A stretch of 64,000 nt of DNA from NCBI GenBank assembly GCA_000004695.1, contig CM000151.3, positions 2,688,001 to 2,752,000 of the forward strand. Reading direction: 5' to 3'. Of this stretch, positions 1 through 64,000 are shown in pieces. The notes beneath the pieces were generated by a model. The model worked only from the letters and a program-made list of their open reading frames with translations, searched no databases and was not told the origin of the DNA. Source of the DNA: Dictyostelium discoideum. Its lineage: Eukaryota. Both the position numbers and the translations under genes were made by a program. Each line of letters starts with the position of its first letter. Within the stretch, counting starts at the first letter, position 1.

Positions 1-314
1 TTTTATTTTATTATTTTTATTTTATTATTTTTATTATTTTTATTATTTTTATTATTTTTATGTGCTTTATCAAAAATAAAATAAAATAAAAAAAATAAAT
101 TAAATTAAATTACTTTTATTGTTTCTTTATTTGTTTTTTGTTGTTGTTAAATTTAGCACGATCGAATTTATTCCTGCCAACGTTCAAATAATTTTTTTTT
201 TTTAATTTTTTTTTTTTTTTATTTTTTTTTTTTTTTAAAATTATTTTTTTTATTTTTTTTTTTTTTTTTTTCAACAAAACCCCACAAAATTTTTTTTTTT
301 TTTTGCCATATTAT

Positions 315-349
<35 letters not shown>

Positions 350-820
350 TTAATTTTAAATTTTTTATGTATTGCTGATTTTTTTTTTTTTTTTATTTAT
401 TTCTAATTGTTATCTATTTTTTTTTATTATTTCTGTATAATAGTAAAATATTAAATAATAGTTAAAGAAGAAGAGCATTCATATCACTCTTTTTTTTTTT
501 TTTTTTAATAATAATACCATACAAAAATAATTAAATTATAGATAATAATATAATAATTGTACATATAAATAAATAAATTTTCAAAAAAAATAAAATAAAA
601 TAATATAACAATAATAGTAATATAGTGTAATTTAAACAAATAAGAAAAAAAAAAAAAAAAAAAAAAAAACATCAACACACCTTATTATCATTATTAAATC
701 ACATCAAGTTCAATAATATAACAACATCAAGAAAAGCAAATAACAACAATAAAAGTAATACCAGTGTATATAATATCATCAATAAAGAAACAATAAAATA
801 AAATACATACCAATTAAAAG

Positions 821-1019
821 ATGGATTTAAGAATTGGTGGTAAATATAGAATAAGTAGGAAGATAGGTGGTGGATCATTTGGTGAGATTTATTTAGGAAC
901 CAACATATCAACCAATGAAGAAGTTGCAATTAAATTAGAACCTGCAAAAGCAATTCATCCACAACTTTTATTTGAATCAAAATTATATAAAATATTTCAA
1001 GGTGGAAGTAAGTTATTAT

Positions 1020-1053
<34 letters not shown>

Positions 1054-2431
1054 TTTCAAAAGAAATTATGTTTCTAATATATTTTTTATTTTCTTCCTAT
1101 ATATATATATATATTAATACTAATATTTTTTATTTTTAATTTTTTTTTATAGTTGGTATACCTGCAGTTAAATGGTTTGGATTCGATGGTGACTATAATA
1201 TAATGGTTATGGATTTATTAGGACCAAGTTTAGAAGATCTTTTTAATTATTGTGGTAGAAAGTTTAGTTTAAAAACTGTGTTAATGTTGGGTGATCAAAT
1301 GCTTAGAAGAATAGAGTTCATTCATTCAAACAACTTTATTCACAGAGATATAAAGCCTGATAATTTCTTGATGGGAATTGGAAAACGAGGCCATGTTGTC
1401 AATCTAATTGATTTTGGGTTGGCAAAACGTTATCGTGATCCAAAGACTCATCAACACATTCCATACAGAGAACACAAGAATTTAACTGGTACTGCTCGTT
1501 ACGCTTCGTTGAATACTCATCAAGGTATTGAACAAAGTAGAAGAGACGATTTAGAATCACTTGGTTATGTTCTTATGTATTTCAATAGAGGTAGTTTACC
1601 ATGGCAAGGTTTAAAAGCTTACACTAAAAGAGATAAATACGAAAAAATTTGTGATAAAAAAGCACAAACTAAAATTGATACATTATGTCAAGGTTTCCCA
1701 AGTAAGTTATATTATAAGTTTTTTTTTTTTTTAAAAAATAGAAAATATAATTTAACCTTTTTTTTTCCTCTCTTTTCTTTTTTTTTTTTAGGTGAATTTG
1801 CAACATTTTTAAATTATACAAGATTCTTAAAATTTGAAGATAAACCAGATTTCCTTTATCTTAGAAAGTTATTAAGAGAAATGTTTGTAAGAGAGGGTTA
1901 TAGATACGACTATATGTTTGATTGGGTTATTGTTAGAAAAGTAAGTTTTTAAATTATTTGTATTGTATTAGCTGTATATATATATATTAAATTTACATAT
2001 TAATATTTATATATATATTTTTTTTCTATCTCTAGCTAAGAGAAAAGCCACCTCTTGAAAGACCATTATCAAACGACAACAAACAAATTCAACAACAAAT
2101 TCAACAACAACAACAAGCACAACAACAATTACAACAACAAGCACAACAACAACAACAACAAACTACAACCACCACTACAACATCATCTTCACAACCAAGC
2201 AATGTTAAAAATATTTCAACCGTTTCAAATATAGCTACAACCACTACAGATGAGCAATTCAGACAATTATTATCTACCCCATCTTATAATAATGTAGACT
2301 CTGATCAATCACCACAACAAACTACTACTACTACTTCATCATCTAATCCAAATCAAACTACCTTCTACAGACAGAATAAAGTCGTAGTTCCACAATCTTC
2401 TTCAACCACAACAAAGCCACCAGCAAAGTAG
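821..2431 (+). CDS. Casein kinase I (CK1 alpha/delta-like Ser/Thr protein kinase), 4 exons: 821..1007, 1153..1701, 1792..1940, 2036..2431
   Basis: The translation matches the CK1 kinase domain almost motif-for-motif: GSFGEIYLG...[63 protein letters not shown]. The spliced junctions reconstruct GGIGIPAVKW and CQGFPSEFATF exactly as in metazoan CK1. Donors GTAAGT at 1008, 1702 and 1941; acceptors TATAG, TTTAG and CTAG. There is a Gln/Thr-rich C-terminal tail. Confidence 0.9.
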
Positions 2432-2706
2432 AATTCTTAATTTATACATAATCAAAAAAAAAAAAAAAAAAAGTATTTCTTTTCCTATAATAAATTAAAA
2501 AGTAAAAAAAGAAAAAAAAAAAAAAACAATCAGGTAAAAAAGTAAAACAAATACACAAAAAAAAAAAAAAAACAAAAAAAAAAAAAAAAAAAAAAAACAA
2601 ATAAATAAATAAATAGTAATAAAAAAAAAAAAAACTCTATCTTTTTTATTCTTTTTTTTGAGCTTAAAAAACTCTATCTTTTTTATTCTTTTTTTATATA
2701 TTTTTA

Positions 2707-4470
2707 TTAAGAGTTTAAATAATTATCCCATTCTTGTTTAAATTGTTGATTTGTTAATAATTCAAAACCTTTTGATTTACTAATCCTTAAGTAACGATTA
2801 AATATCCTAATTCTTAAGATTTGACCTTTAATGGGTGGTAAGAAAACTTCAGGTACAGTTGTTCTTATGAACCAAACTAAAACCCAACCCACACAAATGA
2901 AACCAACTATCCAATAATAATTAACCAAATAAGGATAAGCTGAATGATGACCATAGCCATGATTATTAATTAAATCATTATAGATAAATGAGAAAGCAAT
3001 ACCACCACCAACACCAGCTAATGCCCATGCCGATAAAATTAAACCATGAGTGGCTCCAACATTTTTAGAACCAAACATGTCATTTAAAAATGCTGGTATT
3101 ACACCGAATGAGCCACCATAACAAAGTGTGGAAATCCAAATTAGTCCTATGAAAGCTTCATAGTTTAAATCTTTCATTGCTTTTATTAAGAAACCAACTG
3201 AAAAACATTGAATGGTAAGCATTGCTATATAACATTTCTTTCTACCAAATTTATCACTAACAAAACCAAACATTAATCTACCGAATAAATTGAATGCACC
3301 ATTAACTGATACCACCATAGAACCAACAACTTTACTTTTACCAAACATGTTTTGGCACATATCACTTAATCTTCCAATTGCAACCACTCCAAATATGACA
3401 TTACAGAAAAACATTAAATAAATAATTGTATACTCTGATGATGTAATTGCATCAGATAATAAATAATCTGAAAATTTAGGTTCTTTTTTAGTTTTAATAA
3501 TAACATTTTCAGATGATGATCCAATTTCATTTTGTTGTTGATGTTTTTCTGGTAATTTATCATCAGTGGTTGATTGTGATACTGATGATGAAGATATTTC
3601 ATCATTCTTACAAACTTTATTATTAATATTATTTTTATCTATTGATGATGTCGGTGATTCAGTTCCTTCATTAATATTAGATTCTTCATCTGAGTTTTCT
3701 TTTAATCTATTTTGATCAGAATCTTTACCATTAACTTGAAAATTTGGTGGTGGTGTTCTAAAAATAAATGAAATTGAAAATAATATACCGAAAAATAATG
3801 ACCCCAACACTACGAAATTTAATGCAAGACCAACCCTTGCAATTATTTTTATTGGTATTGAACCAAAAGCAATTGAGCCAGCACCAAATCCACATACAGC
3901 CAAACCCGCTGCTAAACCTCTATGATCCGGAAACCATTTTTGTAATGTTGAAACAGGACCAATGTAACAAATACCCATACCCGAACCACCAAATGCCCCA
4001 TAACCAATATAAACTAGCCAAATTACTTTTGTGTAAATTCCAAGAGCAGTTAAAAAATGACCAGCAACGAATAATGTAGAACCAATATACATTGATTTCA
4101 TAGGACCAATTCTATCCAAAACCGGACCCAATATTGAACAAGCACTACCAAAGAAAAAGAATGCAACATAAAATGTGTAGGGTGCCATTCCTTTATTTTC
4201 ATCACCAAAAATTGCTCCATCCACTGGTTTATTATAAATACTCCATGCATATAATGAACCTACAGTAAATTGTGATAAAATTGCAATTGGAAATAAAATC
4301 CATCTATTAAATTTAACTCTTTTTCCTAATAAATATTTTTCATTTTCAATTTGTTGTTCTGTTTTTTTTTGTGGATTGTTTTTATAATGATTAACAATAA
4401 TTTTTATTATTGGATTGATTTTTTTATTTTTATTATTTTCAGAAGTGTGGTTTTCATCAATTTCATTCAT
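2707..4470 (-). CDS. Major facilitator superfamily transporter (oxalate:formate antiporter / monocarboxylate-transporter-like), single exon, 587 aa
   Basis: Uninterrupted 587-aa ORF with about 12 hydrophobic helices in two groups of 6. The groups are separated by a hydrophilic Ser/Asn/Gln-rich loop. Gly-rich MFS-type motifs are present (GxxxDRxGxK-like 'LDRIGPMKS', 'GGSGMGICY'). The N-terminus is N/K-rich and low-complexity. Confidence 0.8.
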   Translation of the reverse strand: MNEIDENHTSENNKNKKINPIIKIIVNHYKNNPQKKTEQQIENEKYLLGKRVKFNRWILFPIAILSQFTVGSLYAWSIYNKPVDGAIFGDENKGMAPYTFYVAFFFFGSACSILGPVLDRIGPMKSMYIGSTLFVAGHFLTALGIYTKVIWLVYIGYGAFGGSGMGICYIGPVSTLQKWFPDHRGLAAGLAVCGFGAGSIAFGSIPIKIIARVGLALNFVVLGSLFFGILFSISFIFRTPPPNFQVNGKDSDQNRLKENSDEESNINEGTESPTSSIDKNNINNKVCKNDEISSSSVSQSTTDDKLPEKHQQQNEIGSSSENVIIKTKKEPKFSDYLLSDAITSSEYTIIYLMFFCNVIFGVVAIGRLSDMCQNMFGKSKVVGSMVVSVNGAFNLFGRLMFGFVSDKFGRKKCYIAMLTIQCFSVGFLIKAMKDLNYEAFIGLIWISTLCYGGSFGVIPAFLNDMFGSKNVGATHGLILSAWALAGVGGGIAFSFIYNDLINNHGYGHHSAYPYLVNYYWIVGFICVGWVLVWFIRTTVPEVFLPPIKGQILRIRIFNRYLRISKSKGFELLTNQQFKQEWDNYLNS

Positions 4471-4596
4471 CTCTTTTTTATTATATCTTTTGATTACAAA
4501 TAAAGCAATATTTAAAAAATAATGTTAAATTTATAATTTTTTAAAATAAAGAAGAAATTAAATTTTATTATATTAATTAATTATATTAATGTAAAG

Positions 4597-4633
<37 letters not shown>

Positions 4634-5103
4634 AACACTAATTGTTATTTTTTTTTAAAATATTAAAATAAACAATTTATAAAAATATCACCACACACCT
4701 TCTTTGTGTGTTTGTTTTTTTTAAAATTCTTTTTTATTATAAATTAACACACAAAAACTCTGTATGTAAAATTGATTATCCACTTTTTTATTGTCATAAA
4801 AGTACTGATAATAACAATTTATTATTCATAATTTCTTTTACTTTAAATAAATTAATTCCTAATTATTGGAGTTTTAAAAAATTATTATAAAATAAATTTT
4901 AACCAAAAATGTAAATATTAAACTTAATAATTAATAATAAAAAAATTTAATTATAAACCAAAATAAAAATAAAATTTTTTATTTTTTTTCAATACAATTT
5001 AATAACAAAATTAAATCTATTCTTCATATGTTTAAAAAATAAAATTTTAATAGGGATTTATTTTTAAAATATTAAATATTAAATATTATAATTATTTATT
5101 TCT

Positions 5104-6755
5104 TTATAAAATCAAAGATAATAGTACAAAAAATGTAAATGAAACATAAGTAATTGAGACAATTGATGAGCTTGAATCTGAGTCTGAATCTTCATGTTGA
5201 TGTTTTGATTCACTTCCTAAATTATCAACAGGGAGTTGTGTAGAAGATTCAGAGGTTGATGTCGAAGATTCTTGTGAATTGGTTTCAATTGATGAACTTT
5301 CTGTTGGATTTTTAGTTTCAATTGGAGTCCCAATATCTCCAGAGCTTTCATCAGATGAAGTCGAGATAATTGGAATATCTTCTGAATTTTGATTTTTGCT
5401 TGAGGAATCAGTTGCTGGGTTATCACTAGATAATTGAGTGTTACTTCCAGATGTATCTGATGGAGTTTCAGAGGTTTCATCAGATGATCTTGGATTAGAA
5501 GTATCCAACGAATCAGATGGGATACTGGTTTCTGATGAAGCTTCAGAAGGAGTTGGGGTAGAGGTCTCAGTTGGAGTTACTGTTTCAGAAGGATTTGGGG
5601 TAACAGTCTCGGTTGGGGTTGTACTCTCGGATGGGGTTGGAGTAATAGTATCGGTTGGAGTTACTGTTTCAGTTGGGGTTGGAGTTACTGTTTCAGTTGG
5701 GGTCGGAGTGGCAGTTTCGGTAGGAGTTACTGATTCAGTGGGAGTTGGGGTTGTAGTCACTGTAGGAGTTGGGGTTACTGTTTCGGTTGGTGTTGGAGTG
5801 GCAGTCTCGGTAGGAGTTGGAGTTTCTGTTTCAGTTGGAGTTGGAGTGGCAGTCACTGTAGGAGTTGGAGTTACTGTTTCACTAGGAGTTGGAGTTGCAC
5901 TCTCAGTAGGAGTTGGAGTAACAGTCTCAGTTGGTGCCGGAGTAGTAGTCACAGTAGGAGTTGGAGTTACTGTTTCGGTGGGAGTTGGAGTTGCACTCTC
6001 AGTAGGGGTTGGAGTAACAGTCTCAGTAGGAGTTGGAGTAACAGTTTCGGTTGGTGTTGGAGTAGTAGTCATTGTGGGTGTTGGAGTTACTGTCTCAGTG
6101 GGAGTTGGGGTAGCACTCACAGTTGGAGTTGGGGTAACAGTTTCAGTTGGAGTTGTTGTTGGTGTTACGGATGCACCTAGAACCCATCCAGAACATGAAG
6201 ATGATTTAGAAACTTGTAAAAAACCTGTTTCAGGATATCTATAAGTTTTTGAACCAGTGGTTTTTACTTCGTAGTAATATGCTTGGCAAGCGACATAAGT
6301 GGAAGTTGTAATATAAGCACCAGAGCTTGCAGTTCCATAAGTTCTTGATAAAACTTTTGAGGTTCCGTCACCAAATACCAATGACATAGTTGAAACACTA
6401 TCGGTAGTACTATAAAATAAAACAATGAATTGTGGATTACTTGTTACCCAAGTATGAAAGCCAGAATAAATTGGATTTGTTGGTGAATTACAATTACCTT
6501 CATTGAAATCTTGGGTCCAATATTGAGTATAATCAGATCCAGATTTAGAATAGTAACCAACACCTAATGTTTTATAATCACTAGACATAATGGAAGAACG
6601 ATGTCCATCGCTACTTGATTTATCATTAGCACATTTACCACCAGTTTCATCACATACCAACATTTTAATAGCTTCAAGAGCATCTGTACCAGCTGCAATA
6701 TTTTCTGACATTGCACCATTTGAGCCTTTACATGTAATAAATTGATTAAAACGTC

Positions 6756-6798
<43 letters not shown>

Positions 6799-7175
6799 TT
6801 AAAATAATAATTTAAAAATTTTAAAAAAAATAAAATTATTACATACGTCCAAATATTAGTTCCATCACATGAATTATGTTGAAAACAGTTATTATTTCCC
6901 ATATCTTGACTATGTGATAAAGCAAGTCTATTTAATGTATTATCATAATACAAAGGAGGAACTGGTGGATAGTTAACAAGCATTCCATTTAGATTTGAAT
7001 ATGTACTCATATAATCTGCCTTCCACTGAGTAGGAAACATTCTAATTAAATTAACTAAATTGAATTGTTCTCTTTCTTGATAACTTGGCAATCCAGAAGA
7101 ATCAGATTCACCATAACTATTCACATTTTTGGTGAATGTAAAAAATAAAACTATAAGTGATAATAATAATTTCAT
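5104..7175 (-). CDS. Secreted, probably GPI-anchored Thr/Pro-rich (mucin-like) repeat glycoprotein with a Cys-containing N-terminal domain (possibly CAP/PR-1-like); 2 exons: 7175..6847 and 6754..5104
   Basis: N-terminal signal peptide MKLLLSLIVLFFTFTKNVNS. Intron donor GTATGT (minus strand, at 6846) and acceptor TAATAG (6756/6755) keep the frame (..NIWT|RFNQFITCKGSNGAMSENIAAG..). There are about 17 copies of a 12-aa unit TPTPTETVTPTP/TETATPTPTETV. A Ser-rich region follows, then a C-terminal hydrophobic tail (SIVSITYVSFTFFVLLSLIL) typical of a GPI signal. The CAP-like assignment rests on weak GENI-like and GH..S-like motifs and is uncertain. Confidence 0.7.
5560..6180 (-). repeat. Coding tandem repeat (about 36-bp unit, about 17 copies) encoding TPTPTETVTPTP
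   Basis: The periodicity 'ggagttggagttactgtttcggtgggagtt...' is visible directly. On the opposite strand it gives a GV-rich antisense ORF artefact (5438..6244). Confidence 0.8.
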
Positions 7176-7310
7176 TTTATAATAGATTTTTTAAATTTAT
7201 TTTTATAAATATTATAATATATTTGGTTTAATTTAGTTAATGTAGAATAATTAATTTCTTTCAGTTTTGTTTTTTTTTATTATTTTTTTTTCCAAAAAAA
7301 AATATAATTG

Positions 7311-7343
<33 letters not shown>

Positions 7344-7627
7344 GAAATAAATAATTTTTAATATATATATATATTGATACTAAATTGTAAATGAAAAAAA
7401 GTGAATAAAAAAAAAATTGTTTAGTTCAAATACCTTTTTTTTTTAATTTTAATTATTTTATTTTTAATTTTTTTTTATTTTTTTTATTTTTTTTATTTTT
7501 TTTATTTTTTTATTTTTTATTTTTTAGATTTATAAAAAAAACATTATTTTTAATTAAAAAAAACATTGTTTTTAATTTCTAAATTTAACGGATTATTTTT
7601 CAAATAAGATTTGTCCGTTTTTTATTA

Positions 7628-7661
<34 letters not shown>

Positions 7662-8095
7662 AAATGCAAGTTGAGTTTTAAAAAGTCATAAAATGGAAAT
7701 TAAAAAAGATTCTTTTGGAAATTTTTTAAAGATTGGAAGAAATTGTAAAAATCATTTTCAATTTACAATATCAAACCAATTAATTCATTGAAAAAAAATT
7801 TTTTTTTTCAAATAATGTTTTATCCTGTATCCCTATGTTTTTTTTATTATTTTAAAAATAAAAAAAAAAAAAAATTAAATTTTTAATTAATAAATTAATA
7901 ATTAAAAAAAAAATCCATAACAAAAACAAAATAATTCTCTTGAAAAAATGTTTAAAATTAGATTGAATTTAATAAAAAATAAAAAAAAAAAAATAAAAAT
8001 ACCAAGTTTAAACAAAAATAAAAATAAAATAAAATTCCACTTTTTTTTTTTTTTTTTTTTGGTTATTTATTTTTTTTTTTTTTGATTTTAAAATT

Positions 8096-9063
8096 TTATT
8101 TCATTAATTCTAATTTATTATATTTACAATTATTTTTATTTGAACATTGTTGATCTAAAATTAAACTATTTGAAATGATTTTATTATAATCTTCAAAAGT
8201 GACATTGAATGGTTTGTTAACTGGGAATCCATCTTCAACAGATGATTGGACGGCTGTAATTGATCTTTTATCAGACCAACCACATGATGATGAACCAAAG
8301 AGATCTTGACAAATTTGTGATGATGCATCAATAATTGCCATACCTGCTTCTTCTTCAACACTAATATTTGGACCAGCATCAATAGTAATTGCTTTAACAC
8401 AAACACCATAGAAACTAAATTTTTTTTTTTTTTTTTTTATATTTTTTTTCCAAAATTTTAATTTTAATATTAATATTTTTTAAAAATGTTTAAAATGAAA
8501 ATAGTTTAAATCTTACCCTCCAGTTTCCATAGTTGAGCCACTACCGCTTCCACTTGAACCACCACTTCCACTTGAACTGCCACTACCACTTCCACTTGAA
8601 CTACCACTTGAAGAACTACCTGATGTACCACTTCCACTTCCACTTCCACTACCACTACCACTACCACTTCCACTTCCACTTCCGCTTGAAGTTGAGGTAC
8701 CTGCAGAACCTGTTCCACCAGTTGTTGTTGAACCACCACTTGTTGAACAAATTGTTAATGTTACACCACAACCAAAACGTTGACTATCTGCAGTCTATTA
8801 TTTATGTTGTAAGTACAATAATTACTTTATCAAAAAATAAAAAACAAAAATAAAAATAAATGCTTTCTATACTTTACAAAGTAAGTTTGGGCTGAACATG
8901 GAGTTCCACAGGCAGTAGATTCATCACAAAAAGTAGTAAGATAATATTCATTATTGCTTGGAATAGAGCAACACATATTACCATAGCATGGGTTACTACA
9001 ACTATATTGACCACTAACGGTTAAAACAAAAATAAGTAAAATCAAAGTTACCAAGAGTCTCAT
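8096..9063 (-). CDS. Small secreted Cys-rich protein with an internal Gly/Ser/Thr linker; 3 exons: 9063..8878, 8794..8517, 8414..8096
   Basis: Signal peptide MRLLVTLILLIFVLTVSGQ followed by a Cys-rich module (CSNPCYGNMCCS..CDESTACGTPC). Exon 2 encodes TADSQRFGCGVTLTICSTSGG plus a long (SG)n/(GS)n tract. Exon 3 encodes ..FYGVCVKAITIDAGPNISVEEEAGMAIIDASSQICQDLFGSSSCGWSD.. Splice donors GTAAAG (atypical) and GTAAGA; acceptors AATAG and TTTAG; phases are consistent. The domain family is not identified. Confidence 0.5.
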
Positions 9064-9139
9064 TTTTATTTGTTAAAAAATAAAGTAAAATAAAGTAAAA
9101 TAAAATTAAATAAAAAAAAAAAAAAAAAAAAAAAAGTTG

Positions 9140-9235
9140 GTTTTAAAATAAAATAAAATAAAATAAAATAAATAAAATAAAATAAAATAAAATAAAATAA
9201 AATAAAATAAAATAAAATAAAATAAAATAAAATCA
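9140..9235. repeat. (TAAAA)n / (AAAAT)n microsatellite
   Basis: Direct reading: 'aaaataaaataaaataaaat...' for about 95 bp. Confidence 0.85.
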
Positions 9236-10233
9236 AAAAAAAAAAATCATTTTCTTTTTTTTTTTCATTTTCCCAAACGAAAACCCATTTTTTTTTTAAC
9301 CAAAATATCTTAAAACTATTTTTATTTTTATTTTTTTCCACACTTTTCACAATTATTTTTCTATTTTTGTTGGGACACACAATAATCATTTTACAAATTA
9401 TATTTTTATCATTAAAAAAAAAAAAAAAAAAATCATTTAAATACAAATAAATTACAAAAACTTTTGAAATAATTTATCTTTTTTTTTTTTATGTATTATT
9501 TGGAAATAATTTTGATGATTTGAAAAGATATTAAAATAATAAAAAAAAAAAAAAAAAAAAATTGGAGAAAGATATAAATTCCAAATAATAAAAAGTTTTA
9601 TAAAAAATTTTATTTGTTATTTTTAAAAAAAAAATTTAGTAATCCTGGATGTTCATTTTTATTTTTATTTTTTTTATTTTTTATTTTTTTATTTTTTTTA
9701 ATCCAATTCTCAAAATAAAGAGACCACCAACCACGTTTATTTTTATAATAAAAAAAAATATATATGTTAGAAAAATAATAAAAAAAAATAATAATAAAAA
9801 TAATAAAAACTGTGATTACCTTTACTTCATTCAATGAATTTTTTTTTGAAAAGCAATAATTATTTGTTAATGGTGTTTAAATTTCATTTCAAATTTGTTG
9901 TGAAATCTTTGAAAATTCTGTTTGAAAAAAAAAAAATAAAAAAAAAAATAAAAAAAAAATAAAAAATTAAAAAAAAAAAATTGCATTTAAATTTTTTTTT
10001 TTTTTTTATAAAAATTATATATTAAATCGTTTTTTCTTTTTGCGTCATACTATTAATTAATAGTATAAATTATTTATTCTTAATAAATAAATAAATAAAA
10101 TTTTATTTATTGTAACATCAATTAGCAACAACAACAACAATAATAGTAATAATAATAATAATAATAATAGTAATAATAAAATAATAATAAAAATAATAAA
10201 ATAATAAAAAAAAATAATAAAATAATAAAAAAA

Positions 10234-11664
10234 ATGGTTTTAATAAATAGAGTTAATATACAACCAGAAGAACTACCATTATTATATCATGTTAATTCAA
10301 TGGATGTTTATAATTTATTACAAGATATAGGATCTAGTAAGATTATAATCGATTTAAGAACTAAAGAACAATATGAAAAGAATCATATTAGAACATCTGT
10401 CAATATACCACCACCACCATCAACAACACCACTCTATGAAAATGGTGAAATTAAAGAATTCAATCTTAGTAAATATATTGGGTCCAATGTGACTGCAAAG
10501 CATTGGAATTTAATATTTCAAAAACTTATAGTATACAGCGACAAACCATTCCTTTATAATATTGATGAATTGGAGAAAACCATATCAACAACAACAATTA
10601 CTACTACTGCTACTACTACTACTACTACTACAACAACCTCAAATAGTATTGGTAGTGATCAAGATATAATCAAATCTTTAAAGGTATCGGATTGGGATAA
10701 AGTAGTACTTAGACATTTCCTATTAAAAAAAAAGAAAACTAAAGTTATAATTTATCAAGGTGGTTTTGATCAATTTCAAAAAGATTATTCATTCATGTGT
10801 AATCCTTCTTCTTCTCCTTCTTCAAGTAGTGGCGGTGGTGGTGGATCACAATTATATCCATCAGAAATTATTAAAGATTTTTTATATTTAGGTGGTGCTG
10901 AGAATGCAGGTAATAGACAACAATTGATAAATTTAAAGATAACTCATTTAGTTAATATGGCAGGTGAATTGGATGATGTTTATCCTCACCTTTATAAATA
11001 TTATAGAGCAAACTTGGACGACAGACCAAAAGCAAACATTTACGAACACTTTGAACCAGTTATTCAATTCATTAATGATTGTAAGAAACAAGGTGGTAGA
11101 GTTTTAATACACTGCGCAATGGGTATTAGTAGATCAACAACTGTGGTATTAGCATACTTAATGAAAGAAGATCATATGACCTATTCAGATGCTTTCACTT
11201 TTTGTAAACAAAAGAGATCTTGTATTAATCCAAATTTCGGTTTCGTTAAACAATTAAAAGATTATCAACAACACTTAACTTTAGAATGGGAAAAACAAGA
11301 AAAACTTAAAAAACAACAACAACAAACTTTAAATATTAATAATAATAATACTGGAATCCCATTATCAAAGAAATTACAATTAGATGTATCTGATCCACTT
11401 TCAAATTCTTCACCTTCATCACCTTTAATCTCTTCAACTTTACCTATACCTGAAACTCCACCTGCTATTATTTTAAAAAATGAAGTTGCTTCACCATGCC
11501 CAATTAAAACAACAACATCATCAACAACAATTAACAATAAGGGACAACAACAAGATAAAGCTCAAGAAGAAAAAGATTCAATATTTAGTTATGCTGATAA
11601 ACAAGAGAAAATGACACATCCAACTTTACATTCACCAATTGAATTACCTCAATCCTCACTGTAA
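10234..11664 (+). CDS. Dual-specificity protein phosphatase with an N-terminal rhodanese domain (MAP-kinase-phosphatase-like), 476 aa, single exon
   Basis: Rhodanese-like N-terminus (KIIIDLRTKEQYEKNHIRTSVNIP ... VIIYQGG). DSP catalytic core with the signature VLIHCAMGISRSTTVVLAYLM (HCxxGxxRS) and an upstream DDRP-like region. The C-terminal Ser/Thr/Pro-rich tail is low-complexity. Confidence 0.85.
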   Translation: MVLINRVNIQPEELPLLYHVNSMDVYNLLQDIGSSKIIIDLRTKEQYEKNHIRTSVNIPPPPSTTPLYENGEIKEFNLSKYIGSNVTAKHWNLIFQKLIVYSDKPFLYNIDELEKTISTTTITTTATTTTTTTTTSNSIGSDQDIIKSLKVSDWDKVVLRHFLLKKKKTKVIIYQGGFDQFQKDYSFMCNPSSSPSSSSGGGGGSQLYPSEIIKDFLYLGGAENAGNRQQLINLKITHLVNMAGELDDVYPHLYKYYRANLDDRPKANIYEHFEPVIQFINDCKKQGGRVLIHCAMGISRSTTVVLAYLMKEDHMTYSDAFTFCKQKRSCINPNFGFVKQLKDYQQHLTLEWEKQEKLKKQQQQTLNINNNNTGIPLSKKLQLDVSDPLSNSSPSSPLISSTLPIPETPPAIILKNEVASPCPIKTTTSSTTINNKGQQQDKAQEEKDSIFSYADKQEKMTHPTLHSPIELPQSSL

Positions 11665-11842
11665 TAATAAAATATATTTAAAAACTTATATACACACCAA
11701 AATTTAAATTTTTCCCTCCTTTTTTTTTTGTAATTTTTTAGATTCGTGGGTTTTAAATTGAATTTTTTATTTTTTTCATTTTTTTATTTTTTATTTTTTT
11801 TTAGGTTTGGTTTTATCAACTATTCAAAACAAATATAATAAA

Positions 11843-11920
11843 ATGCAAGCTGCAGTAGCATCTAAAACAAATATTTCATTAAAAGGTTCAACAGAGATTG
11901 TAACTGAATTTTTTTGTAAG

Positions 11921-11965
<45 letters not shown>

Positions 11966-12327
11966 ATACTAATTAAAAAAAAAATATAAATTTATAAATA
12001 TATAAATAGCATATAGTATAAATACAATTCTATTTCAAAGAGGATTATATCCACCAGAATCATTTACAAGAGTTGCAAAATATGGATTACCAATATTGGT
12101 AACTAATGATCAATCATTAAAAGATTATTTAGATAATGTATTAAAACAATTATCAGAATGGTTATTAAGTGGTGATGTTCAAAAATTGGTTTTAGTAATC
12201 ACTGATATCGTTACAAAAGAGGTTTTAGAAAGATGGGTATTCGATGTTACAACTGATATTCCAAAAGAAGGAGAGTATGGTTATTCTTTTTTTTTTTTTT
12301 TAATATTTATAAATATAAAATAATAAT

Positions 12328-12366
<39 letters not shown>

Positions 12367-12652
12367 TTATTTATTTAGAGCACCAAGACAAAAACCAGAA
12401 AAAGAGATAATGAATGAAATTCAAGCAATTATTAGACAAATTACAGCAAGTGTTACATTTTTACCACTTTTACCAAATGCATGTACATTTGATTTATTAG
12501 TATATACAAGTAAAGATTTAGCAGTACCTCAAAAATGGGAAGAATCTGATCCAAAATTCATAACAAATTCACAACAAGTTAAACTTAGATCTTTTACAAC
12601 AACAATTCATAAAGTTGAAAGTATGGTTGCCTATAAAATTTCAAATGATTAA
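11843..12652 (+). CDS. Mitotic spindle assembly checkpoint protein MAD2 (HORMA domain); 3 exons: 11843..11915, 12010..12274, 12379..12652
   Basis: The spliced product is MQAAVASKTNISLKGSTEIVTEFFSYSINTILFQRGLYPPESFTRVAKYGLPILVTNDQSLKDYL..VQKLVLVITDIVTKEVLERWVFDV...APRQKPEKEIMNEIQAIIRQITASVTFLPLL..CTFDLLVYTSKDLAVPQKWEESDPKFITNSQQVKLRSFTTTIHKVESMVAYKISND. It is collinear with animal MAD2 over its full length, including IRQITATVTFLP and RSFTTTIHKV. Donors GTAAGT (11916) and GTATGG (12275); acceptors AATAG and TTTAG. Confidence 0.92.
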
Positions 12653-12861
12653 AATAATAAAATAAATAAATATAATAAATAAATAAATAATATATGTATA
12701 GATATAATAAAATAAATAAATAAATAAATAAAATGGGAATAAACTAATATTTATTTCTCAGTAAATAATATTATTTATTTAATTTCCTTCGAAATAAAAA
12801 AAATAATTGTCTTGTTGCTCTTTTAATGAATAATGATCTAATTTTATTTATTTTTTATTAT

Positions 12862-12892
<31 letters not shown>

Positions 12893-12897
<5 letters not shown>

Positions 12898-14467
12898 GAG
12901 TTTGAGGAGTTGAAGGAGCCATTGAAATTTGTTGTGGAGTTGGATTTGGAGTGGTTTGTTTTGAAAGATAATTTTTTACAAGTTCTTCAGTCATTGGTTG
13001 ATAATAGAAAGAAGCATGTCTTTCCTCTTCGAAACCAGTTGAAGTTGTTGATTTTGAAACTTGGAAATCTTTTACTAAATTTGCTGTTGTATCATTTAAG
13101 AAACCTAATGGATCAGATGATAATTTTTCCATGAATTCACGTTTTCTCTTATGTTGATAAACTTTTTGAATATGATGATTAATTTCATCATTCAATTGTG
13201 AAATCTCTTTTCTCATTGTTGGATTTGGATTAAAGATTGGTTCATCAACTTCAACTTGAATATCATATGCTTGTTCATAATCTTTTGCATCTCCTGATAA
13301 ATGTAATGTATATTGAAATTCTAATGGATCAGGTGGTGATAAATGTTCTCTTAATAATTGTGGTATTTGATTAAATTGTAATTCTTCTAAACTAAATATC
13401 TAAAAAAAAAATAAAAAAAATATTAATATATTTTATGTGGGGGTGGAAAAAAAGGAAAAGGGGGTAGAAAGGGGGGAGACGGGGTAGGTAGTTTAATAAA
13501 TATTTTTTTTTTTTTTTTTTTTACATTTTTTAAATTTTCATCACAAGTAATTTTCTTTGTTTCTGCATCTAATAATGTATTTGATTTAATGTAATGCCAT
13601 AATGCTAAAATGATTCTTGGTTTGGTATCTGTGTGAATATTTAATAATTGAGAAAGTCCACCTAATACTTTATATTTTTGTGGTACGTGATCTAAATACA
13701 TTAAAATCTATATAGATTATAAAAAAAGTAAGTACATGTATATTGAAATTTATATAGTATGTATAGGATATTGTGATCACACATACTTTAATATCAACTT
13801 CTTGGTTACCATTTCTTTTAATTTCAAAACCATCAGTTTCAGTAAAAGTTTGAGATTTATCCCATTCACAAGTATCTCTATGACCAATTTGAATGAAAAC
13901 CTTTTTAAAAAATGATGAAAACTTTCTTTTATTTGCTGTTGAGGAGGATGATGATGAGGATTTAATTGATTTATTTACAAGTTCATCTTGAGATTCATCC
14001 AATAATTTACCTTCAACACGTAATGACCATGATGGTCTTTCTTGAACGGAATTTAATGATTTATTATCTAAATGATAGTATGCAGATTGGTTGGAGTATG
14101 TGTTATAGATTGATAAACGAAGTGTACGAATGTTTTTAATACTGTTTCTTCTTGACGCTTCTTGAATATCAATTAATCTTTTATTGATTGATGCATCTAA
14201 TTTCTCTTCAAATTCTAATAATTGTGAAAATAGTAAACATTCTGGTGCAAATGAAATTAATTCCTCAACTGGTAATGTAACCGATGGTGGTAATGATGAT
14301 GGTATACCATTAATTGAATTACCTATATTTGTATTATTACTATTATTGTTACTATTATTATTATTATTTAATGTTGCATTCGCTTTTGCTATATTTGCTG
14401 CAATTGTTGCTGCTGTCGATAATTTCGTTTTCTTTTTTTTATTACCAGTTGTACCATTTTTAGACAT
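12893..14467 (-). CDS. SWI/SNF complex BAF60/SMARCD-like subunit (SWIB/MDM2 domain); 3 exons: 14467..13787, 13707..13525, 13399..12893
   Basis: Exon 2 encodes a SWIB domain (LGGLSQLLNIHTDTKPRIILALWHYIKSNTLLDAETKKITCDENLKN), matching the BAF60 SWIB consensus (..RPRIIAALWQYIK...D......I.CD..L). Exon 3 (IFSLEELQFNQIPQLLREHLSPPDPLEFQY...REFMEKLSSDPLGFLNDTTANLVKDFQV..EEERHASFYYQPMTEEL) matches the BAF60 C-terminal region. The N-terminus is basic and Asn-rich. Donors GTATGT and GTAAAA; acceptors TATAG and TTTAG; all phase 0. Confidence 0.85.
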
Positions 14468-14661
14468 TTTTCCTTTATATTTGATATTTTATTTTATTCA
14501 GAAAAAAAAAAAAAAAAAAAAAAAAATGTCGATAATTTGTATAAATTAAATTAAAATTATTTTTAAAAAGATTGAATATTACAAAATTTCTTTTTTTAAT
14601 TAATTAATTGAAAATATCTAAACTTTTTTTGTTTTTTTATGTGTTTTACAGATGTTCAATC

Positions 14662-14699
<38 letters not shown>

Positions 14700-15069
14700 A
14701 AAAATAAAAAAAAAAAAAAAAGAATTTTTTGGAAATTTTTTAAAAAATTTAAAAAAAAAAAAAAAAACGGTTGTAATTTTTTATTTTATTTAATTTTAAT
14801 TTTTATTTTATTTTTTTGTTGATAAAATTTAAAAAAAAAAAAAATTGTTTTTATATAAAAATTATAATTATTTCACTATTGTACTGCTGGTCAAAACATA
14901 AAATCTAATCGACCCGCTGGTATTGTATTAAAATTATTTAAATTATATTTTTTTTTAATTTTTTTTTTTTTTTTTTATTTTTTTTTTTTTTTTTTTTTCC
15001 AAAGTCCATTTTTTTTTTTTTTATTATTTAATTTCCCCTCGTTGTAATTTTTTTTTTTTTTTTTTTGTT

Positions 15070-15106
<37 letters not shown>

Positions 15107-15673
15107 TTTTTTTCTTTCCAAACACATATTATCATAAATATAAAATAAAAAAAAAAAGGTCAGTAATAAATTTTAAAAACAATCACCATTGTTGTTAAAT
15201 TAATACAATATTATCAATAATAATCTATTTTCAAATCAAATTTTTAGTCATTTTTGGAAGTTAAATAAAATAAAAAAACCAACACACAATCTCAAATTTT
15301 TAGCCATTTTTAGATATCTTGATGTGATTTTTTTTTTTTATTTTTTTATTTTTTTGTTTTCAAAATTGCAATTTATGTCACATTACCACACATAGTAAAA
15401 TAAAAAATAAATAATATTAAAAAAAAAAAAAAAAAAAAATAAACCAAAACTCATTTTATCTCATCATAATGTGTTTTTTTTAATTAATATGTGATATGAT
15501 AGGTATATTGATAGTAGTTATAATAATAAAAATAATTGTCACACACATTCACACATACATACCACCACCACCACCACTCTTTCTCACATAGAGAGAATAC
15601 ATATCAAACATTCACCCACTCTTACTACTTTTTTTTTCTGTGAGTGTGTTTGTGTGTTGCGTTTTTTGTGTTG

Positions 15674-15709
<36 letters not shown>

Positions 15710-16085
15710 TATTTTATTATTCAAATTTCTATTTTTGTTTTTTTGTTTTTTTTTTTAATTTTTTTTTTTTTTTTTTTAATTTATTATTATTATTATTATT
15801 ATTATTAGTAATTTCTTTATCATTCATTTCTTTATAATAAATTCAAATATCAATAAAAATTAATTATTAACATTTTTTTTTTTTTTCCTTTCTTTATAAT
15901 AATAAACAATTAATTTCTTATAGAGAGTGATAATAATCACTTTTGTAAATATATATATTTTTTTTCATTTTTTTTTTTTTTTTTTCATTTCATTCCATAT
16001 TTTTTTTTTTTTTAAATTATTAAAATAAAAAAAAAAAAGTTTATCAGGCAACTACGATTATAAAAAAAAAAAAAAAAAAAATAAA

Positions 16086-19000
16086 ATGTATTCAACAAAT
16101 TCATCATCAGATGATGAAGAAAAAGAATTAATGGATGAAATTCAATTGAATCAAAATTTAAGTGGTAGTTTTGGTGGAATTGGATCATCATCAAATAATA
16201 TTGGAGCATCACCAGGTGGAGATTTTATAAATCAAATGGAACAGGTTTTTAAAACTATTGATACTGAAGAGAATGGAATTATATCAATAACACAATTAAG
16301 ACAAGAGATTGAATCATTAACTGGTGAATCAAGTGAAACCAATCCATTAATTGGTAAATTATTAAATTTTTTAAGAATTGTTCATAGAGCTGAACAACCA
16401 AAAAATGATGATGACGAAGACGAAAATGAAGACGAACAACAAGAGGGTGATGATCAAGAAAATACAGGTGGTAGTGATTTTGAAGATGATTCATCATTTG
16501 AAGATTTAATATTAAATGAAAAGAAACAAATTGAAGAAGATAATACATTTGTTGATCTTCAATCATTTTTAGAATCTATGGCAAGTTATATGGATGGTGA
16601 AGATCCAAAAAAATTACGTGAGAAACAAATTGAGAAATTAAAATTACCAAAATTTAAGGTACCAATTGACTTATTGAAAAAGTATAATATCACACCAAAA
16701 TTTTTATCACCATTAATTTCTGGTGGTAATAATTCACTAAATAATAATGATTCACCAAACAGCGGTGGTGGTGGTAGTAATATGGTATTTTCACATTTAA
16801 ATAATAGTCCATCAAAAAGTGGTGGTGGTGGATCATCAAATAAATTTAATAGATTATTTACAGCGAAACCAATGGTAACATTTGAGCAATTTAATCAGTT
16901 AATTACAAAATTAAATTATGGTAAAGAAATACCAAAACAAAAGTTATTAATGCATTTACATGATTTACCAACTGATAAAGATGATTGTATTGATGCAAAT
17001 TTATTTTTATCAAGTTTTGGTGGTTTAAATCATCCAATGTCACCAAAGTTAACTTATAATGATGATGGTGAGGAAAATCTACAACAACAGCGATATAATA
17101 ATGAAAAAAAAGAAAATCAATTTAATATAAATTCACGTGGTAGTGGTAATACAAGTCCACCAAATGTTAAAATTAATAATAATAATAATACTAATAGTAA
17201 TAGTAATACCAATATCAATAATACATCAACTAATAATATTAGTCAATGGAATTCAAAGAATACACAAATTGTTGATCAACTTCAAGATTCATATAAAATT
17301 TTAGAGAAAGAAGTTGAGTCATATCAAAGTGAGTTATCAATGTTGGAGAAATCTAGACAAATTCAAGACTCAACATTAAAGAAAAAAGATCAAGAAATTG
17401 ATAAGCTTAGAAAGGAGGCTAGATTCGTCGATGGTATGAGAGACGCTAATAAAGATTTAATGGTACAAAATCAAAATTTAAAAAATCAATTATCAAAATT
17501 AACTTTGAATGAAGAATTGTTACGTGAAAGTATCGATCAAGAAAAAGATAGATTACGTGAAGCAATGGAATCGAATGTATTGAAAGAATTGGAACTTAAA
17601 AAATTAAAACTTTTATTAAAAACACAACAAAATATTAATAATAAATTATCAATGATGGTAACATTCAGTGATGACACCCTACAAGAAGGCGGCGGCGGAG
17701 GTAGTGGCACAAATTCACCAAGTGGTGCTGGTGGTTCAATTAATTTCACAAGTAAAAGAATAAAACCAACAATTGATAGAGCAAAACAAGTCCTAAGTAG
17801 ACAAAAATCAGATAAATTCGAAATCGATAAATATTCAACCATTCATGCAAATAATAATTTCTCAATGTTTTTAAAACAACAACAATTACAATTACAAGAA
17901 AAACAAGAAAAACAATATCAACAACCATATTATTACACAAGTGGTACAAATTCACCACAATCTTTACAATCTGAATTTGAAGAATTAAATAAACAACAAC
18001 AGGGTACTACTACTCCACCATTATCACAACAAAATTCAATAAATTATGATAATAACAATAATGATAATGATAATAATGATAATGATGATGGTTCATCAGA
18101 ATTAGATTCTTTAAAGAAACAATTAAGTGGATTCGATTATCAATTACCATCTGAGGGTTCTTTTGATTCTCCATCACATAATCAATCATTTGATTCACCA
18201 ACATTATTATCGTCACCACCAATTTCACAATTAATTTCAAAAGTTTCAGATGGACCACAACCAATTCAAATGATGTCACCAATGACTCCACCATTACCAA
18301 ATCAAATTAGTAGTGGTAATTTATCAATTTCATTAAATGCAACACCATCAAAGGAACAATCTATTAAATCATTATTTTCACCAAATTATATTAGAACTTC
18401 ATCACCATCAATTAAATCTACAACAACAACAACAGCTCCATCATCAGCACCAATTTATTCATCAACTCCTTCAACAAGTACTGCTGCTGCTTTATTATCA
18501 CCATTTAGTTTAAATAATCCTATTACAACAACAACTACAACTACTACCACTACATCCAATACCGTTAATTCTCCATTAAATAATAATAATAATAATAATA
18601 ATAACACATCATCATCATCATCGACAAATATAGCAGGAAATAGCAATAGTAATAGCAATAGTAATAGTAATTTAGGTTATAATACAATTAGCAGTAATAG
18701 TTTTAATAATATAGGTGGTAATGGTTTAACATCAAGTCAATTAATACAGGATCAATTTAATGTGGGTAGTATTAGAAGATTAAAGAAATCAGATATTATT
18801 AGATTACATACATCAGAAATGGAGGAACAAAATGAATCAGCACAAATGTTAATTACAGAGGCAGAGAAAGCATTGGAAGAATTTAAAAAGAATAGTTCAT
18901 TGGAATTACAGCGTTTACAAAAATTATTACAAGAGGAAAGACAACATTCTAAAACATTGGAAAAACAACTCTCTAGCCAATTGGATAAGAATAAAGAGAT

Positions 19001-19118
19001 GGTCACTGGTAAAGAATCTACCAATACTAGTAGTTGGGGTGGTATGCAAAATTTCTTTTCTTTTGTAACAAATTATTTACCTTCAACTTTATTTTGTAAT
19101 TTATCAAGTACAAGTTAA
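16086..19118 (+). CDS. Large hypothetical protein (1010 aa): acidic N-terminus with one EF-hand-like loop, a central coiled-coil, and long Asn/Ser/Thr-rich low-complexity regions
   Basis: Single long ORF. It contains DTEENGIISITQLRQEIESL (EF-hand-like), a heptad-rich region (..LEKEVESYQSELSMLEKSRQIQDSTLKKKDQEIDKLRKEARF..), and a second short coiled-coil near the C-terminus. A small 3' intron near 19030 is possible and was not resolved. Confidence 0.6.
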   Translation: MYSTNSSSDDEEKELMDEIQLNQNLSGSFGGIGSSSNNIGASPGGDFINQMEQVFKTIDTEENGIISITQLRQEIESLTGESSETNPLIGKLLNFLRIVHRAEQPKNDDDEDENEDEQQEGDDQENTGGSDFEDDSSFEDLILNEKKQIEEDNTFVDLQSFLESMASYMDGEDPKKLREKQIEKLKLPKFKVPIDLLKKYNITPKFLSPLISGGNNSLNNNDSPNSGGGGSNMVFSHLNNSPSKSGGGGSSNKFNRLFTAKPMVTFEQFNQLITKLNYGKEIPKQKLLMHLHDLPTDKDDCIDANLFLSSFGGLNHPMSPKLTYNDDGEENLQQQRYNNEKKENQFNINSRGSGNTSPPNVKINNNNNTNSNSNTNINNTSTNNISQWNSKNTQIVDQLQDSYKILEKEVESYQSELSMLEKSRQIQDSTLKKKDQEIDKLRKEARFVDGMRDANKDLMVQNQNLKNQLSKLTLNEELLRESIDQEKDRLREAMESNVLKELELKKLKLLLKTQQNINNKLSMMVTFSDDTLQEGGGGGSGTNSPSGAGGSINFTSKRIKPTIDRAKQVLSRQKSDKFEIDKYSTIHANNNFSMFLKQQQLQLQEKQEKQYQQPYYYTSGTNSPQSLQSEFEELNKQQQGTTTPPLSQQNSINYDNNNNDNDNNDNDDGSSELDSLKKQLSGFDYQLPSEGSFDSPSHNQSFDSPTLLSSPPISQLISKVSDGPQPIQMMSPMTPPLPNQISSGNLSISLNATPSKEQSIKSLFSPNYIRTSSPSIKSTTTTTAPSSAPIYSSTPSTSTAAALLSPFSLNNPITTTTTTTTTTSNTVNSPLNNNNNNNNNTSSSSSTNIAGNSNSNSNSNSNLGYNTISSNSFNNIGGNGLTSSQLIQDQFNVGSIRRLKKSDIIRLHTSEMEEQNESAQMLITEAEKALEEFKKNSSLELQRLQKLLQEERQHSKTLEKQLSSQLDKNKEMVTGKESTNTSSWGGMQNFFSFVTNYLPSTLFCNLSSTS

Positions 19119-19189
19119 AAAAAAAAAAAAAAAATAACACTCACATATATATATACATAACTCCTACATATAAAAAAAAAAAAAAAAAA

Positions 19190-19190
19190 A

Positions 19191-19244
<54 letters not shown>

Positions 19245-19246
19245 AT
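19190..19246. repeat. (ATCA)n microsatellite, about 14 copies
   Basis: Direct reading 'atcaatcaatcaatca...'. Confidence 0.9.
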
Positions 19247-20038
19247 AAATAACTTTATTTTTTTTTTTTTATTTTTCTTTTAAGGTTTTTTTTTTTTTTT
19301 TAATAAAAATAGTAAATAATAATAATTATAATAATAACCACACCCCCTTCCCCCTGTCCCCTCATTTTCTCTTCTCTTCGCCAATAAAAAAAAAAAAACA
19401 ATTAATTGTTATGTCAAAAAATTGTATTACTAACTTTTAAAAAATAAATAAAAAAATAATATATTATTTAACACATTTTATCTCTTCTCTCTCTTTTTTT
19501 TTATTTATTTATTTTATTATATTTTTTTATTTATTTTTATTTTAAAATTTATTTATTTTTATTTATTAATTTATTTATTTATTTAATTTTTCATTTTTTA
19601 TTTCTTTTTTTTATTTTTTTTATTTATTTAGTTTTTTTCTTGCTTTCAATTATTTCTATAATCTTGATAAAAAATTGGTCAAATTTACAAAAGAATATAT
19701 TCTAAAGAAAATAAATCAAACAAAGTTTTAGGAAGTCCTTTTTTTTTATATAAATATATTATAAAAAAAAAATAAAATGTTTTTTTTTAAAAAAAAAAAA
19801 GGGATAATTAAGTAAGGATTTTTTTTTGAAAGTTTATTTTATTTGAATACTTTGGAACTTTTTTTATTTTCATTTTTTTTTTTTTAATTTTTTCTTATTT
19901 TTTTTTTTTAATTTTTTTAATTTTTTTTTTTTTAATTTTTTTATTTTTTTTTTTAATTTTTTTTTTATTTTTTATATGAGTTTTTGTATGGTGTATGTAG
20001 AAAATTAAGAAGAAAGAGTTTTTATTATTATTATTATT

Positions 20039-21559
20039 ATGGACACTACAACAAACAACAACATAGAAAATAATACAACCGAAAATATAAAAAAAGAAGA
20101 AATTTTAGAAAAACAACAACATGAAGCAATAAAAGAAGAATCTACAACAATAAAAGAAGAAATTATTGAAAAACCTAATATAAATAATAATAATAATAAT
20201 AATAATAGTAATAATAGTAACAATAATAATAATAATAATAATAATAATAGCAGAGAATCTACAACTAATAATAATAGTAGTGGTAATAATATTATTAATA
20301 ATAATAATAATAATATTAATAATAATATTAATAATAATAATAATATTAATAATAATATTAATAATAATAGTAATAGTAGTAGTAATAATAATAATAATAA
20401 TAATTTACCACAAAATGGGTCAACTCATAAAGAGGAATCAACAACATCTTCATCCTCAACAATAAATTCAAACCCAAACCCAAATCCAAATCCAAACCCA
20501 AATCCAAACCCAAATCCAAATCCAATAAATAAAGCACCGACCATACATGGAACAGTAATTACGACGGCAATGTTAACAGGTATAATAAATTCAGTTTCAA
20601 ATATGGATAATATTCGATATAATAATAGTGATAGTGTTTGGGGTTCAAGAAGTGTTGATTCTCATGAAAAAATAGAACAAATTGGTGAAGGTACATTTGG
20701 TCAAGTTTATAAAGCAAAAAATAAATCAAATGGTGATATTGTTGCGTTAAAAAAAGTTATTATGGATAATGAAGTTGAAGGAGTAAGTAAATAAATAAAA
20801 AATATATATATATGTGTGTGTATATATAATTTATAATATTAATTTTATATTATTTATTAAATATAATTTTTTTTTTTAAGTTTCCAATTACAGCAATTAG
20901 AGAAATTAAAATTTTAAAAGAATTAAATCATGCAAATGTTGTAAATTTAAAGGAGGTTGTAACTTCTAAAGCAAGTGCATCCAATAATCATAAGGGTAGT
21001 GTTTATATGGTATTTGAATATATGGATCATGATTTAAATGGGTTAATGGATTCACCAGCATTTAAATATTTTGCACCAGGTCAAATTAAATGTTATTTAA
21101 AACAGTTGTTGGAGGGTTTAGATTATTGTCATCGTAATAACGTTTTACATAGAGATATTAAAGGGTCAAATTTGTTACTTGATAATAATGGTATTTTGAA
21201 GTTGGCAGATTTTGGTCTTGCAAGACCATTCAATTCGAGTGAGAAAAAACAAATTCTAACCAATCGTGTCATCACCCTTTGGTATAGACCACCTGAACTT
21301 TTATTGGGCACCTTTCATTATGGTCCAGAGATTGATATGTGGTCTGTTGGTTGCATTATGGCTGAACTATTATCAAAGAAAACCCTCTTTCCTGGTAGGA
21401 ATTCAATCGATCAATTAGATAAAATTTATCAAGTTTGTGGTTCACCAAATGCAAATAATTGGCCAGAAGCAATGGATTTACCATTTTGGGATGCTTTAAA
21501 ACCAAAAAGAGAATATAATAGTTTAAGTTTAAAAGATTTTTATCAACAGTAAATTGTCA

Positions 21560-21601
<42 letters not shown>

Positions 21602-22364
21602 TTATTATTTCTTTTTATTTTAATCATTACTAACTAATTTATCTTTTTTTTAAAATTTTTTTTTTAATTATTTATTAATTTAAAAACAAAGTGAAAATCC
21701 ATCATTTTTTACAAAAGAAGCATTTGATTTACTAGATAAATTATTATGTATGGATCCAAAAAAAAGAATTACGGCATCTGAAGCATTAGATCATCAATAT
21801 TTTTGGACTGATCCAATGCCAGTTAATCCAAAAGATTTACCTCAATATCCATCTTGTCATGAATATAGAACAAAGAAAAGATTAAGACAACAGAATCAAA
21901 ATCAAAATCAACAACAAAATCAACAACAACAACAACAACAACCACAAAATCAACATCAACAATCACAATATCAAGGCGCAAATGTAAATCATCACAACAA
22001 TCATAATAATAATAATAATCAACCACCACCTTATCAAAATGGTAGTGGTAGTAATAATAGTAATAATTTTAAAAAACAAAGAACAGATTATAATCAACCA
22101 CCACCACCACCACCATCATCATCATCAACATCAAGTTCGACTCAACAACCATTTAATAAAGGACCTTATGGCCAACCACCACAAGTTCAACCACCTGGTG
22201 GTAGTTTTGTTAATGGTGGCAACAATAATTATCCACAAAATAGAAATACTTTACCTCAACAGGGCGGAGGCGGAAATAGACCACCACAATCACAACAAAA
22301 TAAAAATAATTTTCCAACGAATAATAATAGTAGCAGTAATAGTAGAAATCCAAGTCACAGATAG
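20039..22364 (+). CDS. Cyclin-dependent kinase, CDK12/CDK13 ('PITAIRE')-like, related to CDK9; 3 exons: 20039..20782, 20881..21548, 21692..22364
   Basis: Long Asn-rich N-terminal extension, then the kinase core: [77 protein letters not shown], and a C-terminal [19 protein letters not shown] that resembles the CDK12 tail. Donors GTAAGT (20783) and GTAAAT (21549); acceptors TTTAAG and CAAAG. The Q/N/P-rich tail is low-complexity. Confidence 0.9.
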
Positions 22365-22495
22365 AGTCAAAATAATAATAATATTATTAATATAATAAAA
22401 TCAGAAGATATCATCCCGATCATTTATTAAATAAAGATATCATTTTCAAATTTTTTTAATTTTTTTCCTTCCAAAAACCCATACAAATAAAAAAT

Positions 22496-22526
<31 letters not shown>

Positions 22527-22892
22527 TAAAACTAAAAAAAAAAAAAAAAAAAAAAAACAAAAAATAAAATTATATAAATAAAGTTTTATATACACCAAAA
22601 AAAAAAAAAAAAAAAAATTTTAAAAAAAAACCAAAAATAAAAAAAATAAACAAAACCAATTTTGGACTGAACAATGAAAAAATAATATCAATTTTTTTTT
22701 TTAATCTTTTTTTTTTTATTTTTTAATTTTTTTTTTTTTTTAATTTTTTAAAAATTTGAATATTAATTTATTTTTTATTTTTTAATTGACACAAAAAAAC
22801 AAAAAAAAAGAATTTAAATTTTCATTTTCTCTAATAAATTTAAATAATTTTATATATGTGTGTAAACTTAATTTTTTAAAAAAAAGAAAAAA

Positions 22893-22924
<32 letters not shown>

Positions 22925-23049
22925 AAAAAATTTATTGTAGAATTATTTTTCTAGATTTTCTAATGTATATTTTTTAAAATTTTATAAAAAAAAAAAAAAA
23001 AAAAAACTATATAAAAAAAAAACATAAAAAATAAAATAAAAAGGTTATA

Positions 23050-26000
23050 ATGTCTAATGTATCACCAAATTCTATGAATTTAAATGGATCAACATCATCG
23101 ACAGCATCAGTTAATGATAGTGGAGGCGGTGGTGGTGGTGGCAATGTAACATCTCCAACACTATCATCATCATCAGCATCATCAATTAGTAATAGTAATA
23201 GTAGTAGTAGTAATAATTTAAAACCATCAACACAACCATTATCATCGTCATCTACTTTAAATACTCCAACACAATTTTCACTTCAACATTCTTCTTCATC
23301 ATCTTCATTAAATAATACAAATATTGATATAATTGAACATATTACAATTTCATGTATGTTATATTAAAAAAAATATAATATTTATATAAATTTATGGATA
23401 TATACATATAATTACCCCTCAACCCACCCCAATATAGTTTCAGTATTAATTTAATTTTTAATTTTTTAATTTTTTTTTTTTTTTTTTTTAGATCAAGATG
23501 AATCATCAATTTGGAAATATATTGAAGCAGAATTACCAAATCATTTACCGTTAAAGAATATATCATGGAAAACTAAAACAGGACATACAAAAGTAGTGGA
23601 GAAGATGCCAATTGAAATATTACAATATAATGATGAACGTGTAAAGGCACATTATGATAATCAAAATCTATACAAGAAACCATACCTCTATTTGTATTTG
23701 GTACATTGTGATGATCCTGATACCTATAAGAATGTTGTACGTGCTAAAATAAAACAATGGGTAACTCAAATGACTGAACGTCAACAAGAGTGGTTAATAG
23801 TTTATGTTTCATTAGGTCCAAAAAGATTTAGCGAATTAACTTCAAAATTAACAAGAACTGTTTTCGATAGAATTAAAAATGATTTCAATGTTAAACGAGA
23901 TCGTTGTTGTCAATTAAGATTTTTAGATACAAATAATACAAGCAGCGGCAATAATAAAGATAAAGATAATGATAATGGTGGTGGTAGTAGTGGAACAGGT
24001 TTGTCAACAAGTACGAAACAACAAGATGATTTATGGGATGATTTTCTAATTAAAATGAAAGAGGGTATAATTTCATCAGCAGAACAATATTTAACAACCT
24101 ATGAAGATGAAATTAGAAAAATGGATGCAAAGAGGACAACACCAGGTTGGAGTTATCAAAACTTTTTTTTCATAAAGGAAGGTTTAGCATTAATCTATGA
24201 ACGTGCTCAATTATATGAGGATGCATTAATGCAATATTTTGAATTGGAAGTACTTTTCGGTGATCCAAATAATAGGTCACAATTTGATCAAATCACTGAT
24301 GAAGTTTTACAACCAAATAGTATTCATTGTAATGGTAACATTTTAGATACTTCCTTTAAAAATTATAGAAAGTTAATTTATGAAAATAAAATTAGTTTAT
24401 TTGATTTTAAAGTTTATTTATTTGCAAGACAATCAAAAGTAAGTTATAATTAGCAAAATCAATAAATAATATTATTAATATTCTTTTACTAATTGTGCGT
24501 GTGTGTGTATATATAGTTATTATTTTTATTACAAAAACCAATTGAAGCAGCAACGAAATCAATATCATTTATTACATCAATGTCAATGATAATTAAACAA
24601 TATCCAAATTCATTTGCACCAATGTTTAAAGAATCATGGATATTCAGTACAAGTATGGAATTGATTAAAGCATGTCAAGATTCATTCGATAAGATTGTAA
24701 ATGGTGCTCAACAACAACAACAGCAACAGCAACAACAATTACAACTTCAACAACAATTACAACAACAACAACAGCAACAAACTATAAATGGTAGTGCACA
24801 AAAAGTTGTGAAATCAATTAGTTCAACTACACCCATTTCAAAATTATTTGGTGCATTTGGACCTTTTGGTAGTAGTAGTAGTAATACACCATCATCGACA
24901 TCAGCAACTACAGCAGCAAATGGTAAAAATACACCAATGCCAAGTAATAGTGGTATAGCTTCATTAAGTGCAGGTGGATCAACGATTATAGCAGGTTTAT
25001 CAGGTTCACAATCTTTAAACAATTTACAATCTGCACAATTATCAGGTGCTTTAAATACTCAACATTATATTCGTACACCTTCTTTAAATTTAACAAGTGA
25101 TCTCTCTGAAAGATTAACTGAAAAACAAGATAGAGAAAGTTTAGATTTTTTAGTTGGTGATTTATTATTTAGTTCAGCTCAAAGAGTAGTTAATTCATAA
25201 TTCATTGTTATTATTATTATTATTGGTTTTTTTTTTAATTATTTTATATTAATATATTTTTATTTTTTTCCAGTTAGAAGAATTGGCAATAATTATTGGA
25301 TATTTACCAGTTGATGATTATAATAGTGAAATGTTCTTTCAAAATGTAGAAGAAGTTATATTTAAGAGTGTAGAGAATAAAAAGATTGAAGTTGATTCAA
25401 TGACAGCATTTAGTTATCAGCCATTACAAGTCTCACTTCAATCATCGAAACAATTCACTCAACTTTATTTCGAATTGTTAGGTCAAATTGAGAAATTGTA
25501 TATTCAATCTAATAGAATGAGAAGTATTAGTAGATTAACATTTGCAATTGCAAATTTAAATTTCAAATTAAAAGAATTTCAAATTGCAGAGAATCTTTTC
25601 AAATCAATTTCAAATCTTTACTCTAGAGAACATTGGTCCTATATAGAATATGCCGTTAAAACTAGATTATCCTATTGTCAAAAGCAGTTGGGTCATTTAG
25701 TTGATTATGTAACAACTTGTGTTGGTTTATTAGCTCCTGGTTTATTAACAAATAGATTTGAAAAAGATCATTATTTATCTGAAATTATTCAAATTTCTCG
25801 AAAACCTGAATTAAATAGTAGGTTTTATTTAATAATAATTTTGTTATAAAAAAACTATTATTAATTTTTTTTTTTTTTTTTTTTTTTAAAAAAAAGTTGT
25901 TCAACCAATGATACCATTATTTAAATGTAAAGTTACATTTAAAGAAACAGTTTATAGATATTTTGAAACAATTAAAATCAATGTTAGAATAAAGAGTAAT

Positions 26001-27761
26001 TTAATATCACCAATTAGATTTAATAATGGTGCAGTTAGTTTTGTAAAGAGTGGTTTCGGTGATAAATTAGTATTTCAATTGAATGATTTCCTTGTTGAAC
26101 CAGGTGTAAACAATTTCCAATTCACAGCAGTTGGTACAACTAAAGCAACCTTTGTTAAAGATTCAATTTGGTTAAAAATTGATAACCTTTCATTTGGTTA
26201 TTCATTACGTAATGCTGATACAGCTATTGGTGGTGGTGGTGGTGGTACAAATACAACAACAACTACATTACCAGGTGAAATTAAAGTTATTGATAGTGAA
26301 TCACAAATAACTTTAGAATCATTTGCAAATAGTCCATTATTATTTTATAGTATTCAATATGTTGGAATTAAATTACATACTCATTCCGATACGATTGAAG
26401 CGGGTGTATTAACATTCACTTCACCAACTGGTGCAACTATAATACCAACTTCATCAGTAATCATCATACAGAGTGACGATAAAACTTGTGAAACTTCCTC
26501 AAGAACAATAAATTTAATTAATGATAAGTTACCATTATCTCAAATTGGTTATAATCAAACATTGGAATTCTATTTACCATTGATGGCTGTAAATACCGAT
26601 ACTTGCACTCATCAAATTAGAATCGAATTACAACATCAAAAACAAACCAAAGAAAAATTTTCATCATCATTGGTCTCTTCAATTTTATTCATTAATCCAT
26701 TGACAATCGATGAATCTGTCATTAATGTAAATAATAGATTATTCTTAAAAACTATTATACAATGTAATTCTCCAAATATGATTCAATTTAATTCTTATTC
26801 TTTAGAAGGTTGTGATTCAGAATATCAATCACCTGAACAACAACAATTACAACAACAATTACAACAACAGCAGCAATTATCATTATCATCTTCAAGTTCA
26901 TCAATCTCATCAATCTCTTCAAAATCTTCACAACAACCAAATTTATATTATTTAGTAAAAGATCATAATCATTCATTAGCACCAAATTTAAATTTATACC
27001 CTGGCCAATTAGTTTCATTAATTTTTGAAATTAAAAAGTATGAAAATGAATCTTTATCATCATCAACATCACCTTCATCAGCAACTGATAGTAGTAATAG
27101 TAATGGAAACAATAACAACAACAACAATAACAACAACCATAGTAAAAATGATTTGAAATTAAAGATAAAATATACAAGTAAAATGCCTCAACAAGATTTA
27201 GATAGACCATTAATTAGAGAATGTAAATCATTATGGAGAGATCAAAACGAATTTAGTTGGCCAATTAAAATCGAGCTTCCAACTTATCTTTATCAAATAG
27301 ATCTATCAATTCAAAGTAGGGCTTATGTTGGTACAATAGTTCTTTTTGAAATTGAAATTACAAATTTAAAACAACAACAACAACAACAAAAAGAAAGTAA
27401 TAATGATAACGGTAATGAAAAACAACAAAAACAACAACAATTACAATATCATATAGTTGCTGATTCACAAATTTGGATGATATCTGGTAAGAGTAAACAT
27501 ACATTTTCATTTAATAGTGATACAGTTGGTGAAAAGCTTAAATTTAGTTGTGGTTTAATTCCAATCTCCTCTGGCTCATTACCAATTCCAAAAGTAACTT
27601 TAGTCGGTATAAATAATTCAAATATTTCTTATCCAAAAACTAAAAATGAAAAGATATTCGTTTATCCATCACCACAAATTTATTCATGTCATCAATTACA
27701 AGATAATAATAATAATAATAATAATAGTATTAATAGTCAAACTAGTACAAACAAAACATAA
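23050..27761 (+). CDS. TRAPP II complex subunit TRAPPC10 / Trs130 homolog; 5 exons: 23050..23353, 23492..24438, 24517..25185, 25274..25817, 25897..27761
   Basis: Several blocks are collinear with metazoan TRAPPC10: YLYLVHCDDPDTYKNVVRAKIKQW (vs FLHIYWTECCDTEVYKATVKDDLTKW); LTRTVFDRIKNDFNVKRDRCCQL (vs LPRTSIVDKIRNDFCNKQSDRCVVL); TTPGWSYQNFFFIKEGLALIYERAQLYEDALMQYFELEVLF (vs TEPGWSFCEYFMVQEELAFVFEMLQQFEDALVQYDELDALF). Donors GTATGT and GTAAGT are standard, but GTAGTT (25186) and GTAGGT (25818) are unusual, so the boundaries of exons 3 and 4 are less certain. Confidence 0.85.
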
Positions 27762-27891
27762 ATAAAAGGAATTATATATACAATAAAAAACAAAAAACAA
27801 AACAAAAAAAAAGAATGTCATTTTTATAATTTATTTATTTATTTATTTATTTGTACTTAATTTTAATTAATTTAATCTAAATAAATAAGAA

Positions 27892-29923
27892 TTATAAATT
27901 ATTTAAATATAAATTTTTAATATCTGTATATATTTGTTGACTTTCAAATACATGATCAGGTAATTTAAAATTATTATCATTTAAAAATTTAGAAATGATT
28001 AATCTTTGGATTTTACCACTTTTAGTTTTTGGTAATTGTTCAACAATTATTATATGTGTTAATTGAGCAAATTTATCAATATCTTGTGTGATGATACTAT
28101 TAATTTCATTTTTTAATTGAATTAAGTCGACATTTGAATCTTGTTGTTTTAAAGTTAATAAACCAATTGGTTTATTATAACAATCTGGATTGTAAATACC
28201 AATTGAACAACATTCAATAACATTTGGATGTTTTAAAATTGATGTTTCAATTGTGTTTAATTGAACTTTATTACCACCAATTTTAATTTGATCATCTGCT
28301 CTTGAAACGATAGCATAATATCCATTTTCATCTTTATAACCTAAATCACCACTACTATAATAACCTGGGAATTTTGTTAAAACTTTTTTAAATTGTTCAT
28401 CATTTTTATAAAATGTTGAAGCGAATCCAGGTGGTAATGGTAATTTGAATACGATTTCACCAATTTGATTCACTGGTAATTCAATACCATCTTCTGATAA
28501 AATTGATGGGTAGACAAATGGTGATGGTGGACCAACTGTGTTGTATGGATTTTTTTTTGATTTTATGTAATCGAATAAATACAAATAACCAGTTTCAGTT
28601 TGACCATATCCAATAGATGGTCTTGATTTTAGTTTGTTTTCAATATATTCTGGAATTGAATCTTCAATAACTTCACCACCATTCCAAATTGATTTTAAAC
28701 TTGAAATATCATATTTTGAATGTATTTGTTTTGCATCTGGATCAACTTTATTTAAATATCTTATTGTTTTTGCTAATGTTAGAAATGCACTAACTTTATG
28801 CTTTTCAACAATTGACCAAATATCATCTTCCATATGTTTTGGTTTTACAATTCCACCTTCAAACATCACAAATGAACATCCATGTAATAATGAAGCATAC
28901 AAAAATGAATGAAACGATACCCATCCTATACTAGTATGAGAAAAGAAAGTAGTATTTTTTTGAACAATTGATGGCCAAAGATAACCAAAACAAACTAAAT
29001 GTGGACCATTACTTCTAACAACTCCTTTTGAATTACCAGTTGTACCACTTGTATAAATAATGTAAAGTGGATGACTTGATTCTACTGTAACATATTCATA
29101 GAATGGTGTTTGATTGTTTTCTTTAATTTTGTTGATTTCCAAGTCCCAATCCAAAGAAGATGGTACAGTAGGTATAGTTTCAATTATTGATAATTGTGCA
29201 TCGGAACTAATTAAATCTCTATTATGTGTAATTACATGATCTGGTTTAAAAGTTGATATTTCAATTGCTTCAATTAAATTTGGTGTAAATGTAATAATTT
29301 CCTCATTTAAAATACCATAATTTGAGGTAATAATAACTTTTGGTCTTACAGCTTCAATTCTATCTATTAAACTTTTTGTTGAATAGCCATCGAATAGTAC
29401 ACAATGAGTTGCACCAATACGAGCACATGATAACATTGCAATTGGTGCTTCAACTGTATTTGCCATAAATATTAAAATATTATCATTTTTTGAAATATTT
29501 AAATTTAAAAGTACTCTTGAAAATTCACATACTTTTTCATATAATTGATAATAAGTTAATTTAACAGTTTTCTTTAAAAATGGACATTCATAAATTAATG
29601 CGTCTTGATCTCTTTTTAATGGATTTTGAACTTGAATATCTAAAACATTATAACATGTATTTAATTCACCACCTTTAAACCAATCTGGATACATTTCATC
29701 ACCACTATAAACTTTATCATACATTTTATCCCTTTTTTTTTAAATTATTTATTGGTATAATTGGAATTTTATTATATTTTTTAAATTATTAATAATTTAT
29801 TTTACAAAATTTTTAAACTTACCAATGTATATATTTTTTGGCAATGTCATCCCAAAATGAAACAGGTTGGGATTCTGCATATTTTAGATCATTTTCATAA
29901 TCAAAAGGATCACTTAATTTCAT
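27892..29923 (-). CDS. ACSS3/PrpE-like short-chain acyl-CoA synthetase (AMP-binding superfamily), paralog A; exons 29923..29823 and 29731..27892
   Basis: Exon 1 encodes MKLSDPFDYENDLKYAESQPVSFWDDIAKKYIHW (the AcsA/PrpE N-terminal 'FW.E.AK...W' motif). Exon 2 gives (W)DKMYDKVYSGDEMYPDWFKGGELNTCYNVLD.., YTSGTTGNSKGVV (A3), GYGQTETG (A5), GDLGYKDENGYY..SRADDQIKIGGNKV (A7/A8), and LPKTKSGKIQR (A10 catalytic Lys). Donor GTAAGT; acceptor AAAAG|G. The exon 1 / exon 2 junction is in phase 2. Confidence 0.85.
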
Positions 29924-30099
29924 TTTTTTCCAAAATTATTTTAATAAAATAAAATTAAAAAAAAAAAAAAAAAAAAAAAAAGTTTATTAATCTTTTTTTT
30001 TTTTTTTTTTATTTTATCGAAGATTTTTTTTTTTTTTTTTGTCAAAAAATCTTAATAAAAATTAATCAGCAAATTTAAAAAAGAAAAAAATTGGTCTGA

Positions 30100-30450
30100 A
30101 ACTCTTTTAATTGTTTTCTTTAAAAATGGACATTCATAAATTAATACATCTTATTCTCTTTTTAATGGATTTTTAATATGAATATCTATTAAATTATAAC
30201 ATGTATTTAATTCACCACCTTTAAACCAATCTGGATAAATTTCATCACCACTATAAACTTTATCATACATTTTATCCCTTTTTTTTTTTTTTTTTATTTA
30301 TTATATGTTAAAATTTGTTTTTTTTTTTTTTTTTTTTTTTTTTTGTGAAGTGCATACCAGTGAGCTTCGTCCCAAAATTAAATTGGATTAATTTGAGAGA
30401 AATTGTAATCATTTTCATAATCAAAAGGATCACTTAATTTAAACATTTTA
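30100..30450 (-). pseudogene. 5' remnant of an ACSS3-like paralog (exon 1 plus the first ~55 codons of exon 2), carrying stop codons
   Basis: The reverse complement encodes MFKLSDPFDYENDYNFSQINPI*FWDEAHWY and MYDKVYSGDEIYPDWFKGGELNTCYNLIDIHIKNPLKRE*DVLIYECPFLKKTIK, after which homology ends abruptly. Confidence 0.7.
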
Positions 30451-31021
30451 TTTTTTTCGTTGTTTTTTCGTTGTTTTTTCAAGTTTTTGTAATTAATTAA
30501 TAAAAAAAAAAAAATTTAAAAATCATTATATTTTATTTTTTAAAAAAAATAAAATTTAAAAGTAAAAATAAATTTTATGTGAAAAAAAAAAAGTGGAAAA
30601 CATAAAATGTGGAAATTTAAAATAAAACTTTTTCATTATTTATCCTTTTAAAGAAAATAATGAATTAAAATAAAAAGAAATTATAGATGGATATATTTTA
30701 TCAAAGATGAAAAAAAAAAAATACTTGTTTATTGTGGAATTTTAATTATTTGTTTATTTTTTTGTCTTTTAATAAAATATATTAAAAAAGTTTCGGGTTA
30801 TAAACAACCAACCACAAAAATTTTCAATACAAATAAAAATAAGTAAATGTATTAAAGGGGTTAAATTAAAAAACACGCACTGTGTCTGTGTGGAATATTT
30901 TTATGTGAAAAAAAACTCTTACTTATAAAATTACTTTTATATTGAACAAAAAATAAATAATTGAATTATAAAAATATATATATTTATTTATTTTTATTAT
31001 AGATTAAAATTTTTTTTTGGA

Positions 31022-33057
31022 TTAAATATTTTTATTTGAGTTTTTAATAAAAGAATCTTTTATGTTATAAAATAATTGAAGATTTTCAATATTATCTGGT
31101 AATTTAAAATTATTGTTATTTAAATAATTAGAAAGTATATGTCTTTGAATTTTACCACTTTTAGTTTTTGGTAATTGATTTACAATGATAATTTGTTTTA
31201 GTTCAGCATAACTTTCAATATCATCATTAATAATATTATTAATTTCATTTTTTAATTGATTGAAATCTAAAATTGAATCTTGTTTTTTTAAAACCAATAT
31301 ACCAATTGGTGCTTTATAACAATCATAATCATTAATACCAATTGAACAACATTCAATAACATTTGGATGTTTCAAAATTGATGATTCAATTGTATTTAGT
31401 TGAACTTTATTACCACTAATTTTAATTTGATCATCAGCTCTTGAAACAATACCATAATATCCATTTTCATCTTTATAACCTAAATCACCAGAATTATAAT
31501 AACCTGGAAATTTTGAAAATAATTTTTTATATTGTTCATCATTTTTATAAAATGTAGTCGCAAATCCAGGTGGTAATGGTAATTTGAGAGAGAATTCACC
31601 AATTTCATTAACACCCAACTCTTTACCATCTTCAGATAATATTGATGGTTTAATAAATGGTGATGGTATACCTACTGTATCATATGTTTTATTTATACTT
31701 GAATATTCATAAATATACATCATTCCACTTTCAGTTTGACCATATAAACCAATTGATTCAGCATTTAATTTATTTTCAATATAATCTTGAATTGATTTTT
31801 CAATAACTTCAGCACCAATCCAAACTTGCTTTAAACGTGATATATCATATTTTGAATGTAATCTTTCAGCATTGGGATCCATTTTCTTAAGATATCTCAT
31901 TACAATTGGTAATGCTAAATAAATGTTTACATTATGTTTTTCAATGGTTGCCCAAATGTCATCTTCAACATTATTTTGTTTTAAGAAACCACCTTCAAAC
32001 ATTACAAATGTATTTCCTTTTGATAATGATGCATAAAAGAACATATGGAATGACACCCATCCAACACTAGTTGCAGAAAATAAAACTACATTTTCATCAT
32101 TATTAACCTTTGAACTTAAACAATTCCAATGATATAAAAGTCCAACCAAATTACTACCATTACTTCTTACAACTGGTTTAGAATTACCAGTTGTACCACT
32201 TGTATAAATTAAATAGATTGGATGACTTGATTCTACTGGTACATAATCATAAAATGGTGATTGATTATTAATTTTAATTTTTTTAATTTCTTCTTCCCAA
32301 TTTAATGAATTTGGTATTATTGTTTGGAAATTATTATTATTATAAACAATATCATTTCTATAAAGTGTTATTACATTGTCAGGCTTAAAAGTTGATAATT
32401 CAATTGCTTCTTTTAAATTTGTAGTAATATCAACAATTTCATCAAGTCCAACTCCCAAATTTGTTGTAATTATTAATTTTGGTGTAATTGTTTCAATTCT
32501 ATCTATTAAACTTTTAACTGAATAACCATCGAATAAAGCACAATGAGTTGCACCAATACGAGCACATGATAACATTGCAATTGGTGCTTCAACTGTATTT
32601 GCCATATAAATTAAAACATTATCATTTTTTGAAACATTTAAATTCAAAAGTACTCTTGAAAATTCACATACTTTTTCATATAATTGATAATAAGTTAATT
32701 TTACAGTTTTCTTTAAATATGGACATTCATAAATTAATGCAACTTGATCTTTTTTTAATGGATTCTGAACTTGTCTATCTAATAAATTATAACATGTATT
32801 TAATTCACCACCTTTAAACCAATCTGGATAAATTTCATTACCACTATAAACTTTATCATACATTTTATCCCTTTTTTATTTTTAAATTATATTTATAAAA
32901 AATTTAATTATTTATTTAACTAATTATGTTTTTTTTTATTGTATGCATACCAATAAACATATTTAGTGGCTACTTGATCCCAAAATGAAATTGGGTCGGT
33001 GTTTATTGAGAATTTATAATCATTTTCATAATTGAATGGTTGGCTTAATGTATACAT
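31022..33057 (-). CDS. ACSS3/PrpE-like acyl-CoA synthetase paralog B; exons 33057..32951 and 32870..31022
   Basis: Exon 1 encodes MYTLSQPFNYENDYKFSINTDPISFWDQVATKYVYW followed by the donor GTATGC. Exon 2 is a 613-aa ORF with all AMP-binding motifs (YTSGTTGNSKPVV, LYGQTESG, SRADDQIKISGNKV, LPKTKSGKIQR). Confidence 0.85.
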
Positions 33058-33910
33058 TATTTTAATAGTTTTTATAAAAATATATTTTTATTATTAAAAT
33101 TTTCAATAATATTGGATTATATAAAAAATGTAAATATAAGTTTTTTTTTTTTTTTTTTTTATAATTTAAAATTGATAACTCTTCATATAATATTTACATT
33201 TAATAAAAAAAAAAATTTAAAAAATAAAAATTTTACGACGTCATTTAATTGTTTTGAGATATCTTTAGACTTTTTAATAATTAAAATATTATTTAATTTC
33301 ATTCTAATTAAGCCTATAGATATTACTTTTTTGAAATTATTTTTAAAAAAGGTATTTTTATGTACTTTAAAAAAGTAAATTGTATTTTTAATTATTAATA
33401 ATCAAAATGAAAAAATGAAAATATATTGTTTTTTTTTTAAATATTAATTGATTTCATTTATGTCTGTCCCTTAATGGTGAAATTATTACCCCCTTTCTAT
33501 GTAGGTAAATCATTTTTAATCTTTTTTTTTTTATTTTGTTTTTTTTTTACCTTTTCAAGTACTTGAATTTTATATTATTATCTTTTTTTTTTTTTTTTTT
33601 AATTTTTAAAAAATTAATAATAATTCTTTTAATTAAAAATTAAAATATAAAAAAACACATGGGGGAGGGGGTAAAAACCACAATGGGTAATTTATATATA
33701 CATTGGGTTGAATTTTATATTAACTTATTTCTTATTTTTTTAATTTTTTAATTTAACACTATTCTAATCCTAATTAAAAAAAAATGTTTTTAATAATTTT
33801 TCCATATTAGAGGTTAATATTTTACTTTTTTAATTTTTGGTAATTTTATTTAATATTAAATTTGAAAATTTTTAAATTTTTTAGTAAAAACAAACTTTCA
33901 AAAGATACTC

Positions 33911-34017
<107 letters not shown>

Positions 34018-34018
34018 A

Positions 34019-36024
34019 TTATAAATCTTTAATTTTATAAAAGATTTCAACATCACAAACATTATCTGGTAATTGAAAATTTGTATCATTTAAATATTTA
34101 GAAATGATTTGTCTTTGAGTTTTACCAACTTTAGTTTTTGGTAATTGTGGAACTATTAAAATTTTTCTTAAAATTGCAAAATTTTCTATATCCTTTGATA
34201 TTATTGTATTAATTTCAGATTGTAATTTATTTAAATCAATTTGTCGAATTGATTGATTTTCTTCTTGTTGTTTTAAAACTAATATACCAATTGGTACATT
34301 ATAACAATCTGGATTATTAATACCTATTGAACAACATTCTAAAACTAATGGATGTTTTAAAATTGATGTTTCAATTTTATTTAATTGAACTTTATTACCA
34401 CTGATTTTAATTTGATCATCTGATCTTGAAACAACACCATAACAATTATTTTCATCTTTAAATCCTAAATCACCAGGGTAATAGTAACCTGGAAATTTTG
34501 TAAATAATTGTTTAAACTTTTCATCATTTTTATAAAATGTAGTTGTAAAACCTGGTGGTAAAGGTAATTTAAATACAAGCTCACCAATTTCATACAAAGG
34601 TAATTCCTTACCATCATCTGAAAAAACCTTTGCTTTTAAAGATGGAAATGAAACTCCACATGTATTAATTGGAATTTTTAAATTTTTATTATCAAAACCT
34701 AAAAATAAACGACACCTGTTTCAGTTTGACCATATACACGAGTTGATTGAACTTTTAATTTCTCCTGAATATAATTTGAAATTGATTCTTCAATTGGTTC
34801 TCCACCAAGTACCATTTCTTTTAAATTAGATAAATCATACTTTGAATGTAAATTTTTACAATCAGGATCAACTTTAATTAAGTATCTAATTGCTTTAGCC
34901 ATTGTGAATGCACAACTTACTTCATTTCTTTCAATAATTTCCCAAATATCATCTTCCATATGTTTTGGTTTTGTCACTCCTCCTTCAGACATAACTAATG
35001 TATATCCAACTGAAAATAAACCATATAATAGATTATGAAATGATACCCAGCCAATACTTGTATGAGAAAACACAACTTTTATTTTACCCTTTTGTATCAA
35101 TGTTTGATATTTAATACCTACCATATATGGACCATTACTTCTAACAACTGCTTTAGCACTACCAGTTGTGCCACTTGTATATATTATATATAATGGATGA
35201 CTTGATTCTACTGGAACATATTCATAAAATGGTAATTGATTAATTTCTTTGAATTTTTTAATTTCATCATACCAACTTAATGTATTTGGTATCGTTGGTA
35301 TATCATTTACTTTCTTTAAATCTGATTCGCTTGTAATATCATTTCTAAATAAAGTAATTACATTACTTGGTTTAAAAGTTGATAATTCAATTGCATCTTT
35401 TAAATTTGGTGTAAATGTAATAATTTCATCATTAAAAATACCATAATTTGTTGTAATTATTAATTTTGGTGTAATTGTTTCAATTCTATCTATTAAACTT
35501 TTAACTGAATAACCATCGAATAACACACAATGAGTTGCACCAATACGAGCACATGATAACATTGCAATTGGTGCTTCAATTGTATTTGACATATAAATTA
35601 AAACATTATCATTTTTTGATATATTTAAATTTAAAAGTACTCTTGAAAATTCACATACTTTTTCATAAAATTGATAATAGGTTAATTTTATATTTTTGTT
35701 TAAAAATGGACATTCATAAATTAATGCAGTTTGATCTCTTGTTTCTGGATTTTTTATATGAATATCTAAAACATTATAACATGTATTTAATTCACCACCT
35801 TTAAACCAATCTGGATAAATTTCATCACCACTATAAACTTTATCATACATTCTATCCCTTTTTTTTTAATTTTAAATTATTAGTTTTTTGCAATGACAAT
35901 TGAAAAAATAAAAAAAAGAAATAAAAACTTACCAATAAACTAAATCCTTTGCAACTTCATCCCAAAATTCTATTGGTCTGTTATTTGCTAAATCAATTTC
36001 ATTTTCATAGTTAAATTTATACAT
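34019..36024 (-). pseudogene. ACSS3-like paralog C, disrupted (frameshift/indel region at about 34600..34700 splits the ORF into 383-aa and 192-aa pieces); exon 1 at 36024..35933
   Basis: Exon 1 (MYKFNYENEIDLANNRPIEFWDEVAKDLVYW, followed by GTAAGT) and the N-terminal 383 aa are intact. Relative to paralog D, the segment corresponding to D 37650..37720 is replaced by a shorter divergent sequence, which changes the frame. The C-terminal 192 aa resume in another frame. This could also be an assembly or sequencing error. Confidence 0.6.
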
Positions 36025-36204
36025 TTTTTTATTAAATTAAACGATATTAATAAAATAAAATAATAATAAAAAAAAAAATAATGGTACATAAAAAAAAAAA
36101 AGTTTAAAACAATTAACAAATTGGGTATGGGATTTATAACCTTTTTTTACATATATTTGTAATAATTAATATTATCCTATTGGTTCAAAAACATTGAAAA
36201 AAAA

Positions 36205-36300
36205 AAACTTTAATACGGACATTCATAAATTAATGCATCTTGATCTATTTTTAATGGATTTTTCATATGAATATCTAAAACATTATAACATGTATTTAAT
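36205..36300 (-). pseudogene. Short fragment of the 5' part of ACSS3-like exon 2
   Basis: The sequence 'acggacattcataaattaatgcatcttgatctatttttaatggatttttcatatgaatatctaaaacattataacatgtatttaa' matches the reverse complement of the ..CYNVLDIH.KNP..DQDALIYECP.. region of the paralogs, with no flanking ORF. Confidence 0.6.
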
Positions 36301-36526
36301 TTTTTAAAAAATTTTATTATGTATCTTATCTTTATTTAAATTTTGAACCAATAAGATAAAATAAAAAAATAAAGATGAATTACAAATTGGGGTGTATAAG
36401 ATATAATTTAAATATTTTTATTTTATTATTACTAGCTATTTTTATTTTTATTATTATTATTATTATTATTATTTATTATTATTATTATTATTTATTATTA
36501 TTATTATTATTAATTTAATTACCACC

Positions 36527-36890
36527 AAAATACAGATACTTTCTCTTTCTTGTAAAATTATTAACAATTAATGAGGTTAGTAACATTCCTAAAGAACCCG
36601 ATGCCACAGGTAAGGATATATAATAAAAACCTCTTCAGCATTGTTCAGCACTCATAACACAAATTAAGGCAGTGGCACCACCGGGTGGATGTATTGATTT
36701 TGTGAAATGCATCCCGACAATTGCTAAACTGACCGCTAAAGAGTGCTACTTCAGTTTGAGCATTTGTATAAACCAAATGCACTCTAATGATTGAACCTAT
36801 ATGTCGAAATACTAAATTTCTTGGTTGAGCTAATGGTGATTTGGTGCTCCAAAAATTAATACAGTAGATGCTGCAAATGAACCTATTATT
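36527..36890 (-). pseudogene. Degenerate partial copy of the HPP-family gene at 39455..40390 (3' two-thirds), with indels and stop codons
   Basis: About 85-90% nucleotide identity to 39455..39830, seen in runs such as 'ttaccaccaaaatacag', 'caggtaaggatatataataaaaacctct' and 'ggcagtggcaccaccgggtggatgtattgattttgtgaaatgcatcccgacaattgctaaactgaccgctaaag'. It is interrupted by deletions. It is flanked by the same (ATT)n tract and upstream block as the intact copy. Confidence 0.75.
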
Positions 36891-36944
36891 ATTATTTTAT
36901 TATTATTATTATTATTTTATTTTTATTATTATTATTATTATTAC

Positions 36945-37006
<62 letters not shown>

Positions 37007-37010
<4 letters not shown>

Positions 37011-39011
37011 TTAACATTATTATATAAATCCTTGATTTTATAAAAGATTTCAACATCACAAACATTATCTGGTAATTCATAATTTATATCATTTAAATAT
37101 TTAGAAATGATTTGTCTTTGAATTTTACCAGCTTTGGTTTTCGGTATTTGTGTAACTATTAAAGTTTTTCTTAAAATTGCAAAATTTTCTATATCTTTTG
37201 AAATGATTATATTAATTTCAGATTGTAATTTATTTAAATCAATTTGTTGAATTGATTGATCTTCTTGTTGTTTTAAAACTAAAAAAGCTATTGGTACATT
37301 ATAACAATCTGGATTATAAATACCTATTGAACAACATTCTAAAACTAATGGATGTTTTAAAATTGATGTTTCAATTTTATTTAATTGAACTTTATTACCA
37401 CTGATTTTAATTTGATCATCTGATCTTGAAACAACACCATAACAATTATTTTCATCTTTAAATCCTAAATCACCAGGGTTATAGTAACCTGGGAATTTTG
37501 TAAATAATTGTTTAAACTTTTCATCATTTTTATAAAATGTAGTTGCAAAACTTGGTGGTAATGGTAATTTAAATACAAGCTCTCCAATTTCATTAACACC
37601 TAATTCTTTGCCATCATCTGAAAAAATCATTGCTTTTAAAGATGAAAATGGAAAGCCACTTGTGTTAATAGGAATTTTTAAATTTTTATAATCATAACAA
37701 TAAAAATAACATGCTCCAGTTTCAGTTTGACCGTATACACGAATTGACTTTACTTTTAATTTCTCTTGAATATAATTTGGAATTGATTCTTCAATTGGTT
37801 CTCCACCAACTATTATTTCTTTTAAATTTGATAAATCATACTTTGAATGTAAATTTTTACATTCAGGATCAACTTTAATTAAGTATCTAATTGCTTTAGC
37901 CATTATGGATGCACAAGTTACTTTATTTCTTTCAATAACTTCCCAAATATCATCTTCCATATGTTTTGTTTTAGTAAGCCCACCTTCAAACATAACCAAT
38001 GTATATCCAAGTGATAATAAACCATTAAAAGCATTATGAATTGATATCCACCCAACACTTGTATGATAAAATACTACTTTTGTTTTACCCTTTTGTATCA
38101 ATGTTTGATATTTAATACCAACTAAATGTGGACCATTACTTCTAACAGCCCCTTTAGAATTACCAGTTGTACCACTTGTATATAGTATATATAATGGATG
38201 ACTTGATTCTACTGGTACATATTCATAAAATGGTAATTGATTATTTTCTTTGAATTTTTTAATTTCATCATACCAACTTAATGTATTTGGTATCGTTGGT
38301 ATATCATTTACTTTCTTTAAATCTGATTCGCTTGTAATATCATTTCTAAATAAAGTAATTACATTACTTGGTTTAAAAGTTGATAATTCAATTGATTCTT
38401 TTAAATTTGGTATGAAATTAATAATTTCATCATTAAAAATACCATAATTTGTTGTAATTATTAATTTTGGTGTAATTGTTTCAATTCTATCTATTAAACT
38501 TTTAACTGAATAACCATCGAATAACACACAATGAGTTGCACCAATACGAGCACATGATAACATTGCAATTAATGGTTCTAATGTATTTGACATATAAATT
38601 AAAACATTATCATTTTTTGATATATTTAAATTTAAAAGTACTCTTGAAAATTCACATACTTTTTCATATAATTGATAATAAGTTAATTTTACAGTTTTCT
38701 TTAAATATGGACATTCATAAATTAATGCATCTTGATCTCTTGTTTCTGGATTTTTAATATGAATATCTAAAACATTATAACATGTATTTAATTCACCACC
38801 TTTAAACCAATCTGGATATATTTCATCATCACTATAAACTTTTTCATACATTTTATCCCTTTTATTTTTAAATTATTAGTTTTTTGTCAAGACAATTTAG
38901 AAAAATAAAAAAAACTTACCAATGAACTAAATCCTTTGCAACTTCATCCCAAAATTCTATTGGTTGGTTATTTGCAAAATCAATATCATTTTCATAATTA
39001 AACTTATACAT
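37007..39011 (-). CDS. ACSS3/PrpE-like acyl-CoA synthetase paralog D; exons 39011..38920 and 38858..37007
   Basis: Exon 1 encodes MYKFNYENDIDFANNQPIEFWDEVAKDLVHW followed by GTAAGT. Exon 2 is a 614-aa intact ORF and the closest relative of pseudogene C. Confidence 0.85.
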
Positions 39012-39454
39012 TTTTATAAGGTAATATATGTATTATTAAATAAAATGATATTAAAATAAAACAAATAATAGTTTTATATAAAAAAAGTTTAAAAAAAATA
39101 ATAACTAAATAATAAAATAAAATAAATAATAAAAGTAAAAAAAAAAAAGGTGGAAAACAATTATTAAATCTGGTGTAGATTTATAACCACTATTAACTGC
39201 GATATACAATATTAATTAATTTATTTTTAATTTTTTTTTATTATTATTATCTTTATTTAAATTTTGAACCAATCAGATAAAATAAAAAATAAATTAAAAA
39301 ATAAGGATAATTACAAATTGTGGGGGTGTATAACATATAATTTAAATTTTTTTATTTTATTATTACTAACTATTATTATTATTTATTATTATTATTTATT
39401 ATTATTATTATTTATTATTATTATTATTTATTATTATTATTATTATTAATTTAA

Positions 39455-40390
<936 letters not shown>

Positions 40391-40829
40391 GTTTGAATAT
40401 TTATTTGTTGTAATTAATTCATCCCTATAATAATGTTGTCACCTAGGATTGTATATATAAATAACTTTAAAGACTAGTTTTTTTTTTTTTTTTTTTAGCA
40501 CGTTTTTATTTTAATTTTTTTTTTTTTTTTTATTTTTATTTTAATTTATTTTATTTTTAATTTTATTATTTTTCGATTTTATTTTAATTTTTTTCTTCTT
40601 TTGTTTTTCGGGATTCGTTTGACCTAAAAAAAAGTCGTAAAGAATGTTTTGGAATATTTTTAGGTTTGAAAAAAAAAATAAATAAAATAAAATAAAATAA
40701 ATTAATTATCCATATCTTCATCTTTATCTGTTTTTTCAAATTTTATTTTTATTTTTCATTTTTTTTTTTTTTATTTAAATTCATTTTAATGCAAATAAAA
40801 AATAAAAATAGTGGTGTTTTAAAACGCTA

Positions 40830-40863
<34 letters not shown>

Positions 40864-40892
40864 TTTATTTATTTAAAATTTGTTTTAAATTT

Positions 40893-41486
40893 TTAAACAT
40901 TACAATAGTAAAAAGTTGGATCATTTTTTGAACATTCATTTGGACTAAACCATCCATAACCAGTTGGAACAGTATTACAAACACTTGTGGAATTGTAAAT
41001 ATTTTTATATGGAATTGAAGAATTACAAGTTAATTCAAAAGCACCTTTATAATTTTGAATACATTGATTCAAGTATTCATAACCAATTAAACCAATATCA
41101 TCTTTCCAACTTGGATCATTTTCACATTTACCATTTGTAACTACACTGACTAATGTATTTTCAGGAATTTCGAAATCATCAACACATGAATAAACTACAT
41201 TCTCAAATGCACATGTACCACTGGCATTTGTAATATTACCTGTTTTTGCACCTTTACAACCACTATTAGTACCAAAAACATTTTGTGTAATCACTGTTCC
41301 ATCTTCGTTACATTCGATATTAGTATTACCATCTACGCACCATCCATTTAATTGATAAACAATTTCATAGGGTTGCAATGAACAATTGTCATCATATAAA
41401 TTATGGACTTCAATTTTTGTATATTTAAATCCAAAAACATATGTTGTAACCATTAAACAAATAAAAATTAAAATAAAAAATTTCAT
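40893..41486 (-). CDS. Hypothetical secreted Cys-rich protein, 197 aa
   Basis: Signal peptide MKFFILIFICLMVTTYVFG, about 16 Cys, and several N-glycosylation sequons. No family was recognised. Confidence 0.55.
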   Translation of the reverse strand: MKFFILIFICLMVTTYVFGFKYTKIEVHNLYDDNCSLQPYEIVYQLNGWCVDGNTNIECNEDGTVITQNVFGTNSGCKGAKTGNITNASGTCAFENVVYSCVDDFEIPENTLVSVVTNGKCENDPSWKDDIGLIGYEYLNQCIQNYKGAFELTCNSSIPYKNIYNSTSVCNTVPTGYGWFSPNECSKNDPTFYYCNV

Positions 41487-41840
41487 TTTTAACCTTTCTC
41501 CTTTTTTTTAAATAATAATTATAATTATTATTATTATTTTTATAATGCATTAGATAAACAAATATTTTTTTTTTTTTTTTTTTTTTCAAAAATTTGTTTA
41601 TTTTATCCAATATTTTTAGGTTTGGTAAGGTGGAAAAAAAAAAGTATTTTTTCACTTTTTTTTTTCCGGCAACCCCTCTAAGACGAAAAAACTTAATGCC
41701 CAAAAAACTCGTGCATTTGAAAAAAAAAAAAAAGTATCTAAAAAGTTGGCAGGTCGGATATAAAATTTCCAGCACTAAAGCGGCGAAAAGTAAGGTTTAT
41801 GATGTGCTTGTTGTCAGTCGGTCACGGTACCCAATTACTT

Positions 41841-41877
<37 letters not shown>

Positions 41878-41905
41878 CCAGAATTATGAGTAGCTAAAAA
41901 AAAAA

Positions 41906-42409
41906 TTAAATTTGTTGTAAATAAATTTCATTATTACTACTTGTGTTATTATATTTAAAATTTGATTTAAATTGAAGTGATTTTAAATTGCCAGTTGGTA
42001 TGTCAGTAGCGTCAATAACAATTTGATTATTACTCTTTTGAATTATTGATTTCAATAAAATATCCTTTGTTCCATCACTATAAATTAATTTCAATGTATT
42101 TATAGAAATAAAACATAAATTTTCACCAACAATTGTAATCAATTCATTTTTTTTATTACTTTTGTTAATTGAAACACTTTTAATAATAGGAATTAAATCT
42201 ACCATTGGTTTTACTTTATTTGATATTATTGTTGTTGTTGTTGTTGAATTTTTTAATACTTTTGATGTTATTAATTCATAAATCAAAATATCTCTATAAG
42301 TTGATAATTTATGAAATAGAATTTTTGAGAAATTTTCATGATTAAATTTAAAAAATTCATTTAATTCATTTAAATCATTTTTATGGCATAATGATTTTAT
42401 AAAACTATA

Positions 42410-42492
<83 letters not shown>

Positions 42493-43354
42493 CAATATAT
42501 AAATCATGTTGAATGATATGATATAAACCAATTACTGAATTTAAATCTGCCATAAAATTAAATTTTGAATTTAAACTAGATTTTGAAGATTCTGATAATG
42601 TTTGATAAAATGAATTTATAATTCCATCAATTTTAATTCTATCAAATTCAAATAACCAACAAATTGTATTCTTTGCAATTGATAACATATTATTATTAAC
42701 AAAATTATTTAAACCTTGCAATTTTGGTATTGGATCATTTCTATGAATAATTGAATGAAATATATTATAATTTAAAATTTGATTATCTTCTAATGTTTTT
42801 AATAAATCAGTATTTCCAATTAATGGTGACCCAAATGTAATACATAGAATTTGTGAATTTTTTAAAATGGTTTCAAGTTTATTTTTTGATATTTGTAAAA
42901 TTATAGATATTGTTAAAATTTGTGATACTGATCCACCTAAACTATGTCCTGAGAATATTACATTATCACCATTCTCTAACCATTGAATTATAATTTGAAT
43001 TGGAAATCCTATTGTCCTTTTAAGAAATCCTTTATGATATGTACCTTGTTTTTCTTTAAATTCTTTAATACTATTTAAATCGGTTGTAATATCACTAAAA
43101 TTAAATTCTGTACCTCTAAATGATACATAATAGGTATTCCTTCTTTTAAATTCACTATTATTATTAATATCTTTTTCACGATATCCAATTATAAAAACTT
43201 GACCACTACATTCAATCTCACCTCTAATTACTCTTTCAATATCATGAGTTTCAAAATTTTCATTAAATTTTTTAATTATTGTTGAATCATCTTTTTCATA
43301 ACAAAAATCTGATAAATTTAAAGAGTTTAAAATTTCATCTTTGTAATATGACAT
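41906..43354 (-). CDS. Class-3 (fungal-type) lipase domain protein, 482 aa
   Basis: Lipase_3 signature: ..YVSFRGTEFNFSDITTDL.. followed by the nucleophile-elbow VIFSGHSLGGSVSQ (GHSLG). An internal poly-Asn tract (about 30 N) is encoded by (AAT)n at 42410..42500. Confidence 0.75.
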
Positions 43355-43739
43355 TTATTTATTTTATTTATTTTTTTTTTTTTTATTTTTTTTTTTTTAT
43401 CTTTATTTTTTATTTTTAATGAGATAATAATAAAAAAAAAAACATAATAAGAAATTAAAAAACTTTAAAAAAAGTGATTAATTAAGTGATCTTGATTAAA
43501 AATTAAAAATTAAAAAAAGTTGTAATAAAAATAAGTGGTTTTGACTCAAAGCGAGAAAAAAAAAATTAAAAAAAAAAAAAAATTAAAAAAAAAATAAGGG
43601 TGGATGTAAAATTTTCATCATTAAGTGAAAAATATCTTGTGGTCTCTTTTTTTTATATGCGAATAACCTTAAAAAGTTTAAAAACGAAATTTATTTTTTC
43701 TCAATTTGATAAATATTTTTAGTTTAATTCTCTGATTTA

Positions 43740-43830
<91 letters not shown>

Positions 43831-44162
43831 GTCATTATAATTTTTATTATTTTTTAAAAAAAAAAAAAAAACTACAAAGGAGGTTGATTGGATATTCTAA
43901 AAATCACTAATAATAGTCAGAATTTCTATCATCACTTTTTTTTTTTTAATTCAATTTCACTGAACCAATTTTTGGACTGTGGTTTAGTCGAGATTTTATT
44001 TTTTTTTTTTCAAAAAAAAAAACTAATCAATTTTAATCCAAATTATTGATATTAATTTAATACCATTTGTTTATTTTTTATTTTATTTATTTTTATTTTT
44101 TATTTTTGTTTTTGGAATAGCTCCCCCGATAACTAATTTCACATTAAAGAATCTTGTTTGTG

Positions 44163-44197
<35 letters not shown>

Positions 44198-44470
44198 ATT
44201 TTAAAAGGTTACAATTTAGATAAGAAAATGATAAAAAAGATTTTTAAATCTATAGCTTTTGATTTATATAGTTAAAAGTCTAAAAAGAATAATATTAGTT
44301 CAATTAATTTTTTTTTTTTTTTTTTAACAAAATGATTACAATAAAATTATTAAAATAATAATAAAAGATAATAAGTTTTTTTTTTTATTTTTTTTTTTAG
44401 TATAAATACTGGACTTTTTTTGAAAAAAAAAATCATAAACAAAAATCATTTAATTATTAAAATAAAAAAA

Positions 44471-45230
44471 ATGAAATTACTCAAATCATTATTATTCCTT
44501 GCATCAGTTTTATTTATTTCTTCTCAAGCAGAAAAAAAAGGTAAAAATTTTAATTTTGTAAAATTAAAAAAAAAAAAAATATATTAAGATTTATTTTATT
44601 TTATTTTTTAAAATATGTATAGTTACTGGTGAATTAACATTTTATGCTGCTGGTGATAATTGTCCACCAAGTGGTGAAATTGCATATCCAGGATTACATT
44701 CTAGTGCAGGTGGTTTAGGTACATATGCTAATCCAATCACAGTTGCAGCATCAACTGCATGGTTATCAGCTGGTAAGAAAGTATATGTAGCAGCTTATAA
44801 GAAATATTTCATTATGGAAGATTCATGTGAAGAATGTGAAAATGAATGGGACAGTAATGGAAAATATCATATGGATGCTTGGATTGGTCCAAGTACTATT
44901 CATTCTGGTACTACCAATTGTGAGGTTGCTTTAACACTTTCATCAACCCAATTTATCATTGATCCACTTTCAACCTATGCCGTTGATACAACCGCTTTCT
45001 TTAATGGCACCACTGGAGCATGTTTAAAAACACCTGATAATTGTGTTGATCAAGGTAATGAATGTGGTAACACTTGTCAAATTCCATCAAGTATGTCTTG
45101 TTCATCTGCTGCTTCAATGTTCCTTTTAAGTGAAACTCGTTTCAAAGCTTTAAATCCAAACCTTGATTGTACTAAAAATATTGCAAAAGGTAAATCTGTT
45201 TGTCAATCTGGTTCTTGTGGTGGTCCATAA
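44471..45230 (+). CDS. Small secreted protein with a 3D/DPBB-like (lytic-transglycosylase-like) core and a C-terminal LysM-like Cys-containing module; exons 44471..44540 and 44623..45230
   Basis: Exon 1 is a signal peptide (MKLLKSLLFLASVLFISSQAEKK) ending at the donor GTAAAA. Exon 2 encodes LTFYAAGDNCPPSGE..VAAS..LSAGKKVYVAAYKKYFIMEDSCEECE..HMDAWIG, a pattern of conserved acidic residues resembling 3D/RlpA-like domains. The C-terminus (MFLLSETRFKALNPNLDCTKNIAKGKSVCQSGSC) fits a LysM-like consensus. The domain calls come from remembered consensus patterns, not from a search. Confidence 0.5.
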
Positions 45231-45818
45231 ATTCCTCTTATTTTAATTTTAAATAATTTATCCAAACTTCCAAAAAAAATTAAAAAAAAAAAATAAAAAA
45301 GCTTTTCATCCGAATCTTGTTTGCACTAATAATATTACAAAAGGGTTAATGACCAATCTGGTTATTATTTTTATTTTCACTTTTTTTTTTATTATTTTTT
45401 TTTAAAAAGCCATTTTTTTATTTGAAAATAAAAACACCTCAAATTCCGAAAAGACAAAAAACAGGTCATTAAAAAAAAAAAAAAAAAACTGATTTTTTTT
45501 TTTTTTAAAGACGAAAATATATTATGTTGGTAATAGTTATTAAAAAAAAAGTTTCAACATCAAAAAACACCTAAATTTTTATTTTTGGTGCCCAAATAAA
45601 AAATAACTAAAAAAAAAAAAAAAAATTGTTTGAAGTTTATTATTTTATTAATAAATTAAAGAACAATGTTAAAAATATATAAATAATATAATAAATTCAT
45701 TTGTTTTTTTTGTTTTTTTTTCTTTAAACCTTTTATTAAAAAAAAAAAAAAAAAAAAAAAAATGAATTCAAATATATCATCATTTAATTGAATAATACAA
45801 TAATAATAATAAAAAAAA

Positions 45819-48217
45819 ATGAATAGATTAAGTGAACCATTTAATTATGACAAAGACTTCAGCTTTTCAAATAACCAACCAATAGAATTTTGGGATGAAG
45901 TTGCTAAGAATTTCGTTCATTGGTTTGTATTCAGTAACAATTTTATAATTTTTAAAAGTATTTTTAAATAAAATAATTTTTTAACACATACAATTTAAAA
46001 TTTTAAATAATAATAAAAAAAAAGGGATAGAATGTATGATAAAGTTTATAGTGGTGATGAAATTTATCCAGATTGGTTTAAAGGTGGTGAATTAAATACA
46101 TGTTATAACGTTTTAGATATTCATATTAAAAATCCTGCAAAAAGAGATCAAGATGCATTAATTTATGAATGTCCATTTTTAAAGAAAACAATTAAACTAA
46201 CATACTATCAATTATATGAAAAAGTATGTGAATTTTCAAGAGCACTTTTAAATTTAAATGTTTCAAAAAATGATAACGTTATAATTTATATGGCAAATAC
46301 AGTTGAAGCACCAATTGCAATGTTATCATGTGCTCGTATTGGTGCAACTTATTGTACATTATTTGATGGTTATTCAGTTAAAAGTTTAATAGATCGAATT
46401 GAAACAATTACACCAAAATTGATTATCACAACAAATTATGGTATTTCAAATGATGAAATTATTACATTTACACCAAATTTAAAAGAAGCAATTGAACAAT
46501 CAAATTTTAAACCAAATCATATAATTATACATAATAGAGATGATGGTGATTATAATGCAAATTTAACTTTAAAAACAATAATTGAAACAATACCAACGAT
46601 ACCAAATACATTAAGTTGGTATGATGAAATTAAAAAATTCAAAGAAAATAATCAATCACCATTTTATGATTATATACCAGTAGATTCAAGTCATCCATTA
46701 TATATTCTATATACAAGTGGTACAACTGGTAACGCTAAAGCAGTTGTAAGAAGTAATGGTCCACATTTAGTTGGTGTTAAATATACATGTAGATGTATGT
46801 TTTTAAATGATGAAGTTAATAATAATAATACTAATTCAGATTTAATTAAATTCTTTTCACATTCAAGTATTGGTTGGGTAACATTTCATGGTTTTCTATA
46901 TTCATTATTATCAACAGGGAATATTTTTATAATGTTTGAAGGTGGAATTTGTGAATTAAATCAAATCAAGTATCAACTTTGGAAAGTTATTGAAAAACAT
47001 AAGGTAAACAAATTTTTTATTGGTCCTAAATCAATTAGACTTTTAATTAAAGATGACCCAAATGCAGAGTTTATATTATCAAATTATAATTTATCAAGTT
47101 TAAATACAATTTTAGTTGGTGCTGATGTAGTTGAAAAATCAGTTGCAAATTATATTGAAAACAAATTAAAAAAATCTGCTTCAAATATATATGGTCAAAC
47201 TGAAACTGGTAATATATATTTATTTGATTTTAAAAAATCAAACAGATCCAATGTTAGCAGTAATAGTAACAGTAGTGGTAGTGGTAGTGGTAGTGGTAGT
47301 GGTAGTGGTAGTGGTAGTGGTAGTGGTAGTGGTAGTGGTTGTGGTAGTGGTAGTGGTAGTGGTAGTGGTAGTGGTAGTGGTAGTGGTAGTAGTAGTGGTA
47401 GAGGTAATATAATGGTAATTGGTCAGCCAACTCCTTCTTTAAAATCATTCATACTCTCTGAAGAAGAAGAAGAGGAAGTTTGTTATAATAATAGTGATGT
47501 TGGTGGTGGTAATAGTGTTTGTAGTGGTAGTAGTAGTGGTAGTGATAGTGGTACGAGTAGTGGTAAAAAATCATTAAATAAAAATGAAATTGGAGAGTTG
47601 GTATTTAAATTACCTTTACCACCTGGATTTGCATTAACCTTTTATAAAAATAATGAACAATTTAAAAAATTATTCAAAACAAATTTATTGAATATGGAAA
47701 AAGGTTATTATTATTTTTCAGGTGATTTGGCATTTAAAGACCAAGATAATAATTTTACAATCGTTTCAAGATCAGATGATCAAATAAAAATTAAATCAAA
47801 TAAAGTACAATTAAATACAATTGAAATTTCAGTTTTAAAACATCCATTGGTTTTAGAATGTTGTTGTATTGGTATTAAAGATGTAGAATTCTTGACTGTA
47901 CCAATTGGTATTCTAATATTAAATAATCAAAATAATCAAAATAATCAAAATAATCAAAATAATCAAAATAATAATCCAATTGAATTAAAAGAATTAGAAA
48001 AAGAAATAAATATGATAATTTCAAATGATATTGATAATCATCAATATTAAGAAGAATAATAGTTGTTAAGAAAATACCAAAGACAAAAAGTGGAAAAAAT
48101 ACAAGATCAATATTATCAAAATTATTAAATGATATCAATTTTGTTTTGCCAAGTAATATTAATGACTATGAATTATTTTTAGAAATTAAAGAATCTTTTA
48201 TAAATAAAACAGTTTGA
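45819..48217 (+). CDS. ACSS3-like paralog E, divergent, with low-complexity insertions and an apparent -1 frameshift near the C-terminus (possible pseudogene); exons 45819..45922 and about 46024..48050, with a frameshifted tail to 48217
   Basis: Exon 1 encodes MNRLSEPFNYDKDFSFSNNQPIEFWDEVAKNFVHW and ends at the donor GTTTGT. Exon 2 retains YTSGTTGNAKAVV and GQTETG, but carries insertions: (SG)n of about 40 residues, an E-rich/Cys stretch, and an (NQN)n run. The motif region is altered (YYFSGDLAFKD, KIKSNKV). After ..NDIDN the conserved C-terminus (IIVVKKIPKTKSGKNTRSILSKLLND..) continues only in the +2 frame. The displayed ATG sits at 46031, while the ORF track starts at 46032. Confidence 0.6.
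47275..47400 (+). repeat. (AGTGGT)n hexanucleotide coding repeat, about 20 copies, encoding (SG)n
   Basis: Direct reading 'agtggtagtggtagtggt...'. It causes the V-rich and HY-rich artefact ORFs 47191..47412 and 47254..47448 in other frames. Confidence 0.9.
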
Positions 48218-48455
48218 ATTTTTGGGTATGTGTTTGTTTTTTTTTTTCAATTAAAATTATTATTAAATTATTATTTCTATTTCTGTATTTTTCAGTGTAT
48301 GTGGGTGTCAGTGGTTATTATTCAGACTTTTTTTATATTTGTTTTGTAAATAGTAATAATAATAATAATTATTGGATCAATTAATGATACTATAAAATTT
48401 ATTAGTTATTTTTAATTTTATTTTATTAATATCACATATCATTTTTTTTATTATT

Positions 48456-48487
<32 letters not shown>

Positions 48488-48551
48488 CTTTCTTCTTCCA
48501 TATTCAATAGTTTTTTTTTTTTTTATTATTATTAATACTTATATTAAAAGA

Positions 48552-50602
48552 ATGTATAGACTAAGCGAACCATTTGATTATTTAAATGATAAAACTTATG
48601 CAAATAATGAGCCAGAAGCTTTTTGGGATGAAGTTGCAAAGAAATTAATTAAATGGTAATTATTTGTTTATTTTTTTTTATATATTAATAATTACTAATT
48701 AAAATAACAATTTTTTTTTTTAAAATAAAATAAAAAAGGGATAAAATGTATGATAAAGTTTATAGTGGTGATGAAATGTATCCAGATTGGTTTAAAGGTG
48801 GTGAATTAAATACATGTTATAATGTTTTAGATAGACAAGTTCAAAATCCATTAAAAAGAGATCAAGATGCTTTAATTTATGAATGTCCATATTTAAAGAA
48901 AACTGTTAAATTAACATATTATCAATTATATGAAAAAGTATGTGAATTTTCAAGAGTACTTTTAAATTTAAATATTTCAAAAAATGATAATGTTTTAATT
49001 TATATGGCAAATACATTGGAGCCTTTAATTGCAATGTTATCATGTGCTCGTATTGGTGCAACTCATTGCACAATATTCGATGGTTATTCGGTTAAAAGTT
49101 TAATAGATAGAATTGAAACAATTACACCAAAATTAATAATTACAACAAACTATGGTATATTAAATGATGAAATCATTACATTTACACCAAATTTAAAAGA
49201 TGCAATTGAACAATCAACTTTTAAACCAAGTAATGTAATTACTTTATTTAGAAATGATATTACAAGCGAATCAGATTTAAAGAAAGTAAAAGATATACCA
49301 ACGATACCAAATACATTAAGTTGGTATGATGAAATTAAAAAATTCAAGGAAAATAATCAATCACCATTTTATGAATATGTTCCAGTAGAATCAAGTCATC
49401 CATTATACATAATATATACAAGTGGTACAACTGGAAATTCTAAAGCAGTTGTAAGAAGTAATGGTTCACATATGGTTTGTTTGAATTACTTTAACCGATA
49501 TATTTCAGAAAATAATCAAAGTACAACATTATTGACAACTTCAAGTGTTGGATGGGTATCATTTCATGGTTTCCTATATGGTATGTTGTCATTTGGATCT
49601 ACATTTGTAATGTATGAAGGTGGTATTATAAAAAATAAACATATTGAAGTTGACCTTTGGAATACCATTGAAAAACATAAAGTAACACATGCATTATCAT
49701 TGGCAAGCGCTATTAGATACCTTATTAAAACTGATCCTGAAGGAACAATCCTTCGTTCAAAGTATGATTTATCAAATTTAAAAGAAATATGGATTGGTGG
49801 TGAACCAATTGAAGAATCAATTTCAGAATACATTGAACAAAAGTTAAAAATAAAATCAACAAGGGGATATGGTCAAACTGAAATTGGTATAACTTATTTA
49901 TATTGTTTTGGTCATATTAATATCCCATACTACGCAACTGGTTTACCATCAATTTTCATTAGACCATCAATATTTTCAGACGATGGTAAAGAATTAGGTG
50001 TTAACGAAATTGGTGAAATCGCATTCAAATTACCAATGCCACCAAGTTTTGCAACTACATTTTATAAAAATGATGAAAAGTTTAAACAATTATTTTCAAA
50101 ATTTCCAGGTTACTACAATCCTGGTGATTTAGGTTTTAAAGATGAAAATGGATTTTATACAATTGTTTCAAGATCAGATGATCAAATTAAAATCAGTGGT
50201 AATAAAGTTCAATTAAATACAATTGAAACATCAATACTAAAACATCCATCAGTTTTAGAATGTTGTTCAATTGGTATTAACGATCCAACTTGTTATAGTG
50301 TACCAATAGCCTTATTAGTTTTAAAACAACAACAACAACAGCAACAAGATCAGTCAACTCGACAAATAGATTTAAATAAATTACACTCTGAAATTAATAA
50401 TATCATTACACAAGATATTGCATCATTAGCAGTCTTAAGAAAAATTGTAATTGTTAATCAATTACCAAAAACAAAAACTGGTAAAATTCCAAGACCAATT
50501 ATATCAAAGTTTTTAAATGATTCAAATTTTCTATTACCCGATAACATCAGTAATGTTGAAATATTTTATGAAATCAAAGAATTATATACGAAAATTAATT
50601 AG
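48552..50602 (+). CDS. ACSS3/PrpE-like acyl-CoA synthetase paralog F; exons 48552..48655 and 48739..50602
   Basis: Exon 1 encodes MYRLSEPFDYLNDKTYANNEPEAFWDEVAKKLIKW followed by GTAATT. Exon 2 is a 618-aa intact ORF with all AMP-binding motifs and a short Q-rich insertion (KQQQQQQQDQS). Confidence 0.85.
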
Positions 50603-50730
50603 TCTTTATAAAAAACAAGTTTTTTTTTTTTAAAACCATTTATTGTTTTTTTTTTTTTATTTGTGTTTAAAATTTTTTTATTTTTTTAATTTTTTTTAAA
50701 ATCTTGTTTTTTTTATTATTAAACAGCTCA

Positions 50731-50774
50731 AAAGTGTTTGTAGTTATTTGTTTTTTTTTTTCAACACCCCAATT
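50731..50774 (+). promoter_or_regulatory. Conserved upstream element of paralog G: 'AAAGTGTTTGTAGTTATTTGTTTTTT..CAACACCCCAATT' (about 150 bp 5' of the ATG)
   Basis: Near-identical blocks lie at 53323..53360 upstream of H and at 55284..55328 upstream of I. A degenerate version sits at about 48210..48245 upstream of F. Each has a GT-rich half followed by ACACCCC(C)A. Confidence 0.35.
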
Positions 50775-50883
50775 TTTTTTTTTTTTTTTTTTTTTTTTTC
50801 AAATCTTGTTTTATTTTATTTATTATTTTTAATTGTTTTTTATTACAATTATATAAATTATTCATTTAATTTTAACCTAAAAT

Positions 50884-52904
50884 ATGTTTAAACTTAGTAA
50901 TCCTTTTAATTATTTAAATGATTTTAATTATGCAAATTCTTATCCTGAGGCTTTTTGGGATGAAGTTGCAAAAAAGAATGTTTTTTGGTAAGATAATCCA
51001 TTTTTCTACAAAAAAAAAAATTAAAAACAAAAACTAATATATTTAAAAGGGATAAAATGTATGATAAAGTTTATAGTGGTGATGAAATGTATCCAGATTG
51101 GTTTAAAGGTGGTGAATTAAATACATGTTATAATGTTTTAGATATTCAAGTTCAAAATCCATTAAAAAGAGATCAAGACGCTTTAATTTATGAATGTCCA
51201 TATTTAAAGAAAACTATAAAATTAACATATTATCAATTATATGAAAAAGTATGTGAATTTTCAAGAGTACTTTTAAATTTAAATATTTCAAAAAATGATA
51301 ATGTTTTAATTTATATGGCAAATACTTTAGAACCATTAATTGCAATGTTATCATGTGCTCGTATTGGTGCAACTCATTGTGTATTATTCGATGGTTATTC
51401 AGTTAAAAGTTTAATAGATAGAATTGAAACAATTACACCAAAATTAATAATTACAACAAACTATGGTATTTTTAATGATGAAATTATTACATTTACACCA
51501 AATTTAAAAGATGCAATTGAATTATCAACTTTTAAACCAAGTAATGTAATTACTTTATTTAGAAATGATATTACAAGCGAATCAGATTTAAAGAAAGTAA
51601 AAGATATACCAACGATACCAAATACATTAAGTTGGTATGATGAAATTAAAAAATTCAAGGAAAATAATCAATCACCATTTTATGAATATGTTCCAGTAGA
51701 ATCAAGTCATCCACTATATATTATTTATTCAAGTGGTACAACTGGTAATGCTAAAGCAGTTGTAAGAAGTAATGGTCCAAATTTAGTTTGTATGAATTAC
51801 TTTGACAGATATATTTCAGAAAAATATGAATGTACAACATTATTGACAACTTCAAGTGTCGGATGGGTATCATTTCATGGTTTCCTATATGGTATGTTGT
51901 CATTTGGATCTACATTTGTAATGTATGAAGGTGGTATTATTAAAAACAAACATATTGAAGTTGACTTTTGGAATACCATTGAAAAACATAAAGCGACACA
52001 TACATTATCATTGGCAAACACTATTAGATACTTTATTAAAACTGATCCTGAAGGAACAATTATACGTTCAAAGTATGATTTATCAAATTTAAAAGAAATA
52101 TGGGTCGGAGGTGAAGTAATTGAAGAATCAATCCCAGAATACATTGAAAAAAAGTTAAAAATAAAACCAACAAGGGGATATGGTCAAACTGAAATTGGTA
52201 TAGCTTATTTATATTGTTTTGATCATATTAATATCCCATACTACGCAACTGGTTTACCATCAATTTTCATTAGACCATCAATATTTTCAGACGATGGTAA
52301 AGAATTAGGTGTTAACGAAATTGGTGAAATCGCATTTAAATTACCAATGCCACCAAGTTTTGCAACTACATTATATAAAAATGATGAAAAGTTTAAACAA
52401 TTATTTTCAAAATTTCCAGGTTACTACAATCCTGGTGATTTAGGTTTTAAAGATGAAAATGGATTCTATACAATTGTTTCAAGATCAGATGATCAAATTA
52501 AAATCAGTGGTAATAAAGTTCAATTAAATACAATTGAAACATCAATACTAAAACATCCATTAGTTTTAGAATGTTGTTCAATTGGTATTAACGATCCAAC
52601 TTGTTATAGTGTACCAATAGCCTTATTGGTTTTAAAACAACTACAACAACAAGATCAATCAATTCAACAAATTGATTTAAATAAATTACAAAATGAAATA
52701 AATTATATAATTAAACAAGATATTGAATCATTAGCGGTCTTAAGAAAAATTGTAATCGTTAATCAATTACCAAAAACAAAAACTGGTAAAATTCCAAGAC
52801 CAATTATATCAAAGTTTTTAAATGACTCGAATTTTCAATTACCTGATAATGTCAATAACGTTGAAATATTTTATGAAATCAAAGAATTATATATGAAAAA
52901 TTAA
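50884..52904 (+). CDS. ACSS3/PrpE-like acyl-CoA synthetase paralog G; exons 50884..50987 and 51050..52904
   Basis: Exon 1 encodes MFKLSNPFNYLNDFNYANSYPEAFWDEVAKKNVFW followed by GTAAGA. Exon 2 is a 615-aa intact ORF, about 90% identical to F. Confidence 0.85.
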
Positions 52905-53322
52905 TCTTTATAAAAAATTGACAGTTTTTTTTTTAATCATTTATTGTCATTTTTTTTTGTTTTTAAAATTATTTTTAAAAATTCACAAAAAATAATAACA
53001 TTAGCAAATAAAATAATTATTAAAATTTTATTTATATATCATATTTTGTTTTGTCTTTAAATTTAAATATTCATATATTTTAATTTTTTACTCTACAATA
53101 ACCAATGTTTTTAGTCATTTTTTTTTTATAATAATTTTCTATAATTTTTTAAAGATATTTTTCCTTTTTTTATTTAATATTGCAGTATTAGTAATCTAAG
53201 AAAAATATTTGGAAAGAAAAAAATTGAGATCCAAATGTAAAAATTCCTTTTAATCTGTTTTATCATTAAGAAAAGTTTTATATTTTATATAATAAAAATA
53301 TTTCTTAATTACAAAACAAATT

Positions 53323-53360
53323 AAAAGTGTTTGTGGTAATTTGTTTTTTACACCCCAATT
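53323..53360 (+). promoter_or_regulatory. Conserved upstream element of H: 'AAAAGTGTTTGTGGTAATTTGTTTTTTACACCCCAATTAC'
   Basis: Same motif as at 50731 and 55284, about 165 bp 5' of the ATG. Confidence 0.35.
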
Positions 53361-53486
53361 ACTTTTTTTTTTGGTTATTTTTATTTTTTTTATTTTATTA
53401 TAATTATAATTTTTAATTTTTTTTTTTAATACAATTATATAAATTATTAATATTTAATTTTAAATTTAATTTTTTTTTTAAATTAA

Positions 53487-55040
53487 TAAAATAAGAATGT
53501 TTAAACTTAGTGATCCTTTTAATAATTTAAATGATTTCAATTATGCAAATTCTTTTCCTGAGGCTTTTTGGGATGAAGTTGCAAAAAAGAATGTTTTTTG
53601 GTAAGATAATACATTTTTTTCTTTATATAAAAAATATAAACAAAAACTAATATTTTTAAAAGGGATAAAATGTATGATAAAGTTTATAGTGGTGATGAAA
53701 TGTATCCAGATTGGTTTAAAGGGTGAATTAAATACATGTTATAATTTATATGAAACAAGTCTAAAAATAAAGATAAACAAGTTCAAAATCCATTAAAAAG
53801 AGATCAAGATGCATTAATTTATGAATGTCCATATTTAAAGAAAACTGTAAAATTAACATATCATCAATTATATGAAAAAGTATGTGAATTTTCAAGAGTA
53901 CTTTTAAATTTAAATATTTCAAAAAATGATAATGTTTTAATATATATGGCAAATACGGTTGAAGCACCAATTGCAATTTTATCATGTACTCATAATGGTG
54001 CAACTCATTGTGTATTATTCGATGGTTATTCAGTTAAAAGTTTAATAGATAGAATTGAAACAATTACACCAAAATTAATAATTACAACAAACTATGGTAT
54101 TTTTAATGATGGAATCATTAATTTCATCACAAATTTAAAAGAATCTATTGAATTATCAACTTTTAAACCAAGTAATGTAATTACTTTATTTAGAAATGAT
54201 ATTACAAGCGAATCAGATTTAAAGAAAGTAAAAGATATACCAACGATACCAAATACATTAAGTTGGTATGATGAAAATAAAAAACTTAAAGAAAATAATC
54301 AATCACCATTTTATGAATATGTACCAGTAGAATCAAGTCATCCACTATATATTATTTATTCAAGTGGTACAACTGGTAATGCTAAAGCAGTTGTAAGAAG
54401 TAATGGTCCAAATTTAGTTTGTATGAATTACTTTAACAGATATATTTCAGAAAAATATGAAAATATAAAATTATTTACATTTTCAAATGTCGGATGGATA
54501 TCATTTCATGGTTCCCTATAAGGCTTGTTGTCATCTGGATCTACATTTATAATGTATGAAGGTGGTATTATAAAAAACAAATATATTGAAGTTGACTTTT
54601 GGAATACCATTGAAAAACATAAAGTGACACATGCATTGTCATTGGCAAGCACTATTAGATACTTTATTAAAACTGATCCTGAAGGAACAATTATACGTTC
54701 AAAGTATGGTTTATCAAATTTAAAAGAATTTATGGTTGGAGGTGAAGTAATTGAAGAATCAATCCCAGAATACATTGAAAAAAAGTTTTAAAGCAAAAAC
54801 AAGATCAATCAACTCAATTGATTTAAATAAATTACAATCTGAAATTAATAATATCATTACACAAGATATTGAATCGTTAGCAGTCTTGAGAAAAATTGTA
54901 GTTGTTAATCAATTACCAAAAACCAAAGCTGGTAAAACTCCAAGACCAAAGTTTTTAATGATTCAAATTTTCAATTTCCAGATAATATCATTGACATTGA
55001 AATATTTTATGAAATTAAAGAATTATATATGAAAAGTTAA
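53487..55040 (+). pseudogene. ACSS3-like paralog H, a pseudogene with frameshifts, an insertion, internal stops and a roughly 0.6-kb internal deletion
   Basis: Exon 1 is intact (MFKLSDPFNNLNDFNYANSFPEAFWDEVAKKNVFW, GTAAGA). In exon 2, 'aaagggtgaatt' replaces 'aaaggtggtgaatt' (a 2-nt deletion), and there is an insertion at about 53745..53775. Stops fall after HGSL and after EYIEKKF. The segment between the codon-360 equivalent and the C-terminal codon-480 equivalent is missing. The catalytic-site region is mutated (CAR to CTH). Confidence 0.8.
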
Positions 55041-55083
55041 AAATAACTATTTTTAATCATTTATTACTCATTTTTTATTTATT

Positions 55084-55123
<40 letters not shown>

Positions 55124-55283
55124 AAATTTTGAATCGAATTAATTTACAAAATATATGTTAAATGATATAAAATAGATTCAAATATTGTGAATAAAATTGG
55201 AAAATTTTAAAATGATTATAATAATTGGTCAATTAATGAAAATTGTATTTAATAAAAAACTGTTAAATAATAAAACAGTTTAA

Positions 55284-55328
55284 AGAAGTGTTTGTGGTTA
55301 TTTTTTGTTTTTTAACACCCCCATTTAT
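55284..55328 (+). promoter_or_regulatory. Conserved upstream element of I: 'AGAAGTGTTTGTGGTTATTTTTTGTTTTTTAACACCCCCATTT'
   Basis: Same motif, about 215 bp 5' of the ATG. Confidence 0.35.
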
Positions 55329-55504
55329 TTTTATTTATTTTTTATCTTTTATTTTTTAAAATATATATCATTATTTAAATCTTTTATTTTTTATATATAA
55401 TTAAATTTTTTAATTTTAATTTATATTATATTTAATTTTAAAATTAATTTTTAAAATTTTTTTTTTTTTTTTTTTATAATTTATTTAATTAATTAAAAAT
55501 TAAT

Positions 55505-57522
55505 ATGTATAAGCTTAGTGATCCTTTTAATTATGTAAATGACAGTAATTATGCAAATTCTTATCCTGAGGATTTTTGGGATGAAGTGGCAAAAAAGCAT
55601 GTTTTTTGGTAAATATATCTTTTTTTTTTTTCTTTATAAAAAAAGAGATTTTAATATTAAAACAAAAACTAATATTTTTAAAATAAAGGGATAAAATGTA
55701 TGATAAAGTTTATAGTGGTGATGAAATTTATCCAGATTGGTTTAAAGGTGGTGAATTAAATACATGTTATAATTTATTAGACATTCATACAAAAAATCCT
55801 ACTAAAAGAGATCAAGATGCAATAATTTATGAATGTCCATTTTTAAAGAAAACTGAGAAATTAACATATTATCAATTATATGAAAAAGTATGTGAATTTT
55901 CAAGAGTACTTTTAAATTTAAATGTTTCAAAAAATGATGTTGTTTTAATTTATATGTCAAATACATTAGAACCATTAATTGCAATGTTATCATGTGCTCG
56001 TATTGGCGCAACTCATTGTACAATAATCGATGGTTATTCAGTTAAAAGTTTAATAGATAGAATCGAAACAATTACACCAGAATTAATAATTACAACAAAC
56101 TATGGTATATCAAATGATGAAATCATTACATTTACACCAAATTTAAAAGAAGCAATTGAATTATCAACTTTTAAACCAAGTAATGTAATAACTTTATTTA
56201 GAAATGAAGTTTTGGATGAAACAAATTTAAAAAAAGTAAATGATATACCAACGATACCAAATACATTAAGTTGGTATGATGAAATTAAAAAACTTAAAGA
56301 AAATAATCAATCACCATTTTATGAATATGTACCAGTAGAATCAAGTCATTCATTATATATACTATATACAAGTGGTACAACTGGTAATGCTAAAGCTGTT
56401 GTTAGAAGTAATGGTCCACATTTGGTTAGTATTAGATATTATAGATTCCGTAAAGAATCAGATATACCTCAAATTGTATTTTCATATTCAAATATTGGGT
56501 GGGTATCATTTCACGGTTTCTTTTATGGTTTACTATCTGTAGGGAATACATTTGTAATGTATGAAGGTGGTATTATAAATAACAAACATATTGAAGATGA
56601 TTTATGGAAAACAATTGTAAAACATAAAGTAACACATACATTTCCATCCCCATCTGTATTTAGATACCTTATTAAAACTGATCCTGAAGGAAAAATCATC
56701 AGTTCAAAGTATGATTTATCAAATTTAGAAGAAATATGGTGTGGTAGTGAAGTAATTGAAGAATCAATTCCAGAATACATTGAACAAAAGTTAAAAATAA
56801 AATGTTTAAGAGTATTTGGTCAAAGTGAAATTGGCATAACTTCATTTATTAGTGTTCATGCTTTAAATATGCCTTATAAAGCCACTGGCATACCATCAAT
56901 TTTCATAAAACCATCAATACTTTCAGAAGAAGGTAAAGTTTTGAATTCAAATGAAATTGGTTTTGTTGCAATTAAACTACCAATGCCACCAGGTTTTGCA
57001 ACTACATATTATAAAAATGATGAAAAGTTTAAACAATTATTTTCTAAATTCCCAGGTTATTATAATACCGGTGATTTAGGTTATAAAGATCAAAGAGGAT
57101 TTTATACAATTGTTTCGAGATCAGATGATCAAATTAAAATCGGTTATAAAAAAGTTCAATTAAATACAATTGAAACGTCAATTTTAAAACACCCATCAGT
57201 TTTAGAATGTTGTTCGATTGGTATTTATGATCCAGTTATTCGTAGTGTACCAATTGGTGTATTAGTATTAAAAGAAAATCAATCAATTGATTTAATTAAA
57301 TTACAAAATGAAATTAATAATATCATTACACAAGATATTGAATCATGTGCAGTCTTAAGAAAAATTTTAATTGTTAACCAATTACCAAAAACAAAAGTTG
57401 GTAAAATTCCAAGACTAATTTTGTCAAATTTATTAAATGATTCAAATTATCAACTACCCCATAATGTCAGTGACACTGAAATATTTTATGAAATCAAAGA
57501 ATTATATATGAAAAATTTATAG
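55505..57522 (+). CDS. ACSS3/PrpE-like acyl-CoA synthetase paralog I; exons 55505..55608 and 55689..57522
   Basis: Exon 1 encodes MYKLSDPFNYVNDSNYANSYPEDFWDEVAKKHVFW followed by GTAAAT. Exon 2 is a 608-aa intact ORF. It has substitutions in otherwise conserved positions (KIGYKKVQ in place of KISGNKVQ; SHSLYIL). Confidence 0.8.
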
Positions 57523-58224
57523 TTAGTAAACTTAATTTAAAAATTTGTTTTTATTTTTTGAAAAAAAAATAATAAAAAAAAAAAAATTTGAATTATTTAT
57601 TTTTTAAATTTAATAAATAAAAAAATAAAAAAATTTAATTATATTTTTTTTTTTTTTATTGGTTTGATAAAAAATAGTGTTTTACCTTTTGATTACATTA
57701 GAAGTTTTGTTTTAAAAAAAAGGTTAAAAATTCAAAAAAAATAATAAGGACGGATATAAATTATTGTTTATTTCCTTTAATGCATAAACTGTGATTAATC
57801 AATATTAAATAAAAAAAATAATAATAATATAAATATTGTTTGTAATGATTAAAATTTTTTTTTTTTTTAATAAGTTTCAAATGTTGAAAAATCTTTAAAA
57901 AAAAAATTAATTTTAATCGTAACAAGCACTTTAAAAAAATATTTACTTATTATTAGCATTTTTAACAAACAACATAAAAATAAAAATTTTAATTAAAATA
58001 AATTAAATTAAATTAAAAAACACACTGGGGTGTGTAGAATTTCTAAAATATTTTAGTGGAAATAATTTAATTTATTTTAATTAAAATTTTTTATTTTTAA
58101 TTATATAAAAATATTATCTAACAAACAATAAGAATTTTTTTTTTTTTTTTTTTTTTTCATTAGAGTTTGTGCACTATTATATTTAATTTTTCATTTTCAT
58201 TTTATTAAATAATTAATAACAAAT

Positions 58225-60240
58225 ATGTATAAACTTAGTGATCCTTTTGATTATTTAAATGATAATAGTTATTCAAAGTCTAATCCAGAAGCTTTTTGGG
58301 ATGAGGTTGCTAAAAAGAATGTTTTTTGGTAAATATATATCTTTTTTTTTCTTTGTTAAAAAAGAGATATTAAAATTAAAACAAAAACTAAGATTTTTAA
58401 AAATAAAAGGGATAAAATGTATGATAAAGTTTATAGTGGCGATGAAATATATCCAGATTGGTTTAAAGGTGGTGAATTAAATACATGTTATAATTTATTA
58501 GATATTCATATTAAAAATCCTGCTAAAAGAGATCAAGATGCATTAATTTATGAATGTCCATTTTTAAAGAAAACAATTAAATTAACATATTATCAATTAT
58601 ATGAAAAAGTATGTGAATTTTCAAGAGTACTTTTAAATTTAAATGTTTCAAAAAATGATAATGTTTTAATATTTATGGCAAATACATTAGAACCATTGAT
58701 TGCAATGTTATCATGTGCTCGTATTGGTGCAACTCAATGTACATTATTCGATGGTTCTTCGGTTAAAAGTTTAATAGATAGAATCGAAACAATTACACCA
58801 AAATTAATAATTACAACAAATTATGGTATTTTAAATGACGAAATCATTACATTTACACCAAATTTAAAAGAAGCAATTGAATTATCAACTTTTAAACCAA
58901 GTAATGTAATAACTTTATTTAGAAATGAAGTTTTGGATGAAACAAAATTAAAAAAAGTTCAAACTATTCCAACTATTCCAAATACATTAAGTTGGTATGA
59001 TGAAATTAAAAAATTAAAAGAAAATAATCAATCACCATTTTATGAATATGTACCAGTAGAATCAAGTCATCCATTATATATACTTTATACAAGTGGCACA
59101 ACTGGTAATACCAAAGCTGTTGTAAGAAGTAATGGTCCGCATATGGTTGGTATTAAATACTATACATTCCGTAAAGAATCAGATATACCTCAAATTGTAT
59201 TTTCACATACAAATATTGGGTGGGTATCATTTCATGGTTTCTTTTATGGTTTATTATCTGGAGGAAACACCTTGGTAATGTATGAAGGTGGTATTATAAA
59301 AAACAAACATATGGAAGATGATTTATGGATAGCTATTGTAAAACATAAAGTAACACATACGTTTCCATCCCCATCTGTATTTAGATACCTTATTAAAACT
59401 GATCCTGAAGGAACAATTGTACGTTCTAAGTATGATTTATCAAATTTAAAAGAAATATGGTGTGGTGGTGAAGTAATTGAAGAATCAATTCCAGAATATA
59501 TTGAACAAAAGTTAAAAATAAAATGTTTAAGAGTATTTGGTCAAAGTGAAATTGGCGTAACTTCATTTATTAGTGTCCATGCTTTAAATATTCCTTATAG
59601 AGCCACTGGCGTACCATCAATTTATATTAGACCATCAATACTTTCAGAAGAAGGTGAAGTTTTGAATTCAAATGAAATTGGTTTAGTTGCATTTAAACTA
59701 CCAATGCCTCCCAGTTTTACAATTACATTTTATAAAAATGATGAAAAGTTTAAACAACTATTTACAAGATTTCCAGGTTACTACGATTCAGGTGATTTAG
59801 GTTATAAAGATCAAAGAGGATTTTATACAATTGTTTCAAGATCAGATGATCAAATTAAGATAGGTTTTAATAAAATTCAATTAAATACAATTGACACATC
59901 AATTTTAAAACATCCATCAGTTTTAGAATGTTGTTCTATTGGTATTTTAAGTCCAGATTGCCATACTGCACCGATTGGTATATTGGTATTAAAAGAAAAT
60001 CCATCAATTGATTTAAATAAATTACAAAATGAAATTAATAATATCATCACGCAAGATATTGAATCACTGGCAGTCTTAAAAAAAATAATAGTTATTAACC
60101 AATTACCAAAAACAAAAGTTGGTAAAATTCCAAGACAAATTTTATCAAATTTATTAAATGATCCAAACTATCAATTACCAGACGATGTCAATGACTCTGA
60201 ACTATTTTATAAAATCAAAGAGTTATATATGAAAAATTAA
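58225..60240 (+). CDS. ACSS3/PrpE-like acyl-CoA synthetase paralog J; exons 58225..58328 and 58410..60240
   Basis: Exon 1 encodes MYKLSDPFDYLNDNSYSKSNPEAFWDEVAKKNVFW followed by GTAAAT. Exon 2 is a 607-aa intact ORF (KIGFNKIQ variant; the catalytic LPKTKVGKIPRQ is present). Confidence 0.85.
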
Positions 60241-60300
60241 TTTTAGCAAAGTTTTTGTAAATTGTTTTTGTTCTAAAAAAAAAAAAAAAAAAAAAGAGTA

Positions 60301-60578
60301 ATAATAATTAAAAAAGAAAATAATTTGGATTATTTTTTTTTAATTTAATAAAAGTAGGAGATATAAAAAATAAATAAAAAATATAAAAAAAAAATAAAAA
60401 AATTTAAACTTTTAAATAATATGTTTGAAATTATTTGATTTTTTTTTTTTTTTGACTAAAAATAGTGTTTTACTATGGGACAAAAAGAGTTTTTTTAATC
60501 CACCTCCATCCTTATTGTTTTGTTTAAAGGGGTTTTCTCCCGTTGTAATTTAATTAATTTTAAATTAAATTTAATTTT

Positions 60579-60637
<59 letters not shown>

Positions 60638-61385
60638 TATTTAATTTTACAAAAAGTTTCATTATAATATTTAAAAACCAAAATATAAAAAAAATGTCAC
60701 ACAAATTCCCCACTTAAAATATTATTATAATTTCAAAAATATTTAATTAAAAAAGAAATATATAATAAATAAGAATAAAATAAAAATAATATAATTTGGT
60801 AGTTAAAATGGATTCTAACTTTATCGGTTGAGTTGAAAGAAGTCGCACAAATTTTGTAACTTAAAAAAGAACTAAGGTTTCTATTTCAACCTCTGTTTTT
60901 AATTTTTTCCAAAATATTAAAACCGCAATAAGGCTACGACATCAATAAAATTGAAATATTTGCTTATTGTGAATTCTCACACGGTATATTGTGTAACACA
61001 CACCACCCAGGTTTAACTTCATGAACGCACCGTCAATAGGAATTCACTACAGCAGCGTAGTCAAATTAAATAATAAAATTCACTACGCTACTGTAGTGAA
61101 ATTTTATGGAAAATTCCCTCCAACAATAATAATTAAAAAAGAAAATAATTTGGATTATTTTTTTTTTAATTTAATAAAAGTAGGAGATATAAAAAATATA
61201 TAAAAAATATAAAAAAAAAATAAAAAAATTTAAACTTTTAAATAATATGTTTGAAATTATTTGATTTTTTTTTTTTTGATTTTTTTTTTTTAATTATTTT
61301 TTTTTTTTGACTAAAAATAGTGTTTTACTATGGGACGAAAAGAGTTTTTTTAATCCACCTCCTTCCTTATTATTTTACATATATC
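60301..61385. repeat. About 230-bp direct repeats (60301..60550 and 61124..61385, about 95% identical) flanking a roughly 570-bp core with a 49-nt poly(A) run and a relatively GC-rich island; LTR-like / TE-remnant or local duplication
   Basis: Both copies share 'aaaaagaaaataatttggattatttttt..aatttaataaaagtaggagatataaaaaat..tttgaaattatttgattttttt..gactaaaaatagtgttttactatggga..agagtttttttaatccacctcc'. The core at 60780..61110 is markedly less AT-rich than its surroundings. Confidence 0.6.
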
Positions 61386-61786
61386 CAAATTATTAATTAA
61401 TTATCCATATTTTTTGGATTCTATCCTTTTTTTATTTTTTATCACCACTAAAGAGATATTCCTTAAAAAAAAAAAAAAATAGAGAAAATAAGGAAAAATA
61501 GATAAATTTTTTTAAATTTTTTTTTCTTAAAAAACTGCAAATAAAAATAAAAACTAGACTGTTTGGTTATTAAAATGAATATTTATTTATATTTTTAAGA
61601 TTTTTTTTTATTTTTTTTTTTTCAAAAGATATGAAAAAATTTTGATCAGTAAAAAAAAATTTAACAATTTAATTTTAAAAAAATAATTATAAAATCCCAA
61701 TCTAAGCAATGAGAAAGATATAAAATAATTTGTTTTGTTTTTAATTCAAACAATGAGAAAGATATAAAATGATTCTATTTATATTT

Positions 61787-61824
<38 letters not shown>

Positions 61825-62962
61825 CTTTGGACTCCATTTTATCTAGGCATTTAATTAGACAAAACTTAAATAAAGATAATTACAAAAAATATATGAATGA
61901 AAATTTTTAAAACCCTATAGATATTGGGCAGATATGATAATTTCAAACCTTTTTTTAATTTAAAAAAAAAAAAAAAAAAATATCTTGCACGGGAAAAAAA
62001 AACCTAGTAAAATGTTAAATTATTTAAAAAAAAATAAAAATTCTTATATTTTAATATTTTTTATTTAAATATTTATTGTACACCCATTATTTTTTATCAT
62101 TTTATTATAGTTTTTAATAATCTACAATATATTAAACTATAGTTTAATGTTTTAAAAAATGAGAAATTTCAATAGTATTATTTCCTATTAATTGTTGTAT
62201 ATTATTAAATTATAGTTTTATGTTTTAAAAAATGAGAAATTACAATAGTAAAATTTCTCACAATATGGTAAATCAATAAATTTTTTATAATTTAATGACA
62301 AATTAATATTCAATTCTAATTAAATAATATAAGATTTTTTCAATTTTTAATTTATTAAAATATATTTTTTTTATGGCCAGATTCTTTTTAATTATTTTAT
62401 GATAATTTAATAATAAAGTGTGATTAATTATTAATTAGAAATTGATATTAGTTTATTAAAAATTTTATTATATAAAAATATTATCTAACAAACAATAAGA
62501 ATTTTTTTTTTTTTCATTAGAATTTTTGCACTTTCCCAAAAAATTCTCCATATTATTTTATTTATTTATATTTTTTATTGCGACATTAATTTCTTATTTT
62601 TTTTTATTATGAATTATGGTATATGTAAAAAAAAGTAGTAGGAATAAATTTGGAGATTTTAAATAAACCTTTTTCATGTATCTTTTAAATAATCTTAATT
62701 GAAATTATTAGTGGACATATTTTTTTTATTTAATTTTATTCATTTCATAATTCTAGTTTACTCACTTTTTGTAATTTAGGATATTCATAATATGAATAAT
62801 TTTTAATGACGGGTGCAATAAAATTTATTTTTATGTATAAATTTTTTTTTTCCATGATTTAGTATTATTAATTTTTTTTTTCTTTTTTTTTTTTAATATT
62901 TCATTTGTATTTTATTATATTTAATTTTTCATTTTCATTTTATTAAATAATTAAAAACAAAT

Positions 62963-64000
62963 ATGTATAAACTTAGTGATCCTTTTGATTATTTAAATGA
63001 TAACAGTTATTCAAATTCTAATCCAGAAGCTTTTTGGGATGAGGTTGCTAAAAAGAATGTTTTTTGGTAAATATATATCTTTTTTTTTCTTTGTTAAAAA
63101 AGAGATATTAAAATTAAAACAAAAACTAAGATTTTTAAAAATAAAAGGGAAAAAATGTATGATAAAGTTTATAGTGGCGATGAAATATATCCAGATTGGT
63201 TTAAAGGTGGTGAATTAAATACATGTTATAATTTATTAGACATTCATATTAAAAATCCTGCTAAAAGAGATCAAGATGCATTAATTTATGAATGTCCATA
63301 TTTAAAGAAAACAATTAAATTAACCTATTATCAATTATATGAAAAAGTATGTAAATTTTCAAGAGTTCTTTTAAACTTAAATGTTTCAAAAAATGATAAT
63401 GTTTTAATATTTATGGCAAATACATTAGAACCATTAATTGCAATGTTATCATGTGCTCGTATTGGTGCAACTCAATGTACATTATTCGATGGTTATTCGG
63501 TTAAAAGTTTAATAGATAGAATCGAAACAATTACACCAAAATTAATAATTACAACAAATTATGGTATTTTTAATGACGAAATCATTACATTTACACCAAA
63601 TTTAAAAGAAGCAATTGAATTATCAACTTTTAAACCAAGTAATGTAATTACTCTATTTAGAAATGAAGTTTTGGATGAAACAAAATTAAAAAAAGTTCAA
63701 AATATTCCAACTATTCCAAATACATTAAGTTGGTATGATGAAATTAAAAAATTAAAAGAAAATAATCAATCACCATTTTATGAATATGTACCAGTAGAAT
63801 CAAGTCATCCATTATATATACTTTATACAAGTGGCACAACTGGTAATACCAAAGCTGTTGTAAGAAGTAATGGTCCGCATATGGTTGGTATTAAATACTA
63901 TACATTCCGTAAAGAATCAGATATACCTCAAATTGTATTTTCAAATGCAAATATTGGGTGGGTATCATTTCATGGTTTCTTTTATGGTTTATTATCTGGA
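62963..64000 (+). CDS. ACSS3/PrpE-like acyl-CoA synthetase paralog K (partial, runs off the window end); exon 1 at 62963..63066, exon 2 from 63148
   Basis: Exon 1 (MYKLSDPFDYLNDNSYSNSNPEAFWDEVAKKNVFW, donor GTAAAT) and its intron are nearly identical to those of J. The visible exon 2 is more than 95% identical to J (MYDKVYSGDEIYPDWFKGGELNTCYNLLDIHIKNPAKRDQDALIYECPYL..). Confidence 0.8.

Follow-up and report, generated by a model that had tools for sequence, protein, structure and literature searches.

The closest described relatives of the genes examined here are PrpE and Acs (PDB 5GXD and 1PG4). The Dictyostelium family shares with them three Pfam domains (ACAS_N, AMP-binding, and AMP-binding_C) and recognizable A3, A5, A7, A8, and A10 motifs, and 5GXD and Acs structures are its top matches in both sequence and fold. 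The family differs from them in that identity is only ~33 to 38%, its scores fall far under the equivalog cutoffs, and all of its members carry YGQTETG where PrpE and Acs carry WWQTETG. Judging from the literature on Trp414 of Acs, this substitution suggests a different, probably larger, acyl substrate and pocket.

Within the family, the immediate point of comparison is the array of "acetyl-CoA synthetase-like" genes on chromosome 2 of Dictyostelium discoideum (DDB_G0273211, DDB_G0273215, DDB_G0273225, DDB_G0273227, DDB_G0273229, DDB_G0273305, and DDB_G0273365). One copy, here called E, matches these genes in its level of purifying selection. Unlike them, it lies basal to the group-4 expansion and has suffered a frameshift in strain AX4, and its low-complexity inserts are much longer than theirs. 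Four such loop inserts also set E apart from PrpE and Acs. Triplet and hexamer coding repeats are a general property of D. discoideum, in which they encode amino acid runs whose length varies among strains, apparently neutrally (Scala et al. 2012, PMC3460934).

Results

The window analyzed is a 64,000-nucleotide stretch of AX4 chromosome 2 (GenBank assembly GCA_000004695.1, contig CM000151.3, forward-strand positions 2,688,001 to 2,752,000; G+C content, ~22%), and it holds an array of ~12 Acs/PrpE-like acyl-CoA synthetase genes. Copies in the window were 100% identical to AX4 proteins DDB_G0273211, DDB_G0273215, DDB_G0273305, DDB_G0273229, and DDB_G0273365, and copy F (48552-50602), which adjoins E, corresponds to DDB_G0273225/DDB_G0273697. 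When F was searched against the window with tblastn, we found four full-length copies and two fragments on a minus-strand arm (27919-38851) and eight copies on a plus-strand arm running from 45819 to the window end. E heads the plus-strand arm, as an earlier reading made from the sequence alone (the sequence-only reading) had placed it, and is separated from the minus-strand copies by ~7 kb containing four unrelated genes. Two-exon structure, domains, and tandem location are common to E and the other array members. Other dead copies within the window are m3, H, and two fragments.

Within the array, E represents a lineage that is old and branched off early. Its mean identity to the other members was 61%, and in the tree it stood at the base of the group-4 expansion as the most divergent array lineage, on a long branch. 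Accelerated evolution was considered and rejected: identity to the D. purpureum outgroup was 45.8% for E versus 45.4% for the other copies, and the basal long branch therefore reflects age, not acceleration. Outside Dictyostelium, the nearest relatives were bacterial proteins named propionyl-CoA synthetase (33 to 38% identity). E, represented by its orthologue in the ACTFIW assembly, scored 306, 258, and 305 bits against NCBIfam models NF007815, TIGR02316, and TIGR02188, respectively, below the PrpE/Acs equivalog cutoffs of 955, 827, and 725 bits. F likewise fell under them (382, 328, and 376 bits). A literature search by family name and DDB_G identifiers returned no mention of the array genes. 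The family is best described as an uncharacterized, Dictyostelium-expanded Acs/PrpE-like group (AMP forming, ANL superfamily).

The features of E are listed in Table 1. Joining exon 1 to position 46025 gave ...HWDRMYDKVYSG, in agreement with the family N terminus, and the intron position recurs in F (48656-48738) and in E orthologues.

Table 1. Features of acyl-CoA synthetase copy E (window coordinates)
Feature	Position	Strand	Remarks
Exon 1 (MNRLSEPF...FVHW)	45819..45922	+	ATG at 45819; ends CATTG
Intron	45923..46024	+	GT...AG, 102 nt
Exon 2, frame 0 to premature stop	46025..48050	+	With exon 1, 709-aa truncated product
A3/P-loop-like motif YTSGTTGNAKAVV	46710..46748	+	Within family variation
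(AAT)n poly-Asn tract	46817..46835	+	Shortest in AX4; orthologues 27-51 nt longer
A5 motif YGQTETG	47190..47210	+	
(GTAGTG)22.5 microsatellite	47272..47406	+	96% matches; encodes 43-residue SG tract
Acidic (GAA)n run and second Ser/Gly/Cys-rich low-complexity insert	47460..47565	+	
A7 region GYYYFSGDLAFKD	47703..47741	+	Asp kept; E-lineage variant of GYYNPGDLGFKD
A8/hinge region SRSDDQIKIKSNKV	47766..47807	+	E-lineage variant of ...ISGNKV
(NNQ)n tract	47921..47972	+	Perfect period-9 repeat AAATAATCA x 5.8
Frameshift site GATAATCAT	48033..48041	+	One A gone from ancestral AAA (Lys) codon
Premature TAA, frame 0	48048..48050	+	
Stranded C-terminal 59 codons plus TGA, -1 frame	48038..48217	+	Includes A10 PKTKSGK (48077-48097)

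We recovered syntenic E from four further assemblies and aligned the sequences. ACTFIW and ACTFIZ carry intact orthologues of 753 and 758 aa. In ACTFIR, a 1,185-nt deletion removes the equivalent of window positions 46953-48136, and in ACTFIY the frame of E is broken by five indels. Only remnants with in-frame stops survive in the syntenic position of D. citrinum and D. dimigraforme; these were 69 to 82% identical to E versus 50 to 69% identical to other copies, and they bear the E-specific YYYF.GD and IKSN signatures. The corresponding syntenic site of D. firmibasis showed no trace of E. The strains labeled D. discoideum here are dS ~0.1 apart, and the sample therefore contains no close wild relatives of AX4.

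Frame 0 of exon 2 ends at a premature TAA, and coding sequence continues in the -1 frame (SSILRRIIVVKKIPKTKSGK...) from 48038 to a TGA at 48215-48217, which bears out the earlier observation that the tail extends to 48217 in another frame. Three stops immediately before this stretch close the -1 frame, so the lesion must fall within 48036-48047. Protein alignment of E with F over this interval showed exactly one nucleotide missing, and the deletion site reads GATAAATCA in orthologues versus GATAATCA in AX4. ACTFIW, ACTFIY, and ACTFIZ have GATAAATCATCA (Asp-Lys-Ser-Ser; GATAAATCAT across the frameshift site) where AX4 has GATAATCATCA; AX4 therefore lost one A of the lysine codon (...DIDKSSILRR...). 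The sequence-only reading had suspected that one T was lacking at about 48030..48045. A single base is indeed gone there, but the three orthologues identify it as an A. The 59 stranded codons are free of stops, which has a chance of ~0.002 at this base composition. Scanning metagenomes for the site in its intact and deleted forms gave no match.

A second assembly, GCA_054883475.1 (locus-tag prefix ACTFIT), was base-for-base identical to the window over 45819-48217, repeat lengths included. Across 14 kb it differed from the window at three other places, all outside E, through an A run 7 nt different in length, an indel of 9 nt, and two substitutions, and it is therefore not a copy of the reference. 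It represents the same or a near-identical strain, so that the agreement speaks to the reproducibility of the base call, not to the age or spread of the allele. Its annotation of E is a 709-aa product, exactly the truncated model. Resequencing had been set beforehand as the test of a suspected sequencing error in an A/T run; this independent assembly did not restore the frame. Its identity to the window across all of E, set against its differences nearby, makes a sequencing error unlikely. No exact match turned up for the 672-aa open reading frame (ORF), for the spliced product of 709 aa, or for the repaired product of 765 aa. The protein collection also lacked the annotated E of ACTFIT, ACTFIW, and ACTFIZ, and the absence of AX4 E from it is therefore uninformative about AX4 annotation.

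The hallmarks of the enzyme family are present upstream of the lesion. ANL motifs A3 (TSGTTG.PK-like), A5 (GQTE), A7 (GD), and A8 (SR.DD) occur in E as YTSGTTGNAKAVV, YGQTETG, YYYFSGD, and SRSDDQIKIKSNKV, in keeping with the report from sequence alone that the P-loop-like motif and GQTETG are retained. That reading had also described the core motifs as altered. Variants do occur, but they are fixed across the E lineage and lie largely within family variation: the intact ACTFIW and ACTFIZ orthologues share them, the A7 variant is also found in the D. dimigraforme remnant, and the Gly column of ISGNKV is conserved in only 44 of 55 family members. E keeps 75 of the 78 family-invariant columns (those invariant in at least 54 of the 55 other family members) and changes the remaining 3. 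The AX4 ORF scored 158.9 bits for Pfam AMP-binding (PF00501; cutoff, 29.9), and AX4 E scored 28.3 bits for ACAS_N.

At the C terminus, the frame-0 product of AX4 matched AMP-binding_C (PF13193) at 17.5 bits, under the 24.5 cutoff, and over profile positions 2-39 of 76 only; the same domain scored 60.7 bits in F. The AX4 frame thus encodes an incomplete C-terminal domain, and its A10 lysine motif (PKTxSGK) falls after the stop. The motif is in frame in ACTFIW and ACTFIZ, and E of ACTFIW aligns to 5GXD as far as the C terminus. PKTKSGK of E aligns with PKTRSGK of PrpE 5GXD. The A10 lysine is needed by ANL enzymes for the adenylation half-reaction, and that of E corresponds to Lys609 of Salmonella enterica Acs; PDB entries titled "K609A" and "acetylated on Lys609" were among the structure matches to E. 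With the A10 motif lost and its lysine required in ANL enzymes, the 709-aa product of AX4 is predicted, from established ANL enzymology, to be catalytically dead. Because the premature stop falls in the last exon, a truncated protein might still be made and could retain some activity or a noncatalytic role.

We modeled the 672-aa ORF of E with AlphaFold2 using a 53-sequence alignment (mean pLDDT, 79.7; pTM, 0.80). The model has the two-domain ANL fold. The best Foldseek match was 5GXD (E = 7e-48; TM-score, 0.70 when normalized to the query and 0.75 when normalized to the target), with Acs structures next. Values of pLDDT below 50 were confined to residues 403-458, 481-508, and 644-647, each on or within a low-complexity tract, and elsewhere the model can be superposed on the PrpE structure 5GXD and on Acs of S. 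enterica. The inserts are accordingly modeled as disordered loops. The SG tract lies inside the first of these segments, the acidic/Ser-Gly-Cys insert mostly within the second, and the NNQ repeat contains the third; the poly-Asn block (ORF residues 261-270, 10 residues) had a mean pLDDT of 55.

The (SG)n microsatellite of roughly 40 residues noted from the sequence was readily measured (22.5 copies, 43 residues; Table 1), and the acidic EEEEEE run with its Cys-rich neighbor was located at 47460-47477 and, as a Cys/Ser/Gly-rich stretch, at 47478-47564. The N/Q run is also real, although its repeat unit is 9 nt and not the 6-nt AATCAA originally proposed. The view that the inserts were newly gained did not hold: every orthologue has its poly-N, SG-rich, acidic, and N/Q tracts in the four places where AX4 has them. 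All four tracts vary in length among AX4, ACTFIW, ACTFIY, and ACTFIZ, the acidic/Ser-Gly-Cys insert included. Specific to the AX4 lineage is only an expansion of the first SG tract, which is 108 nt longer than in ACTFIW (36 extra residues). Variation of the four tracts between strains is what is described for the polymorphic coding microsatellites of D. discoideum (PMC3460934), and only the size of the AX4 SG expansion is unusual by comparison.

Our estimates of selective constraint come from simple Nei-Gojobori counting and three-taxon parsimony and not from a likelihood model of branches, and comparisons involving ACTFIR were left out owing to a misaligned stretch beyond its deletion. Pairwise dN/dS for E was 0.22 (AX4-ACTFIW), 0.29 (ACTFIW-ACTFIZ, both intact), and 0.34 (AX4-ACTFIZ), each with P <= 1e-8 against neutrality. 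The intact neighbors F and G gave 0.16 to 0.38 in the same strains. On the AX4 branch of E there were 17 synonymous and 20 nonsynonymous changes (omega ~0.28, P = 2e-4 against neutrality); omega was raised, at ~0.47, on the ACTFIY branch with its five lesions. The dN/dS check that had been proposed for this branch departed from neutrality and gave a value like that of the neighbors. AX4 E shows neither a dN/dS near 1 nor an accumulation of lesions, as neutral evolution of a pseudogene would produce. Given an omega of ~0.28, a single lesion, and a stop-free tail, inactivation was recent. By these substitution counts, E was under purifying selection equal to that on its neighbors until recently.

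Discussion

Our analysis makes it highly probable that E of AX4 is a normal, constrained two-exon enzyme gene that has turned into a very young pseudogene or loss-of-function allele. It carries a reproducible disabling lesion for which the intact ancestral state is documented. In the sequence of events that we propose, microsatellite tracts have long resided in four surface loops of E, with their lengths drifting freely. The AX4 (NC4-type) lineage then lost a single A from an AAA lysine codon at ~48036. Translation now terminates 4 codons past the deletion, leaving a 709-aa product without the last ~56 residues of the C-terminal domain, the A10 lysine included. Of the two fates suggested by the sequence-only reading, "decaying pseudogene" is correct insofar as a one-base deletion has disabled the gene, but with an omega of ~0.28 and a stop-free tail it is otherwise undecayed. 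AX4 E is neither long decaying nor neofunctionalized.

Two alternatives would leave AX4 with a full-length protein. If the frameshift were a sequencing or assembly error, AX4 would encode an intact protein of ~765 aa. This would account for a lesion that consists of a single base in an A run, an out-of-frame tail that is perfectly preserved, and an AX4 branch without relaxed constraint. We nevertheless give it very little credence, as the run is merely AAA versus AA, with no long homopolymer, and GCA_054883475.1 reproduces all of E down to the repeat lengths without being a copy of the reference. Expression might instead restore the frame, whether by programmed -1 frameshifting on the ribosome, by slippage during transcription, or by removal of a very small intron. 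An open, conserved frame does lie downstream, and -1 is the direction required. However, 48036-48047 (AATCATCAATAT) contains no X XXY YYZ slippery heptamer, long A/T run, or GT donor, and the orthologues simply possess the extra base, which makes such a rescue extremely improbable. Programmed frameshifting and a micro-intron were both rejected on direct reading of this interval.

Other alternatives concern function. The second fate put forward from the sequence was a neofunctionalized, possibly noncatalytic, paralog, either for the AX4 product or for E generally, with the loops and the A7 and A8 variants serving a new role and loss of A10 tolerated or favored. No other array lineage is as divergent as E, its A7 and A8 variants are specific and conserved, its inserts are unusually long, and a stop in the last exon need not, we infer, lead to mRNA degradation. 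Yet the intact orthologues keep A3, A5, the A7 Asp, A8, and the A10 Lys, that is, every hallmark ANL motif, along with 75 of the 78 family-invariant residues, and dN/dS is like that of the neighbors. Insert lengths vary among strains, the inserts are modeled as disordered, and both are expected of neutral Dictyostelium coding repeats (PMC3460934). Moreover, at least four other lineages have lost the gene outright, which points to dispensability over a new essential role. We regard neofunctionalization as quite improbable. It is also unlikely, in our judgment, that E is a conditionally useful enzyme maintained as a functional/nonfunctional polymorphism across the D. discoideum species complex, intact and constrained in some lineages and knocked out independently at least five times (the lineages counted being AX4, ACTFIR, ACTFIY, D. 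citrinum, and D. dimigraforme). If that reading were true, it would mean recurrent adaptive or environment-dependent loss of one particular substrate specificity and not just redundancy.

Returning to the interpretation of E as a recently inactivated enzyme gene, its separate losses in several related lineages agree with birth-and-death turnover among redundant tandem copies, and we infer that E is dispensable. E matters mostly for annotation: its frameshift in the AX4 reference is a genuine allele specific to the strain lineage and should be neither "corrected" nor modeled as a 709-aa enzyme. The gene also illustrates that an enzyme under constraint can accommodate long loops encoded by microsatellites. 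The case of AX4 is one of ordinary gene-family turnover, unsurprising for Dictyostelium, and E provides a clean, dated example of birth and death in an uncharacterized, Dictyostelium-specific Acs/PrpE-like expansion.

Frame changes, fragments, and copy number in the synthetase array

Frame changes in the AX4 acyl-CoA synthetase array are not confined to paralog E, the first copy of the plus arm. Copy H, also on the plus arm, has no equivalent of residues ~368 to 535 and switches frame twice, features that mark it as a deletion-bearing pseudogene. On the minus arm, the frame of copy m3 switches directly after GQTETGVVYF, at about 34700, so that m3 looks like another frameshifted family member. 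Two short N-terminal fragments lie between full-length minus-strand copies.

Across 14 kb, the window and GCA_054883475.1 (locus-tag prefix ACTFIT) differ only at the three sites in the table. With so few differences, GCA_054883475.1 is an independent assembly of a lineage that is identical, or almost identical, to that of the window. Its annotation splits H into two separate genes (294 and 152 aa) and calls a 622-aa protein (P0007) across the frame break in m3. The three annotated E orthologues have zero recorded Pfam hits despite clear AMP-binding domains, and they are missing from the protein collection searched, which looks like a database gap for these low-complexity-rich proteins.

Judged from these assemblies, array copy number differs among strains and species. 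The related strain ACTFIW has three F/G-like genes (L004 8001-15112), compared with two in AX4 (window 48552-52905). In ACTFIZ, D. citrinum, and D. dimigraforme, the plus arm holds far fewer copies ahead of the next unrelated gene. The D. citrinum minus-arm copy closest to the spacer is 77% identical to E over residues 36 to 279, whereas other copies typically share 62 to 69% with the N-terminal part of E. This excess raises the possibility of gene conversion between arm-proximal copies.

Features of the array and of related loci
Feature	Position	Strand	Remark
N-terminal family fragment	window 30058-30270	-	residues 1-75, 63% identity to F (neighbour of E)
Copy m3	window 34022-35850	-	frame change
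N-terminal family fragment	window 36213-36302	-	residues 20-49, 80% identity to F
A-run length difference, 7 nt	window 44163-44169		vs GCA_054883475.1
YGQTETG motif in E	window 47190-47210	+	same motif in all copies
Copy H	window 53670-55034	+	deletion, two frame changes
9-nt indel	window 55119-55127		vs GCA_054883475.1
Adjacent GG/AA substitutions	window 55199-55200		vs GCA_054883475.1
E orthologue, 709 aa	L003 (GCA_054883475.1) 3268-5499		annotated gene
E orthologue, 753 aa	L004 (ACTFIW) 5317-7701		annotated gene
E orthologue, 758 aa	L008 (ACTFIZ) 7356-9733		annotated gene
D. citrinum minus-arm copy closest to spacer, 656 aa	L007 1-876	-	

The YGQTE[TI]G motif and predicted substrates

The literature searched contained no mention of members of this Dictyostelium family. 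In place of the Trp-Trp of Acs and PrpE (WWQTETG), nearly all of them carry Tyr-Gly (YGQTE[TI]G; 52/55 members at the first position and 54/55 at the second). In Acs, the acetate pocket is gated by the second of the two Trp residues, so the Dictyostelium family probably activates larger carboxylates.

What the first reader, a model, noticed from the sequence alone, without database searches (positions are those of the whole stretch)
48200..55330. Paralog-specific conserved upstream cis-element: GT-rich half-site plus 'ACACCCC(C)A' about 150-220 bp 5' of the ATG of F, G, H and I. A related CCCACAA-containing block lies upstream of C and D
50731..50774, 53323..53360 and 55284..55328 share AAAGTGTTTGT[AG]GT.ATTTGTTTTTT..ACACCCCAATT within otherwise unalignable poly-A/T intergenic DNA. 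A weaker version is at about 48210 (gtttgaatttttgggtatgtgtttgtttttt). Upstream of the minus-strand copies D and C, the reverse complement of 39300..39325 and of 36385..36410 reads 'atatgttatacaccccc acaatttg', which contains the same ACACCCC core. It also holds a CCCACAA heptamer reminiscent of the Dictyostelium upstream sequence element (DUSE) of ncRNA genes. Conservation of a C-containing motif in about 90% A+T intergenic DNA strongly suggests function, as a shared promoter or enhancer for the family.
Basis: seen in the sequence. Interest (0 to 1): 0.55.

Follow-up and report, generated by a model that had tools for sequence, protein, structure and literature searches.

The report
Conserved promoter box of tandem Dictyostelium genes
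A short two-part DNA box (a G/T-rich half, a run of T, then ACACCCC) lies upstream of most copies of a tandemly repeated acetyl-CoA-synthetase-like gene family in Dictyostelium discoideum and its sister species. It is most likely an ordinary developmental transcription-factor site of the known G-box/CA-rich type, not a non-coding-RNA promoter element.

Summary
The blocks are real. The window is D. discoideum chromosome 2 and carries 11 tandem acetyl-CoA-synthetase-like paralogs (A-K).

- **Occurrence.** ACACCCC occurs 7 times (1.6 expected), and 6 of these lie upstream of paralogs C, D, G, H, I and J.
- **Enrichment.** An unbiased k-mer screen compared 38 family upstream regions from 6 species or strains with 66 kb of other AT-rich non-coding DNA. 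CACCCC and GTGGTTA ranked top.
- **Architecture.** The arrangement is GTGGT(T/A)A, then 15-25 T-rich bases, then ACACCCC(C)A.
- **Conservation.** A profile built only from the window's G/H/I blocks finds the orthologous upstream sites in a second D. discoideum strain, D. cf. discoideum and D. citrinum, and nothing else at E<=1e-3. Looser versions occur in D. dimigraforme, D. firmibasis and one D. purpureum homolog.
- **Orientation.** Inverted copies exist.
- **3' flanks.** The block is absent from 11 3' flanks of terminal paralogs.
- **Pseudogenes.** It decays next to pseudogenes.
- **Expression.** Published RNA-seq lists show G, I and J induced at 8-14 h, or after high cAMP.

The C-box's reverse complement, GGGGTGT, fits the published GBF response element, although that consensus is loose.

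The DUSE/ncRNA idea fails. No site meets the DUSE consensus, and no ncRNA follows.

Verdict: a real, probably functional promoter element and a new instance of a known kind. Factor identity is unproven.

The parts
50721..50774 (+). G (DDB_G0273227) upstream composite. It has a G/T-rich half (gtgtttgtagtta), a T-run and a C-box ACACCCCA at 50764-50771, which is -120 from the ATG at 50884.
53313..53360 (+). H (pseudogene) upstream composite. GTGGTAA is at 53333-53339 and ACACCCCA at 53350-53357, which is -147 from the ATG at 53497.
55272..55326 (+). I (DDB_G0273305) upstream composite. GTGGTTA is at 55294-55300 and ACACCCCCA at 55315-55323, which is -190 from the ATG at 55505.
48219..48247 (+). 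F (DDB_G0273225) upstream, weak G/T-rich element tttttgggtatgtgtttgttt. It starts about 5 nt after the stop codon of the decayed paralog E.
48293..48318 (+). F upstream, stronger element cagtgtatgtgGGTGTcaGTGGTTAt. It is an inverted C-box (TGTGGGT/TGGGTGT) lying 8 bp from a GT-box.
58019..58037 (+). J (about DDB_G0273229) upstream, an inverted C-box inside the near-palindrome aacacactGGGGTGTgtag, -198 from the ATG at 58225.
39309..39337 (-). D (DDB_G0273215) distal C-box, tatgttatACACCCCCAcaatttgtaatt, at -318.
39166..39191 (-). D proximal composite with a decayed C half, aGTGGTTAtaaatctacaccagattt, at -179. It aligns with the D. citrinum composite GTGGTTAtatatcttACCCCCCatttt.
36378..36403 (-). 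C distal C-box, tatcttatACACCCCAatttgtaatt, at -371.
36111..36141 (-). C proximal variant, ggttataaatcccatACCCAatttgttaatt.
33656..33685 (-). B upstream composite at about -630, cattGTGGTTtttACCCCCtCCCCCAtgtg.

Best explanation
The block is a composite transcription-factor binding element that belongs to the promoter of the downstream acetyl-CoA-synthetase-like paralog. It consists of a G/T-rich half-site on the top strand (core GTGGT[T/A]A, often preceded by GTGTTT), a T-rich spacer of about 8-20 bp, and a second G/T-rich half-site on the bottom strand (top strand reads ACACCCC(C)A).

The most likely mechanism is inferred, not shown. A zinc-finger factor of the G-box/CA-rich-element type binds the two half-sites after aggregation and switches the paralogs on in response to high extracellular cAMP. 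The best candidate is GBF (gbfA).

**Shown here:**
- the element exists;
- it is strongly enriched upstream of family members;
- it is conserved across Group-4 species at orthologous positions;
- it tolerates inversion and re-spacing;
- it is not part of the family's 3' ends;
- the genes are induced during development.

**Inferred:**
- that it is bound by a factor;
- that this factor is GBF (my estimate is about 0.35);
- that it drives the induction.
For: 1. **Enrichment in the window.** ACACCCC occurs 7 times against 1.56 expected, and 6 of the 7 are upstream of paralogs.
2. **Unbiased k-mer screen.** 38 family upstream regions were compared with 66 kb of other AT-rich non-coding DNA. CACCCC was found in 15/38 regions with 1 background hit. 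GTGGTTA was found in 13/38 with 0 background hits. ACACCCC was found in 12/38 with 1 background hit.
3. **Control promoters.** A C-box is present in 18/38 family promoters against 3/41 neighbouring non-family promoters (Fisher 7.7e-5).
4. **Cross-species conservation.**
   - MAFFT of 11 upstream regions recovers only this block as complex consensus.
   - In a composition-aware Smith-Waterman comparison of D. discoideum with D. citrinum, the best local alignment is the block itself. Scores were 32.6 and 36.2, against nulls of 17.1+/-1.7 and 18.6+/-2.6.
   - An HMM built from the window's three blocks alone was searched against 227 kb from other strains and species. All 7 hits at E<=1e-3 are upstream of family genes.
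   - Looser composites occur in D. firmibasis (L010 at -203 and -190) and D. dimigraforme. A CACCCACCCCCACA element lies upstream of the closest D. purpureum homolog.
5. **Orientation and spacing are flexible.** Inverted composites occur at the D. citrinum F-orthologs and in D. firmibasis L002, and inverted C-boxes at J and F.
6. **It travels with the downstream family gene.** The upstream neighbour may be a paralog, an HPP-family gene or another gene. The block is absent from 11 of 11 3' flanks of terminal paralogs.
7. **It decays next to dead genes.** The H pseudogene lost the C-box in strain L003 and reads ACATACC in L006. E-orthologs have none.
8. **Expression.** Rosengarten 2015 (PMC4403905, Additional file 7) lists up-regulation on filters as follows: G at 8 and 11 h; I at 11, 12 (rapid) and 14 h; F at 14-16 h; D at 18-20 h; A at 22-24 h. 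J is up at 10-12 h in suspension, after 300 uM cAMP was applied from 6 h.
Against: - There are no binding, reporter or transcription-start data.
- The GBF heptamer consensus is very loose: 63 matches in this window against 38 expected. Fitting it is therefore weak evidence.
- The D. discoideum GT-half (TTGTGGTTA) does not strictly fit that heptamer.
- The upstream sequences are related by descent, so the enrichment p-values are inflated.
- Only about 290 kb of dictyostelid DNA could be used as background. No genome-wide frequency is available.
- Timing differs among box-bearing paralogs, from 8 h to 20 h, so the box alone does not set the timing.
- K, the L003 J-ortholog and three more distant D. 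purpureum paralogs lack it.
- The genes lie in the duplicated part of AX4 chromosome 2 and are close paralogs. RNA-seq assignment among copies may therefore be imperfect.
Confidence: 0.55

Rival explanations
1. The composite is a real promoter element, but it is bound by a factor other than GBF. For example, a dedicated factor could recognise GTGGTTA, and/or an Sp/KLF-like CACCC-box binder could be involved. GBF would play no part.
For: - GTGGTTA is a sharply defined 7-mer: 13/38 family promoters against 0 in 66 kb of background.
- It does not fit the KGKGKGK heptamer.
- That heptamer is unspecific.
- Box-bearing paralogs are induced at different times, from 8 to 24 h.
Against: - In D. citrinum and D. 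firmibasis the GT-half is replaced by generic G/T-rich runs: gtgttggtggtgttgggttg, gtgttaggggtgtagtg and gtgtgggt. This looks like a loosely defined G/T-rich half-site rather than a fixed 7-mer.
- Induction at mound stage and after high cAMP fits GBF-class genes.
Confidence: 0.25
2. The block, or at least its left half, is a 3'-end or termination signal of the upstream same-strand gene. The parts would be a poly(A) signal (AATAAA/ATTAAA), a GU/U-rich downstream element (GUGUUUGUGG plus a U-run), and possibly a C-rich pause site that protects the next promoter from read-through.
For: - AATAAA or ATTAAA lies within about 30 nt 5' of the GT-half in all G/H/I-type blocks inspected.
- Every instance sits downstream of a same-strand gene.
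- Terminal D. citrinum paralogs have AATAAAcagg(t)10gttgtttt about 105 nt after their stop. This resembles the left edge of the block.
- The left edge, AATAAAACAGTTTAA, resembles the last codons plus the stop of paralog E.
Against: - None of the 11 3' flanks of terminal paralogs carries the GT-box plus C-box.
- Inverted copies exist (F-orthologs of D. citrinum, D. firmibasis L002, J). An RNA-level signal could not tolerate inversion.
- In L008 the box keeps its -221 position although the next called upstream gene ends about 950 bp away.
- AATAAA is frequent by chance in about 90% A+T DNA.
- The C/D sites have no GU-rich half.
Confidence: 0.13
3. The block is a non-functional relic. It would be the only compositionally complex piece of the duplicated unit that still aligns, because the surrounding A/T runs mutate quickly by slippage, or because gene conversion homogenises the paralogs.
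For: - G, H and I arose by recent tandem duplication (75-92% protein identity).
- G and H share other intergenic blocks as well.
- A pseudogene (H) still carries the box in the window.
Against: - The box is retained at orthologous positions in D. citrinum, while the rest of the intergenic DNA scores at the shuffle level.
- Presence with different order, orientation and spacing in paralog lineages that no longer align (B, C/D, F, J, D. firmibasis) indicates site turnover under selection.
- The box is lost next to pseudogenes.
Confidence: 0.1
4. The C-rich core is a DUSE, the promoter element of small non-coding RNA genes, and an unannotated ncRNA lies about 60 nt downstream.
For: D's copy contains CCCACAA. 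The minus strand of F's weak element reads ACCCAAAA, which fits [AT]CCCA[AT]AA.
Against: - No motif site fits WCCCAYAA (2 hits in the window, both elsewhere; fewer than the 11.3 expected by chance).
- C, G, H and I fail both forms of the consensus.
- The other [AT]CCCA[AT]AA hits are mostly the antisense of the coding TTTTGGGA in exon 1.
- Rfam gives 0 hits at gathering threshold and 0 at E<=1 in both regions.
- No Class I 8-mer (CCTTACAG/CTTACAGC) lies near any site.
- The downstream DNA is low-complexity.
Confidence: 0.02

Closest known systems
GBF (G-box binding factor, gbfA) response elements: G-boxes and CA-rich elements (CAEs) of post-aggregative Dictyostelium genes such as cprB, cotC, lagC and the sigN family
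   Same: - It is a G/T-rich (C/A-rich on the other strand) island in an AT-rich promoter.
- GGGGTGT fits the quoted consensus (T/G)G(T/G)G(T/G)G(T/G) (PMC2257962).
- A second G/T-rich half lies close by.
- It works in either orientation.
- It is repeated in tandemly duplicated family promoters, as reported for the sigN genes.
- The genes are induced at aggregate/mound stage and after high cAMP.
   Different: - GBF binding and gbfA dependence were not tested.
- The D. discoideum GT-half (GTGGTTA) is more sharply defined than the heptamer and does not strictly fit it.
- The spacer is a long T-run.
- Some box-bearing paralogs are induced only at 18-24 h.
DUSE (Dictyostelium upstream sequence element) of snRNA and Class I RNA genes
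   Same: It is a short C-rich motif (CCC followed by A) in AT-rich upstream DNA. One copy (D) contains CCCACAA.
   Different: - It fails the consensus [AT]CCCA[AT]AA (PMC3188802).
- It is not followed at about 60-63 nt by any ncRNA (PMC7919456).
- It sits 120-370 nt upstream of protein-coding ATGs.
Sp/KLF GT-box and CACCC-box of animal promoters
   Same: The core sequence is the same (CACCC / GGGTG). It is orientation-independent and promoter-proximal, and is bound by zinc-finger proteins. This comparison rests on my own knowledge.
   Different: The lineage is different. No Sp/KLF orthologue was examined here, and the resemblance is at the level of sequence only.
Poly(A) signal plus GU-rich downstream element, and pause-type terminators between closely spaced tandem genes
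   Same: The order AATAAA/ATTAAA, then GUGUUUG, then a U-run is found between same-strand genes.
   Different: It is absent from the 3' flanks of terminal paralogs, and it occurs inverted.

Membership tests
GBF-binding G-box / CAE | A match to the response element (T/G)G(T/G)G(T/G)G(T/G), as quoted in PMC2257962 | tested here: met
   GGGGTGT (reverse complement of ACACCCC) is present at C, D, G, H, I and J. TGTGGGT/TGGGTGT is present at F. This is weak evidence, because the pattern has 63 matches in 64 kb against 38 expected.
GBF-binding G-box / CAE | Two G/T-rich half-sites close together, with variable spacing and orientation. This requirement is recalled from Hjorth 1990 and Schnitzler 1994; those papers are not held in the library. 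| tested here: inconclusive
   A second G/T-rich half lies 15-25 bp 5' of the C-box in G/H/I-type promoters and 8 bp away in F. In D. discoideum it does not fit the strict heptamer. In D. firmibasis (gtgtgggt) and D. citrinum strain 2 (ggggtgt) it does.
GBF-binding G-box / CAE | The target genes are induced after aggregation and by high extracellular cAMP | tested here: met
   The DE lists of PMC4403905 show G up at 8 and 11 h, I up at 11-14 h, and J up at 10-12 h in suspension after 300 uM cAMP from 6 h. D and A come up later, at 18-24 h.
GBF-binding G-box / CAE | Expression is lost in gbfA-null cells | not testable with these tools
   The gbfA- RNA-seq of PMC8327917 exists, but no supplementary files are held.
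GBF-binding G-box / CAE | GBF protein binds the element (EMSA or ChIP) | not testable with these tools
   This is an experimental test.
DUSE | Consensus [AT]CCCA[AT]AA (PMC3188802), or [AT]CCCA[CT]AA as I recalled it | tested here: not met
   None of the C-box sites fits. D has CCCACAA, but it is preceded by C. The only fit is the minus strand of F's weak element (ACCCAAAA at 48227).
DUSE | It lies about 60-63 nt upstream of an ncRNA gene (snRNA, Class I RNA) | tested here: not met
   Rfam gave no hits at gathering threshold on the window, and none at E<=1 on 35900-39500 or 48100-58300. No CCTTACAG/CTTACAGC lies near any site.
Poly(A) / termination signal of the upstream gene | Present downstream of family genes whether or not another paralog follows | tested here: not met
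   0 of 11 3' flanks of terminal paralogs (600 bp each) carry the GT-box plus C-box.
Poly(A) / termination signal of the upstream gene | Strand-specific, that is, only in the sense orientation of the upstream transcript | tested here: not met
   Inverted composites occur at L005 9883(-), L008 9882(-) and L002 15241(-), and inverted C-boxes at J and F.
Poly(A) / termination signal of the upstream gene | An AAUAAA-type hexamer 10-30 nt 5' of a GU/U-rich element | tested here: inconclusive
   It is present in all G/H/I-type blocks inspected. However, such hexamers are common by chance in this composition, and the C/D sites have no GU-rich half.

The most novel reading that the evidence does not exclude
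The GTGGTTA, T-tract, ACACCCC composite is not a generic GBF site. It would instead be the recognition element of an uncharacterised factor or factor pair dedicated to this metabolic gene family. It would be maintained by binding-site turnover through at least four Group-4 species. Because it sits between head-to-tail genes, it would serve both as the upstream gene's terminator or insulator and as the downstream gene's enhancer.
Probability: 0.15. Interest if true: 0.5.

Novelty: new member of a known kind. Interest (0 to 1): 0.3.

Why it matters
If the element is functional, it gives a concrete and easily testable cis-element of about 45 bp. This element would explain why an expanded, uncharacterised family of acetyl/propionyl-CoA-synthetase-like genes is switched on during Dictyostelium multicellular development.

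The tandem array also offers a natural series of variants. These include different spacings, inversions, half-site loss next to pseudogenes, and orthologues in four species. Such a series could help define what a working G-box/CAE-type site needs in vivo, which is still poorly specified: the published consensus matches about once per kb.

It does not open a new kind of biology.

Tried and rejected
1. **DUSE/ncRNA promoter.** Rejected by the consensus scans, Rfam and the Class I 8-mers.
2. **tRNA or other structured RNA in the window.** None found.
3. **3'-end signal of the upstream paralog.** Considered seriously because of the AATAAA plus GU-rich layout. Largely rejected by the 3' flanks of terminal paralogs and by the inverted copies.
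4. **Intron 1 as a neutral baseline for divergence.** Abandoned. The introns carry their own conserved branch-point block, and the D. citrinum introns were not found by my simple rule.
5. **Literature.**
   - The classical GBF/CAE papers (for example PMC359110) are not held.
   - Full-text searches for the gene IDs returned nothing.
   - The supplements of PMC12821622 and PMC5923282 do not list the genes.
   - The supplements of PMC8327917, which has the gbfA- RNA-seq, are not held.
   - PMC8094536 lists the genes with very low expression values, and I with log2FC of about 4 in one comparison. I did not identify the comparison, so I do not use it.
6. **GTGGTAA as a marker in whole-window scans.** It is common inside coding DNA (Gly-Gly-Asn/Lys codons), so only the non-coding comparison is meaningful.

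Full report
**What the window is**

The window is very AT-rich. It is 99.9% identical to a D. discoideum assembly over 45496-64000 (L004).

A tblastn search with one paralog, together with a search for the conserved first exon, maps 11 copies of a two-exon AMP-binding / acetyl-CoA-synthetase-like gene (PF16177, PF00501, PF13193):
- A-D lie on the minus strand, with ATGs at 29923, 33057, 36024 and 39011.
- E-K lie on the plus strand, with ATGs at 45819, 48552, 50884, 53497, 55505, 58225 and 62963.
- E and H are decayed copies.

Exact or near-exact matches name them:

| Paralog | Gene ID |
|---|---|
| A | DDB_G0273211 |
| D | DDB_G0273215 |
| F | DDB_G0273225 / 0273697 |
| G | DDB_G0273227 / 0273695 |
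| I | DDB_G0273305 |
| J | about DDB_G0273229 |

This places the window in the duplicated part of AX4 chromosome 2.

**Checking the observation**

The weaker F version is real too.

ACACCCC occurs 7 times in the window against 1.56 expected, and no shuffle reaches 7. Six of the seven are upstream of C, D, G, H, I and, inverted, J. The seventh is in an unrelated intergenic region.

Corrections:
- C reads acaccccaatttg, so it has no CCCACAA.
- The C/D coordinates need adjusting: D's is about 10-15 nt off, while C's overlaps closely.
- F has no ACACCCC.
- G and H share further intergenic blocks.

**Is it more than shared ancestry?**

I fetched orthologous arrays from other genomes through the protein collection:
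- a divergent D. discoideum strain (L003);
- two 'D. cf. discoideum' strains (L006, L007);
- two D. citrinum strains (L005, L008);
- D. dimigraforme (L001);
- D. firmibasis (L002, L010, L011);
- D. purpureum (L009, L012).

The tests gave these results:
- **K-mer screen.** 38 family upstream regions were compared, with no prior motif, against 66 kb of other AT-rich non-coding DNA from the same loci. The top 6-mer was CACCCC/GGGGTG (15/38 regions, one background hit). The top 7-mer was GTGGTTA/TAACCAC (13/38, none in background).
- **Control promoters.** Neighbouring non-family promoters carry a C-box in 3/41 cases against 18/38 for the family.
- **Multiple alignment.** MAFFT of 11 G/H/I-type upstream regions recovers only one complex consensus, AAAACAnTTTAAAAGTGTTTGTGGTAATTT(T)nAACACCCCnATTT.
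- **Local alignment.** With a scoring scheme that discounts A/T matches, the best local alignment between D. discoideum I or G and the D. citrinum orthologue is this block. Scores were 32.6 and 36.2, against shuffles of 17.1+/-1.7 and 18.6+/-2.6.
- **Profile search.** A profile HMM built only from the window's three blocks was searched against 227 kb from the other genomes. It gave seven hits at E<=1e-3, all at the expected place upstream of family genes. Two of them are in D. citrinum.
- **More distant relatives.** These keep looser versions:
  - D. dimigraforme: ...aatgttg(t)10agCACCCCtttt.
  - D. firmibasis: aagtgtgggtca(t-rich)acaACCCCtttt and aagtggtgaaaataataACCCCtattt.
  - The closest D. 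purpureum homolog: CACCCACCCCCACA at -417.
  
  Three distant D. purpureum paralogs have none.

These statistics are inflated by relatedness, and the background is only about 290 kb. Even so, the signal is consistent across methods.

**Anatomy**

The recurrent arrangement is GTGGT(T/A)A, then 15-25 mostly T bases, then ACACCCC(C)A. It lies 120-240 bp before the ATG in G/H/I-type genes.

Other family branches carry the same two boxes in other arrangements:
- C and D have a distal C-box, plus a proximal GTGGTTA with a decayed C half.
- B has GTGGTTtttACCCCCtCCCCCA at about -630.
- F has an inverted C-box 8 bp from a GT-box.
- The D. citrinum F-orthologues and one D. firmibasis gene have the whole composite inverted.
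- J has an inverted C-box.

The box decays next to dead genes. The H pseudogene keeps only the GT-half in L003 and reads ACATACC in L006. E-orthologues have nothing.

**Promoter element or 3'-end signal?**

Every instance lies downstream of a same-strand gene. The left edge also carries AATAAA or ATTAAA followed by GUGUUUG and a U-run. I therefore tested the idea that the block is the upstream gene's poly(A) or termination signal.

The evidence is against it for the two boxes:
- None of 11 3' flanks of terminal paralogs carries the GT-box plus C-box.
- Inverted copies exist.
- The box follows the downstream family gene whatever the upstream gene is: a paralog, an HPP-family gene or another gene.

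The left edge (AATAAAACAGTTT) may still be, or may once have been, part of an upstream paralog's end. It resembles the last codons and stop of E, and also the AATAAAcagg(t)n found after terminal D. citrinum genes.

**Expression**

Rosengarten et al. 2015 (PMC4403905) list differentially expressed genes for each reference time point, looking back 1-4 h. I read their Additional file 7 and counted columns against the header.

| Paralog | Condition | Up-regulated at |
|---|---|---|
| G | filter | 8 h and 11 h |
| I | filter | 11 h, 12 h (rapid) and 14 h |
| F | filter | 14 h and 16 h |
| D | filter | 18 h (rapid) and 20 h |
| A | filter | 22 h and 24 h |
| J | suspension | 10 h (rapid) and 12 h |

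In suspension, 300 uM cAMP was applied from 6 h onwards. The family is therefore developmentally induced, and G, I and J come on at aggregate-to-mound stage.

**Comparison with known elements**

*GBF.* The response element quoted in the sigN promoter study is (T/G)G(T/G)G(T/G)G(T/G) (PMC2257962). GbfA is described as binding G-rich motifs of cAMP-induced prestalk and prespore genes (PMC6598861). GGGGTGT fits this element, and so do the F and J elements. The timing also fits.

The heptamer is loose, however, with 63 matches in this window. The D. discoideum GT-half does not strictly fit it. GBF binding and gbfA dependence could not be tested here. I therefore file the element as working like a G-box/CAE and treat GBF as the leading candidate, not as established.

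*DUSE.* DUSE is defined as [AT]CCCA[AT]AA about 63 bp upstream of ncRNA genes (PMC3188802; PMC7919456). No C-box site fits it. Only D has CCCACAA. No ncRNA or Class I hallmark follows any site.

**Verdict**

The finding is real and probably functional. It is most economically explained as a bipartite, orientation-tolerant developmental promoter element of a known Dictyostelium type, newly recognised in this gene family and conserved among Group-4 species. It is of modest interest. Its main use is as a compact natural test set for what such sites require.

Noticed in passing
window 53670-55037 (H) and 46032-48202 (E); fragments at 30085-30270 and 36213-36302: H and E are decayed paralogs: their tblastn matches are broken across frames and contain stops. 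Short paralog fragments also sit inside the upstream regions of A and C.
   Followed up: partly
window 39266-39276 (-) and 36345-36354 (-): A CCAAT-box-like sequence (ctGATTGGttc, which is gaaCCAATcag on the other strand) lies about 45 bp 3' of the distal C-box in both C and D. It is conserved in L006, and it matches the animal NF-Y consensus as I recall it.
   Followed up: no
window about 36500-36720 and 39450-39700 (-): An HPP-family membrane protein gene (PF04982 in the L006 annotation) is duplicated together with C and D. The duplication unit on the minus strand is therefore HPP gene plus paralog.
   Followed up: partly
window 19335-19361 (+): An unrelated intergenic region carries TAACCACACCCCCTTCCCCCTGTCCCC, that is, an inverted GT-box abutting a long C-rich run. 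It lies about 220 bp after the ORF at 16086-19118 and about 700 bp before the ORF at 20039. It may be a site of the same class for another gene.
   Followed up: no
window 50844-50862 and 53430-53448 (+): G and H share a TATA-like block, tacaattatataaattatt, about 75 bp 3' of the C-box and about 22-50 bp before the ATG. This would imply a very short 5' UTR. I has ttttatatataattaaat at a similar distance.
   Followed up: no
window 60305-61033 compared with L004 14802-14818: The window has about 730 bp between J and K that the otherwise 99.9%-identical assembly L004 lacks. The 3' flanks of J and K are near-identical, including a long poly(A) run. This suggests a recent duplication of about 3 kb and/or an assembly difference.
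   Followed up: no
window 55609-55688, 50988-51049, 53601-53662 (intron 1): Intron 1 of the paralogs keeps a conserved acaaaaactaatat block near its 3' end, across paralogs and strains. It is probably the branch point.
   Followed up: no
L006 about 3405 and L007 about 3434-3468 (upstream of the CfaA_B_C-domain gene): The neighbouring PF11912 (CfaA_B_C) gene in the cluster has one or two GGGGTG boxes about 200-230 bp upstream in two strains. It was one of only three control promoters with a C-box.
   Followed up: no
window 48200-48215 compared with 55272-55286 and 50721-50733: The left edge of the block (AATAAAACAGTTTAA) closely resembles the last codons plus the stop of paralog E (...AATAAAACAGTTTGA = N K T V stop). 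The unit boundary of the ancestral tandem repeat may therefore have lain just 5' of the GT-half.
   Followed up: partly
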